A DNA stretch of 64,000 nucleotides from the NCBI GenBank assembly GCA_964016885.1, contig OZ024754.1, positions 41,850,001 through 41,914,000 of the forward strand, written 5' to 3'. A model generated the notes under the pieces. The model did not search any database and was not told the DNA's origin. It saw only the letters and a program-made list of their open reading frames with translations. The position numbers and the translations under genes were made by a program. Of this stretch, positions 1-64,000 are shown piece by piece (positions within the stretch are counted from its first letter, which is position 1; every line of letters begins with the position of its first letter). Source of the stretch: Eledone cirrhosa. Its lineage: Eukaryota.

Positions 1-980
1 CTACCCCAGGGTCTCCTGCCGGTTGGTCTCGGAGTCTACCCCAGGGTCTCCTGCTGGGTCTCCTGCTGGTTGGTCTCGGAGTCTACCCCAGGGTCTCCTG
101 CTGGGTCTCCTGCCGGTTGGTCTCAGAGTCTACCCCAGGGTCTCCTGCCGGTTGGTCTCGGAGTCTACCCCAGGGTCTCCTGCTGGGTCTCCTGCCGGTT
201 GGTCTCGGAGTCTACCCCAGGGTCTCCTGCTGGGTCTCCTGCCGGTTGGTCTCGGAGTCTACCCCAGGGTCTCCTGCTGGGTCTCCTGCCGGTTGGTCTC
301 TGAGTCTACCCCAGGGTCTCCTGCTGGGTCTCCTGCTGGTTGGTCTCGGAGTCTACCCCTGGGTCTCCTGCTGGTTGGTCTCTGAGTCTACCCCAGGGTC
401 TCCTGCTGGGTCTCCTGCTGGGTCCCCTGCCGGTTGGTCTCGGAGTCTACCCCAGGGTCTCCTGCTGGGTCTCCTGCTGGTTGGTCTCTGAGTCTACCCC
501 AGGGTCTCCTGCTGGGTCTCCTGCTGGGTCTCCTGCTGGTTGGTCTCTGAGTCTACCCCAGGGTCTCCTGCTGGGTCTCCTGCCGGTTGGTCTCGGAGTC
601 TACCCCAGGGTCTCCTGCTGGGTCTCCTGCCGGTTGGTCTCGGAGTCTACCCCAGGGTCTCCTGCTGGGTCTCCTGCCGGTTGGTCTCGGAGTCTACCCC
701 AGGGTCTCCTGCTGGGTCTCCTGCCGGTTGGTCTCGGAGTCTACCCCAGGGTCTCCTGCTGGGTCTCCTGCCGGTTGGTCTCGGAGTCTACCCCAGGGTC
801 TCCTGCTGGGTCTCCTGCCGGTTGGTCTTTGAGTCTACCCCAGGGTCTCCTGCTGGGTCTCCTGCCGGTTGGTCTCGGAGTCTACCCCAGGGTCTCCTGC
901 TGGGTCTCCTGCCGGTTGGTCTCGGAGTCTACCCCAGGGTCTCCTGCCGGGTCTACCCCAGGGTCTCCTGCCGGTTGGTT
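1..980. repeat. 47-bp minisatellite (about 21 copies, runs off window start)
   Basis: Unit ggttggtctcggagtctaccccagggtctcctgctgggtctcctgcc. Confidence 0.95.
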
Positions 981-1062
981 TTGCCCATAGAATCTGTCCA
1001 GCGACTTTTTCCTCAGACATTCTAACATGTCCTCCATAGTGTCAGGACTGTGATCTCTCAAT

Positions 1063-1367
1063 TGTGTGTGTGTGTGTAGGTATGGATGTGTGTGTGTGTA
1101 GGTATGGATGTTGTGTGTGTGTGTGTGTAGGTATGGATGTTGTGTGTGTGTAGGTATGGATGTTGTATGTGTGTGTGTGTAGGTATGGATGTTGTATGTG
1201 TGTGTGTGTAGGTATGGATGTTGTGTGTGTGTAGGTATGGATGTTGTATGTGTGTGTGTGTAGGTATGGATGTTATGTGTGTGTGTATGTTTTGAGTTAT
1301 GTGTGTGTATATGCATTTATTACATACAGAAATTTTGGAATATGTTATTTATGTATGTATGTATGTG

Positions 1368-1462
<95 letters not shown>

Positions 1463-1827
1463 GATGTGTGTATTGCATTTAGTCCAGAATTAGCCATCGA
1501 AACGGCTTGAGCTCAGCCGTCGGGGTCCTACTCGTTCCTATGAGGTGTGTGTATATATATATATATATGTTGTATGTATGTATATAAGTATATATATGTG
1601 TGTGTATATATATATATATGTATGTATATATGTGTGTAAATATATATTATTAATTTTGTTGTCGTTATTATTATTGTTATTATTATTATTGTTATTAATA
1701 TATATGTATGTATATATATATATATTTTTTTTTCTCGTGCAATGGCCATACTCGATAACGAGGGGGCTGCCATCATATATATATGTATGTATATGTGTGT
1801 GTATGTGTATATATATATATATATGTG

Positions 1828-1863
<36 letters not shown>

Positions 1864-2347
1864 CCCTAAGGACAGACACTGGTCTGTTGGAGATGCAGGA
1901 CATGGCAGCGATAATGAGGGACAGAGACCGCTGGAGAGAACTCGTCCATGGATCTCGGGAATTTTACCCTCCTTAGATAGATAGAGATATGTATGTAATA
2001 TATATGTAGTATGTGTGTGTATGTATGTATATATATGTAGTATGTATATGTGTATGTATGTATATATATGTAGTATGTATATGTGTGTGTATGTATATAT
2101 ATGTAGTATGTGTATACATATGTATGTATGTAATATATATGTAGTATGTGTATACATATGTATCTAATATATATGTATATGTGTATACATATGTATATAT
2201 ATGTGTATGTATATATATATATATATATCATCATCATCTTCATTTAACGTCCATTTTCCATGCTAGCATGGATTGTATATGTGTATACATAGGTATGTAT
2301 GTATATATATGTGTATGTGTATACATATGTATATATGTATATATATG
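1063..2347. repeat. Microsatellite block (TA/TG/TATG); similar blocks at 9280-9425, 9870-10155, 13950-14330, 14535-14830, 16025-16290, 26315-26615, 47910-48150
   Basis: Simple dinucleotide and trinucleotide runs; the source of most low-complexity ORFs in the track. Confidence 0.9.
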
Positions 2348-3366
2348 AGACAATACTATTAATCCCAACATTAATAGCTGGAATGTCTCGACTGATATAA
2401 ATGAATTTCACTTTTGGTTTCTAAATATGTCATTTAACCTTGTCAACTAATACTTTACTTCAAAGCTGCTTGTCATAGATCTAGATTTTCAAACTAAAAC
2501 CTTATCTAATTCCTCGTTACCATTTAGTCTGACTGACTACAGAAGACAGTTAATTATTTATTATTTTAGTTGGACATAACGAGCTCTAAATATGTGCCCT
2601 GTTCAATTCTCTTGTTCCATTTTTAACGATATTTTAAGGATTTAATTAGTATTTTTGTAATCTAAACAATAGCTGGGTTTTGTTTTGTTCTCACCAAATT
2701 GTTACTAAAAACTAATTAGATTGATTAGACCTTATTATTTCCTAATTAACAGCTATTAATGATATCTTGTATTTTATATATATACATACATACATATATA
2801 TGCATGTATATGTATGTATGTGTGTATATGTATGTATATGTGAATATGTGTATATGTATATATATATGTGTATATGTATATATATATGTGTCTACGTATA
2901 AATGTATATATATATGTATATATATATGTCTGTGTATGTCTGTATATATATTTTTTTACTTCTACCAAACTACAATTTTTTAAAAATCTGATGTAATATT
3001 TAATACATCCACTACAAAAATATAAAATTATCTGAAAGAAAACAAAAACCTTTCTACAAAAGATTCTCCATTAATTCTTGTAAAAAGCCAAATAATTTGA
3101 TAACAAATTTGAACTGAAAATAATAAATACTTGCTTAACTGTGAAGCTATTGATGCTGATAACATTTCTTACAGTAATTATATAAATTAAAAAATAATTA
3201 GTGTTTTAACTTTTGTTTCATATTTTTTTATTATTTTTTTTATTTTACTTTGATATGAAAGTAAATTAATTCATTTTTTTTTTTTTTTTTAATATTTGAT
3301 CTAAATTAATTTTGTTTATATTTATTTCAAGTTTATTTTTTTTATATTTTTGTTCAAATTTTCCAG

Positions 3367-3420
3367 CAAATTAAAGCTGCAGAAAGATATTTGAAAAGAC
3401 TTGAATTCCATTTATCAAAG
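3367..3420 (+). CDS. RIPOR: RIPOR exon ([18 protein letters not shown])
   Basis: ttccag|CAA...AAG|gtaatc; 54 nt, phase 0-0. Confidence 0.92.
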
Positions 3421-3458
3421 GTAATCACTTTTAAATGACAAATTCTTATTAAAGGGAA

Positions 3459-3508
<50 letters not shown>

Positions 3509-4105
3509 CATCATTTAACGTCCATCTTCCGTTCTAGCATGGGTTAGACGGTTTTGTTCCATTTGGTGCGGAAATGGTCAGGAGACCGTGTGTCGCTCGT
3601 ACAGAAGTGTCTCTGGCAGGTTTTTTACAGCTGGATGCACTTCTTAACACCAACCACATTTACAGTGTGGACTGGGTGCTTTTTGTTGTGTCATCGACAC
3701 AGTGGATGGAAATGGGGGGATGGGGTAGGATGTGTGGGGTGGGTGTATATTGAGTTAAGAGGTGCCTACCGACTGTAGGTTTGTATGCAAGGGAAGTTGG
3801 GTCTTCTGTACAACTGCATGGCGCCAAAGATCTTGATCCAGTGACATTGTCTTAGAGGGGTGTACGCGTGCAAGGTCAGTTTTTATCACGTCGTCCCAGG
3901 TTTTTCTTGGTCTACCAACTCCGTAGCTTCCATCAATTTTCATTGCCCTGCACTTATATATATAAAAAAAAACAGAAGTCAGGTGTTTTACAATCGCTTC
4001 AGAGGGTCGATCGATGTATTGACTAACATGGTAGTGGTTAAGTTACTATCCATTTCTAGTCTCAAAAACCCTTTTCAATCAGCCATCCTCCTCAGAAACA
4101 CCAAC

Positions 4106-4156
<51 letters not shown>

Positions 4157-7100
4157 TCTAGTCAATGAAAAAAGAGTTAGTTGATTTGTAATCAACTAAT
4201 TCTTATATATAACAGATGCCAAGCACTCAACGGTATAAATTTATCCAGAGTATTATTATAGTAATAAACAAAAGATATACCATATTTCCCAGCATCGAAG
4301 AAGCTACTTTCTTCCTAAAATGTCTTAAAAACCTGCCATGGGTCCTGGAGGCCGAAGGTTGTTTATTATTTTTTTTCAAATTTTTGGTTGTCAAAATTAG
4401 GGTGTGTCCTCCAGGACAAAGCGTCTTCGGCGCTGGGAAATACGGTACTTTATATCATCTCCATTTATTTTATTATATATATTTCGAAGATGCAAAGTGT
4501 TATGCACAACATAAAGCAAAACATGTCCTCTTCAGACAAAATACATACGAGATGTATAATTTTTCCATGATATATTCTGGTAGACAAATGAGCTGGACAC
4601 ATCGGTGTCCACCAAGCATATGCTGACCATGTACCTAAATTGGTAAATCAAAGCTGTCTTTCTTCTTTGGGAAGTTGATTGTATAGGCACCAATAATACA
4701 CTGGTGTTAAATCAATTCACTGTGTTCCTCTTTCTTACAAAATTATTTCCTGCTTAAAAAAAATCCCCTTAAAAAATCAATATCACTGACTGTCTCTAAT
4801 CCTTTCTCTGCTAATTTTCCAGATTGATGAGTTACAAGATTGCTACATTGTTAACCAACAACTTCGTGAAGGTAATCTAATTCTCAGCATTTTGTTTAGT
4901 TTTTCCCTTTGTATTCTTTAACATCGTTCTACCGAAATAGAAATTAATAATGTCTTGAATAAAGGACGACTTATTCTGAGTCTTTTATTTCTTGTATCAC
5001 AAAAGTCTATTCTGGATTTATTATAACTGTCTGCCTCTCATGGAAGAGATAATGTGTTTATAATATTTCTGGTGGTGGCTTCATAGGAGAAATAATTTGA
5101 ATGTCTTGGAGAATATATAGATAGCTTTTGTGTATGTTATTGCAATTTCAATTAGAGTGACTGTTGTTGAGTACTGTCTGTCTGTATTCATCATCATCAT
5201 CGATTTACGTCAATGTCTCCACACTAGCATGGGTTAGACGGGTTGTCCTGTTGTGGGCAATGCCAGGTCAGGTGACTGTGTCTTGCTCATACAGGACTGA
5301 TTCTGGCTCGGTTGCTACAGCTGGATGCCCTTCCTAACATCAACCTCATTTACAGTGAGTACTGGGTGCTTTTTTACCGTGGCACCTACACAACCACTTT
5401 TCAGTGTGGACTGGGTGGTTTTTGTCGTGCCACCTCCATGACCACTTTACAGTGGGGGGGGGGGGGGGGGGGGGCATGTGTATTGTCTGAATATATGGTG
5501 AGGGATAGGCAGGATTGGTAGAGCATTGGATAAGATGCATTAAAATATCTATTTTGGCTTTTTACATTCTGTGTTCAAATCCCACCAAGGTCGACTTTGC
5601 TTTTCATCGTTTCAAGGTTGATAAAATAAGATACCAGTAAAATTATTGAGGTTTGATATAATCGACCACATGCCCATCGTGTCAGAGCTGTGATCTCTCA
5701 ATTTGGAAAAGTAGCGGCTCTATCTGGAGTGACTCTCTAATCTCTGAGCTACGCATTTATCGAGTAACATTACTCCAACAACCCTTTGGAGGGACCCCAT
5801 TTCGACCACTTACAACTGGATTTGCTCATCTTTCCTCCAGTTAAATTAGGATTTTTGAAGTAAAATAAAATGTAATACTTTATAATAATGTTTTGACTTT
5901 TAATCTTCTTATTATTCAACAGGGGCACGTAACATGGCCCGAGCATATGCAAACACACCTGGCTATAAGAAAGGTTCGTTAACCAGTGTGAAATATGGTT
6001 TTAAGGAATGCTCTCAGGTAATATTTATCAACCAATTTCTTATTCTTTTGTTTCTCAATATAAACTTTTCATTTCTTTCCTGGTTTTCTATAAAAGACAA
6101 TTCTACATGTTCAAAAGAAAGGGGACTTTTACGTAGTAATGGTTTTTAAGACTTTCCTTACCATATTTCTCATTATTCATCTGGTGGTTGGAACATAACT
6201 TAACAAAGGTCCTTACATAAAATTATGATGAAAGTGATATATGTTAGAAGGCTAAAACAATGCGAAATGGACTGCAAGATGAAGGTAACAAAAAAGTTAG
6301 TTACCTGGTAATCTTTGTATTTTGTCCTAATATTTTGGGACTTAAAATTCCCTTGATATAAGTTTTTCTATAATGTAAACGGAGTACCATTCTTGTTTAT
6401 TGTTTGACTACAAAACTGAAGAATCCTACAAACATTGAAGCCAGTGGAATAGTAGGGATTGCATCATTGCCTTTGTAATATATTCTAATCTAAGGAGCTA
6501 TTTGTACAAATATTTGAGAACATACTTGAGGTTGCCAACAGCAACAACATTGAAAGTGTTGATCTTATTGGTCACTGGGCTATAGGAAAGTGTTGATCCT
6601 ATTGGTCACTGGGCTATAGGAAAGTGTTGATCCTATTGGTCACTGGGCTATAGGAAAGTGTTGATCCTATTGGTCACTGGGCTATAGGAAAGTGTTGATC
6701 CTATTGGTCACTGGGCTATAGGAAAGTGTTGATCCTATTGGTCACTGGGCTATAGACAAGTGTTGATCCTATTGGTGACTGGGCTATAGGAAAGTGTTGA
6801 TCCTATTGGTTACTGGGCTATAGGAAAGTGTTGATCCTATTGGTGACTGGGCTATAGGAAAGTGTTGATCCTATTGGTCACTGGGCTATAGACAAGTGTT
6901 GATCCTATTGGTGACTGGGCTATAGGAAAGTGTTGATCCTATTGGTTACTGGGCTATAGGAAAGTGTTGATCCTATTGGTCACTGGGCTATAGGAAAGTG
7001 TTGATCCTATTGGTGACTGGGCTATAGGAAAGTGTTGATCCTATTGGTCACTGGGCTATAGGAAAGTGTTGATCCTATTGGTCACTGGGCTATAGGAAAG

Positions 7101-10100
7101 TGTTGATCCTATTGGTCACTGGGCTATAGGAAAGTGTTGATCCTATTGGTCACTGGGCTATAGGAAAGTGTTGATCCTATTGGTGACTGGGCTATAGGAA
7201 AGTGTTGATCCTATTGGTCACTGGGCTATAGGAAAGTGTTGATCCTATTGGTCACTGGGCTATAGGAAAGTGTTGATCCTATTGGTGACTGGACTATAGG
7301 AAAGTGTTGATCCTATTGGTTACTGGGCTATAGGAAAGTGTTGATCCTATTGGTCACTGGGCTATAGGAAAGTGTTGATCCTATTGGTCACTGGGCTATA
7401 GGAAAGTGTTGATCCTATTGGTCACTGGGCTATAGGAAAGTGTTGATCCTATTGGTGACTGGGCTATAGGAAAGTGTTGATCCTATTGGTCACTGGGCTA
7501 TAGGAAAGTGTTGATCCTATTGGTGACTGGGCTATAGGAAAGTGTTGATCCTATTGGTCACTGGGCTATAGGAAAGTGTTGATCCTATTGGTCACTGGGC
7601 TATAGGAAAGTGTTGATCCTATTGGTCACTGGGCTATAGGAAAGTGTTGATCCTATTGGTGACTGGGCTATAGGAAAGTGTTGATCCTATTGGTCACTGG
7701 GCTATAGGAAAATGTTGATCCTATTGGTGACTGGGCTATAGGAAAGTGTTGATCCTATTGGTCACTGGGCTATAGGAAAGTGTTGATCCTATTGGTCACT
7801 GGGCTATAGGAAAGTGTTGATCCTATTGGTGACTGGGCTATAGGAAAGTGTTGATCCTATTGGTGACTGGGCTATAGGAAAGTGTTGATCCTATTGGTCA
7901 CTGGGCTATAGGAAAGTGTTGATCCTATTGGTTACTGGGCTATAGGAAAGTGTTGATCCTATTGGTCACTGGGCTATAGACAATTAGAGTTTTGTTGTCT
8001 TGTAGAAAATTTTAAAATAACATTTCAAGTCATCAGAACTTCAACTGGAGAAGTAGAAGCCATAGATTCAAAATATTTGTAAGTTTATTTGAAAATAATG
8101 TTGAGGTTGTGATGAGTTAGCCAGTGTACCTTTGAACCCAGCTACTTCAAACTTTCAAGTGTATCAACTTGATGACCAATGACCTCCTTTCTGTCTTCCT
8201 ATGTCATGGTGTTGAGGTTCAGGAGGTTCCGTTGTTGTTGTCTTACTGTCATTGACTTGTAGTCTTAATTAACATACAGTAGTCTTCAGATGAACAGAAT
8301 GATATGCAGGCTTGTCCATGAAGCTGTTGAGAAATATTTTGTTTGTGAGATTCACAGCAGACAAGCAATACTCATCAAAACCTTATTGCTGAAAAAGAAT
8401 TATTTATTCTATTTACCAATTTAACCAATTATTAAATAAGCTATTTATATATTATCTCTTTCCAGACAATGTGTGCTATTGAAGCTCAACTAGAAAGTAT
8501 GATGGGAACTTTTCATTGTAAATTAAAAGGTATATTTTTTTAATGTTTTTTAAAGAATTGTTTTTTTATGAAAAAAAAAATCAAAAACTATTTGTCTGCT
8601 GTGAAAAGAAATGTCAAGATTTCTTTGTTCTGCTTGAAGTTTAAGTGTTCTAGACATAATAGTAAATGAAAGAGTTAGTGGCAGAAGATAATTTTTGCTG
8701 CTTTGAACAACAGTGATCCCCACTATATGTGTGTGTGACAGCTCACACCTATGCAGGTTTAGCTGGCCTCCTCCAAGGTATATATCGCTGGAGGTGTCTT
8801 GGGTAATTTAATGATAGGGACCCCAGTCCTATCATCTCATTTCTACAGCTGAGTAAACTGGAGCAACGTGAAATAAAGTGTCTTGCTCAAGGAAACAACA
8901 CATCACCCGGTCTGAGAATTGAACTCGCAACCTTTCGATTGCAAGCCCAATGCTCTAACCATTAAGTCATGTGCCTTCACAATGTAATATACTGTATGTA
9001 ATATACTGTAGTTCAGTTGAACACCTGAGATGGTTGGCTGTGTTCAAGCCTGGGTTGTATGTTATGTTCTTGAGCAAAACACTTCATTTCACATTGCTTC
9101 AGTACATTCAGCTGAGAGTGAATACCAGCTGTAGCTGGGGGGTTAAACCTGTGATAGACCTGGCTGCCAAAGAAACCGGGGATAAGCATCAGCTTGATAA
9201 GCCTTCGGCTTAGAACAGACTTTAACTCGTTAAACAAAGCAGGACTACAGCCATCTTACGAGAAGTATTAACTGTTCTTTCTCTCTCCCTCTCTCTCTCC
9301 CTCTCCCTCTCTCCCTCTCCCTCTCTCTCTCCCCTCTCTCTCCCCTCTCTCCCCCCCTCTCTCTCTCCCTCTCTCTCCCCCTCTCTCTCTCCCCCTCTCC
9401 CCCCCCCCCTCTCTCTCTCTCTCTCGGAAACGTACTGGATGAAAGAGAAAATTTGACATTGTCAAAACATCACAGAAGTCTAAATTTCCTCTTTATTTCT
9501 GAAAAGTTTGGCAGCTCTTTATATTTTTATGAAGATTGTTTCACCTTAAGTTGTTGGTTGTGGTTTTAGGTATTTATCAACTTGGCTGTCGGGGGAGAGA
9601 GAGAGACTGTGGGTGTGTGTGAGAGAGAGACTGTGGGTGTGTGAGAGAGTGAGAGAGAGACTGTGGGTGTGTGAGAGAGAGAGAGAGAGACTGTGTGTGT
9701 GTGTGAGAGAGAGAGAGAGACTGTGTGTGTATGTTTCATACGTTTGTTACTCAGTTTTAGATCAATAGTCTGTCTGAGAGTTTTGTCAAATATCAGAAAC
9801 AGAATTCATTAAGAAGTGTCAAGATATGGTTTCATTTTCTTTCATCTGATAAATGCCATTTTTTAATGGACTTCTTCTTTCTTTTTCTTCTTTTTCTTTT
9901 TCTTCCTTTTCTTTGCTTTCTTCTTCTTTCTTCTTTCTTTTCTTCTGCTTCTTCCTTTTCTTCTTCCCTTCTCTGCCCCCTCCTTCTCTGCAGCCTTCTT
10001 TCTTTTTCTTTTTTTTCTTTTTACTTTTTTCTTTTTTTCTCTTTTTTCTTTTTTTCTTTTTTCTTTTTTCTTTTTTTTTCTTTTTTTCTTTTTTTCTTTT

Positions 10101-13100
10101 TTTCTTTTTTCTTTTCCTTTTCTTCTTTTTCTTCATTTTCTCCTCCTCCTCCTCCTTGACAACAGCCACCACCCATACCTACCTGTTGACTTTCCTGTGA
10201 CTACTCAATCAATATTTTTTTTACTGCTTTCCATTCTTCTTTTGGAATATTATTCATTATTCATGACATTTTCCTCAAGTCTGTTAAATCTTCCTGAGGT
10301 AAACTTCTCATCAGACCATCCTCACCTCATCCACATCTCTTCCTCATCTCTACCACATCTCTTCCTCATCTCTACCACATCTCTTCCTCATCTCTACCAC
10401 ATCTCTTCCTCATCTCTACCACATCTCTTCCTCACCTCTACCACATCTCTTCCTCACCTCTATCACATCTCTTCCTCACCTCTATCACATCTCTTCCTCA
10501 CCTCATCCACATCTCTTTCTCACCTCATCCACATCTCTTCCTCACCTCTACCACATCCCATCTTCACCTCTACCACATCCCATCTTCACCTCTACCACAT
10601 CCCGTCTTCACCTCTACCACATCCCGTCTTCACCTCTACCACATCCCATCTTCACCTCATCCACATCCCATCCTCATCTCTTCCACACGTGGGCATGCCA
10701 ACAAAGTCAGAAAACAACACAGCTCCCATGACTTTCGGAAACATTTCTTTACGCTCAGAGCTGCTGAAGCATGGAACATCAGTTGTTAGCTGCCGAGACA
10801 CTGCATCCTTTAAAACCTCCATGGAACAAACTACCTGCATCAGTTGTTAGCTGTCGAGACACTGCATCCTTTAAAACCTTCATGGAACAAACTACCTGCA
10901 TCAGTTGTTAGCTGCCGAGACACTGCATCCTTTAAAACCTCCATGGAACAAACTACCTGCATCAGTTGTTAGCTGCCGAGACACTGCATCCTTTAAAACC
11001 TCCATGGAACAAACTACCTGCATCAGTTGTTAACTGCCGAGACACTGCATCCTTTAAAACCTCCATGGAACAAACTACCTGCATCAGTTGTTAGCTGCCG
11101 AGACACTGCATCCTTTAAAACCTCCATGGAACAAACTACCTGCATCAGTTGTTAGCTGCCGAGACACTGCATCCTTTAAAACCTCCATGGAACAAACTAC
11201 CTGCATCAGTTGTTAGCTGCCGAGACACTGCATCCTTTAAAACCTTCCATGCTTCCTGAGATTCGCCAACACTATACCTAATATCCCCCTCCATACACAC
11301 ACACACACATGCATCATCATCATTTAAAGTCTATCTTCCATGCTAGCATGGGTTTAGAGACTAATACACTGTCCACTTTCTTGACATTTGTACATTATTC
11401 TATGTACTATACATGCACCTTTGATGAGTTGTAGTGCACCTGAGCACTGTACACAATTTCATTGTCATTATTATTATTACCTCATCCACGTCTCTTACTC
11501 GTCTCACCCACATCTCACCCTCATCTCACCCTCATCTTGTTCTATTTCATCATTTTCCATCTTAAATTGATTTTGGTTATTTCTGAATTCATTTGAATAA
11601 TTTTATTTGAGCAATTTTGGTAGTGTGTGTGTGTAACTGTATCTGTGTGTGTATTTGAGTCTGTGTGTGTGTATCTGTATCAGTGTGTGTCTGTATCAGT
11701 GTATGTGTGTCTGAGTGTATCTCTGTGTGTGTGAGTGTATCTCTGTGTGTGTGTGTGCCTGAGTGTGTCTGTATCTATGTATGTATGTGTGTGCGCGTGC
11801 ACGTGCATTTTGTCGTTATTTTTGTCTTTCAGTAAAATCCATTGACAGAAATAAGTGATTGTGAGAATTTAGAAATGTCTTTGGAGGCACCGATCTTTAA
11901 ACCTTGTTAAGATGGCTTTTAATGCCACACAGACGTATGTTGTTGATTGATCTTAATAAAGGAATTGGTAAAAGCTAGATTAGTTTTCTGGCTGTATTGA
12001 GAAAGGTGGGGGGAGGGATGGAGTGTGAGGCTAGCAAACTCTTATTTCCATTAATGATAATTGTTACAGAAATAACGAACTCTGACCTGGGAGCAACGAC
12101 GACAACAACAAGAAGAATTATTATTATTTTAAACTAAGATTGCTATTCTAGGAGGTTATTTCTAGATTATCAGAAAAGATTAAGGATTGTAAACTGAAAG
12201 GATGAAATAAGATGTTGTGTGTAACTAATAACAACTGAGAAAAATAAACACTAAAATGATGTTTGGTCTTAGATTCATATTTGAATGCCTTAAAAACAAA
12301 TCTGTAAACCTGTATTGTATGCCTCTACACCTGTTTACCTATATACCTGTATACCTGTACACCTGACTCATTTGATTGAGGTCAACACTGCCATCAATGC
12401 AGTGGTCATTGTTTTCACCTGGCATTCTGACAGCTGATTGATCTTCTGTTATTGCTATCATCTGCTCTCCCTCTCCCCCCCCCCCTCTCTCTCTCCCCCT
12501 CTCTCCCTCTCTCTCTCCTCCCCCTCTCTCCCCCTCTCTCCCCCTCTCTCCCTCTCTCTCTCTCTCTACATATATATACACACACACACACACACAAGCT
12601 TCAAAATGTCTATGCAAAAAGTACAATCATATGCAGGGATTTTGATCTCAATGCACCTGTACGTTCTTGTCCTAATGTAGCATAACATGTTCTAACATGA
12701 ACCCTTAAATACATGTTGCAATGTGGCACCGCCAGTCGGAAGTCAGCACCCGCTGAAGTAACATGGCCTCCATCAAATTTATGGGAGATAACAGATAATA
12801 CTTGCGGTAGATAGTTAATGAGACTTGCGGTAGAGTAGATAATAAATGATACTTGTGGTAGATCTGGTAGTAAATCATTGATAAAGTTTATCTTTTGAAA
12901 CTTGAGGTTTTAAAGAAGTTATTTAAACAAAGGAAATAATATATGAATGGGGAGAAATAGTTGTAGAGCTGATAACTGAGGGACTGTTAAGAGTTGTAGA
13001 GCTGATAACTGAGGGACTGTTAAGAATAATGAAAATAAAACAGAATAGTGACTGGTGGTGGTAGCCAACTAATGTATATACTCTAATATAATCTGGCCCC

Positions 13101-14537
13101 ACCATGTTATGTCTGGTAAATGGGCAAAAATTCAAAACTTATTTAATTAGAATTGTAAGTTTGGGGGGAAATCATCAAAATATTAATCCCGAATATAAGC
13201 CAGCGCTCCTACCCTCTCTCCTTCTACCATTGATTTTTTTTTCTGGGATCATATACTCGTCAGCTTATATTTGTGTGGGGTTGGTGTTAGGAAGGGCATC
13301 CAGCTGTAAAATACCTGCCCAAATTTATAGTCCTCGCCGGAGCAAGATGCAAGATGGCCAACCGTGGCCAGACTTACCTCCTGGCGTGGACGACCTGTCT
13401 AACCCATACAAGCGTGGACGACCTGTCTAACCCATACAAGCGTGGACGACCTGTCTAACCCATACAAGCATGGAAGAATTGACGCTAAACGGAAATTATG
13501 AATGATGATATCATACAATTGCCTGTACGCCAACCTCAGATGCGCAGCCCAGCTTCTCAATTGGTTGGGTCAGGTTCTGAAAAAGGAGTTCTGAAGAGCT
13601 TCCAAATTAAGAAGAGGCCAACAATAACATGATAGTTGTCAGCCATCGTGGCTAAAATAATGATTTCCTTTACCTCTGTTTTACATGTTTTTACTGCTTT
13701 CCTTTCATTGATAAATAATGAACTAATTTCTCCTATGTTTGTGTCTTCTACAGGAATGGCTGGTTTCGCACGCCTCTGTGCCGGAGATGTATTCGAAGTT
13801 ACTATGCGTTATGGTACTCAGAAATGGAAAGCAAAAGGCAGGATTGAGAAAGATGGTTCCCAGCGATGGGACCTTCCAGATTTTGTTTTCAAGACCTTGG
13901 TTGGAGATATCATTAGCTTAAAAGTAAGTATATCTCTGGTGTGTGATATATGTGGTGTGGTGTGGTGTGTGTGTGATGTGGTGTGGTGTGTGTGGTGTGG
14001 TGTGTGGTGTGGTGTGTGTGGTGTGGTGTGTGTGGTGTGGTGTGTGTGATGTGATGTGGTGTGTGTGGTGTGTGTGATGTGGTGTGGTGTGGTGTGGTGT
14101 GTGGTGTGTGTGGTGTGGTGTGATGTGGTGTGGTGTATGTGATGTGGTGTATGTGATGTGGTGTATGTGATGTGGTGTATGTGATGTGGTGTGGTGTATG
14201 TGATGTGGTGTGGTGTGGTGTGGTGTGGTGTGTGTGGTGTGGTGTGGTGTGTGTGATGTGGTGTGTGTGATGTGTGTGGTGTGGTGTATGTGATGTGTGT
14301 GATGTTGTGTGGTGTGTGATGTGTGGTGTGATATATGCGTATCTGATGTATGTGTGTGTGGTGTCATATATCAAGTACACACATGATATTTCATTATATT
14401 CTCATAATTCCACAAATATGCAAATTCAGAAATGTTCTAATTTACATATGGATTTTCTAATTTCAACTTATTAAAAGTAATTATTTTTATTACAATAATG
14501 TCAATGCTTTATTTTATTGTTCCATTCTATTCTATAT

Positions 14538-14593
<56 letters not shown>

Positions 14594-16462
14594 TATATAC
14601 ACACACATATTTATATATATATTCTATATACACACATATATTTATATATATATATTCTATATACACACACATATTTATATATATATATTCTATATACACA
14701 CATATATTTATATATATATTCTATATACACCTTATATATATATATATATTCTATATACACACACATATTTATATATATATTCTATATACACCTTATATAT
14801 ATATATATATATATATTCTATATACACCTTGTATTATAGGCAGTGGAATTACGGAGTTTGAAATCTGTTTTATTGGGAGAAAAGAAATGTGAAACAAAAG
14901 ATTTATTCTCAGCTAATCCACAGATGATGACAGTCAGTATCAACCCAAATGGTTCTCTGAAACTCAGCATCATAGTAACATGGAAGTAAGACTTGCCTTC
15001 ATTTTACAATCTCGCCTTTTTCTTTTTTTCTTTTTTTTTCTTTTTTCTTTTTTCTTTTTTACATTTTTTACATTTTTTTACATTTTTTACATATTTTTTT
15101 ATTTTTTTAATTTTTTTTTTATAAGTTAGTATATTGTGATTTTGGGCAGCAAATTGATAGAACGGTTGATAAAATGTTTGATAAAATGTTTCATAGAATG
15201 TCTGATGGAATGTTTGATAGAATGCTTTACAGTATTCTTTCCGGTGGTGTTCTCTCTGAGTTCAAATTCTGTTGTGCTCAATTTTGCCTTTCATCTTTTC
15301 AAGGTCGATAAAAACAAATACCAGTCTAATACTGGAGTCAATTCTTCCTCTATGTCCCTTTCCCACTTTCTCTTTCTCTCACTTTCTATTCTTTTTTTGG
15401 AAAAAAAATCTGCTGTGTTCAGACTTGGCAAGGGTTGGGCTCCACCAGGTTTTAAGTCCTTCCAAATGGCTGTATGATGTCAATACAACACACATACAAC
15501 TCCATCAGAAGTGACAGAACCATAGCATACTATAGTGGGATTTGAGGGTGATTTAGCTACTGTATCTAGCAGGTCAATTAACTGCATAGAGGCTCCTTTG
15601 TTGCTTTCAGCTCCTTTATTTGATGAAGGGAGCTACTTTATTGATAAAGGTGGGGGCTCTCCATTAGGCAGATGTCTTTTGTTAGGTTTTGTTGACAGGA
15701 TCTAGCTGAAACTATCTCTTGCCTCTACTTTTAAACTAATATTTAAATACTTTCAAGATACCAGTAATACGGAAATGGTGATCCCATAACCATATCAACA
15801 TCATACAAACTTAAAAGATGTCCTTAGCTGATAGAATATTTTTATCAACATAATTAATATTCCAACAAACATGGGAATTTTAAGTATCATTTCTAGACTT
15901 ATTTCATCTTTAATTGAGAATTCTAATTAAACATTTGATATATGAATTTCTCTGCTGGCTTCAGAAAAAAATATCTTCCTCAATCTTAAATGATACAACC
16001 TGATGGGAACTAAAATTGCCTTTAATGTTGTTGTTGTTGTTCTTCTTTTTTCTTTTTCTTTTTCTTCTTTTTCTTTTTCTTCTTTTTCTTTTTCTTTTTC
16101 TTTTTTCTTTTTCTTCTTTTTCTTCTTTTTCTTCTTTTTCTTCTTTTTCTTCTTTTTCTTCTTTTTCTTCTTCTTCTCCTTCTTCTCCTTCTTCTCATTC
16201 TCCTCCTTCTTCTCCTCCTTCTTCCCCTTCTTCTCCTTCTCATTCTCCTCCTTCTCCTTCTTCTCCTTCTTCTTCTTCTTCTTCTTCACCCCACCCACCC
16301 AGCCACACCCTTCAAGCAATGGATGGCTGAGAGATTTTAAAGATTCAAGATTCCATGGAGCCAACTTGACGACCAGCAGGAAAGGGGGAAAATGATAGCT
16401 ATGATTTAGGGTGTGAGGGGGGGGGGGGGTGTATATATATATATGTATAGTATAGGTGTATG

Positions 16463-16531
<69 letters not shown>

Positions 16532-19500
16532 CAGTGTAGGTGTATATATATTTAGGGTAGTTATTGAAGGTAGTCTGGTTGGAGCTATAATGGTCTTGTT
16601 TATGCATATTTATATATATATTCTAACGTTATATATATATATATTCTAACGTTATATATATATATATATTCTAACGTTATATATATATATATATATTTTA
16701 CCTAATGTTAAAAAGAAATAAAGTATTTATATTCTCTTTAAATCCCAAGTTGAATTGTGGCAGCGGAATTATTTTGGTTATCTTTATTATTTTATTTCAG
16801 TCCATTAGAAGGCGTCGATGAAAGTCTAATAATTTATGAAGTTCCACAACGTACCCAAGACACACCACGGCGTCGGCCGGTATCTGCATTAGCAGTGAAT
16901 GGACAGTACTCTCAATTGGTAGGTCTCTTAAGAAATGTAAAATATTTTATAGTAAATTCATGTGATTTTATTTGTATTTTTACCAAGGAGGAGAGTGGAA
17001 GTAAACTTTATAAATTCTTAATGTTCTGTATCGCATAAAACTTCATAAATAAGATATTTTTTGAAAATTACAAAACAGCACTATGACTGCATCATGTTAG
17101 AATTTGAATTCTTTACTTTAGTTTACTGTGAATATTGATAATGATGAACTGTCCATTAGAAAAGACACTATAAACATTTGAATTAACAAACCCAGTTTTA
17201 GATCTTTCCTGTTAAATCATTCCAGGATATAAAAATTTAAGATTCTGCAGAAGACAAAATTACGTTTGTTTCAATATTTCAGAAAGGATTTTAAAAATAA
17301 ATAAAATGTATTAGAAACTTGGGCTCCTTTCCATGCCAGGTGGTCAGTGTCAACATGTGTATTGAACTCATGTGTATTGAACTCATGTGTATTGAACTCA
17401 TGTGTATTGAACTCATGTGTATTGAACTCGTGTGTATCTAAGTCCCATTAGAATATCTTTACTAAAGGTTATATCACAAAATTAGGCAGATGCATTTGCA
17501 TAATGCATTCATGTATGTTAGAGTTAAACTAATTATGTTTTTTAATCTGATGGATTATATCGGAACTAAGTTGTGTTCTAATTAACTAAGTTGTGTTTTA
17601 ATTAACTAATTTGTATGTTAATTTTGTTTTGTTTGTTTCTTTCTACAGTTTGGTAGTCAGTTAGACCTGCTTGGCTATGAAAGGAGGTACTCCAGTCCAG
17701 TGTCATTGCCTCAATCCAAGGATGATAGTTATATTCTTTCATCGTCAAGCTCTTCATTATCTCTTGCTGCAACAGCTTATCCAATGAATGACTCTGATAG
17801 CGCTATCTATATATCACAACTTCCACAGCGCTCAGCTTCTCGAACAATGTTGACTGGTTCAGCAATGGCTCTTCCACCCCCCTTAACAAAAATGGGACAG
17901 TACCCTTCGGGATTGGCGCAGCATGCCATCTGTGCTTATGCAACCGATGCATCTAATTTGGAAGATGCTCTTAATTGTTTAAGTGTATCTCTAGAAGATG
18001 TACGCGGCCGATACCATGAACTACAGAAAATTGAGGAATTGACTGATGTTTTAAGATGCTTATTAAAGGTAACGCCATTTTTTTTTAAAGAATTATTTTA
18101 TTTTATTTGCTATTATTTGTAATTGTGGTTTTTTTTTGGGGGGGGGGGGGGGGGGTTGTATTTATTACAAAATTGAGAGATCACAGATCCGATATACTAT
18201 TGACATGTGGTTAGAATGTCTCAGGACAGAATCGCAGAGTCTGTTAGCAGTCTGTCCAGGAGAAGAATTATTGTGATTTCAAAACCAAGGTAGATAGGTC
18301 TCCTTAGTCCCCTTGGTGACAACCTTTGAAATGGCCAACAGCTTCATCCTTGTTATGGAGGCAGATTAGCTCCAGCTTTGGTAGCTAGCTTCTGGATAGT
18401 AGCCAGGCGAGGATTTGGGATCCTCCTCCATCACTTTTTACCCCTTATGAGAATCATGGACAAACAACATCATGTAGAACATTGGTGCTATCGTCCATGG
18501 TTCCCGACTGCCAGCAATGATGATGGGAAGAGATCAGACCATTGTTGATAGAATCAATCCAGTACATATTTTAACCCTGGATATATGAAGGGCAAATTTA
18601 ACTTCAGTGAGATTTGAACTCAGAATATAAGAGATCATATCTTCAGTTTATGTCAAAAGACATGACAACTTCTCCTGTGCACTCCATAGAACATATGACC
18701 ATATGTACGAGATATGCAGTTCCCTCGGCCTGTCTGGGAGGTTAGTAGCCCCTCTTCAGTATTGACTTGGTCTATGTAGACCAGTGTCTTCTTGAGCAAA
18801 ATGGTTTGATTCCTGGACTAGAAGTGGATACAGAGTGTTCTTGAGCAAAATACTTTATTCCATGTTTCTCCTTCTGCCAGGAGTTGCAACCTGCAGATAG
18901 TATCTTTTTTTCTTCTTCTTCTTCTTGGCCCACTTATTCCTGAGAGAGTTTTGGAGGCAGAGTCCTCAAACGGTGGGTCCTGCCAGAAGCATCCATCTCC
19001 AGCTGATCAGCAATTGATAATCTCACCAAAGGAAACATTCCAAATAATCAGCTCCTTTTATTTTGGGTTTTTTTTAGTTTTGCTTTTCCTTTCTTTTGGG
19101 TTAAATGTAAATCCTGTTTACTTTATAAATCTCTAAGAATTCTTCCTTCTTCTTTACAGAAGCATTCCAGATCTAGTTCGTGTTCTTCTAATATTAGTGT
19201 TTCCATTGAACATGCATTGGAGGCTTTTGACTTTCTCAACACAGAGGATATTGTTGATGATATAGACAGTTCACCTAGGTTTGTTGACTTCATTTATTTA
19301 TTGATCTATTGTATAAACGATGATGATGACGGCGATCATGTTCATCATCACCGTTTAACGTCTATTTTTCCATGCTTGCATGGGTTAGACGAGTTGCCCA
19401 CATTATGATACAAGTCTGGTCAATTGGCCGCGCCATACCTTGTTCAGACAGAACTGTATTTTGGCTGGGATTTTTACAGCTGGATGCCCTTCTTAATGCC

Positions 19501-22500
19501 AACCACGTTTACAGTGTAGAACATATTGTTGTTCAATATCTATTATTTATTTAAACTGGATTGGCAGTATTGGTAGAGGGTCGGACGCCATGCTGTGCAG
19601 CATAGAGTTACGTCCCTTTACGGACTGAGTTCAAATCCAGTCGAGGTTAACTTTGCCTTTCATCCTTACGAGGTCGATAAAATGAAGTACCAGTAATGTA
19701 CTGGTTAATTGCTGGCCTTGTAGCCAAAAGTAGAAACAATTATTTATTTAAACTGGTTTAGAATAGGTACACAACATCGCGTTAAATATAAACCCCAATT
19801 TCAATGACTTCTACCTTTCCATAACATTACCTCTACTAATTCTAATCCTCCTTTGTTGTAACTATCAGCAGTGTAGTGATGTTAACATTATTTCTATAAC
19901 AGTGAAACCATTATAGGAATAATGGCACCAGAATTACCATCATGTCTAATATTGTTATTTAACTGTTAATATTTTGATTATAACCTTTTTTTATCTTTTT
20001 TTTAGTGAAAGCCGAAGATCAAGCTTAGATCACATACTAACCAGTCCAGAGTCTACTGCCAAAACAACAGATTCTGGTATTGAGTCTTTGGCTAAGAGAT
20101 TATGTGAAGACACTCAGTTGAGTTCTAGTACAAATTCTAGTCCACTTCCTCCAAGTTCAGGCAATGAACATGTGGACCAAGCTCTTATCTTCCATCTTAA
20201 TTACTGTAACAAATTAATTGAGGTCAGTTCACATTTGCTTTCCTTTATTCCTCCATTAATAACATAGGTTGGATAGTTATATAAATCTATATAACCGTAT
20301 AACTTGTTTCTATCTTTCTTCAGTTCAACAGTAACTGTGTGGGTGGACGATCAGCAATATTCAGTTCTTAAAACCACGTTTTAAAGTAACATTCCTCAAA
20401 TTGTTTACAAAACATGAAGATAGATTTTGTTGTTGTTGTAGATTAGTGCATGTGTGTTTATCTGGTGGTGTACGTGTCTAAATGTTTGTGCATGTATACA
20501 CTAAAACTAGTGTACACTAGAACTGGAGTGTACACACTAAATCTAGAGTGTACACTAGAACTACTGTACACTCTAGAACTAGTGTGTACACTAGAATTAG
20601 GGTGTACACTAGAATTGGAGTGTACACTAGAAATGGAGTATACTTAGCATTTCAATCAATTTTATTTCTGTTTTAAGTAGACTTTAAGTTGGTTAAACAA
20701 AATCTTCAACAATAACTTCCATATTTTGTTGTTTCCTGTTGGCTGGTCAACTATTTACTCTTCAACTAAGAATTTACACTCCTATTTCATACTCTCTCTT
20801 TCTCCTCTCATCTCTCTCTCCTCTCATCTCTTTCTCTTTCTCTCTCTCTCTCATACACTTATTACCACAGCTGTGTGTTATGCTTCCAAAAATGATTCCC
20901 AAAATAAGTGAAAGACTTCAAATATGCTAAAGTATTGATAGTGATGTGTTGTGACTTTCATGCCTTTCTCTAAGATATTTAGAAGTAGAATTGCTGCAAC
21001 CAGGATTTTAAGTCCTCACAGCTGTATTCTTGACTCTGTTCTTAACCCTTTCATTACCATAGTTCTAATAAAATACACTCTATTTCCTGTCTTTTACAGA
21101 ATTTGGGTAGTTTTGGACCTTTGAAATGTAAAGAAATATATGCATTAGATAAACTTCAAAAACAGTCTCAAATTCTTGAAAATTTAATACATCTTGCTAA
21201 AGCTGGCAGTGAAATTAATTTACATTCTGGTAACTATTATTAATTTATATCATAATAAATGTACAGCCTTTAATGTCTGCCTGTCAACATATCATAATAA
21301 ACACAGTCCACGCTGTAATGTGACCGTGTAGGTAAGACGGTAAAAACCTCCCAGTAAATGTGGTTGGTGTTAGAAAACCTGCCAGACAGTCCCATACGAG
21401 CGAGACGACCGATCTTGCCTCAAGTGGGACAATTCCCATCTAAACCCATGCTAGTGTGGAAGATAGACGTTAAACGATGATGATGATGATGATGTGACTT
21501 GTTCTGTCCAAGTATTTCAAGACCTAGCTAATTATGTTACAGTAATGATGTGACTTGGTCTGTCTGAGTATTTCAGAACCTAGCTAATTATGTTACAGTA
21601 ATGATGTGACTTGGTGAGTCCGAGTATTTCAAGACCTAGCTAATTATGTTACAGTCATGATGTGACTTGGTGAGTCCGAGTATTTCAAGACCTAGCTAAT
21701 TATGTTACAGTCATGATGTGACTTGGTCTGTCTGAGTAATTGAAGTTTATTAATTCAATGTCATCTATTTCTGTTCCACCAGTTTTGGGTGAACAACTCA
21801 ATGATAAACAGCTGAAGGAGTTTTGGGTGCAGTGTGTTGATAGAAATGTTCTGGTCATTCCTGCTGAGAAACTTATCACAATGATGGAACAAAAATTACT
21901 GAATCGCTTCCAAGAACCCTGTGATGTCAAACCTACCAGAGGTAAATTCTCCATTTTTCAAAATGTTGTTCATTGTCTTTTTGTTCTTTTTCTGCCACAT
22001 TAAAGGTAGACGTGGTGCGAGACTGAGGACTGCAGTTTTTCATGATCACATTTTGAGGTCTGAAAGGATTCTTCAGCCTCAACGAGTCTGTGACAAGTGC
22101 TCTAGTGTTGGAGCCATGATAAAATGCACCCAGTCCACCCTGTAAAGTGGTAGTGCTGGTGTCATGATAAAATGGACCCAGTCCTTCCTGTAAAGAGGTA
22201 GTGCTGGTGTCATGATAAAATAGACCCAGTCCTTCCTGTAAAGAGGTAGTGCTGGTGTCATGATAAAATGGACCCAGTCCTTCCTGTAAAGAGGTAGTGG
22301 TGGTGTCATGATAAAATGGACCCAGTCCTTCCTGTAAAGAGGTAGTGGTGGTGTCATGATAAAATGGACCCAGTCCTTCCTGTACAGAGGTAGTGGTGGT
22401 GTCATGATAAAATGGACCCAGTCCTTCCTGTAAAGAGATGGTGCTGGTGTCATGATAAAATGGACCCAGTCCTTCCTGTACAGAGGTAGTGCTGGTGTCA

Positions 22501-25500
22501 TGATAAAATGGACCCAGTCCTTCCTGTACAGAGGTAGTGCTGGTGTCATGATAAAATGGACCCAGTCCTTCCTGTACAGAGGTAGTGCTGGTGTCATGAT
22601 AAAATGGACCCAGTCCTTCCTGTACAGAGGTAGTGCTGGTGTCATGATAAAATGGACCCAGTCCTTCCTGTACAGAGGTAGTGCTGGTGTCATGATAAAA
22701 TGGACCCAGCCTACCCTGTAAGGTGGTAGTGCTGCTGCCATGATAAAATGCACCTAGTCCACCCTGTAAAGTGTTAATTCTGGTGTCATAATAAAATGCA
22801 CCCAGTCCATCCCGTAAAGTGGTTGTGGTGGTGGTGATGTTTGCTGCTGCTGTTGTTGTTGTTGTTGTAATAACATAGAACCTCTCTTTTCTTTAACTTT
22901 ACAGTATTCTGTCATCTGGCCAGCCGTATTCTTGATATTTCTGATGCTGAGCTGAAAATCACACCCAACCTTTCTATCACACTATTCCAATATTCACTTT
23001 TCTTCAGAAATGAAGGATTTGTTCTTGTTGACAAAATTATTGAAGAAAGTAAGTATGATTCATGACGATGATGATGATGGTTTATTTTAAGTGATTGATA
23101 TCTTCCAGGTGTGAAATGGCTTTATTACTTAACCCTTTAGTATTTACATTACTCTATATATACTATTGTATTTTCGCAATAAAGGATTTATCTCACATAA
23201 TATTGAATCTATGAGATTTTGATATTATTTATTTTGAGAACAATACTTTAACGTCAGTATGAGTGGCCAGTTATGACCAGTTTGAACAGAAAGAGGTGAG
23301 AGAATTCAAGCCAGTGATGGCCGGTTTAAATGTTAAAGAGTTAAAGTATATATTATATGATGTAGGCATCACATAATGTATCTATTATATAGTGCATCTG
23401 TTACATAACGTACCTATTGCATAATGTATCTATTACATAGTGCATCTGTTACATAGCATACCTATTGCATAATGTATCTATTACATAGTGCATCTGTTAC
23501 ATAGCATACCTATTGCATAATGTATCTATTACATAGTGCATCTGTTACATAACATACCTATTGCATAATGTATCTATTAAAGGATGTATTAGAGTAACGG
23601 CTCGTAGCCTAGGAGTTTCGATAGCTATGAATTATTGTTTTGTCTTGTCTCTTACTCCACAGACAGCACTTTGGCTTGTGTCAGACACTGTGACCCCAGG
23701 TGGGACAGCAGTACTGTTGGTAAGGGTCGAAACTGCCTAAGTTCATCTCAACGGTATTAATCAGGGTGGTGGAATGGCAGATTCAACAGTTTTAGTCCTG
23801 TAAAAGCCATGTTTATATCAAACATGATGTTTACACTCTACTAATGTATTGATTACCTTACTTATTATGGTTACCCCCCAATTGAACCTGGGACTCACAT
23901 ATATATATATGTGTGTGTGTGTGTAGGAAAAAAGTCAGTACCCCGACGGCTGAGCTCCAGCCGTTTCGATCTAGCTGTCAAAACAGCCGGAGCTCAGCCG
24001 TCGGGGTCCTGACTTTTTTCCTATTATCCACTCTACTACCCTAAGTATCGAGTATTCTGGTGTGTTATGATCCACCTAATATCTTACTACACTTTCTTTA
24101 TATTTATATATGTTAGTTAACCTATAGTTATTCAGTTATATGTTAATTAAAGTTAATTAATTTTTTTTAAATATTATTTTTGAAATGAAATGAAATCTAA
24201 TTCTTTACTTTCAGTTTCTATCAGTGATAAACTGTGTTCAGGTAATGCTGAGCTTGCCATTAGTTGTATAGAAAGACTTCATGGCAGTGTTGCCCCAGCC
24301 TTCTGTTTGAAAGTCCTTGGAACTCTGCTCATCTGTGATAACCAAGATATCAGGCAAGCTACTGGTGAGTGAGGTTGCTTGGAAATTCTATTTACAAATG
24401 TTAAAATAAACAATTCATTACTTCTCCTGAGTGTCAACTCAACTCTAATTGTTACTCTCTAACTTCTGAGTTACAATGTTTAGTTGCATGTTATATTCAT
24501 GAACTGGAAGAGTGAGGAAATGGGGAAACAGGGAGGGTACAGTATACCCTAGCTGTGATTCATGAACTGGAAGAGAGGGGAAGTGGGGAAACAGGGGGGG
24601 TACAGTATACCCTAGCTGTGATTCATGAACTGGAAGAGAGGGAGATGGGGAAACAGGGAAGGCACAGTAAACCCTAGCTGTGATTCATGAACTGGAAGAG
24701 AGGGGAAGTGGGGAAACAGGGAGGGTACAGTATACCCTAGCTGTGATTCATGAACTGGAAGAGAGGGAGGTGGGGAAACAGGGAAGGCACAGTAAACCCT
24801 AGCTGTGATTCATGAACTGGAAGAGAGTAAAATGGGGAGGGCACAGTAAACCTTAACTGTGCCGTGCAAACAAAATGGTGAAATTATTGCAACTACCATT
24901 TCTTTTCATGGGATTCCTTCTTCAAGCAAAATGCTTTCCTCATATTTTTGTGGAAGAAATTAGCTATAAATACTTACAGTGAGTGAACACCATTCGAGGC
25001 CCCTCTGGAGCAAGTGAGGGTGTTAAACCAATCTCAACTCACAATATCTATTAGACACAAGCTAATAAAGAATATATTATGTTGGAACAAATATCCCAAA
25101 GATTTTACCAGTTTATTTAATCTTGATGTTACTTTCGCTCTTCCATTTTTTTTCAGCATCCTACTTAAGGAATCTCCAGCAAAGCCGCCTCTCGCGTGAT
25201 AAGGTTTGTATTTCAGATGTCTTTCTTCTTATATGTTTTACCTTAGGATCTGTAGCATAATCATAACACCTGTAATTTAAGAGTTAACTAACTGTTAGCC
25301 ATTCATTTAGTGGTGTTCACATATTTAACCCTTTAGTTATGAAATAAAATCACCCATTTTAACCCTTTAGTTACCAACCCTGCCAAAACCACCTCTGGTT
25401 CTATGAAATAAAACCACCCATTTTAACCCTTTAGTTACCAACCCTGCCAAAACCACCTCTGGTTCTATGGCATAAAACCACCCATTTTAAAGGTTTCCGA

Positions 25501-26947
25501 TTTAAATTAAAATTTTCCAACATAATTTCATATAAGAACCTTACATTAAGTTACTATCTTAGTAATGAAATAATAATTTCAGTAAATCTCTTGAAATTCT
25601 TCATTAATTAATTAAAAAAGAGGGTGTTTCATTAGAAAGGAGGTCATGAAAAAGTTAAAAAGGAGGAGTAATATTATTTTTACTTTCCAAAGAAAGATGG
25701 GAGATAACTCTAGACATCTTTTATTTCTATTCTGACCAAGTCTTTGAATTGACAGAGTCGTTAGAACATCAGATAGAATGCCTTGTGGTATTTGTTTCAG
25801 CTCTCTGCTCTCTGAGTTCAAATCCCACCCAGGTCAACTTTGCTTTTCGTTCATTTGAGGTCAATGAATAAAAGTATCAGTTTAGTACTGGAGTCAATTC
25901 TTCCTCTATATCTCATTCTCTCTTCCTCTCTCTCTCACTCTCTATCCTTCTCTGGAAGAAATCTGCTGTATTCAGACCTGGAGAGGAAATAGGCTCTGCC
26001 AGGTTTTAAGAAAATACCCAAGAAACATCACGTCTGTACCAGTGCAGTCTGTTCCCTTGCTCCACACTACATCTTATTCCTCCTCTACACTATTACATAC
26101 CCAGCACATCATACTCACTTTATTTCCATCCCATTTAGTGTTCATGTGTTGGTACCATCCAACAGTAATATGGTGTTTGTTGTTATTACAGTCACTGGTG
26201 GTGTATGTTGAAGCTTTAGAAGACCAAACTGCTGAAGTACGGGCGGGAGCTGCTGTTGCTTTATCTCTCTTACGGGTAAATAACTTTTGACTTCTCTATT
26301 GTCATAGTTTATAGCACACACAACACATAAACACATATACACACAAACCTCACACACACAACCACAAATGCACACAAACACACCACATGCAAACATATAC
26401 ACACATTGACACACACAACTACCAAACACCACACACACAGACATGCGTACACACACAACCACAAACACCAGACATGCGCACACACACAACCACACAACCA
26501 CAAACACCACATACACACACACACAACCAGAAACCCACAAACACTAGACATGCACACACACAACCACACACACCAGACACACACACACACACACACAACC
26601 AGAAACACACACCACACTCCATATCAAACAGTGAGTGTAAAGCAAGCAATTAAATATAAAAACATATTGTACATGGAGTTGTTACCCCGAGCAATATTGT
26701 AGATTGAGGTAAGAAGTGTTACACCATTGTTGTTTATAATGTTGTTGTTGTCATTAGAATTCCAGTTAGAATATTATTTGTTGTTAGATTTGCAGGAGTT
26801 GAAGTTATTTGAGAGACAGCAGCAAGCATTTCATGTAAATATATATATATCATCATCATCATCATCTTCGTTTAACGTCCATCTTCCATGCTAGCATGGG
26901 TTATATATATATATATAAAGTAGGGAAAAGTGGACATAAAATGATGA

Positions 26948-26984
<37 letters not shown>

Positions 26985-27338
26985 CATCATATGGAGGCAT
27001 ATGGCTTAGTGGTTAGAGCATTGGCCTTGCAATCGAAAGGTTGTGAGTTCAATTCTCAGACCGGGTGATGTGTTGTTTCCTTGAGCAAGACACTTTATTT
27101 CACATTGCTCCAGTTTACTCAGCTGTAGAAATGAGATGATAGGGACTGGGGTCCATATCATTCCACTGCAAGGTGGTCGTGGAGGTGCCACGGCAAAAAA
27201 AGCACCCAGTACTCACTGTAAATGAGGTTGGTGTTTGGAAGGGCATCCAGCTGTAGAAATCAAGCCAGAATCAGTTCCCGTCCCACCCTTGCAAGCAGGG
27301 AAAAAGTGGACGTAAAATGAAATGATGATGAAATGATG

Positions 27339-27369
<31 letters not shown>

Positions 27370-27424
27370 TACGTAACAGCCGTACTAAGAGTGAGAAATG
27401 AAATTTTGTTTCATTTTTTCCATT

Positions 27425-27461
<37 letters not shown>

Positions 27462-29065
27462 ACAAACATGCATCCATGCATATATTCGCACTTAGACATA
27501 CATCCCCATGTGTGTGTGTATATATATATATATATTTATTTGTTTTGCAAGGTTTTTGATATGAAATTGTGTCGAAACAAATATTGTTGTACTTGGGGAG
27601 GGTCATATTGTTATAATAATATTGCCAGAAATAATAACACAACACAACCAAACCAAACAGTGAGTGTGTTCTGTTATTATTTCTGGCAATATTATAACAA
27701 TATGACCCTCCCCAAGTATAACAATATATATATATTTATATATATATATATATATATATAGTGTGTCAGTAGAAAATAGAGACCATACATACTACAGACA
27801 GATGGTTAGCTGAAAAGAAGCTGATGAAGCATGAATACTAAATCCGAAGATATGCAATAGTATTCCTCATTACACAGGCATGGTAAGATGGTGGTAAAGT
27901 AATAAAAGGTGATCCCAGTCTTCTAATATTTACATTTAATAAATTATATACAACTAACCACAATTTAAATTCCTTCCTCATTGTGTAACAGGCTAACACT
28001 ACATCTTAATTTTATTATTTCCTCAACAGGCGACTGAAAGTATCCAACAGCTTGTGTTTCTCTGCCAAACAGACTCCTCTTCATTAGTTAAAATATATCT
28101 CAAAGATGCTCTTTTCTCCTTAGGTATGTTATCACCTCTTCTTTTGATAAAATAAAATACTACTTATTATATTCTATATATTTTATATACTAAAAGGGCA
28201 GATGAACTAACAATACTGCCAGTCTACCCCATGTCCTAACAATACTGTCAGTCTACCCCATGTCCTAACAATACTGCCAGTCTACCCCATGTCCTAACAA
28301 TACTGCCAGTCTACCCCATGTCCTAACAATACTGCCAGTCTACCCCATGTCCTAACAATACTCCCAGTCTACCCCATGTCCTAATACTACCAATTTATCT
28401 GTTTCTACTTTTGGCACAAGGCCAGGAATTACCCCAGTACATTACTGGTACTTTATTTTATCGACCCTGTAAGGACGAAAGGCAAAGTTAACCTCGGCAG
28501 GATTTGAACTCATACCATAAAGGGCCGTAACTCTATGCTGCAAAGGATGGTGTCCGACCCTCTACCGATACTGCCAATCCACCGCCCTTTATTTATCTTA
28601 ATAATGAAGTAATAAATAATTTTAGTGTATCCCTCCAAATTTTCCATTAATTAATTCAAATACTGTAAATTTCATTGGAAATATGGTCAAGCAAGTGTTA
28701 ATAAATAAATGAATTAATTAATTCTTCATCCACTTATTTCTGAGAGGGTCGTGGGGGGGTCAAAGTCCTCAAACTCTCCTTCCAGTGGGTCCTGTCAGAA
28801 GCAACAAACTCCAACAAATCAAGCTGGATCCCCAAATGAGACCAGCCAAGCTCATGTGTGTTATCCAACCATCTTGCTCTGGGTGGGTCTACCCCTGGGT
28901 TACCCTCATGCCGGTTGGTTTTGACTGTAAAATCTTATCAATAATTGATGAATGAATGAATTTATTTATTTATTTATTTATTTTGCAGGGAAAGAAGGAA
29001 TCAAAGCATTTGAAGAGACCCAGCTGGGTTGTCACGGATTCCAAGGTGTCCATGTACAAAAGTAA
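3367..29065 (+). CDS. RIPOR: RIPOR/FAM65-family gene (Rho family-interacting cell polarization regulator), 5'-partial, 18 coding exons, about 778 aa in window
   Basis: The spliced translation matches recalled RIPOR/FAM65 motifs in order: [86 protein letters not shown], and a C-terminal HEAT/ARM-like EALED..A.VALSLL.ATESI..LV.LCQTD..L.SLG. All introns are GT-AG with matching phases. It cannot be assigned to vertebrate RIPOR1, 2 or 3. Confidence 0.95.
3507..3950 (-). mobile_element. RTE 3' fragment; further 3' UTR or tail pieces at about 2228, 5188-5455, 11312, 13270-13500, 19340-19520, 21340-21490, 26850, 36445-36825, 37090, 37385-37535, 46280-46740, 56260-56670, 60360-60665
   Basis: [17 protein letters not shown]...WRHAV, plus shared motifs aaaagcacccag..cactgtaaa, ggaagggcatccagctgtag and catgctagcatgg..aacgt..(tga)n. 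Confidence 0.85.
4823..4871 (+). CDS. RIPOR: RIPOR exon ([16 protein letters not shown])
   Basis: ttccag|ATT...GAA G|gtaatc; 49 nt, phase 0-1. Confidence 0.9.
5923..6017 (+). CDS. RIPOR: RIPOR exon ([14 protein letters not shown]...GFKECSQ)
   Basis: caacag|GG...CAG|gtaata; 95 nt, phase 1-0. Confidence 0.9.
6552..7981. repeat. 34-bp minisatellite (about 42 copies)
   Basis: Unit ggaaagtgttgatcctattggt(c/g/t)actgggctata. Confidence 0.95.
8466..8529 (+). CDS. RIPOR: RIPOR exon ([21 protein letters not shown])
   Basis: ttccag|ACA...AAA G|gtatat; 64 nt, phase 0-1. Confidence 0.92.
10318..10682. repeat. 22-bp pyrimidine-rich minisatellite
   Basis: Unit tcctcatctctaccacatctct and variants. Confidence 0.85.
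10684..11285 (+). mobile_element. CR1-clade LINE 3' end whose last 61 bp of ORF are tandemly amplified (about 7.5 copies, 10777-11245)
   Basis: Reads [10 protein letters not shown]...[14 protein letters not shown]; the unit encodes [21 protein letters not shown], the classic CR1/L2-group C-terminus. Confidence 0.8.
13754..13923 (+). CDS. RIPOR: RIPOR exon ([16 protein letters not shown]...DIISLK)
   Basis: ctacag|GA...AAA|gtaagt; 170 nt, phase 1-0; carries the hallmark GFARLC motif. Confidence 0.96.
14840..14985 (+). CDS. RIPOR: RIPOR exon ([23 protein letters not shown]...IIVTW)
   Basis: ttatag|GCA...TGG AA|gtaaga; 146 nt, phase 0-2. Confidence 0.93.
16801..16918 (+). CDS. RIPOR: RIPOR exon (NPLEGVDES...GQYSQL)
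   Basis: tttcag|T CCA...TTG|gtaggt; 118 nt, phase 2-0. Confidence 0.88.
17649..18068 (+). CDS. RIPOR: RIPOR exon (FGSQLDLLG...[26 protein letters not shown])
   Basis: ctacag|TTT...AAG|gtaacg; 420 nt open, phase 0-0. Confidence 0.9.
19160..19278 (+). CDS. RIPOR: RIPOR exon ([30 protein letters not shown]...)
   Basis: ttacag|AAG...CCT AG|gtttgt; 119 nt, phase 0-2; conserved ALE.FDFLN motif. Confidence 0.93.
20006..20222 (+). CDS. RIPOR: RIPOR exon (ESRRSSLDH...[22 protein letters not shown])
   Basis: ttttag|T GAA...GAG|gtcagt; 217 nt, phase 2-0. Confidence 0.92.
21100..21229 (+). CDS. RIPOR: RIPOR exon ([19 protein letters not shown]...)
   Basis: ttacag|AAT...TCT G|gtaact; 130 nt, phase 0-1. 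Confidence 0.92.
21489..21738. repeat. 56-bp minisatellite (about 4.5 copies)
   Basis: Unit atgatgtgacttggt...agtatttcaagacctagctaattatgttacagt. Confidence 0.9.
21783..21941 (+). CDS. RIPOR: RIPOR exon ([18 protein letters not shown]...KPTR)
   Basis: caccag|TT...AGA G|gtaaat; 159 nt, phase 1-1. Confidence 0.88.
22116..22822. repeat. 48-bp minisatellite (about 14 copies) derived from an RTE 3' UTR motif
   Basis: Unit gtcatgataaaatggacccagtccttcctgtaaagaggtagtgctggt. Confidence 0.92.
22905..23048 (+). CDS. RIPOR: RIPOR exon ([11 protein letters not shown]...[10 protein letters not shown]...IIEE)
   Basis: ttacag|TA...GAA A|gtaagt; 144 nt, phase 1-1. Confidence 0.9.
23133..23340. mobile_element. 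piggyBac-like MITE family 1 (about 200 bp, TTAA-flanked); copies at 34739-34937 (reverse), 52129-52322, 47072-47277 (truncated)
   Basis: TTAA|CCCTTTAGTATTTA...TAAATGTTAAAGAG|TTAA terminal inverted repeats; shared internal sequence across copies. Confidence 0.78.
23370..23580. repeat. 48-bp (3 x 16) minisatellite
   Basis: acataatgtatctatt / acatagtgcatctgtt / acatagcatacctatt subunits. Confidence 0.8.
23663..23719 (+). CDS. Candidate alternative 57-nt cassette exon of RIPOR ([19 protein letters not shown])
   Basis: Pyrimidine tract tcttgtctcttactccacag| and donor TTG|gtaagg; phase 1-1 matches both neighbours; no stop in frame; no homology support. Confidence 0.45.
23926..24021. mobile_element. 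96-bp palindromic MITE with TA flanks; half copy at about 1490-1540
   Basis: TA|GGAAAAAAGTCAGTACCCCGACGGCTGAGCTCC...GGAGCTCAGCCGTCGGGGTCCTGACTTTTTTCC|TA. Confidence 0.8.
24215..24364 (+). CDS. RIPOR: RIPOR exon ([10 protein letters not shown]...DNQDIRQAT)
   Basis: tttcag|TT...ACT G|gtgagt; 150 nt, phase 1-1. Confidence 0.9.
24497..24860. repeat. 63-bp minisatellite (about 6 copies)
   Basis: Unit tcatgaactggaagagagg...ggggaaacagggag..tacagtataccctagctgtgat. Confidence 0.9.
25157..25203 (+). CDS. RIPOR: RIPOR exon ([16 protein letters not shown])
   Basis: tttcag|CA...AAG|gtttgt; 47 nt, phase 1-0. Confidence 0.88.
26192..26275 (+). CDS. RIPOR: RIPOR exon ([28 protein letters not shown])
   Basis: ttacag|TCA...CGG|gtaaat; 84 nt, phase 0-0; HEAT-like. 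Confidence 0.92.
26992..27340 (+). mobile_element. tRNA-derived SINE with RTE-derived 3' tail; full copy also at 60012-60355, partial copies at 8815-8975 (-), 39655-39760, 40635-40730, 43750-43830 (-)
   Basis: A box TGGCTTAGTGG and B box GAGTTCAATTC; central ccttgagcaagacactt...ttgctccagtttactcagctg; 3' part matches the RTE 3' UTR; (TGA)n tail. Confidence 0.85.
27581..27727. repeat. 147-bp foldback hairpin (arms about 65 bp), MITE-like
   Basis: atattgttgtacttggggagggtcatattgttataat... is mirrored by ...attataacaatatgaccctccccaagtataacaatat. Confidence 0.8.
28030..28123 (+). CDS. RIPOR: RIPOR exon ([16 protein letters not shown]...ALFSL)
   Basis: caacag|GCG...TTA G|gtatgt; 94 nt, phase 0-1. 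Confidence 0.93.
28207..28390. repeat. 29-bp minisatellite (about 6 copies)
   Basis: Unit ctaacaatactgccagtctaccccatgtc. Confidence 0.9.
28989..29065 (+). CDS. RIPOR: RIPOR terminal coding exon ([25 protein letters not shown])
   Basis: ttgcag|GG AAA...AAG TAA; resembles the RIPOR LG..G..A(Y/F)E end. Confidence 0.88.
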
Positions 29066-31011
29066 GAGTCATAGTACAACCATTGTGGGAGTATGTGATC
29101 TGGATCTCTTACTGATAAACCAACCAGAAATAGAAGCCTATTGGATAGAACTTTACAGGTGAAAGAAGGAATCCAAACAGGCCGATCTTTATTTCTTCCC
29201 CTAGTTATACTAGGTGGTTCTTTCTGTTAAGCCATGACAGCAAATCTTTCAGCCAACTTCAGTCAAAATGATATTTTGACATTCAGTAAAAACATCTATG
29301 AACCTATCTACCTATCTATCTGTCTACTTGCCTACCTACCTACCTATCTACCTACCTACCTACCTATCTACCTACCTACCTACCTATCTACCTATCAGCC
29401 TGTTCACCAAATCACCTATTCACCCACATGTTTATTAACTTATCCCAATAGCAGCTTGCAAACCATTTCCACCTACCCTCCCAGTAGCCTGGAGTTTGGA
29501 TGGGCAACCCTTTGTGCTATGTCTCTTATTGATACACCAACCGTCAGCATCCGTATGTCACCCACTGTTGGGTCCTTTTTACTCAACAGCTTGCACTAGC
29601 CACTGCAATAATAATAACAACAACACTCCTCCCTTAACTTTACCAGCAACACCTCTGTAACCATCCAACCAGAAACAGGTTTACTCATAAATGTTATTAA
29701 TTTTGTTCTACTTTATGAGGTCATCATTGTGTTCAGAGTCAGATCTCATAGTGTAGTACATTGCAACATTTTGTGATTTTTAATGAAACCTCTTTATTTT
29801 TAAACTGTTGGATCTAAGTTCTGACAAGCTTTCTGTCATGTCAAAGCATACATTATATATGATCCTGCACCTAAAATAAGGTTTGAGGAAAATAAAAGAA
29901 ACTTCATTGACATTGTCAAAATCTGATTTTATTTAAAATACATCACCACCCAAACATTCACCACAACTACAAACACACAACTAACACACCAACCATCACT
30001 GCTACAGATACACCACAACTAACACACCAACCAAATATTCACCACAGATACAAACACACAATTAACACACCAAACAACACCACAACCAGCCAGTCAGCCA
30101 AGCAATCAACCAACCAACTAACCTAACTAACAACCAATGACAACCAATCACAATAAACCAGTTAACTCTGTTATTGGTTTTGATTGTTGATAACTTATTA
30201 ATGTCTTTTACTTCAGCATCGTTGTACTGTATTACAATACTCCTCTTCTGTGTGTGGTGTTACAAACCTGTTCTCTGTAAAGCTATAATACTCTACTACT
30301 AGTGTGTGTGATGTTACAATATTCTACTAGTGTGTGTGATATTACAAACCAGTTCTGTATAATGTTACAATATCCTACTAGTGTGTGATATTACAAACCA
30401 GTTCTCTGTAAAGTTAAACTTTACTAATGTGTAATCTGTTATAAAAGCTGTACTGTGTAACATTATAGTTATAATACTCTATTAATGTATGTGTTGTTTC
30501 TAAATATCTTAATTACTGTATGATATTTCCATTTGTTGTTACTGTATCAACTTGATAATAATATTGAGTAAATGAAGTTCTTCACACATCAACTCTCTCT
30601 CAATGTTCAGCTTCTGTGTGATTCTTGCTGTGGTTAAATTTCCATCTTACTAATGTAGCAGACATATTGTATTTATGTTTTTTTTTTTAATGAGGGTGGG
30701 TATGGGGTCTTGGGATTCTATGACGCTATGGTCTTGTATACCACCTATAGTTTATTAAGGAAATGTATTTAATATCAGTAACTGCTGATTCCTTATATAA
30801 TGAGTTTTGTTTACATACACACACACCTATTTACAGAGTTTGGGCTGTTTCATATTGTTTATAGCCAAATAACATTTGTATGTTTAAAATACTGACATTT
30901 TTTAATAGAATTCTTGGACTCTTAACAAACAGCAGTATAAGGAATGGATTTCATCAGGCTAGTTACATAGTCACTTGAACCTAGAATTTGTTAGATCCTC
31001 AATTTGTGATG

Positions 31012-31640
31012 AAAACTAGTTGTGGTCAGTTGATCCTAGTTATGATGAGTTGAACCTAATAGGTCAGTTGAACCTAATAGGTCAGTTGAACCTAATAGGT
31101 CAGTTGAACCTAATAGGTCAGTTGAACCTAGTTGGTCAGTTGAACCTAGTTGGTCAGTTGATCCTAGTTGGCCAGTTGATCCTAGTTGGCCAGTTCATCC
31201 TAGTTGGCCAGTTCATCCTAGTTGGCCAGTTCATCCTAGTTACAGTCAGTTCATCCTAGTTACAGTCAGTTCATCCTAGTTACAGTCAGTTCATCCTAGT
31301 TACAGTCAGTTCATCCTAGTTACAGTCGGTTCATCCTAGTTACAGTCGGTTCATCCTAGTTACAGTCAGTTCATCCTAGTTACAGTCAGTTCATCCTAGT
31401 TACAGTCAGTTCATCCTAGTTACAGTCAGTTCACCTAGTTACAGTCAGTTCATCCTAGTTACAGTCAGTTCATCCTAGTTATGGTCAGTTGAACCTAGTT
31501 TTTTTACATCCACAATAAGTGATGAAAACTACTTATAGTCAGTCTGTTAAAACTAGTTACAGTCAATTAAAACTAGTTATGGTCAATTAAAACTAGTTAT
31601 GGTCAGTTAAAACTAATTTTGGTCTGTTGAAACTAGTTAT
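31012..31640. repeat. 18/20-bp minisatellite with graded unit change, downstream of the RIPOR stop
   Basis: agttgaacctaataggtc, then agttcatcctagttggcc, then agttcatcctagttacagtc, then aattaaaactagttatggtc. Confidence 0.9.
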
Positions 31641-32356
31641 TTTACATCCACAATACACAACTAGTTGATGACTGCTACTGTTACTAGAAGTTAATTTGCA
31701 TTCCGTTTTTGTATGTGATATAAAATAAACTGGAATTTAATAATAATTGTCTAAACCAATCAAAAACCATTTCAATGCAGGACTCAACTGATGTCTTGAT
31801 CTATTAAAAACAAAACTTCATTGTTTTTAAAAGTTGGGGCTTCATGAAAATAATCAGCTCTTGTGAGAGTGAAAGAGAGAGGAACTGATGAGTGAGAGAG
31901 AGGGTCGAGAGAAAGAGAGAGAGGGAATGATGAGTGAGAAAGAGGGTCGAGGGCGGGCCGAGAGAGAGGGACTGATGAATGAGAGAGGGAAGAGAGAGGT
32001 TGATATTATTGTGTGAGTATTTTCATGATAGAGTTGAGCCAATAAGAAAGTTCTTTGTATTGTGACGACCTACCTACATGATGGTATTGAGATATCTTTG
32101 CGTAGTCAAAGAAACCTGTCAGAGAATGAGGAGAGGCTTTAGTGAAGGTACAGAAAATAAACATTTGAAGAAACGGGGACAAACATAACATTTCAACATC
32201 TTTGTTTGGCTTTATTTTGGGTTTTATTTTATTTTTATTTTTTTGTTGTTTTTTGTTTCAAATATGTCTGTTCTTGAACATGTTGGAACTGTTGTATTAA
32301 ATTATGTTTTAAACTTCAGCAAAACAAAAAAAGACACAAAAAATGTTAAGATTAAT

Positions 32357-32541
32357 TGTACAGTTGTGGAACTCTCCAATGTATGTACAGTTGTGGAACT
32401 CTCCAATGTATATACAGTTGTGGAACTCCCCAATGTATGTACAGTTGTGGAACTCTCCAATGTATGTACAGTTGTGGAACTCTCCAATGTATGTACAGTT
32501 GTGGAACTCTCCAATGTATGTACAGTTGTGGAACTCTCCAA
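32357..32541. repeat. 27-bp minisatellite (about 7 copies)
   Basis: Unit gtacagttgtggaactctccaatgtat. Confidence 0.92.
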
Positions 32542-32626
32542 TTTGTCAAATCATTTCCAAACGTTTCCATTTTTCATGAATTCAATCAAACTTTTTAAAC
32601 TTGTTTCCATATGAAATAAATATATG

Positions 32627-32698
<72 letters not shown>

Positions 32699-34109
32699 GT
32701 GTGTGTGTGATATATTAATTATAATAATTTGGCCAGTCTAACGAGTCATTAATATCAAATCCAACTCTTAGGAACCCCCCATCTAACCTTGGTTTATTTA
32801 CTAAGTCACTGATTAATACTCTTTATGGCTTGTCCATTTTTTTGGAGGAGGGTGTCTCTTTTTTTCTTTTTTGTTCCATCTTTTTTTTGTTTTTTCTTTT
32901 TTTTTTCTTTCTTTTTTCTTCGTTTGTTTTGTTTGTTTACCAAATATGAAATCTGTGTCATTATAAATGACGGAATCAAATCCTGACTTAATGATAGAAT
33001 TGTTAAAATATGTTGTATGTTGAGATTTTTTTCTTTAAATGTTGTCTTATATATTATGTGTCTCCCTAGAGATGTGCTGAAAACAGTTGAAGTAAATATC
33101 TTTACCGTTGCAACAGACAGGACATTTTTAATATTTATCCTCTTCTCATTCTTCTGCCATTCCTCTTCACCAAAGTCTGTCAATAAAAGGTTTCTGTTTC
33201 CTTCTCTTCAGCCCTACTGTTGATATACTTTACATACCATGTTGGCCAATAATTTAACAATGCTAAGAAATTTACTAAAAGCTAACTAAATCACCAATTA
33301 ATGGCTGAATCTTTATATATATATATATTTAATTAGAAAGTGAACAACACAAAATATAACTACTCCAGGCATATATTATTATCGTCTATGATCCAGAAAC
33401 CTTTGGTAATGGAAGTTATATTTTGTGTTGCCCCTCTGTATGTGCATGTCTGTGTGTTTGTATACCTGTGTGTGTGTGTCTTTTGTCTTTAGATTATGGC
33501 ACCAAATTCTACACTTCTCTCTGTTACTATGGTGATACTGAAGTGTGATATTTCGACTTTTCACGCCAGTACAAATTAAAAATCCAAAAATTTAAAAAGA
33601 GTTTCCATCTCTGTAATGTCTGGAATATTCTCAAAGAATCTTATTAACACCTCATCTAAGATATTGAGATATTCAGTAAAAATAGTAAACTGAACAACAA
33701 CAATATGCAGACTTGGTTATAATATCAAATTTTGGTGGGAATGAAAATAAATCAATATTGAAATCACATGGACATTTATCTGTTCATGTTTCTGGGTATT
33801 TTATAAAATATTTTACTGGGGTTAAATGATGAAATCAATAAAATATAGGGCAAACAATTCTCATTTCAACTGGAATTGAAAATAATTGTAAATTCTTGCT
33901 TCTTTCCGTTGGGTTATTTAGTTTTACATATTTTGGGGTAAAAAAAATATGAAAAAAGTCTGAGAAAAATCCTGATATTGTCTTAGACAAATTTTGTAGG
34001 TCATTTCATGGGGTAATCTAGAAATATTTGCATATTGTGATGTTGTCCATTTTGTTTTGTACTGCAAGAGATTTACCATTCTGTAGATACTCTCCGTTTA
34101 TAATTTTCC

Positions 34110-34155
<46 letters not shown>

Positions 34156-34557
34156 GGCTATCTTTGGTTAGTTATTTCAATATAGAAGGTATATATATAT
34201 AGGTTAACTTTGGTTATTTCAACATAGAGGGTGTATATAGTCATTATATATACACAGGTTATCTTTGGTTAGTTATTTCAACATAGAAGGTGTGTATATA
34301 TACAGTCATTGTGCATCTTTAAAGATATTAACATTTAAATGTACACAAGGACTTTATAAATACCCTGTATTTTTATCAATAAATAAATGTTTAATATATA
34401 AAAGTAAAATTAACAAACAAAACTAAAATAAGACAGCCCCCCACCCACCCCGAAAAAATTTCTAATTTTTTTATCCTTGCTTATTACAAATGTGTCAAAT
34501 AAACTCAGAGTTGTCTTTTCCTGTTTCCAAAACTATGTATGTATATATGTATATATG

Positions 34558-34620
<63 letters not shown>

Positions 34621-35883
34621 ATGTGTAACACACACACACACCTATTTCTCATTCTCTTTCTTAAATAATAATTATAATAAAAATGTCTGAAGATCATAGC
34701 TACAGCAATTGGCTACTTACAGAAACTTTCAGAATTAACTCTTTAGCATTTAAACCGGCTTGTCCGGCCAGAGTTCTCTCATTTCTTTCTGTTCAAACCG
34801 GCTGTAACTGGCCGCTCACACTGATGTTAAGGTATTGTTCTCAAAATAAATATAAAAATCTCATAGATTCGATATTATGAGATAAAGCCTTTACTGTGAA
34901 AATACAACAGTAATAGTGTAATATAAACACTAAAGGGTTAAAAAAAGGAAGATTTTTTTTTTTTTTTTTTTTTATGAAAAGGCAAAACAAACGAAAATTA
35001 CCATTAATTCATTGTTGTACCAAAGAAGCTTGATATTGCTTTACTAGGACGGGGTTTCAACTAGTCTTTATTTGTTTCTGTCAGCACCATTCTACTGTAA
35101 ATTGTTAATGTCATTGAATTAGACAAGAAATAAATATATTTCTCTAATAATGTCATAATACCTTTTTTTTTTTTTTTTTTGGTTACTTTTTCTCCCATAA
35201 TCCACCATGTTCTGCTTTGAATGGCAGAAGCTGTATATTGTATAATAAATATTAAAATTATGAGATTTATTGCAATGTCTAATGTATATTGATATAGAAA
35301 TATGAAGTAATACATTGAATTATGTATTATAATATAAATTTGTGTATTGAATTATATATACATACATACATATATGTATGTATATTAAATATACATCTAT
35401 GTATATATATATTAAACATGTCCTCAAATAACCTTTCACTTTCCTGGCAATCAAGATTTGTATAAATATATTTCCATGCTCTGGGTGGGGGTAAACAGTA
35501 CTAATTAATTCATTTATTAATTAATTAACGTATTGTTCAGTTAATCTGCACAAATGTTGAGGTGTTTATAATTTCTCATTCCTCGTCAAACATACGCTAA
35601 CGAACTAAAATAATAAAACAATATTTGCCAAGCTAGAAAAGAAAATGACCAACAAATAAATCAAGTTTTATTTTTCTTTCATAATTTTTGTTTCTTGAAA
35701 TTTATTCCTGTTTCCAGCTAATTACTCCCTCACCTGACCCCCAGCTCCCCCACCTCATACCCTACCCCCCACCTCTTCATTTTGGTTCAATCTGTAATTG
35801 TCTGTTGGTCTCTCATACCATCTTCATTAAACCTGTCTTTGACACTTTAATAAATATTCACTAATAAAGAACTGTGTTATCTC

Positions 35884-36087
35884 TCTGCCTATAGCTGTCT
35901 GTATATAGAAGTGTCTGTATATAGAAGTGTCTGCCTATAGCTGTGTCTGTATATAGAAGTGTCTGCCTATAGCTGTGTCTGTATATAGAAGTGTCTGCCT
36001 ATAGCTGTGTCTGTATATAGAAGTGTCTGCCTATAGCTGTGTCTGTATATAGAAGTGTCTGCCTATAGCTGTGTCTGTATATAGAAG
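35884..36087. repeat. 32-bp minisatellite (about 6 copies)
   Basis: Unit ctgcctatagctgtgtctgtatatagaagtgt. Confidence 0.9.
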
Positions 36088-36396
36088 CGAAACTATCGAT
36101 AGTCGGGACTAGAAGAATTTTGGCAAAGTTTATATACATTTTTTCTTCAAACTTACATTTTAGACTTAGCTCCGTTTAATTGATTATTTGTCTAGTTAAT
36201 TTATACGGGCTAAGAAGAAAGACTAGGTAAATTTCATCTGACTGTTCCTCGCAGAGGATAGTCTGTATCATTTATCTGTTATTTCTTCGAAGTTACATTT
36301 AAAACTTAGCTCCATTTAAATGATTATTTATCTAGTTAATTTCTACGGACTAAGAAAAATTGGATATATTTTATCTGACTGTTCTTCAAACTTACA

Positions 36397-36443
<47 letters not shown>

Positions 36444-37622
36444 ATCATCACCATTTTACGTCCGTTCTTCCACGCTAGCATGGGTTAGACAGGTTGTCCG
36501 GTTGTGGGCAGTGTCCAGTCGGCTGACCTTGTCTTGCTCATACAGGAACTGATTCTGGCTTGATTTCTACAGCTGGATGCCCTTCCTAACACCAACCTCA
36601 TTTACAGTGAGTACTGGGCGCTTTTTTTCCGTGGCACCTACACATCCACTTTACAGTGTGGGCTGGGTGCTTTTTAGCCATGGCACCTCCATGACCACTT
36701 TGCAGTGGGAGAGGGTGGTGGGCATATTGTCTAAATGCTTCAGCTTCGGCTTGTACCCGTGGGAAGTTGGGTCTTCTGTATTACTGTGTGACGCCAGAGG
36801 TCACGGTCGTGTGTCATCGCCCTTGACAGGTATATATATATATATAAACAGTAGCACTAACACAGTGTAATTCACAATAGAGGGAGTTTTAATAGAGACA
36901 TATACAATATGTTTATGTATAATAAATATATATTGTTTTACTGTATTTTAAATTGGGCTAATGTCACAGCTTAAAATACTCACACTCACAGCGAGATTAT
37001 GTATGTTTATTATACATAAATGTTGTGTATACATTTCCATATACACACCACCTCTCTTTCTCTCTCACTCTCTGTATATATATATATATAATTATCATCA
37101 TTTAACGTCTATCTTCCACGCTAGCGTGGGTTAGACAGGAATTGTCCCAGTTGAGGCAAGATTGATTGGGTGACCATGTCTTGCTTGTATAGGGTTATAT
37201 ATATATATATATAGGTATCTACCTGTCTATGGTAGGGCCTATAACATTGTGAGGACTCTATGTAGTCCTGAAATAATAATTCCAATGAGATCAAGTGATG
37301 GGAGTTGTTTTTTTAGTGGTCTTTCATCCTATAAAATTCTGTTGTGCTAGCTAAACAAGCTACAGAATCATATATATATATATCATCATCATCATCACCG
37401 TTTAACATCTATTTTCCATGCTTGGGGTTGGATGGGTTTTGATATTCTGTGAGTACACCATGTCTTGCTCATACATACTGTTTTTAGCTTGGTTTCTACA
37501 GCTGCATGTCCATCTTAATGCCGACCACTTTAGAGCTTGTGTAGCCCCAGCTATTTCTGCATTTGAGATTCCTACAATTTTACAACATTTTGACACACTT
37601 ATTGCTTCAAATCATTTCATAT

Positions 37623-37671
<49 letters not shown>

Positions 37672-37770
37672 TCTGAAATGTTAAGACCCTCTTCCTGCTA
37701 TTTCAAGCGTTAACCTAATATATTCATTCTATATACTGTACTGATTGTGTTGTTATTTCTGTTCACCTTT

Positions 37771-37802
<32 letters not shown>

Positions 37803-37807
37803 TCTAC

Positions 37808-37865
<58 letters not shown>

Positions 37866-39221
37866 CTCATCCCAAGTAAGGCAATAAAGCCACTAAAATA
37901 CAAGGGATTAACCAAAAAGGGAAGAGGACAAGACAGAGAGAGAACATAATTCAAGGAATGAAAAGATGGTGATTGATGTTGACTTTCAATTTTTGCAAAT
38001 TGTAATTAGAGGTCAGTAAAGCAAGAAGATGAGATTCCATAGGTAAGATGTGTGAGGGAAGAAACTATCAGAAGAGAATTTGTGTTCTGACTTCAAACCC
38101 CACCGAAGTTAGCTTTGCCTTTCATCCTTACCGATAAAATAAAGTAGCGGTCACACATTAGGGTTATCATTGACTTTCCCCTCCTCCAAAATTGCTGGCC
38201 TTTAAGAAACCATTATTATTATTCATAGTAGAGTACCAGTAATGCACTGGGGTAAATACTGGCTTTGTGCCAAAAGTAGAAACAATTATTATTATTCATA
38301 GTTTTGAACTACATGGAGTGTTTCCTTTTTTTAAAACAAGAATTAGGCACATCTTGGTGAAGATGTTAACTAGGCTGTCGAGGGTTAACAGGTTAACCTA
38401 GGTTCTTCAGGGTTAACAAGTTAACTAAGGCTGACGAGGGTTAAGTAACCTAAGCTATTCAGGGTTAACAATTTACCTAGGGCTGTTGAGGGTTAACAAG
38501 TTACCTAGGCTGTTCAGGGTTAACATAAATATGTGAAAATGCCTTAATGCTATCTATGGGAACATGCCTGTTTATCTGTGCATGTAATTTGTCAATGTTC
38601 TTACAAAAATAGTTATGTATCACTCCAGTTATGTTGCCATTTACATTGGAATAATAAACACATTCCTCAACTGCCATGTTTTTAGTTCAACAGCTAGCTT
38701 GCTGGAATTCCTTAGCTATTCTGCCAATTTCTGCTCAAAATTCTAGATATTTAAAATTGCTATGTTGACCATTAATATGATGTTGTCATTATTGTCAAAG
38801 GGGGAAGATGTTGGGCTTAATATATGCTACCTGGTGGTCTGTCTGTGCTAAAAGTTCCGTAGTATTTTCACATAGTCATTCTCTAAGACATATGAGTATC
38901 AGAGAAATTTTTTTCTTCGTTGGAATTGTTAAAAATTGGTGGCGAGATAGATGTAGATTGAGCATCTTTGATGTTTTAGTGTGTTTCCAGGTAGATTTTG
39001 TCAGAGTTAATGTGGACATCTTTGTTCTTGATACAATGTGGCATATTCATCATCATCATCATCATCATCATTATCATCATCTGTGTCATCATTTTACCTT
39101 GTCTTTTCCCTGCTTGTGTGGATTGGACGAGTTTTTTTCCAACACACCCACCACTCTCCACTTGTAGTCATTATCAATATTTTCTTTGTAAGTCTCAGAT
39201 TTTTAAGATCAGCTCTCATCA

Positions 39222-39546
39222 CTTCTGCTCAGGTCTTTCTTGGTCATCCTCTACTGCAGCTTCCCTCCACTCCTTCACCCAGCTCTCACCACCTCCACCC
39301 AGGTCTTCCTTGGTCATCCTCTACTGCAGCTTCCCTCCACTCCCTCACCCAGCTCTCACCACCTCTGCTCAGGTCTTCCTTGGTCATCCTCTACTACAGC
39401 TTCCCTCCACTCCTTCACCCAGCTCTCACCACCTCTGCTCAGGTCTTCCTTGGTCTTCCTCTACTGCAGCTTCCCTCCACTCCTTCACCCAGCTCTCACC
39501 ACCTCCACCCAGGTCTTCCTTGGTCTTCCTTTACTGCAGCTTCCTT
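39222..39546. repeat. 70-bp minisatellite (about 4.7 copies) inside an RTE 3' fragment
   Basis: aggtct recurs at 39231, 39301, 39371, 39441 and 39511; the minus strand encodes VEGSCSRG(R/*)PRKT. Confidence 0.88.
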
Positions 39547-40127
39547 CAATATATCTTCTGCACAACATATACCATCTATCATCTGTATTGCATTGATGTG
39601 GGTGTTCTTAATATATCAAATGGTACTAGCCTGTTCCTATATTGAAAAGATGTGGGACTTAGTGGTTGGGATGTTTGTAAAGTTATGAGTTCAGTTCCCA
39701 GCAACACATTGTGTCCTTGAGCAAGATACTTTATTTCATGTTGTTCCAGTCCATTCACTACATCCTGCTGATCTACCCAAGAACTAACACTAAGGGTGCA
39801 ATGTGTCTGTGGAATGCTCAGTCACTTGCACATTAGTGTCACCAGCAGGCTGCTCAATTGTGCCATCGACTGGAACACTCATCTAAACCTACATAGACCC
39901 ACACACACACTGTTTATATTCTTCCTTTGTTTCAACAACATTAAAATAACCCTTAATTCAGCTTTTATTTTTGCCTTGGTCAGCGTTTCTCGACCCTTTC
40001 TCTTCTCCCTCTCCCCACTTTGATTCCCCCTCCCCCCCAAAAAAGAATGTGCACCCAACCCTGAAGTTAGTATACTGTTCTAGATGGCCAATATCATAAA
40101 AATTGGTTTTCATTTTGTATGATTTAA

Positions 40128-40360
40128 CTCTTTAGGTACCAAATCACCTTTGGTTCTATGTTACAAAACTTTTAAAGTATTTATATTTATCTAAAACATA
40201 ATTTTTATATAAGAACTTCTGTTAAATTAAGTTCCAAACACTGGATAGATAATGGGAAGATTATTTATAGTATTAAGTCTCTCTAAATTCTTGATTATTT
40301 TCAAAATTAATTGAAAATCATAGTCAATGTCTTTTTATTAGAAATATGGTAATGAAAAGG
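40128..40360. mobile_element. piggyBac-like MITE family 2 (TTAA-flanked); copy at 25329-25654 with an internally duplicated 5' end; end fragment at about 21042
   Basis: TTAA|CTCTTTAGGTACCA...TGGTAATGAAAAGG|TTAA. Confidence 0.68.
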
Positions 40361-41875
40361 TTAAAACTAGTAACTAATCTCATCACAATGTCTAACAACT
40401 AATCTTCTACTAGTAGCTACTGCTACCCTCATCACATTCTCTCTAAACACCTACTAATGTCACTCTACAGTTCTATAACTAAACACCTACTAATGTCACT
40501 CTACAGTTCTATAACTGCTTCTATTTTATATATTTCTTCTGATGCCTTTGGCAAGTCTACGGAAGAACTTTGGTTGATATGGCTCTGTAAACGGTTAGTT
40601 TGTTTGGCATGCTAAACTAGTGAAGGGCTGTTGCCATGGGGTTAGTGTGTTGGTCACACAATCATAAGGCTATGGGTTCAATTCCTGGACTGGATGATGT
40701 GATGTATTACTGAGCTAAGTACTTTTATTTTGTGTTGTTCTTTCTGTCAGGAGTTTTGACTGACAGATAGTATCAATAATGGAAACATTGTTTCCTTGGT
40801 CCAATCTTATGATCAATCAACTTCTTTTCCTTTTCTAAACTAGCTGAGATAGGGATTATATATCTACAAGTGCTGAGCCCTAATGATTTTTGGCTTTTTT
40901 TTTTTTCAGTGTATAGTGCAGATAAAGTCATTTTGTCTTATATATAGTTAAGGCTTTATATATATATATCCAGGTCTCTATATATATATATATCCAGATC
41001 TTTATATATATCCAGGTCTTTATATATATAGTCAAGACTTTACTTTTGCTGTTGAAGAAAAAAAATGTTTTCCTTTCTTTCGGGATTCTTTATCAGACAG
41101 ACAAACAGACAGAACAAAAAACATAAATGGTAGAGGCAAGCAATGTTTGGTATTAAGTTATCGCTTCCTAAATTTCAACACCTTCTCAAAACAAAAACTG
41201 TTGTCCATGAAATTAAGAAAAAAAAAATGCCTTTTTTTTTCTTAAAATATGCATTCATTGCAATGACAAATTCTAAATTGTTGGTTTAAAATGTTTTAAA
41301 ATGTATTCTGCAGATATTAAAAAAAAGAATTGTTTTATTTATTATTTTATTTATAGATTCTGTAGAATATATATATTTATTGTAAGATATGTTGTCTTCA
41401 CATTCTTCATTTACATTGGATAAAGAATGAAAAATAATGCCTACTTTTAATATCTTATTTAACCAAAGCTTTATGTTGGTATGCATGTATGTATATATAT
41501 ATATGTATGTGTAGATGAGTATTTTGTTTGTGTGTGTGTGTGTGTGTGATGTATCTATGTACATTTGTTTCTATGCTTTTGTTTGTTTTGTTTTGTTTTT
41601 TCTTGCTTTTTGAACAAATCTGGTAATTGAAGCTATGTCTGCAACAAGTGACTGACAACTTTAATGTAACATTCTATTCATGCTAAATAAATAAATATAA
41701 AAAAAATATGATTATAAATAAATAAATTTTCAAATGTTTCCAAATCCAGTGGAGAAGTATTTCTGCACTAATACGAAGCTTGTAAAATATTAAAACAGAA
41801 ATTATTGAAATTTGAATAAAACAGAAAATTGCTTCTCCTACTACTATAACAGTTTTATTATTATTATTATTATTA

Positions 41876-42745
41876 GGGCGAGGAATTGGCAGTATCGGTA
41901 GAGGGTCGGACGCCATGCTTTCCAGCATAGTTATGTCCCTTTACAGTCTGAGTTCAAATCCCGCTGAGGTTAACTTTGCCTTTCATCCTTACGGGGTCGA
42001 TAAAATAAAGTACCAGTAATGCACTGGGATAATCGCTGGCCTTGTGCCTAAAGTAGAAACAATTATTATTATTAAGGGCGGTGAATTGGCAGTATCGGTA
42101 GAGGGTCGGACGACATGCTTTCCAGCATAGAGTTACGGCCCTTTATGATCTGAGTTCAAAGCCCGCCGAGGTTGACTTTGCCTTTCATCCTTACGGGGTC
42201 GATAAAATAAAGTACCAGTAATGCACTGGGTAATTGCTGGCCTTGTGCTAGAGTAGAAACAATTATTATTATTAAGGGCGGTGAATTGGCAGTATCGGTA
42301 GAGGGTCGGACGACATGCTTTCCAGCATAGAGTTACGGCCCTTTATGATCTGAGTTCAAAGCCCGCCGAGGTAAACTTTTCCTTTCATCCTTACGGGGTC
42401 GATAAAATAAAGCACCAGTAATGCACTGGGGTCGATTTAATCGACTTTCCCCTCCCCCAAAATTACTGGCCTTGTGCCTATATAAGAAACCATTATTAAA
42501 GTACCAGTAATGCACTGGGTAATTGCTGGCCTTGTGCCAAAAATAGAAACAATTATTATTACTGGACAGTGAATTGGCAATATCAGTAGAGGGTCGGACG
42601 ACATGCGCTGCAGCATAGTTACGGCCCTTTACAGTCTGAGTTCAAATCCCGCCTTTCATCCTTACGGGGTCGATAAAATAAAGTACCAGTAATACACTGG
42701 TTAATTGCTGGCCTTGTGTTAAAAGTAGAAACAATTATTTATTAC
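41876..42745 (+). mobile_element. Tandem array of four copies of a second tRNA-derived SINE (about 200 bp, (ATT)n tail); dispersed copies at about 5497-5670, 15145-15340, 19555-19745, 25740-25900, 28400-28590 (-), 38085-38300, 44545-44660, 45070-45240 (-), 55810-56005 (-)
   Basis: ggcggtgaattggcagtatcggtagag...gagttcaaa(t/g)cccgccgagg...gcctttcatccttacggggtcgataaaataaagtaccag repeated head-to-tail. Confidence 0.88.
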
Positions 42746-42895
42746 TAAACTACCAGTGACCCATTGGGTCATAATTAAAATATACACAGACATGTATGTA
42801 ATATGAAATGAAACTGGAAGGCCCATATATATACATGTGTGTATGTATATATATATATAAATGTGTCTGTTTGTATATATATATATATAATAATA

Positions 42896-43378
42896 ATAAT
42901 GAAATTATTGTGTACAGTGCTCAGGTGCACTACAACTCATCAAAGGTGCATGTATAGTACATAGAATAATGTATAAATGTCAGGAAAATGAACAGTGTAT
43001 GAGTCATGATATAATAATAATAATAATGAAATATTGTGTACAGTGCCCAGGTGCACCACAACTCATCAAAAAAGTGCATGTACAGTACATAGGGCAATGC
43101 ACAAGCATCAGTAAAATTAACAGTGCACGAGTCATGATACACACATGTGTGCATGTGTATGGAAGGGGTACATATATATACATATATGCGTGTGTATATA
43201 TATATATGTGTCGGTGTCTGTGATCTATATACACTGGTCATAGACCCACTTATTATTATTATTATAGCATGACTCATACACTGTTCATTTTCCTGACATT
43301 TGTACATTATTCTATGTACTATACATGCACCTTTGATGAGTTGTAGTGCACCTGAGCACTGTACACAATAATTTCACT
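42896..43378. repeat. Inverted pair (arms about 130 bp) plus one direct copy of a dispersed repeat; another copy at about 11360-11480
   Basis: gaaattattgtgtacagtgctcaggtgcactacaactcatcaaagg... at 42901; reverse complement ends at 43376. Confidence 0.85.
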
Positions 43379-43989
43379 ATTATATATATACACACACATT
43401 CACATATATACACAACACAACCAGCTCTTCATCCCCCCCCCCCTCTCTCTCTCTGTTTATGAAGGAACCCAGAAAAACCCCATATCTCAGGAACCCGTGG
43501 TCTGATTAACGCGAAACTTGTTTTATTCCAATTGTATTCCCATTTCAGGATTTTCCTTTCAAAGTATTTTCCCATTATGCACCCTTTTGGCTGTATTACA
43601 TTACAGTCAAGCAAGCAAGCAAATGCAGACTTTTAGTATTATATAGATTATTTGCCTTTCATCCTTATGAGGTTGATAAAATAAACCCTCGGTCCGTTAC
43701 AGAGTTAAACTCTCAGACTGTTGCAGGGTTAACCCTCCAGTTAATGCTGGTACTCATTTTCAGGTGAGTATACTGGAGCAACGTGAAATTAAGTCTTTTA
43801 CTCAAGAACAACACACAACCCAGTCCAGGAATCCGTAAATTTCGTCTTAATCCTCAAATTAAATTAGAAATAAAATTTAAATAGTTTTATTCGTCAATCA
43901 ACTACGAAACTACGAAAGCAGAAGAAAAAATTAAATGATTAAAATTGAAAAATATATTTACCCTGAAAACGGCGAAAGTTAGTCTAAAT

Positions 43990-44023
43990 GGGAGATAACT
44001 CAGCCGTTAATGAGTAATCTCCC
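43990..44023. promoter_or_regulatory. Inverted 12-mer pair (GGGAGATAACTC-N10-GAGTAATCTCCC) in the putative promoter of the BTB-BACK gene
   Basis: The palindrome is directly visible; its promoter role is inferred from position only. Confidence 0.3.
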
Positions 44024-44131
44024 CTGATTTTACTGCGTTCAAATTTGAAGAAGCGATAGAAATTCAACAGATGCAAAAAATATTGCAGCTGTTGAATAAA
44101 TTGAACATTAACCAAAAGTATCTCTTCTTTG

Positions 44132-44148
44132 ATGGATAACTATAAGAG
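44132..44148 (+). CDS. Possible first exon end of the BTB-BACK gene (ATG GAT AAC TAT AAG AG|gtaaat), either coding MDNYKS or a uORF in the 5' UTR
   Basis: Unique, locally CpG-containing region at 43.9-44.15 kb ending in a donor site; in frame with the acceptor at 45691. Confidence 0.35.
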
Positions 44149-45674
44149 GTAAATATAGGTATCTACTGTTTGTTTTTTTATTAATAATAAACTGCTCCGT
44201 GAGTTTACATAGAGTGTACTAACATTGCCCCAGGATGTGGTAGTGTTCTTGTTTAACTCTAGGTCAATTCTAACCAAGTAAACCTACAATGAAAAGCATT
44301 TTCCCCGTAACTGTTCTGATATTTTGCATATCTGGAACTACATTGTTTAATCTATCATTTTTTTTTTTTTTTTTTTTTAAGACGGTAGGCTTTGATCTGG
44401 GGTAAGTTGGCTGCTCTTTCTAGCAAATTTGGTGGCCATTGTGAGATCCCGTTCTCTTATGGGTCTTGTAGCAGATCAAAATGGTGGCAATAAAACGAGC
44501 ATCATGATAGATTTAACACTTATTAATTCACCCTAAACGAATAACTTTGCCTTTCATCCTTACGGGGTCGATAAAATAAAGTACCAGTAATGTACTGGGT
44601 CGATTTAATCGCCTTTCCCCTCTCTCCAAAATTGCTGGACTTATGCCTATAAGTAGAAATCATTATCATATATGTATGTACAGATAAGGGGGCTTGAGAC
44701 CCGTAATGGAGTCATAGGAGGGTTTATATAATATACAGCGAGTTTCAAGTGTTTTAAACCTGGTGGAGCTCACCACTTCTTCAGGTTTCAACACAACCGA
44801 GAAGGAGAGAGAGAGTGTGTGTGAGAGAGAGAGAGAGTATGTGTGAGAGAGAGAGTATGTGTGAGAGAGAGAGAGTATGTGTGTGAGAGAGAGTGTATAT
44901 GTGAGAGTGTATGAGAGAGTGTATGTGTGTGAGAGTGGGGAAGAATCGATCCCAATACTAGACTGGTACTTTTTTATCGACCTCCCTCCTTATTTCACGT
45001 TTTATGAAATCGCTAAAGTTATTGAATTTTATTTAATAATTTCGGTGTGTGTGGTGGGGGGGGGGGGGCATTTTAATCGACTAACTCGACCCCAATATTT
45101 AACTGGAACTTCAGATAATTTAACACGAAGGGAACGAAAGACGAAGTTGACGTCGGCGGAATTTGAACTAAAAAAAAAACGTAAAGAGACATAACTAAAT
45201 GCTGCAAGATATTGTGTCCGATGTGCTACCGATTCTGTCTAAGTTTCTGGTATATGTGAAAGTACATTTGAGAATATTTTTCATGAGGGGCTGGGATACT
45301 TCAGGAGGTGTTGAATCAAATTCACAACTTTACAATTGTGAATCCAGCACTGTAACGTGCCCTCACTGGAATAGTAGAATTTATAATTAAAGCATTGCTT
45401 TTCTTTAATCTAAAACAGTCATGGGCAAACTGCAGTCTGGGATTCTAAATGGCACACCTAATTTCAAAATTGCCTTGAATTGTTTTAGTAGTGAGGCCCA
45501 CCTTATGATGAGCCACATCCTATGTGGGCCCACCCTATGATGAGCCACATCCTATGTAGCCCACTGCTCAAGAAAGGTTTCCCATGCCTGATCTAAAACT
45601 TGTTATTAGTTTGACACAAGTGGTATTCCAATTTGTTATTTATTAATTTTGTTTTAAAGTTTTCCTTAGTAATC

Positions 45675-46020
45675 ATGGGTATACGATTTAGTCAAGACCA
45701 GCAGGAAGCTGCCATGAAAGAAAACACTGAATATATCACTGACAAAGAACAAATTACAACTCTCTCTGCGACAGAAATCAGCTATTTAACACATATGTTC
45801 AAATTTGTCAACAATGACAGAAAGAAAGGTAAATTCTGTGACATGGTATTGTCATCTAGAAACCGTAATTTCAAGGCACATAGTACAATGCTTGCATGTA
45901 ATAGTTACATCTTTCGCCAAATAGTTGAGAAATTTTACAGTAACAAGAAGTATGTGACTATCCGTATGGATTCCATTAAACCAAACATATTTGAATTGTT
46001 GCTTGAGTACATATACACAG
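45675..46020 (+). CDS. BTB-BACK gene exon, BTB domain (MGIRF...LLLEYIYT)
   Basis: Acceptor ttccttag at 45669 (alternative at 45691); ATG at 45675; donor ACA G|gtaaga, phase 1. Confidence 0.88.
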
Positions 46021-49000
46021 GTAAGACACTTCTGTTTTTTGTAGTATTGTCTCCTGGGTATAGAACCAACACCACCTTTCCCTTGATCTAGAGTCCATCA
46101 CCCTCCCTCTTCCCCTTCCTATTCTTCTGTGACCCTAGAGCTCTTGTCCTTCCCTTCATTTTCCATTTTTAAATATTTGTAGAGTTGTTGTTATTTGAAA
46201 TAGATTTGTTTACGATTCAAATAATTGTAATTTGAAACAGTCTCACAAAATCTTCCAATGAAATACACAGTAATGTGGTTGTGTTGGTGACTTGACAAAA
46301 AGCACCCAATCTATTCTGTAAGGTGGTCGTGTTGGTGACTTGACAAAAAGCACCCAGTCAACACTGTAACGTGGTTGGTGTTAAGAAGGGTAACCAGCCA
46401 TAGAAACTAACCCAAAATACAGATCAGTATGAGCATGATGATGATGATGGTCGTGGTGGTGGTGGTGGTGGTGAGATGATAATGATATCCACTCTACAAG
46501 ACTTAGAAATAGACTGGTCAGGGAACCACGTCTTGTGTATATGTTCCATATTTTGGCATTGTTTTTATAGCTGGATGCCCTTCCTAGTGCAAACCACTTT
46601 ATAGAGTGTACTGAGTGTATTTTATTGTGACACCAGCACTACCACTTTACAGCATGTACTGGGTGTATTTTATTGTGACACCAAGCACTACCACTTTACA
46701 GAGTGTACTGGGTGTATTTTATTGTGACACCAGCACTAGAGAGGATATCATATAGGGAGCTGTGGTGTCATGTGATCAGATGGGGACTAACAGAGAATCT
46801 CTTTCTTCATTGACTATCGTAATGCATGAATGTGCCTTGGTGAATTCTAGGGAGACCTGAGAATTTCCAGAGTCTGGATAGGTAGAGTTTCATGGATTTA
46901 TGCCACTAGAGTGACATTTAGGGCAGGACTGGCAAAATAAGGGAATTTACATTTTCCTTTTCACATCTGCAACCACATATACATCGGAAAGAAGTTTAAA
47001 CAACAAAAAGTATTTTGTTAAATTTTATTTTTAGGTAAACTGTGTTTGAGAAAAACAGTAAAGAAGTTTAACCCTTTAGAATTTACATTACTCTATATTA
47101 ACTATTATATTTTCATGAAAAACACTTTATTTCACATGACTATTTTACATTATATTAAATCTACGAGAGCTTGATATTATTTTGAGAACAATACCTTAAC
47201 ATAAGTATGAGCAGCCAGTTACAGCTGGTTTGAACAGAAAAAGGTGAGAGAATTCTGGCCGGATATAGCCGGTTAAATTTGTTAAATTTTATTTTTATGT
47301 AACCTGTTTGATAAAAAACAGTAAAAAAGTTTAAACCTAAATGATTTTGTTAAATTTTATTTTTAGGTAAACTGTGTTTGAGAAAAAAGAATGTTGCTGA
47401 GGTTTTTATAGCTGCTACATATTTAAAGATGCCAAGTATTTGTGAACTCTGTATTAATTTCATTGATGATATGGATGTAGAACAAGCTTTATTAATAATT
47501 ACAACTAAAAACCTACCATGTTCAAATGATGTATTTCGTAAGGTTTATCATTTCATTGAAAATAACTTTCATAAAGTCTGTCAACACGAATTTTACCTGA
47601 ATATAGGAGTCATTGTTTTGTCAAGACTTTTGTCAAGTAATAACTTAAACGTAAAATGGGAACTGGAGGTGCTTGGCAACTTGCTAAAATGGACGTACCA
47701 TAGCTTCAAGGAGCGGGAGAGCTACTTTACAACACTCGTTAAATATGTTCGCTTCACCCAAATGACCCTCCAGGAATTACGCTATGCTTGTACCATGGCC
47801 AAACTATTTCCAGAATCCAGTGTCTGCCAAATTGTTGTCGTGGAAGCTGCTCGGTAACTGTTTGTTACTTAATACTTGTTTCATACACATTTGCAATGTT
47901 ACATTTGCTGCATACACATACACAAACATACACATACTCAAACACGCACACACACACACACACAACACACTTGCACACACACACACACACACACACACAA
48001 CAGACATACACACACATGTGCACACATACACACACATGCACACACACACACACAACAGACATACACACACACACACACAAACAGACATACACACATGGGC
48101 ACACACACACACATGTACATACATACACACACACGCACATATATGTATGCACATGAGGCTCTACATGTGAAAATATATAAACAGTCATGACAGAGAGAGA
48201 AGGGGGAGATAGAGAAGAAGTGAGAGAGAGAGTGAGAGCCAGCATGGTTCCAGAGCTGACCCACCACCCCCTTGACCAGAACCCTAGACCTTCAGGTATT
48301 ACAGATACCCTCTGGCACTTCAGTAGTTCATCCCATTACATAAAAAAATCTTGACAGGCCCCTAGCACCTACTGGAACCCTAGACACCCCATGTCAATTT
48401 GACAGGGCTCTAGACACCCCATGTCAACTTGACAGGCCTTTAGACACCCCACACCCATGTCAATTTGACAGGCCCCCAGACACCCCATGTCAATTTGACA
48501 GGCCCCTGGCACCTGCTGGAACCCTAGACACCCCATGTCAACCTTAGACTGGATCATACGGTCTATAATGGTTGACATCAAAGTTGAATGATAGTTCATA
48601 ATCATTTTCAACACATCTAGTAGCAGTTCTATATAGTTAGGTCCCCATGAGGTACAAGGTAAATATAGAACATCTAGTAGCAGTTCTATATAGTTAGGTC
48701 GCCATGAGGTACAAGGTAAATATAGAACATCTAGTAGCAGTTCTGTATAGTTAGGTCGCCATGAGGTACAAGGTAAATACAGAACATCTAGTGGCAGTTC
48801 TATATAGTTAGGTCCCCATGAGGTACAAGGTAAATATAGAACATCTAGTAGCAGTTCTATATAGTTAGGTCGCCATGAGGTACAAGGTAAATAGAGAACA
48901 TCTAGTAGCAGTTCTATATAGTTAGGTCGCCATGAGGTACAAGGTAAATACAGAACATCTAGTGACAGTTCTATATAGTTAGGTGACATGAGGTACAAGG

Positions 49001-52000
49001 TAAATAGAGAACATCTAGTAGCAGTTCTGTATAGTTAGGTGACATGAGGTACAAGGTAAATATAGAACATCTAGTGACAGTTCTATATAGTTAGGTGACA
49101 TGAGGTACAAGGTAAATAGAGAACATCTAGTAGCAGTTCTGTATAGTTAGGTGACATGAGGTACAAGGTAAATATAGAACATCTAGTGACAGTTCTATAT
49201 AGTTAGGTGACATGAGGTACAAGGTAAATATAGAACATCTAGTGGCAGTTCTATATAGTTAGGTGACATGAGGTACAAGGTAAATATAGAACATCTAGTG
49301 ACAGTTCTATATAGTTAGGTGACATGAGGTACAAGGTAAATATAGAACATCTAGTGGCAGTTCTATATAGTTAGGTGACATGAGGTACAAGGTAAATAGA
49401 GAACATCTAGTGACAGTTCTATATAGTTAGGTGACATGAGGTACAAGGTAAATATAGAACATCTAGTGGCAGTTCTATATAGTTAGGTGACATGAGGTAC
49501 AAGGTAAATAGAGAACATCTAGTAGCAGTTCTGTATAGTTAGATGCCATGAGGTACAAGGTAAATAGAGAACATCTAGTGGCAGTTCTATATAGTTAGGT
49601 CCCCATGATGTACAAGGTAAATACAGAACATCTAGTGACAGTTCTATATAGTTAGGTGACATGAGGTACAAGGTAAATATAGAACATCTAGTGGCAGTTC
49701 TATATAGTTAGGTCCCCATGAGGTACAAGGTAAATACAGAACATCTAGTGGCAGTTCTATATAGTTAGGTGCCATGAGGTACAAGGTAAATACAGAACAT
49801 CTAGTGGCAGTTCTATATAGTTAGGTGACATGAAGTACAAGGTAAATACAGAACATCTAGTGGCAGTTCTATATAGTTAGGTGACATGAGGTACAAGGTA
49901 AATATAGAACATCTAGTGGCAGTTCTATATAGTTAGGTGCCATGAGGTACAAGGTAAATATAGAACATCTAGTGGCAGTTCTTTATAGTTAGATGACATG
50001 AGGTACAAGGTAAATACAGAACATCTAGTGGCAGTTCTATATAGTTAGGTGACATGAGGTACAAGGTAAATACAGAACATCTAGTGGCAGTTCTATATAG
50101 TTAGGTGACATGAGGTACAAGGTAAATATAGAACATCTAGTGACAGTTCTATATAGGTGACATGAGGTACAAGGTAAATACAGAACATCTAGTGGCAGTT
50201 CTATATAGTTAGGTGACATGAGGTACAAGGTAAATACAGAACATCTAGTGGCAGTTCTATATAGTTAGGTCCCCATGAGGTACAAGGTAAATACAGAACA
50301 TCTAGTGGCAGTTCTATATAGTTAGGTGACATGAGGTACAAGGTAAATACAGAACATCTAGTGGCAGTTCTATATAGTTAGGTGACATGAGGTACAAGGT
50401 AAATACAGAACATCTAGTGGCAGTTCTATATAGTTAGGTCCCCATGAGGTACAAGGTAAATACAGAACATCTAGTGGCAGTTCTATATAGTTAGGTGACA
50501 TGAGGTACAAGGTAAATACAGAACATCTAGTGGCAGTTCTATATAGTTAGGTGCTATGAGGTACAAGGTAAATATAGAACATCTAGTGACAGTTCTATAT
50601 AGTTAGGTGACATGAGGTACAAGGTAAATATAGAACATCTAGTGACAGTTCTATATAGTTAGGTGACATGAGGTACAAGGTAAATACAGAACATCTAGTG
50701 GCAGTTCTATATAGTTAGGTGCCATGAGGTACAAGGTAAATACAGAACATCTAGTGGCAGTTCTATATAGTTAGGTGACATGAAGTACAAGGTAAATACA
50801 GAACATCTAGTGGCAGTTCTATATAGTTAGGTGACATGAGGTACAAGGTAAATATAGAACATCTAGTGGCAGTTCTATATAGTTAGGTGCCATGAGGTAC
50901 AAGGTAAATATAGAACATCTAGTGGCAGTTCTTTATAGTTAGATGACATGAGGTACAAGGTAAATACAGAACATCTAGTGGCAGTTCTATATAGTTAGGT
51001 GACATGAGGTACAAGGTAAATACAGAACATCTAGTGGCAGTTCTATATAGTTAGGTGACATGAGGTACAAGGTAAATATAGAACATCTAGTGACAGTTCT
51101 ATATAGTTAGGTGACATGAGGTACAAGGTAAATACAGAACATCTAGTGGCAGTTCTATATAGTTAGGTGACATGAGGTACAAGGTAAATACAGAACATCT
51201 AGTGGCAGTTCTATATAGTTAGGTCCCCATGAGGTACAAGGTAAATACAGAACATCTAGTGGCAGTTCTATATAGTTAGGTGACATGAGGTACAAGGTAA
51301 ATACAGAACATCTAGTGGCAGTTCTATATAGTTAGGTGACATGAGGTACAAGGTAAATACAGAACATCTAGTGGCAGTTCTATATAGTTAGGTCCCCATG
51401 AGGTACAAGGTAAATACAGAACATCTAGTGGCAGTTCTATATAGTTAGGTGACATGAGGTACAAGGTAAATACAGAACATCTAGTGGCAGTTCTATATAG
51501 TTAGGTGCTATGAGGTACAAGGTAAATATAGAACATCTAGTGACAGTTCTATATAGTTAGGTGACATGAGGTACAAGGTAAATACAGAACATCTAGTGGC
51601 AGTTCTATATAGTTAGGTCCCCATGAGGTACAAGGTAAATACAGAACATCTAGTGGCAGTTCTATATAGTTAGGTGACATGAGGTACAAGGTAAATACAG
51701 AACATCTAGTGGCAGTTCTATATAGTTAGGTGACATGAGGTACAAGGTAAATACAGAACATCTAGTGGCAGTTCTATATAGTTAGGTGCCATGAGGTACA
51801 AGGTAAATATAGAACATCTAGTGGCAGTTCTATATAGTTAGGTGACATGAGGTACAAGGTAAATATAGAACATCTAGTGGCAGTTCTGTATAGTTAGGTG
51901 ACATGAGGTACAAGGTAAATATAGAACATCTAGTGGCAGTTCTGTATAGTTAGGTGCCATGAGGTACAAGGTAAATATAGAACATCTAGTGGCAGTTCTA

Positions 52001-55000
52001 TATAGTTAGGTGCCATGAGGTACAAGGTAAATATAGAACATCTAGTGGCAGTTCTATATAGTTAGGTGACATGAGGTACAAGGTAGGGAATATAGAATTC
52101 AGCATCCTGCTCAGATTTAACAACTTAACCCTTAACCATTCACATTACTCTATATATACTATTATATTTTCATGGTAAAGGTTTTATCTCACATATCAAA
52201 TCTATGAGATTTTGAAAGTATTTATTTTGAGAACAATACCTTAACATCAGTTTGAGTAACCAGTTACAGCCAGTTTCAACAGAAAAAGGTAGAGAATTTT
52301 GGCCGGTTTGAACATTAAAGGGTTAAACCATTTTCGCAAATTTGGTCTTAGGGCCGAAACACTCGCTTGGGGGTAGTGGTGGTTCTCCTCAGAGACCTGC
52401 TGTCCAGCTCTCCTGAGATTTCCTTCTCTGAAGACCTGCTGTCCAGCTCTCCTGAGAGTTTCTTCTCTGAAGACCTTCTGCTGTCCCCCTCTCCTGGGAG
52501 TTTCTTCTCTGAAGACCTTCTGCTGTCCAGCTCTCCTGAGAGTTCCTTCTCTGAAGACCTTCTGCTGTCCAGCTCTCCTGGGAGTTCCTTCTCTGAAGAC
52601 CTTCTGCTGTCCAGCTCTCCTGGGAGTTTCTTCTCTGAAGACCTTCTGTTGTCCAGCTCTCCTGGGAGTTTCTTCTCTGAAGACCTTCTGCTGTCCAGCT
52701 CACTTGAGAGTTCCTTCTCTGAAGACCTGCTGTCCAGCTCTCCTGGGAGTTTCTTACCACTGATGAATACCATAGTCAGTGTCCCATGTTATTTCTTGTT
52801 GATAAATTAGTTATTAGTAAATCAGTGGTGCAATTTGTATTAATGTTGAGCTCCAACAACTTCTCTATCAGACAGAGACATCAGCTACTGAGGGGTGACA
52901 GAATTCACCTGAGAGATCAACCAAGAAATGTTTTTCAAACAGCTGATAATAAATTAACAGAGGTAAGAATTAAATAATTCTTCTAATACCACATAACTAC
53001 TGCTTTCTTCTTCTTGCCTTCTTCTTCTTCTCCTCCTCCTCCTTCTTCCAGTGGGTCCTGTCAGAAGCGACCATCTCCAATTGATCTGGCTACATCCCCA
53101 AGAAAGACTATTAGAGCTCATGGATGTTATCCAACCATCTTGCTCTGGGTCTCCTGCTGGTTTGTTTTGCCTGTAAAATCTGTCCAGTGATTCTCTCCTG
53201 AGACACTTTAACCACATGCCCTTAATATCGGAGCTGTGATCTCTCAATTTGGTGAAGTAGCAGTTCTACCTGGAGTGACTCATTGATCTCTCAGCTACAT
53301 ACTCTATTAAGTAACATTACTCCAAAGACACTTCAGAGGAACACAATTCGGCCACTTGTAAAAGCACTTTTAAAATCCAGTTTGTTATTTGCAGTCATGC
53401 AAAAAACACCTCTGGTATCATCATCATCATTTTACGTCCGCTTTTCCCTGCTTGCAAGGGTGGGACGGGTCTTATTCAGCACAACATCTCTCCACTCGTC
53501 ACGGTCCTTCGTCATGTGTGTGTATATATATTTGTATTTGTATTTTAGCATAGTGATGTTGAAACATGTGAGAAATTCACAAATACTGAAGCTGATTTAG
53601 AATTCACCTCATTTGATGAGCTCATTCTACCCCAAGAGATCAACATTGATCTTACTAATCAAGAGGTAAGTTTATTATATTTTGATATCTTTTATCTAAC
53701 TACGTCTGTAGGGAATTTATTATTAAATCCACTTTTTGAAAATCCACCTCAAACTGCCTCAGGGTTTTATGAAACAAAACCTCCTATCGTGGGTGTGCAG
53801 AGGGAGGGCATTTCATGGGTGTGCATTATTTCTCCTTTGTGTGTGTGTGTGTATATATATATGTGTGTGTCTGAGAATTGTTTTTGTAAATCTTCTTCTT
53901 TGTGTACGTACATGTTTGTGCATGCTTATGTATGTGTGTGAGTGCGGGTGTGTTTATGTGTGCGTGTGTGTATAAATATATACATGTATATATATTTTAT
54001 GATCATCAACCAAGCATCCTAGTCATTATGTCACCTGCCTTCACATTTATACATCTATCTATCTAGGGCGAGTAAAATTCCCGAGATCCATGAACGAGTT
54101 CTCTCCAGCGGTCTCTGTCCCTCATTATCGCTGCCATGTCCAGCATCTCCAACAGACCAGTGTCTGTCCTTAGAACATCAACATATGTTAATCTCGGTCT
54201 TCCTCTTCCAGTGTGTCCATGCAGGGACTCCCACAGGAGCACTGAGTGCAGTGTCAACTCTGGATGTCGGTGAGAATGTCCAGCTAAAGCTAAAGTTTGG
54301 TGGTGCTTGTTTCTTGTGGTCATTTACTGCTTGCTGTCCCAGTGCAGCTGCTACATATAAAGCCTATATTCTAGCAATGTTACATGGTAGTGAGACATGG
54401 GTGCTGTCTCTAGAAGACTTGCATAGATTAGAAAGAAATGAAGCCTGCATACTCCGATGGATGTGTAATAGTAATATACGCGAACGGCAAAGCATAAACG
54501 AATTGAGAGAGAGAGAGACTGAGCATAAGAGGAATCAAATGTTGCGTGCAGGAGAGGAGGTTGTGTTGGTATGGACATGTGATGCGTATGAAGGATGACA
54601 GCTGCATAAAAAGGTGCAGAGCCCTAGAAGTCGATGGAAGCCACGGAGTGGGGGAGACCCAAGGAGACCTGCAATGAGGTGATAAAAACCAACCTTACCC
54701 AATTGCACCTCTCAAGGGCGATGACACATGACTGTGACCTCTGGCGTCATGCAGTAATACAGAAGACCCGACTTCCCATGGGTACAAGCCGAAGCTGAAG
54801 GATATAGACAATATGCCCCCACCGCCTCCCACTGCAAAGTGGTCATGGAGGCGCCACGGCAAAAAAGCACCCAGCACTCACTGTAAATGAGGTTGGTGTT
54901 AGGAAGGGCATCCAGCTGTAGAAATCAAGCCAGAATCAGTTCCTGTATGAGCAAGACAAGGTCAGCCCACTGGACACTGCCCACAACAGGACAACCCGTC

Positions 55001-58000
55001 TAACCCATGCTAGCGTGGGAGAACGGACGTAAAACGGTGATGATGATATTATTTTCAGGATAGTGTTAAATATCTAGCTGATGGTAATGAAGTAAAAACA
55101 GGTAATAGATCTCCAAATATGAGACGTTCTTTAACGCTTCCTTCATCCAGAGAATGTACCCAGTACACATTGTAGGGTGCTAGTGATGGCGCCCCAATAG
55201 AATAAACCCAGTACATTGTAAAGTAGTAGTGATGGTTTCATATTTGTCCCATGAGCACTGGAACAAATGGTATCAACTTTAATTACTGAAACTATAAGGA
55301 TTTCCACAAATTGGCTGAAGAGAAGGGACTATCCATGATTTTTTCGTTGTCTGTCTTGTGCATTACTTTTTTGATTGATATAATATATATTTAGTTACAG
55401 GATAGTTATAAATATGGTGTGGCTGATAATGAAAGGGAAATATGTTATAGAAGTCACAATATGACACCTGCTTCAGCCTCTACTTCATATACAGACACCA
55501 ATCAGTCTGAAGTGTTCAATATATATCTTCCTGGACAAAATCAGGTAGGTTTATATTCTTGACATAAATGAATATCCCACCATACATATACGTCAAGGTT
55601 AAATGTTGGATATTGTAGATACATTTGTCAACCTAAGTAGCACCCTATCCAGGTTTAAAGTCCTTGATGAGGAGTGTTGGACATTGTGGATATATTAGCA
55701 TATATTAAGGTCCTGTCCTTGATGAGGAATGTTGGATATTGTGGATACTTTGTCTAGCTAAGTAGTACTCTATCCAGGTTTAATGTCCTTGATAAGGAAG
55801 TCAATTATAGACTTTCCAAGTCGATCTTTCCAGGGCAGAGTTGATTAAATCAACCCCAGTAGTTGACTGGTACTGCATTTTATCAAACCCAGACGGATGA
55901 AAGTCAAAGTCGACCTCAGCAGGATTTGATCTCAATAAAGAGCCGAAATAAATGCTGCTATGGCATTTGATCCGACGCTCTACCAATTCTGCCAATCCAC
56001 CAGCCTTTATATGTACTGTATCATGTGGCTTTGATCCTCAGAAGCTGAATCCTTAGGAATTCCCTTCCCAGCCACCAAGTTTTCACTGTAGATGTTGCCT
56101 TAAAACTGCTGAAGCTGAACATCAATCAGATGAATTTAACCAGTCTCAGAGGAAAGCTTGTGATAGTTATGGGCACATCCTTTGACTGCCACTCAAACCC
56201 CCCAAAATGAGCTGAAACTGTAAGGTAAACCATTGAATATCCTTGATACATTGTAATGAGGTTAGGAAGGGCACCCAGTACACTCTGTAAAAGGGGGTTA
56301 CTGTTAGGAAAGACATCCAGCCATAGAAATCTTGCCAAACATGGAGTTGAGGGGATTTGCACAACAAGCTGGTGCTGGTGCCATGACAATATAAACCCAA
56401 TACATTCTCTAAAGGGGTTGAGGAGAACATCTAGCCATAGAAATCTTGTTAGACATAGGCTTGAGAGCACACTTCAGTTGTGTCTAGGGCACAACAACCT
56501 CCCTCGTGTTGGTGCCATAATAAAATGAACCCAGTACATTCTGTAAAGTGTAGCAATGTACTTAAGCCTCTAATCAGTCAAGGATGACAGTGGCTTTGAT
56601 TGTGTATTGATTTGATCTGTGACAACCTGTCCAACCCATGCTAGCATAGTAAACAGATCTTAAACAAGGATAATAATGATGATTGTAAAACTGATATATC
56701 TAATATTGCTAAATGATATGCCTAATTTACTTCTCAAAGAATTCTTCATGAAACGAGACATCTTGAAATGATTAATGACTATAAAACCACTTGCATAGTT
56801 TTTTACCTTTCTAAATTATAAAAATAAAATTTTTTATTTTCTTAAAAATTCAATTATATTTAACTAATTTTATTTGTAAATTCAGTTTAAAATATTGTTT
56901 TCATTGTAAACTTTTTCTATTTTCTAGTGTGCCAACAATGTTTTGGAAGACTATATTCAATCCAACTCATGTGCATTAGAGCTAAGTGCTGGAGAATCAT
57001 CTATGACTAATATTAAATCAAGTCGTGTTACTAAGGTTGTACGTTTTAAGCTAGACTCAAAGGCAGATCGTAAAAACTGTCGGCTTTCACCAAATGTTTT
57101 CGATGGCAGTTTTTATTTCAAGGGAAATTCAGTGAAGACGAGATCTATTCTGCATAACTCTTCAATTCAGCTCAAAGAGAGAGATGAGAAGAAGCAACTA
57201 GAAAATGAAATAGTTCTAAAGAGAGAAAAAGATTTCAATAAATTACCATTAGGTTTGCTTAAAGAGATTTTAGAGGTACCTAATCAATTACAGGTTAATT
57301 CTACCACAGGATTAAAGTCTGTCGCATCAAAATATAAAGCAATAATTCATGGCAACTCCATTCAAGAGGTTGTGGCACCTGTTTTCGTGGAAAAAACAGC
57401 TTCTGTTTTACCTAGTAATAGAAGCCATCAGCATGTCAGCTTATCTCCTTGTGTTTCCAATCAATTGGATTGTACTAGACCAGAAATGGCACTACTCCAT
57501 TCTGACAAGAATTCAAAATGGTTTACAAATAAAATTAAAACAATCTTTAGACAGACAAAACAAATGAACTTCAGAATTAAACAACACTCTAGAAGACATT
57601 TGATCAGCAAATCTAACAAAACAAAAATTAATAAAATATTAAAAAATCTCCATAAAAGGACTTCATGTGTTTCTTGTATATCTGGCAAGCAGAGGGTATC
57701 AGGATTTCTCAAAGACTTAACACTAAAACCCAATGTAGTTATTGGAGGTGCTGCAAACTATTTGATCGACTATGAGAAACATTTTCCATTCACTTCAGAT
57801 GTTACTTGCAGAAAACTGTTATGTTACTATCGTAATATGAATACGAGGACAGGAGGAAATTATGATAGGGTAAAATACATAAAAGGTGGATTTTCTAGCG
57901 GTGTGCTTGCAAACAGTGAAACTAGTTCAGAAGCAGAATCGGATATAGATGAAAATTTTAATAACGACTATGGTAGCAAACATAAGTTTGTATTAAAACA

Positions 58001-61000
58001 TATTTCTGAGGCAGAGAATGAGGAAGAGGAAGAGGAGGAGGAGGAGGAAGAGGAAGATGGTGCTAAAGCTGAAAATATGGAATCTCTTCCACCACTAAAA
58101 AAACGTGACACAATCCGCTTAATACAAACAAATTCAAAATTAGAAGCCAATGCACCCATTCCAGACATACACAAGGGAGCTTTTTATGGAACTGATATCT
58201 CTATAACTGCTGGAGATGACATGATGTCTCCGGCAACAAATATGACTTCTGCTTATATCTGGGAAAAAGAATCTGAGTCAAAGCCGGTAATTATGATGAA
58301 AAACACTGACTTTAATTATAAACTACCCAATGTTTGTTCTGTCATTGCATCAGTAGAAGGACCGAACTCTAATGTTCTTAATCTAACTTCATACCTTACT
58401 CAGAGACGTAATTCTGTTGATGTATGTACAGACTTATTAAAACTTGCACATAAGAGAGCCACACCAAAGAAAAGTTTTTCTGCTGAATCAATATGTGTTT
58501 GGGAAGAAAACCTGGAGAAAAGTATTTGCGAGGCTGCTGAAAAGTCTAAATATAAAGTTATATTCAATAAAAAATCTTCAAAAGCTTCGATGACATACAC
58601 TGCTGAATCGGAAAACAAAATTCCCCAAATAGATAAGAACGACAAAAATAATTCACAGAATAATAAATATGATCTGTCAAAAAAAGGTCCCTTAAACGAA
58701 ACAAATGTAAATCCTCGTTATAATATAGAGATTTCTATTAACAATAACCCAGATGGTTTGAGCAACGTTGAAGGTGAGGATGGTGATAGCACAAACCAAG
58801 TGGGAACTTTGGATCCTGACAGCAACCAGCCGCACACTTCGTCTTCTAAAATGGTGGTAAGACATTATCTTCTTCTTCTTCTTCTTCTTCTTCTTCTTCT
58901 TCTTCTTCTTCTTCTTCTTCTTCTTCTTCTTCTTCTTGCCTTCTTCTTCTTCGTCGTCGTCGTTGTCGTCTCTTCCTCCTTTTTCCAGTGGGTCCTGTCA
59001 GAAGCGACCATCTCCAATTGATCTGGCTACATCCCCAAGAAAGACTATTAGAGCTCATGGATGTTATCCAACCATCTTGCTCTGGGTCTCCTGCTGGTTT
59101 GTTTTGCCTGTAAAATCTGTCCAGTGGTTCTCTCCTGAGACACTTTAACCACATGCCCTTAATATCGGAGCTGTGATCTCTCAATTTGGTGAAGTAGCAG
59201 TTCTACCTGGAGTGACTCATTGATCTCTCAGCTACATACTCTATTAAGTAACATTACTCCAAAGACACTTCAGAGGAACACAATTTCGGCCATTTGTATT
59301 CGCGAACGTATTTTTGGGGGCCATTGCTCAACACTCATGGCCATAAGTAAGAATTGGTATGAAGATTGTGAGTTTGGCTTTTACACCTGCCTCTCTTTTT
59401 CTGATGACTGGATGCTAAAGCTGATGCATTTCTGTACCAGTCGCTGCAATTCCTGCACTTAACTCATCCTCCTGCCTTCCATCACTTGTAAACACGGCTC
59501 TGAGATAATTGAACTTCTCCAGCTGCTTCTGTGGAATTCCACTCACATGTAGAGTGCACTGTGCAGGCTTCCTTGAGAAGATGAGTGTCGCTGTCTTCAC
59601 AACATTGTCGTGCAGCACTTTTAAAATCCAGTTTGTTATTTGCAGTCATGCAGAAAACACCTCTGGTGTGTGTGTGTATATATATATTTGTATTTGTATT
59701 TTAGCAGAGTGATGTTGAAACCTGTGAGAAACACACAAATACTGAAGCTGATTTAGAAGTGACCTCATTTGATGAGCTCATTCTACCCCAAGAGATCAAC
59801 ATTCATCTTACTAATCAAGATGTAAGTTTATTATATTTTGATATCTTTTATCTAACTACGTCTGTAGGGAATTTATTATTAAATCCACTTTTTGAAAATC
59901 CACCTCAAACTGCCTCAGGGTTTTATGAGTTTTATGAGTTTTATTAATAGTGTCAATTCCCCTTAATTTTATTTTTTCTGGAGATTCATGTTAAATTTAT
60001 AGTGCATCTTATATGGAGACACATGGCTTAGTGGTTAGAGCATTGGGCTTGCAATCGAAAGATTGTGAGTTGAATTCTCAGACTGGATGATGTGATGTTT
60101 CCTTGAGCAAGACTCTTTATTTCACATTGCTCCAGTTTACTCAGCTGTAGAAATGAGATGATAGGGACTGGGGTCCCTATCGTTCCACTGTAAAGTGGTC
60201 GTGGGGGTGCCACGGCAAAAAAGCACCCAGCCCACACTGTAAATGAGGTTGGTGTTAGGAAGGGCATCCAGCTGTAGAAATCAAGCCAGAATCAGTTCCC
60301 GTCCCACCCTTGCAAGCAGGGAAAAGCAGACGTAAAATGATGATGATGATGATGATATCATCATCATCATTTAACGTCTATCTTCCTCACTAGCATGGTT
60401 TAGATGAGTTTGTCCCATTTGAGGCAAGTTGGGTCGAGTGACCATGTCTTGCTCATATAGGACTGTTTCTGGCTGGTTTTCTATGACTGAATGCTCTTCC
60501 TAATGCCAACCACTTTACAGTGTGGGCTGGGTGCTTTTTGCCGTGTCTCCTACATGATCACTTTACAGTGTGGGCTGGGTGCTTTTTGCCGTGTCTCCTA
60601 CATGATCACTTTACAGTGTGGGCTGGGTGCTTTTTGCCGTGTCTCCTACACAACCACTTTACAGAATAAGGGTGGTGGTAATTTTCTTCCTATCACTTCT
60701 ACAGGCCAACATACTTCTAGCCACTGATTTCTGTCCTTTGAGGTAATTTTTACCCAACGTTGTTACTGATGGCATTTTGCTGTTTTAACAGCTATTCTTA
60801 TGTTGAGTTTTTCTCATTATTCTATGTGAGTATCATCATCATCATCATCATCACCGTTTTACGTCCGTTCTTCCACGCTAGCATGGGTTAGACGGGTTGT
60901 CCTGTTGTGGGCAGTGTCTGGTCGGCTGACCATGCCTTGCTCATACAGGAACTGATCTGGCTTGATTTCTACAGCTGGATGCCCTTCCTAACACCAACCT

Positions 61001-63647
61001 CATTTACAGTGAGTGCTGGGTGCTTTTTCGTGGCGCCTACACGTCCACTTTACAGTGTGGGCTGGGTGCTTTTTTGCCGTGGCACCTCCACGACCACCTT
61101 GCGGTGGGGGGGGGGGGCATATTGTTTATATGCTTCAGCATGTACCCATGGGAGGTCGGGTACCCTGTATTACTGCGTGACGCCAGAAGTCACGGTCGTG
61201 TGTCATTGACTTTGAGAGGTGTAGTTGGGTAAGGTCGGCTTTTATCACCTCATCCCAAGTCATCTTGGGTCTCCCCACTCCGCGGTTTCCATCAACTTCT
61301 AGTGCTCTGCACCTTTTTATGCAGCTGTCATCCTTCATACGCATCACATGTCCATACCAGCGTAACCGCCTCTCCTGCACGCAGCATTTGATTCCTCTTA
61401 TGCTCAGTCTCTCTCTCAATTCATTTATGCTTTGTCGTTCACGTATATTACTGTTACACATCCATCGGAGCATGCAGGCTTCGTTTCTCTCTAATCTACG
61501 TAAGTCTTCCACCTTCAGCGCCCAGGTCTCACTACCATGCAACATCGCTGTTCGGATACACGCATCATACAGTCTGCCTTTCATTCTGAGGGAGAAGCCT
61601 TTTGCAGCTAGCAGTGGTAGTAGTTCCCTAAACTTCTTCCATCCCGTTCTTACCCTAGTTATTGTACTTTCTGAGCACCCACCTCCGTTGCTAATTCGGT
61701 CACCTAGGTAGCAGAAGCTGTCTACTGTTTCTACAGGGCCCTCCCAGAGATTGGTGGTACTTGTTTCCTGTGGCTGTTTGCTTGCTGTTTCAGCACAGCT
61801 GCTGCATGTGAATCCTACATTCTTAATTAAGCTTCCTGAGATCCCGCTACATCTCTTGTGTACCCATTGTTTGCATTTGGGGCAAAGAATGGAGTTCCTA
61901 CCTACACCTTTCCTACATACTGAGCAAGGCCATTTCCCTGAGGGGATCTGGGTTCTGTTTTCTCGTCTACTTATAAGGACCTTAGTCTTTGTCATGTTGA
62001 CTTTGAGGCCCTTTCTCTCTAGTCCCTGCTTCCAGGTTTGGAATTTATTCTCTAGTTCTACCATAGATTCAGCTATGAGTGCGAGGTCATCAGCATACAG
62101 GAGTTCCCATGGGCATCCGGTCTTAAACTCCTCCGTTATTGCCTGCAGGACTATGATGAACAGGAGAGGGCTAAGAACAGAGCCCTGGTGGACCCCAACC
62201 TGTACGCTAAATTCCTCGCTATACTCATTGCCAATCCTAACTTTGCTGACTGCTCCCCTATACATGGCTTGTACCGCTTTCACAAGCCATTCATCTACTC
62301 CTAGTTTTCTAAGAGCCCACCAGATTACTGCACGTGGAACTCTGTCAAAGGCTTTCTCAAGGTCGACAAATGCCAAGTAGAGTGGCTTACTTTTAGCTAG
62401 GTACTTTTCCTGTAATTGCCTCACAAGGAAGAGCGCATCAGTGGTGCCTTTCCCTGGAACAAACCCAAATTGCATCTCGTCTATATTCACCCGGTCCCTA
62501 ATCAGCTGTGCTATAACTCTTTCTGTTACTTTCATGACCTGGTCCATCAACTTTATACCTCTATAGTTTCCTCTATCTAGTGCATCGCCTTTACCTTTGT
62601 AGCAGTTGACAATGATGCTACTGCACCAATCTTTTGGTATGGCCCCCTCTAGTATTACCTGGTTAACGATACGTGTGGTTATAGTGTGACCTACAGACCC
62701 AGATGCCTTCAGCATCTCGGCAGCTATACCCGATGGACCGGTTGCCTTCCCTATCTTCATATCTCTGATTGCCTTACTTACTACGCTGCCGCTGACTTGT
62801 ACTGCTGGTCCCTCTATAGGGTCTACGTGGGGTAGGGTCTCTTCTTCCCATGCATTCTCCTCATTTAGTAATCTATCATAATGACTCTTCCATGCATCTT
62901 TCTTCTCAGCACTTGTGAGGGCAAGCTCACCTTTATCATTCCGGATACACTTCTCTCCAATGACATCACAACTATCTCTGACACACTGCCTCGCAATCTT
63001 GAATACCTCCTGTTTCTGGTCCTCACGTTGTAAAACATGCTTGAATTTTCTATCCTCTGCTTCCCTCCTAGCTAAGTATACTTGTCGCCTAGCTTCCCTC
63101 TTGGTCTCTATGTAATGTACCCTGCTCCCCCCGTTCTTCCATTCTTTCCATGCCTGTCTCTTGGCCTTGACTGCTTCATCTACCTTATTGTTCCACCACC
63201 AAGTCACTCTCCTCCTGCTTGAGGTCTTACTCCAGCCACAAACCTCATCCGTCGCCTCTAGTAAGTTATTTTTTAGGAACTCCCAGTTCTCTTCTACGTT
63301 AAATTAGTATATATATATATATAAATGAGTATATATATATATATATATATGAAGAATAAAAACACCATGTTATTTATTCATTCTGACGACTGAAGACAGA
63401 TAAATATCTGCCTTCAAGAAACCACTGGTAAATGAAATAATTATCTTATGTTGTTTATTACATAACTCTCTCTCTCTATATATATATATATATATCCTTT
63501 TAGGGTAAACTTAAGTACTTTGTGGTTGGTAATGAAGTGGAAAAATATAACAAATCTACAAATACTGAACCTGATTCAACAACTGCTCCCTCCAGAGACT
63601 CTAGTGGACCCCATGAGATCAACTTAAGCCTTCATGAAAGTGAACAG
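45675..63647 (+). CDS. BTB/POZ-BACK domain protein (kelch-like N-terminus) with long low-complexity and repeat-exon C-terminal region; 3'-partial, about 1125 aa in window
   Basis: BTB motifs (KFCDMVL..F.AH..MLACNS.IF; FELLLEYIYTG.L....NV..V..AA.YL.M) are followed by BACK motifs (FIENNF..V...EFY.....L..LL.S..LNV..E.EV....LKW....ER....LVKYVRF..M). Downstream exons join with consistent phases. Confidence 0.8.
47367..47853 (+). CDS. BTB-BACK gene exon, BTB end plus BACK domain (GKLCLRKKNVAEVF...VVEAA)
   Basis: ttttag|GT AAA...GCT CG|gtaact; 487 nt, phase 1-2. Confidence 0.9.
48611..52084. repeat. 56/57-bp satellite array (about 62 copies) in a BTB-BACK intron
   Basis: Unit aacatctagtggcagttctatatagttaggtgacatgaggtacaaggtaaata(t/c/g)ag. 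Confidence 0.97.
52387..52755. repeat. 42-bp (some 39-bp) minisatellite (about 9 copies)
   Basis: Unit ctctgaagaccttctgctgtccagctctcctgggagtttctt; produces spurious open frames on both strands. Confidence 0.9.
52872..52962 (+). CDS. BTB-BACK gene exon (RQRHQLLRGDRIHLRDQPRNVFQTADNKLTE)
   Basis: tatcag|A CAG...GAG|gtaaga; 91 nt, phase 2-0; EA...H...PR pattern typical of the post-BACK linker. Confidence 0.8.
53549..53665 (+). CDS. BTB-BACK gene repeat exon A (HSDVETCEKFTNTEADLEFTSFDELILPQEINIDLTNQE)
   Basis: ttttag|CAT...GAG|gtaagt; 117 nt, phase 0-0, open. Confidence 0.75.
54056..54330 (-). mobile_element. 3' end of a second RTE-like family with (TAGA)n tail; another copy at about 1865-1985 (+)
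   Basis: LAGHSHRHPE...LLWES.HGHTGRGRPRLTYVD.LRTDTGL...MRDRDRWRELV; near-identical to 1865-1970. Confidence 0.8.
54350..55047 (+). mobile_element. Degenerate 3' fragment of the same RTE family
   Basis: AMLHGSETW...RLERNEAC.LRWMCNSNIRERQSINELRE with frameshifts; same 3' UTR and (TGA)n tail as the 60834-63300 element. Confidence 0.9.
55059..55155 (+). pseudogene. Truncated or disrupted copy of the repeat exon (DSVKYLADGNEVKTGNRSPNM...SSRE)
   Basis: Acceptor tttcag|GAT; similar to the exons at 55401 and 63504, but runs into an RTE 3' UTR-like motif and a stop with no in-phase donor. Confidence 0.5.
55401..55544 (+). CDS. BTB-BACK gene repeat exon (DSYKYGVADNEREIC...NIYLPGQNQ)
   Basis: ttacag|GAT...CAG|gtaggt; 144 nt, phase 0-0, open. 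Confidence 0.72.
56928..58856 (+). CDS. BTB-BACK gene large exon (643 codons; K/S/N-rich, poly-Glu)
   Basis: ttctag|TGT...ATG GTG|gtaaga; 1929 nt open, phase 0-0; the core of track ORF 56943-59021. Confidence 0.82.
58868..59615 (-). mobile_element. Third RTE-like family 3' fragment with (GAA)n tail; related pieces at 53003-53355, 975-1062, 5680-5790, 18170-18260, 28780-28935
   Basis: Minus strand reads LEKFNYL..VFTSDGRQEDE...IERSQLR..GHV...ILQAK...[11 protein letters not shown] with stops. Confidence 0.8.
59705..59821 (+). CDS. BTB-BACK gene repeat exon B (QSDVETCEKHTNTEADLEVTSFDELILPQEINIHLTNQD), duplicate of exon A
   Basis: ttag|CAG...GAT|gtaagt; 117 nt, phase 0-0; NAGNAG acceptor (tagcag). 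Confidence 0.7.
60834..63300 (-). mobile_element. RTE-clade LINE, 5'-truncated (no endonuclease domain), with intact RT frame, 3' UTR and (TGA)n tail
   Basis: Frame is open 63300-61135; RT motifs YRGIKL, QFGF, AFVDLEKAFDRV, GVHQGSVLSPLLF, YADD; RTE C-terminus RRLRWYGHV...GRPKMTW; (TCA)n at about 60833-60853. Confidence 0.95.
61135..63300 (-). CDS. RTE LINE ORF fragment: reverse transcriptase plus C4HC3 PHD-type finger
   Basis: The 690-aa track ORF extends upstream in frame by 31 codons (NVEENWEFLKNNLLEATDEVCG...) to the truncation point. Confidence 0.92.
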   Translation of the reverse strand, partial: NVEENWEFLKNNLLEATDEVCGWSKTSSRRRVTWWWNNKVDEAVKAKRQAWKEWKNGGSRVHYIETKREARRQVYLARREAEDRKFKHVLQREDQKQEVFKIARQCVRDSCDVIGEKCIRNDKGELALTSAEKKDAWKSHYDRLLNEENAWEEETLPHVDPIEGPAVQVSGSVVSKAIRDMKIGKATGPSGIAAEMLKASGSVGHTITTRIVNQVILEGAIPKDWCSSIIVNCYKGKGDALDRGNYRGIKLMDQVMKVTERVIAQLIRDRVNIDEMQFGFVPGKGTTDALFLVRQLQEKYLAKSKPLYLAFVDLEKAFDRVPRAVIWWALRKLGVDEWLVKAVQAMYRGAVSKVRIGNEYSEEFSVQVGVHQGSVLSPLLFIIVLQAITEEFKTGCPWELLYADDLALIAESMVELENKFQTWKQGLERKGLKVNMTKTKVLISRRENRTQIPSGKWPCSVCRKGVGRNSILCPKCKQWVHKRCSGISGSLIKNVGFTCSSCAETASKQPQETSTTNLWEGPVETVDSFCYLGDRISNGGGCSESTITRVRTGWKKFRELLPLLAAKGFSLRMKGRLYDACIRTAMLHGSETWALKVEDLRRLERNEACMLRWMCNSNIRERQSINELRERLSIRGIKCCVQERRLRWYGHVMRMKDDSCIKRCRALEVDGNRGVGRPKMTWDEVIKADLTQLHLSKSMTHDRDFWRHAVIQGTRPPMGTC
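63504..63647 (+). CDS. BTB-BACK gene repeat exon (GKLKYFVVGNEVEKYNKSTNTEPD...PHEINLSLHESEQ)
   Basis: ctttag|GGT...CAG|gtaagt; 144 nt, phase 0-0. Confidence 0.75.
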
Positions 63648-64000
63648 GTAAGTTATGAGCTTCTAGATGAAGCCCTTCAAACTGGAAGTATGTATTGTCT
63701 ATGATGATGGTTAACAGGTTTCAGGTATCTGAAGTTGTGAGACAGAAGCAGATCTCTAGAATCAACATAAATGAGATACATAGCAATTGAAATCATCAGA
63801 GATGATATGGTCAGTTGTTAAGTTGACAGGAGGGCAGGTACTGAAGTGCAGAGGGAAACAACATCCTAACTAAAAAGGTGTTGATTCTGTTTAAGTACAG
63901 ATGTGTTAATTACTTTGTTAGAGCTGTCAACGTTTGGGGGAAGATGTGAAGTAAGGTTTTAAGACATTTGAATAGAAGCTCACCTCATCAGGTGTGTTTA

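Follow-up and report, generated by a model that had tools for sequence, protein, structure and literature searches.

The window (the whole 64,000-nucleotide stretch of Eledone cirrhosa DNA analysed) contains a chain of exons, made up of the BTB-BACK exons, a 91-nt exon, four intact repeat cassettes and one 643-codon exon, that runs for 1125 codons with no stop (Table 1). BACK lies directly 3' of BTB in the Pfam search. Exon 3, which is absent from the earlier note on this DNA and connects BACK to the rest of the gene, was placed using splice sites and frame, together with a tblastn match to Octopus proteins (E 9e-6). The four intact cassettes and the long exon all have AG/GT ends and phase 0-0, confirming the repeat exons and coordinates proposed in the earlier note on this DNA; that note's read-through stop at 47855-47857 was not upheld, because the TAA lies in the donor of exon 2 (CG/GTAACT). 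The gene very likely continues beyond the window end, since the Octopus proteins carry 11-13 repeat units and a Cys-rich tail 3' of the long exon. The introns are rich in retroelements and microsatellites, and the LINE-type retroelement, with its reverse transcriptase and PHD finger, is outside the coding part of the gene.

Table 1. Features of the BTB-BACK gene and its introns, in window positions.
Feature	Positions	Strand	Description	Support
Coding exon 1	45675..46020	+	most of BTB domain, ends in phase 1	Pfam PF00651 BTB, E 9e-18
Coding exon 2	47367..47853	+	end of BTB and BACK domain, phase 1-2	Pfam PF07707 BACK, E 2e-15
Intronic tandem array	48613..52085	.	56-bp unit, ~62 copies	
Exon 3	52872..52962	+	post-BACK linker with P-R-N motif at its end; 91 nt, phase 2-0	
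Duplicated block	53005..53772	+	copy of 58927-59928: microsatellite, retroelement fragment, intron, cassette exon, intron	
Short cassette	53549..53665	+	117 nt, 39 aa, phase 0-0, upstream of long exon	
Broken cassette	55059..55154	+	5' two thirds of unit, then dispersed repeat; in-frame stop 55173-55175	
Full cassette	55401..55544	+	144 nt, 48 aa, phase 0-0, upstream of long exon	repeat HMM, E 2e-6
Long exon	56928..58856	+	1929 nt, 643 aa, phase 0-0, predicted mostly disordered	
Short cassette	59705..59821	+	117 nt, 39 aa, phase 0-0, tandem TAG/CAG acceptor	
LINE-type retroelement (intronic)	61135..63303	-		Pfam RVT_1, E 5e-32; PHD, E 8e-6
Full cassette	63504..63647	+	144 nt, 48 aa, phase 0-0, last exon before window end	repeat HMM, E 2e-8

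Orthologues were identified in O. bimaculoides (LOC106876992), O. sinensis (LOC118765495) and O. vulgaris (CAI9729897) as annotated, uncharacterised proteins of 1394-1768 residues that have the same layout, with BTB and BACK as their sole Pfam domains, 11-13 repeat units and a Cys-rich tail. They share the BTB-BACK head, linker, long exon and repeat family of the window gene, exon 1 of which is 59% identical to O. bimaculoides, exon 2 70% identical to the Octopus orthologues and the long exon 42% identical to Octopus. They differ in that their linker is joined straight to the long exon, whereas the window gene has cassettes between the two, and in that most of their units, some of them 54-aa forms, carry a CxxC that the window cassettes lack. 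In Argonauta hians the orthologue is represented by two neighbouring gene annotations that divide after BACK (GAB1609683 and GAB1609682); it has the same BTB-BACK, linker and long exon, but its tail repeats are different and gave no match to the repeat HMM. An octopod paralogue (LOC118763563 / CAI9723123) belongs to the same subfamily, sharing the M-G-x-x-x-S start, the absence of kelch and of the Cul3-binding phi-x-E motif and a repeat-rich tail, which here is an unrelated Glu/Gly-rich short repeat. The architecture of BTB-BACK plus repeat tail is, as judged from these gene models, common to octopods and not private to this genome; what does appear special to this genome, among the models compared, is the presence of cassettes 5' of the long exon, which no Octopus model, nor the Argonauta model, shows. 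A search of sequencing runs with positions 56900-59850 listed no RNA run; three unlabelled runs from one sample and study contained 83-88% of the words and, as possible sources of the assembly, were not counted as support. A literature search by gene and protein identifiers returned no mention of this gene, and the 546-codon octopus KLHL10 is, from the available text of PMC6341066, a different gene.

No kelch blade was found in the full-length Octopus orthologues (Pfam and our own kelch HMM) or within the 64-kb window; our HMM, which finds 5-6 blades in relatives, also found none in the Argonauta protein or the paralogue. In the tree the subfamily falls on one side of a branch with an SH-aLRT of 99, on long branches of its own, and adjoins a 23-row group (joint branch 97) in which nine of the eleven long members have three or more kelch blades and whose named members are of bivalve, gastropod, chiton and brachiopod origin, plus one arachnid. 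Four short relatives (P0022, P0170, P0171 and P0201) that end just after P-R-N may be exon-bounded fragments and were not counted as kelch-less. The kelch propeller was likely lost from a kelch-bearing ancestor, because it is present in the closest relatives, most of which are KLHL proteins of lophotrochozoans; of the two options in the earlier note, kelch replaced or kelch displaced, the results agree with replacement.

Exon 1 starts with M-G-I-R-F-S, a Gly2/Ser6 start (M-G-x-x-x-S) which we take to be a myristoylation-type consensus. The window gene and all subfamily proteins examined have it, O. sinensis isoform X3 apart, with variable positions 3-5. In one set of 13 proteins 11 carried it, two of these at an internal methionine and the others at residue 1, compared with 3 of 144 other matches. 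The octopod protein may be N-myristoylated and anchored to a membrane. The reading that we favour, at about even confidence, is that of a lipid-anchored, self-associating scaffold with a BTB-BACK head, a disordered tail and splice-variable binding repeats, probably with no usual Cullin-3 recruitment: the head would dimerise and so self-associate, a myristoylated Gly2/Ser6 start would hold the protein at the membrane, and the repeats would serve as putative binding sites whose number is set by splicing. A fuller version, in which a kelch-family protein has become a myristoylated, Cul3-independent germ-cell scaffold with Dscam-like swap-in exons, diversifying selection, cassettes now arising both 5' and 3' of the long exon, and an exon outrunning its introns more than tenfold, is quite unlikely as a whole, and a germ-cell or sperm role for the octopod gene would be a guess by analogy.

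The earlier note had inferred a Cul3 adaptor. A non-canonical form of that reading, in which changed contacts together with the 3-box bind Cul3 and the tail units select substrates or determine reach, is unlikely but has several points in its favour: BTB and BACK are intact and well conserved (97% identity between O. bimaculoides and O. sinensis), the best solved relatives are KEAP1, KLHL3 and KLHL11, and BACK appears to keep its 3-box helices, in a region that aligns with these three proteins, although Pfam BACK matches only from model position 14-15. Absence of phi-x-E does not in itself preclude Cul3 binding, because some Cul3 receptors, the KCTD proteins, bind without it according to the available text of PMC13061254. 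Against this reading, the phi-x-E motif is absent from the window gene, from all ten subfamily rows and from all 25 sister rows, being already missing in the kelch-bearing sister group, and is present in 92 of 121 other matches. Exon 1 has Y-S-N at the position of KLHL3 M83-S84-E85, a gapless alignment sets S-N-H of O. bimaculoides opposite KEAP1 L115-R116-E117, and the residue at the KLHL3 A77 position is Q, N or R in the subfamily, i.e. bulky; in KLHL3 the substitutions E85A, A77E and M78V each severely disrupt Cul3 binding, as given in the available part of PMC3616122. There is likewise no folded substrate domain. The octopod protein probably does not recruit Cullin-3 by the usual route.

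The repeats were searched for using an HMM trained solely on 24 Octopus repeat units and run on 1899 six-frame window segments, in which the five window cassettes took ranks 1-5 (E 2e-8 to 0.045; next 0.87). The shared motif described in the earlier note is thus real, except that its 'KY' part is found only in 55059, 55401 and 63504, the cassettes at 53549 and 59705 being without the first approximately nine residues of the unit. The cassette at 63504 shares 40% identity with a unit from O. bimaculoides, and its DNA similarity to 55401 exceeds that of 500/500 codon shuffles. The broken copy at 55059 was also corroborated: it has an acceptor and lacks a matching donor, its ~32 codons leading into a dispersed repeat and then a stop, and the signal for a leftover 3' third past the insertion is marginal at most (7/300 shuffles were equally good). 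The long exon encodes a basic block and then an acidic block, with conserved motifs near residues 420-548, and has no Pfam match. The earlier note called it disordered; the exon itself is present, and disorder is supported but not proven, as a prediction from FoldIndex (negative in 57% of windows) and AlphaFold (pLDDT 27.6 with a 5-row alignment, no confident fold). The tail of the window protein contains 11% Ser. The ESM Atlas returned one sub-threshold lead for the long exon (0.77, 'GLC7-interacting protein 1'), and an RVxF-like motif ends the conserved block in the window and in Argonauta; PP1 docking is not claimed, because this motif is missing in the two Octopus proteins tested.

The cassettes at 53549 and 59705 are two copies of one intron-plus-exon block, not independent repeats. 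Self-BLAST gave identities of 94.6% and 96.5% between the block copies, and global alignment revealed a 317-bp gap together with ~95 bp of inserted sequence. The two exons differ at 8 of 117 nt (6.8%), seven of the changes altering an amino acid and five residues differing, and the flanking introns at 3 of 511 nt (0.6%); this excess depends on eight changes and is significant by Fisher's test (p ~1e-4) and by a conservative event count (p = 0.011), the non-synonymous versus synonymous comparison being not significant (p = 1). The pair may reflect selection on the duplicated exon, of which it is a small, testable sign. Because the Octopus tails contain species-specific near-identical units and the window holds a recent copy, tail growth by exon duplication, as the earlier note had proposed, is supported, and on this evidence duplication appears to be still ongoing. 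The combinatorial use suggested there as possible for phase-0 cassettes is borne out in database gene models only, namely the 14 RefSeq isoforms of O. sinensis, which differ mostly by whole units dropped or swapped and in which reads of near-identical repeats may have been mis-mapped, one unit of isoform X10 resembling a two-unit chimera.

A weakly constrained spacer tail on a functional head would gain and lose phase-0 exons as repeats in the introns recombine unequally; isoforms would be splicing noise, and the upstream cassettes unspliced leftovers. The upstream copy at 55059 is already broken, the introns are full of retroelements and microsatellites, unit number and sequence vary between close species, the cassettes before the long exon are confined to this genome among the models compared, and the tails of the paralogue and of Argonauta consist of unrelated repeats, all consistent with such a spacer. 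We nevertheless consider it rather improbable: the Y-V-V-x-G and E-I-N-I-D-L ends of the unit are both preserved at 40% overall identity, 53549 and 55401 retain frame and both splice sites, and faster divergence of exon than intron is not expected of unspliced copies. It is still less probable that the tail is a structural polymer, with repeats stacked as beta-strands across exon junctions in a solenoid or amyloid-like manner, CxxC pairs binding metal in Octopus and cassette number fixing the length of a rod or filament cross-link. The alternating hydrophobic pattern at both unit ends and a single-sequence AlphaFold model in which each unit forms a long strand spanning the junction (local pLDDT 50-69) point that way, but no confident fold was obtained (mean pLDDT 41, five models 27-41), Foldseek gave no match at E <= 0.001 among the 39 listed, FoldIndex was negative in ~80% of repeat windows and CxxC is missing in this species. 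An ESM Atlas search with the repeats gave no usable match, and a search for repeat plus tail in shorter proteins gave none among 8000 candidates scored. That the cassettes are decayed kelch blades is very improbable: K-Y-V-V-V-G-G and V-E-K-Y look like kelch strands by eye and the HHalign score of 11.4 exceeds 100/100 column shuffles (maximum 11.0), but its probability is 2.6% over 6 columns only, the kelch HMM gives <= 6 bits on any unit and Pfam shows no kelch match at E <= 5.

This family is a traceable case of domain replacement: the Cul3 motif was apparently lost first, because phi-x-E is already absent in kelch-bearing relatives, kelch next, a putative lipid-anchor signal was gained and repeat tails followed, which differ from one octopod gene or species to another. 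With the cassette array one can test directly whether functional diversity in cephalopods arises from exon duplication and splicing. BTB-BACK alone is insufficient for annotation as 'kelch-like' or 'Cul3 adaptor'; such proteins are currently named actin-binding IPP or kelch-like protein 20 in databases.

The octopod protein shares its BTB-BACK fold with the KLHL adaptors KEAP1, KLHL3 and KLHL11 and with the kelch-bearing branch (Pecten XP_033745875, Gigantopelta XP_041350070), as well as the post-BACK linker to P-R and common ancestry with these adaptors and the lophotrochozoan branch. Unlike the KLHL adaptors, it has no kelch, a myristoylation-type start and a long tail of predicted disorder and repeats; it lacks the phi-x-E of KEAP1, KLHL3 and KLHL11, as does the lophotrochozoan branch. 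In architecture the octopod protein resembles C. elegans PEI-1, described in the available text of 10.1101/2020.12.10.417311 as having a BTB-BACK that stabilises granules, a disordered region that binds a client and a lipid anchor, S-palmitoylation being required for PEI granule transport. The same text names BTBD7, BTBD18 and GMCL1/Gcl as PEI-1-like, with myristoylation predicted for BTBD7, and describes PEI-1 as nematode-specific by sequence. PEI-1 has sperm expression, granules and Argonaute binding, and that text mentions no cassette array for it; the likeness between the two proteins is one of architecture. Both combine BTB-BACK and a disordered region (predicted in the octopod protein) with a Ser-rich tail and no kelch, and the octopod protein would share the lipid anchor if its Gly2/Ser6 start is modified.

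All exons named in the earlier note were found with canonical ends and in the phases assigned to them, and inclusion of an overlooked 91-nt exon yielded a chain open over 1125 codons with 0 stops. The TAA at 47855-47857, which had been raised as a possible end of the gene, falls within the donor CG/GTAACT and is no evidence of termination. BTB and BACK were located in exons 1-2 using Pfam, and neither the long exon nor the cassettes (units, designated by start position) gave any Pfam match. A 68-bp stretch that repeats the acceptor of exon 2 and its first codons at 91% identity (46988-47055 versus 47323-47387) lies 330 bp upstream and runs into a stop. Two other frames tried in the FAM65/RIPOR-like region gave no Pfam match, and the 3' piece of the LINE fragment has an inverted copy at 54373-55047 (83% identical).

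Features located in the window and the basis of each assignment
Feature	Position	Strand	Basis or remark
FAM65/RIPOR-like gene exons, upstream	13636-26290	+	Pfam PL48, E 5e-21 for 13636-14046
Chain exon 1	45675-46020	+	splice ends, frame
Chain exon 2	47367-47853	+	splice ends, frame
56-bp tandem array, ~62 copies, 95% matched	48613-52085		fills most of intron 2
42-bp tandem array, 8.7 copies	52397-52755		after 56-bp array
Chain exon 3 (phase 2-0)	52872-52962	+	splice ends, frame
Chain exon 4	53549-53665	+	splice ends, frame
Chain exon 5	55401-55544	+	splice ends, frame
Chain exon 6 (long exon)	56928-58856	+	splice ends, frame
Chain exon 7	59705-59821	+	splice ends, frame
LINE fragment, 722 open codons	61135-63303	-	PHD finger inside region after reverse transcriptase
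Chain exon 8	63504-63647	+	splice ends, frame

The cassettes are a single family: a profile trained on 24 Octopus units only, with no window sequence, placed the window's five copies (including the broken one, 55059) at ranks 1-5 of 1899 six-frame segments. At the DNA level, 7 of 10 pairs lay above all 500 codon shuffles, the others being 53549-55059, 55059-59705 and 53549-55401 (the last at 1/500). Three units precede the long exon in this genome, and none does so in any Octopus model or in the Argonauta model.

Cassette 53549 is a duplicate of 59705, introns included. The exon copies differ at 8/117 bases (7 non-synonymous, 5 residues changed) and the aligned intron flanks at 3/511, an exon excess (Fisher p 1e-4) that drops to p 0.011 when codon events are counted and the ragged microsatellite edge is added; within the exon, non-synonymous versus synonymous changes were not significant. 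A comparable pattern occurs in abalone sperm genes. Possible readings include diversifying selection following duplication, conversion of the flanks while exon differences stayed protected, conversion from a third copy outside the window, and an assembly polishing artefact; under either of the first two, both copies would be translated. The second corresponds to the 'islands of divergence' pattern described in PMC3728101. The duplicated block begins directly after two different donors (52963-52985 and 58857-58879), both GTAAGA(C)ATTA; its homology may extend to the exon-intron edge, which would fit duplication of long exon plus cassette and subsequent loss of the first long exon.

The BACK exon is 70-72% identical to orthologues from O. 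bimaculoides, O. vulgaris and O. sinensis, which suggests an origin of the window in another octopod-like cephalopod. In these proteins BTB, BACK, linker and long-exon region (42% identical to the window) are followed by 11-13 units, each 42-54 residues long, and then by a Cys-rich tail. The proposed replacement of the kelch propeller was supported, as these orthologues carry no kelch according to Pfam or a purpose-built HMM that recovers 5-6 blades in relatives. Searching residues 1-1193 against 1.84 billion cluster representatives returned only six proteins at E <= 1e-30, namely the Octopus cluster, two adjacent gene models, split after BACK, that make up the Argonauta hians orthologue, two clusters of an octopod paralogue, and a single short protein; a profile search added one further short protein. 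Downstream of its long-exon match, P0023 (Argonauta hians) carries a 14-residue repeat and Gln/Cys-rich repeats, part of which may be tandem DNA absorbed by the gene predictor. The gene is annotated in databases yet uncharacterised, no literature having been found under gene or protein identifiers or by topic in a search outside subscription journals and supplementary expression tables.

The subfamily is set apart by a well-supported branch (SH-aLRT 99), and a further branch (support 97) unites it with a mostly lophotrochozoan KLHL-like sister group; the second tree was built from 53 of the 157 rows. At least three blades were detected in 10/25 sister-group proteins, and in 9/11 of those of at least 550 aa. 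Loss of kelch in the subfamily is the simplest reading of these sequences, with confidence limited by long branches and midpoint rooting, and short members may be fragments. Since sister-group post-BACK linkers span 30-190 residues, this space was apparently already growing there. In the sister-group proteins P0032 and P0101, motifs that we take to be IQ-like sit between BACK and the first blade.

The 14 RefSeq isoforms of O. sinensis differ in that entire units are left out (one, two, four or five of them), one unit is exchanged, or the protein ends early or starts later, and three O. bimaculoides isoforms lie 54 residues apart each. The suggested combinatorial splicing of cassettes thus has good but not clean evidence, because all these isoforms are predicted gene models, of a type based mainly on short reads, and O. 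sinensis isoform X10 contains a unit that appears chimeric. Sequence comparison also indicates that unit number is in flux among Octopus species: within a set of four O. bimaculoides units similarity is 89-93%, and the closest O. sinensis units resemble them at 81-85%; one O. vulgaris unit reaches <= 76% to any O. sinensis unit despite first 960 residues rounding to 100% identical.

The earlier observation was confirmed, and its interpretation was supported in part. The Cul3-contact motif of KLHL-type receptors, phi-x-E (a Glu 8-12 residues past the anchor Phe, with a hydrophobic residue two positions ahead of the Glu), occurred in 0/10 subfamily rows (~four independent lineages), 0/25 sister rows and 92/121 other matches. 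FoldIndex-negative windows made up 57-63% of the long exon, ~80% of the repeats and 3% of BTB-BACK, and AlphaFold gave pLDDT of 27.6 (long exon) and 41 (repeats), both from shallow input. Orthologues, paralogue and short relatives share an M-G-x-x-x-S start with variable middle residues (3/144 other matches), presumably a myristoylation consensus. P0019 (O. sinensis isoform X3) starts at Met41 and hence lacks the Gly2 signal; this position is Met in the window and Ile in O. bimaculoides. The absent phi-x-E, the lack of a predicted folded substrate domain and the conserved start together argue against a Cul3 adaptor in the plain form first proposed, and, lacking kelch, the gene is not a KLHL member.

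From these three features and a layout like that of C. elegans PEI-1, we adopted, at about even confidence, the reading of a self-associating scaffold that would attach to membranes via a putative N-terminal lipid anchor, with repeat number, varied by splicing, setting how many partners are bound. A non-canonical Cul3 adaptor is unlikely but the strongest competitor, KCTD receptors likewise lacking phi-x-E (PMC13061254). That the tail is a loosely constrained spacer is rather improbable, and that the repeats form a beta-stacked structural rod more so. Least probable is an origin of the cassettes as decayed kelch blades, which a kelch comparison of the repeat units did not support.

For the favoured scaffold, the PEI-1 study (10.1101/2020.12.10.417311) describes sperm granules stabilised by BTB-BACK and tied to membranes through S-palmitoylation, the Argonaute WAGO-3 being bound by the disordered region, and lists BTBD7 (predicted to be myristoylated), BTBD18 and GMCL1 as similar proteins. 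The window gene matches this layout in BTB-BACK and a predicted disordered tail, and its putative lipid anchor would add to the match; the likeness is architectural, orthology is not claimed, and a germ-cell role would follow by analogy only. BTB-BACK with a disordered tail is already known as a kind, and what is new here is that kelch has given way to a cassette array that is still growing and, in gene models, alternatively spliced, combined with a conserved putative lipid-anchor signal and the absence of phi-x-E.

What the first reader, a model, noticed from the sequence alone, without database searches (positions are those of the whole stretch)
53549..59821. Duplicated exon has diverged faster than its introns, almost entirely at amino-acid-changing sites
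Seen: exon A (53549-53665) and exon B (59705-59821) differ at 8 of 117 nt by my hand alignment. These give 5 amino-acid changes (H/Q, F/H, F/V, D/H, E/D) and only one silent-codon change (ACA/ACC). The co-duplicated intron is nearly identical: 1 substitution plus 1 indel in about 300 bp upstream (53045-53355 vs 58985-59292), 1 substitution in the next 50 bp, and none in about 105 bp downstream. Established: exons outpacing introns is known for positively selected toxin, immune and gamete-recognition genes. Inference: adaptive diversification of a repeat module, or gene conversion confined to the introns.
Basis: partly seen in the sequence, partly recalled or inferred. Interest (0 to 1): 0.8.

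Follow-up and report, generated by a model that had tools for sequence, protein, structure and literature searches.

The report
Fast-changing repeat exon in octopus gene
An octopus-type gene that builds its long tail from about fifty repeated exons carries two copies of its first repeat exon that differ about nine times more than the DNA around them, likely because selection has favoured new amino acids in the original copy, though whether either copy is spliced into the message is untested.

Summary
The counts hold. Exons A and B differ at 8 of 117 nt against 4 of 513 in co-duplicated intron (p=0.0003; p=0.004 as 6 events; 0.008-0.08 after a scan correction). The claim "almost entirely amino-acid-changing" is not evidence: 81% of changes versus 79% of sites (pN/pS about 1.1). 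The introns also differ by large indels.

Both exons belong to a single-copy octopod BTB-BACK gene whose tail is a 53-copy, phase-0 exon array running about 66 kb past the window. B is repeat 1 in its orthologous slot. A is a young copy dropped into an upstream intron and is absent from 18 of 18 Octopus isoforms. All 3 polarisable changes lie on B.

The array adds modest support for diversifying selection: omega 1.4-1.7 over 43 exons, 7 synonymous versus 61 replacement variants (p=0.008), no nonsense changes. Private variants, however, look neutral (20:70).

Best reading: positive selection on B, dated by A (0.5). Rivals are flank conversion with selection (0.2) and neutral clustered mutation (0.25). 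Splicing is untested. The scan noted what appears to be this gene in another genome, and this exon-over-intron pattern at other loci of this genome. Known kind of pattern; moderate interest.

The parts
45675..46020 (+). Coding exon 1 (start ATG, BTB domain N-part)
   Evidence: Pfam BTB E=1.4e-17; 59-60% identical to Octopus orthologues; ends
47367..47853 (+). Coding exon 2 (end of BTB, BACK domain)
   Evidence: Pfam BACK E=2e-15; 69-70% identical to orthologues; next best match in the genome 35%
52872..52962 (+). Linker exon E0 (phase 2 to phase 0)
   Evidence: matches Octopus residues about 279-307; splice ends read
53005..53772 (+). Duplicated unit A: microsatellite, old retroelement fragment, exon A and 107 bp downstream, lying in the E0-to-large-exon intron
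   Evidence: self-BLAST blocks 53005-53360, 53363-53416, 53515-53772 match 58927-59928; only two copies found in the genome
53417..53514 (-). 98-bp truncated retroelement end present only in unit A; young
   Evidence: 98-99% identical to many genomic copies; one difference from the nearest; strand inferred from the position of its short-repeat tail
53549..53665 (+). Exon A: ectopic copy of repeat 1, 39 codons, phase 0-0; keeps family-type letters
   Evidence: no counterpart in 18 of 18 Octopus isoforms; splicing untested
55059..55153 (+). Truncated Y-type repeat exon (3' part and donor deleted); part of an older ectopic duplication
   Evidence: alignment to the downstream pair; stop follows if read on
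55401..55544 (+). Intact ectopic X-type repeat exon, 48 codons, phase 0-0
   Evidence: 31 of 144 differences vs 27 of 293 in flanks against its closest-flank paralogue, p=0.0008
56928..58856 (+). Large exon, 643 codons, no Pfam match
   Evidence: 42-43% identical to Octopus orthologues over 98-99% of its length
58927..59928 (+). Duplicated unit B (source position), with about 315 bp more retroelement than unit A
59705..59821 (+). Exon B: repeat 1 in its orthologous slot after the large exon; carries the derived letters at the 3 polarisable sites; tandem acceptor (TAG CAG)
   Evidence: the position matches Octopus repeat 1
63504..63647 (+). Repeat exon C. The array continues beyond the window to about 129830 (extended coordinates); terminal exon at L009:6526

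Best explanation
Exons A and B are two copies of the first repeat exon of an octopod BTB-BACK gene, and B likely diverged from A under positive selection after A was recently copied into an upstream intron. Shown: the gene runs BTB exon, BACK exon, linker, 643-codon exon, then about 50 symmetric phase-0 repeat exons and a terminal exon. A, a truncated exon and one more intact repeat exon lie between the linker and the large exon, where Octopus isoforms have nothing. Inferred: about 1 kb around B was copied 6 kb upstream, with deletions and a later or concurrent retroelement insertion. The flanks have drifted 0.8% since. A stayed near the ancestral sequence, either as a skipped copy or as a conserved spliced one. 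B fixed between 2 and 5 amino-acid changes in the same short time. Inferred function: the BTB-BACK end would dimerise and bind Cullin-3 as in KLHL adaptors, and the long, probably disordered repeat tail would take the place of the Kelch substrate-binding domain. The repeats would be under pressure to change what they bind (a germline or host-conflict partner; none identified).
For: Exon 8/117 vs intron 4/513, p=0.0003. Five amino-acid-changing events against 0.7 expected at the intron rate: p=0.0008, or 0.035 at the upper 95% intron rate. One synonymous change is compatible with the intron rate (p=0.19). Composition does not explain it: exon GC 35%, flanks 39%. The differences run from exon base 3 to the last base and stop at the donor. 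A matches the family and B is derived at 3 of 3 polarisable sites; protein-tree branch lengths are A 0, B 0.15. No other 144-nt exon carries B's letter at 6 of the 7 internal sites, and 1 of 43 does at the seventh, so B's changes were not imported from a present paralogue. The A-only insertion is 98-99% identical to other copies, which fits a young event. Array: omega 1.66 (p=0.0008) or 1.42 (p=0.02) over 43 exons; 4.4 or 3.9 (p=0.003, 0.006) for 14 X-type exons. Tree-free counts give 7 synonymous vs 61 replacement variants against 22.5% expected from intron-calibrated rates (p=0.008), and 6 vs 48 without cross-type variants (p=0.026). In 31 nearest-flank pairs, flank 2.9%, pS 3.2%, pN 6.5% (pairs not independent). 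No nonsense change among 90 private variants (about 5 expected, p=0.005). Between Octopus species the BTB-BACK part is 97% identical and the repeats 81%.
Against: Within the pair pN/pS is about 1.1 (1.5 with transition weighting). Two codons carry double hits and 7 of 8 changes are transversions (p=0.017), the pattern that mimics selection (bioRxiv 10.1101/165969, abstract and section headings). With events and a scan correction p is 0.084. Private variants in the array have the neutral ratio: 20:70 in 43 exons, 3:9 in the 33 core exons. Y-type exons of the 14 units are not significant (omega 1.8, p=0.13) and show no excess once the last, most divergent unit is dropped (4:13). 14 of 68 array variants equal the other repeat type's letter (p=0.003), so exon-to-exon conversion inflates exon diversity. 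In the older ectopic pair, synonymous sites too exceed the flanks (12/61 vs 27/293, p=0.024). Tree-based omega assumes no conversion. Only 3 of 6 codons can be polarised. No expression, population or orthologous DNA data.
Confidence: 0.5

Rival explanations
1. The duplication is older than the flanks suggest. Gene conversion between the two units, 6 kb apart, keeps evening out the introns while selection preserves two different exon versions, both spliced (Leptodactylus ATP1A1 type).
For: Differences are confined exactly to the exon. pS of the pair (5-6.5%) is nominally as high as pN. Synonymous sites exceed flanks in the older ectopic pair. Conversion is evident in the array. Three large indels against four substitutions is many for so young an event. 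A keeps strong splice sites and an open frame.
Against: It needs separate tracts on both sides of the exon and around large indels that were not evened out. The A-only insertion is young. The synonymous signal is one change. Derived letters are on B only. No Octopus isoform has an exon at A's place.
Confidence: 0.2
2. No selection for change. The tail is a coding but nearly unconstrained disordered region, and B happened to collect a few clustered or multi-nucleotide mutations; the first reader picked the pattern after the fact.
For: Replacement share equals the neutral share. 7 of 8 transversions and two double-hit codons. p=0.084 for 6 events with scan correction. Array singletons are neutral. 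A single error-prone episode would also put all changes on one copy.
Against: Six separate events over 115 bp is far above the flank rate (p=0.004) and coincides with the exon edges. No local template longer than 7 nt explains B's changes. Array-wide omega is above 1 in 7 of 8 codon-model tests.
Confidence: 0.25
3. Some or all of the differences are assembly errors or allelic variants of one individual.
For: At 53648 and 53665 contigs show only B letters; four sites were not among the rows shown; the runs are one sample.
Against: Both letters are present at single-copy depth at 53603/53605 in 3 of 3 runs. The depth of the merged contig (23.4, 15.5, 14.9) is nearer the dropped-bubble expectation (25.9, 16.9, 16.4) than two B-type copies (30.5, 20.9, 19.0). 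All changes keep the frame.
Confidence: 0.05

Closest known systems
Octopus orthologues: O. sinensis LOC118765495, O. bimaculoides LOC106876992, O. vulgaris CAI9729897.1 (named 'actin-binding IPP')
   Same: Same order of parts: BTB, BACK, linker, large exon, CxxC-bearing repeats, Cys-rich tail; 59-70% identity in BTB-BACK, 42% in the large exon. The repeat profile finds only this protein among 1.84 billion representatives.
   Different: About 10-12 repeats there against 53 copies here, mostly a separate expansion of alternating X/Y units. No exon between linker and large exon in 18 of 18 isoforms. The window's last exon shifts frame relative to the Octopus tail.
KLHL / KBTBD Cullin-3 adaptors (KEAP1, KLHL3, KLHL11)
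   Same: BTB and BACK in tandem; best solved-structure matches cover orthologue residues 37-282, E about 1e-15.
   Different: No Kelch repeats; replaced by a long tail with no Pfam match. Cullin-3 binding not tested.
Abalone VERL repeat array (PMC2704960, passages read)
   Same: The first repeats escape homogenisation and show positive selection while interior repeats are evened out; B is repeat 1 and far from the homogenised core.
   Different: VERL is an egg-coat protein with a known partner and cross-species and population tests. This protein is predicted intracellular, each repeat is its own exon, and the interior X repeats also show omega above 1.
Snake three-finger toxin genes, exons outpacing introns (PMC2474615, passages read)
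   Same: Introns alike, exons more different.
   Different: Paralogous secreted toxin genes there; two exon copies inside one non-secreted gene here. Nothing suggests a toxin.
Leptodactylus ATP1A1 R/S duplicates (bioRxiv 10.1101/2020.08.04.234435, passages read)
   Same: Model for rival 1: selection keeps amino-acid differences against conversion.
   Different: There the duplication is shown to be ancient across species and the function is known; neither is shown here.
Caenorhabditis F-box adaptors (PMC8665587, passages read)
   Same: Ubiquitin-ligase adaptor with a conserved cullin-side domain and positively selected substrate-side region.
   Different: Large multigene family there; a single-copy gene diversifying internal exon repeats here.

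Membership tests
KLHL (BTB-BACK-Kelch) | BTB domain | tested here: met
   Pfam PF00651 above cut-off
KLHL (BTB-BACK-Kelch) | BACK domain | tested here: met
   Pfam PF07707 above cut-off
KLHL (BTB-BACK-Kelch) | C-terminal Kelch propeller | tested here: not met
   no Kelch match in two full-length orthologues or the large exon; so not a KLHL member
Cullin-3 substrate adaptor | binds Cullin-3 through BTB and 3-box | not tested
   only sequence likeness across that region to KEAP1, KLHL3, KLHL11
Positively selected duplicated exon | exon divergence above linked intron divergence | tested here: met
   p=0.0003 to 0.02; 0.008 to 0.084 with scan correction
Positively selected duplicated exon | dN/dS above 1 within the A/B pair | tested here: not met
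   pN 0.073, pS 0.065, p=0.67; only 8 changes, so little power
Positively selected duplicated exon | dN/dS above 1 across the repeat family | tested here: inconclusive
   omega 1.4-4.4, significant in 7 of 8 tests and in variant counts; neutral in private variants
Positively selected duplicated exon | both exons spliced into mRNA | not testable with these tools
   no RNA data held for this stretch; Octopus isoforms have an exon at B's slot only
Concerted evolution opposed by selection (Leptodactylus type) | duplication older than the species, shared differences across species | not testable with these tools
   no relatives' DNA held
Mutually exclusive exon pair (Dscam type) | adjacent alternative copies filling one slot of the protein | tested here: not met
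   A and B are separated by the 643-codon exon, which all 18 orthologous isoforms retain at its 5' junction; both are phase 0-0 and could be included together

The most novel reading that the evidence does not exclude
An octopod-specific ubiquitin-ligase adaptor has replaced its Kelch propeller with an exon-per-repeat array that expands independently in each lineage (about 12 vs 53 copies), diversifies under positive selection, is sampled by exon skipping, and has twice seeded new repeat modules upstream of its large exon. Exon A is a frozen copy that dates a burst of up to five amino-acid fixations in repeat 1 to under 0.5% neutral divergence: an intracellular arms race (germline or anti-parasite) run through exon copy-and-paste.
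Probability: 0.25. Interest if true: 0.7.

Novelty: new member of a known kind. Interest (0 to 1): 0.4.

Why it matters
If selection drives it, an unstudied octopod gene is in fast molecular conflict, and the ectopic copy gives an internal clock for how fast one exon can change. The 50-exon array with alignable introns is also a ready test bed for separating positive selection, exon-to-exon conversion and intron homogenisation. The pattern itself (exons outpacing introns) is long known, and the scan has logged it at several other loci of this genome, so the surprise is moderate.

Tried and rejected
RNA: no RNA holder listed; run X4 gave almost no cover of the exons; neither is evidence. Reads were laid only on 52780-53830, so unit B's own flanks and the junctions downstream were not examined. 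Protein searches with exon A residues 1-40 and with the 14-row repeat alignment found nothing. The ESM Atlas gave no usable hit for the Octopus repeat region. Pfam had only chance-level hits for three single repeats. An AlphaFold2 model of one repeat was uninformative (pLDDT 56, pTM 0.13) and was not searched. A genome search with the Octopus tail found nothing; local tblastn later found the last exon. Template switching as the source of the double hits: no local template over 7 nt for B's changes, 9 nt for A's. Import of B's letters from paralogues: rejected; repeat copies were found only at this locus (41 of 41 matches). Base composition as the cause: rejected for A/B. The first polarity table was out of register by one codon and was discarded; replace it. 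One search's first tblastn used the wrong frame for C. The bacterial promoter scan is irrelevant. SUMO-binding motifs in the 'INIDL' stretch were considered from recalled patterns, did not fit, and were not tested by a tool.
Full report
OBSERVATION. Exon A (53549-53665) and exon B (59705-59821) differ at 8 of 117 nt in six codons: H/Q, a silent Thr codon, F/H (two changes), F/V (two changes), D/H and E/D. The co-duplicated intron blocks differ at 4 of 513 aligned bases: 2/318, 1/54, 1/34 and 0/107. Fisher p is 0.0003. It is 0.004 if the double-hit codons are single events, and 0.002 or 0.02 if small indels join the intron count. Allowing the cluster to fall in any 117-base window gives 0.008 for sites and 0.084 for events. 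The exon is not GC-richer than its flanks (35% vs 39%).

The replacement share, 6.5 of 8, equals the share of replacement sites, 89 of 112, so pN (0.073) and pS (0.065) are alike. And the introns differ by large indels: about 315 bp of an old retroelement only in B, and a 98-bp insertion only in A. Seven of the eight exon changes are transversions, while all four intron changes are transitions (p=0.01; 0.017 against the array-intron spectrum).

REALITY OF THE DIFFERENCES. Only two copies were found in the genome. Contigs of three short-read runs of one sample, perhaps the assembled one and so not independent, carry both letters at 53603 and 53605. The A-letter depth is 13.0, 11.4 and 7.5 (total minus other), close to the unique-sequence depth of 12.7, 10.5 and 6.2. 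At 53648 and 53665 only B letters show. The merged contig's depth fits A's path being dropped as a bubble better than both copies being B-type. Rows for the other four sites were among 115 not shown. Expression could not be tested.

THE GENE. Upstream exons encode BTB (45675-46020) and BACK (47367-47853). The 643-codon exon (56928-58856) finds three proteins, from O. vulgaris, O. sinensis and O. bimaculoides, 42-43% identical, all BTB-BACK proteins. The BACK exon's next best match in this genome is 35% identical, so the gene is single-copy. A profile built from five seed exons finds 53 related segments between 53549 and about 129830 in extended coordinates, using 150 kb of adjacent DNA. 51 of 53 yield an open AG..GT phase-0 exon; 43 are 144 nt. 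My caller required an open frame; the two failures are cut by deletions, not stops, and two others have altered 3' ends. Most of the core alternates two types, X and Y, each with one CxxC. A terminal exon follows at L009:6526; it matches the Octopus tail but shifts frame near its end. All 41 genome matches to a repeat exon lie at this locus. The repeat profile finds one protein, the O. sinensis orthologue, among 1.84 billion representatives. No Kelch domain is present, so the O. vulgaris name 'actin-binding IPP' is misleading (that IPP is a Kelch protein is recalled).

WHERE A AND B SIT. B follows the large exon, in the slot of Octopus repeat 1; the tree groups A, B and C near Octopus repeat 1 without strong support and with a long-branch warning. 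All 18 full-length Octopus isoforms join the linker exon straight to the large exon. So A, a truncated Y exon (55059) and an intact X exon (55401) are insertions specific to this lineage. The Y/X pair is an older copy (flanks 9% from its closest-flank paralogues). Unit A is younger (0.8%), and its private insertion is 98-99% identical to other genomic copies. At the three codons that can be polarised (6, 34, 39), A has the family state and B the derived one; the protein tree gives branch lengths of 0 for A and 0.15 for B. Codons 1, 10 and 19 cannot be polarised. B's letters were not imported from a present paralogue, and no local template explains them.

THE ARRAY AS A LARGER TEST. For selection: a one-ratio codon model gives omega 1.66 (p=0.0008) or 1.42 (p=0.02) for 43 exons, 1.55 (p=0.019) for the 10 outer exons, 1.68 and 1.66 (p=0.026, 0.035) for all 23 X and 19 Y exons, and 4.4 or 3.9 for the 14 X exons of X-Y units. 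Counting distinct variants without a tree in those 14 units gives 7 synonymous and 61 replacement against 22.5% expected from intron-calibrated rates (p=0.008; 0.045 without the last unit). In 31 pairs chosen by flank likeness, flanks differ 2.9%, synonymous sites 3.2% and replacement sites 6.5% (pairs not independent, and the choice biases flanks low). No nonsense change occurs among 90 private variants where about 5 are expected, so the exons behave as coding.

Against selection: private variants have the neutral ratio (20:70; 3:9 in the core). Y exons of the 14 units are not significant (p=0.13). 14 of 68 variants equal the other type's letter, a sign of exon-to-exon conversion; without them the count is 6:48 (p=0.026), and for variants private to a set 3:20 (p=0.21). 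In the older ectopic pair synonymous sites also exceed the flanks (p=0.024). The array thus shows no purifying selection on amino acids and a modest, not decisive, excess of replacements.

MECHANISM. Best reading (0.5): a roughly 1-kb piece around repeat 1 was recently copied upstream; A stayed close to the ancestor while B fixed several replacements under positive selection. The gene structure, counts and polarity are shown. The timing, the selection and the function are inferred. By likeness to KEAP1, KLHL3 and KLHL11 over BTB-BACK, the protein would be a Cullin-3 adaptor or dimeric scaffold whose fast-changing tail binds targets; the BTB-BACK part is 97% identical between two Octopus species and the repeats 81%. 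Rivals: neutral clustered mutation in an unconstrained tail (0.25), older duplication with flank conversion opposed by selection (0.2), artefact (0.05).

KNOWN PARALLELS. Exons outpacing introns in snake toxin genes (PMC2474615, passages). Selection on the first repeats of abalone VERL with a homogenised interior (PMC2704960, passages). Selection against conversion in frog ATP1A1 (bioRxiv 10.1101/2020.08.04.234435, passages). Conversion between duplicated exons in newt Nav1.4 (PMC8476164, passages). Selected substrate-side regions of nematode F-box adaptors (PMC8665587, passages). False signals from multinucleotide mutations (bioRxiv 10.1101/165969, abstract and section headings). No paper on this gene was found: accession search 0 papers, cephalopod BTB exon-duplication search 0, and 18 listings of a broader search, seen as titles and abstract openings only, none about it. 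Supplementary tables were not searched and may list the gene's expression. The scan's own notes record what appears to be this gene in another genome and five similar exon-over-intron cases in this genome; these are unchecked.

VERDICT. A real but small signal inside a larger, moderately supported case of a fast-evolving exon-repeat tail. New member of a known kind; interest 0.4.

Noticed in passing
L003-L009 (extended coordinates 64703-129829): About 47 further repeat exons, many as X-Y pairs 389 bp apart. Several Y exons are identical at protein level. One X exon is cut by a deletion (108207), one has lost its normal 3' end (90152), one has a duplicated end (88872).
   Followed up: yes
L009:6526-6700: The terminal exon matches the Octopus Cys-rich tail but stops after 37 codons; the rest of the Octopus tail lies in another frame. 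The O. vulgaris model also has a different tail, so the end may be variable.
   Followed up: partly
window 59699-59710: B's first difference creates a tandem acceptor (TAG CAG), so B could be spliced with or without its first codon; its last difference changes the donor -1 base from G to T.
   Followed up: no
window 52963-56927: Two separate ectopic duplications of repeat exons (about 9% and 0.8% old) landed in the same 4-kb intron; two of the three copies keep open frames and splice sites.
   Followed up: partly
window 61135-63303 (-): A 722-codon open frame that reads like a LINE reverse transcriptase (recognised by eye, not scanned), inside the B-C intron.
   Followed up: no
window 48613-52097: 3.5-kb satellite of 56-57 bp units at about 95% identity inside the BACK-linker intron; other minisatellites at 9-954, 6552-7979, 22103-22833.
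   Followed up: no
window 47022-47055 and 47286-47318: Two partial copies of the BACK exon's acceptor region lie just upstream of the true acceptor.
   Followed up: no
P0002-P0016: O. sinensis has 14 annotated isoforms of 1394-1656 aa, and both it and O. bimaculoides have an extra exon before repeat 1 that was not found in this genome by tblastn.
   Followed up: partly
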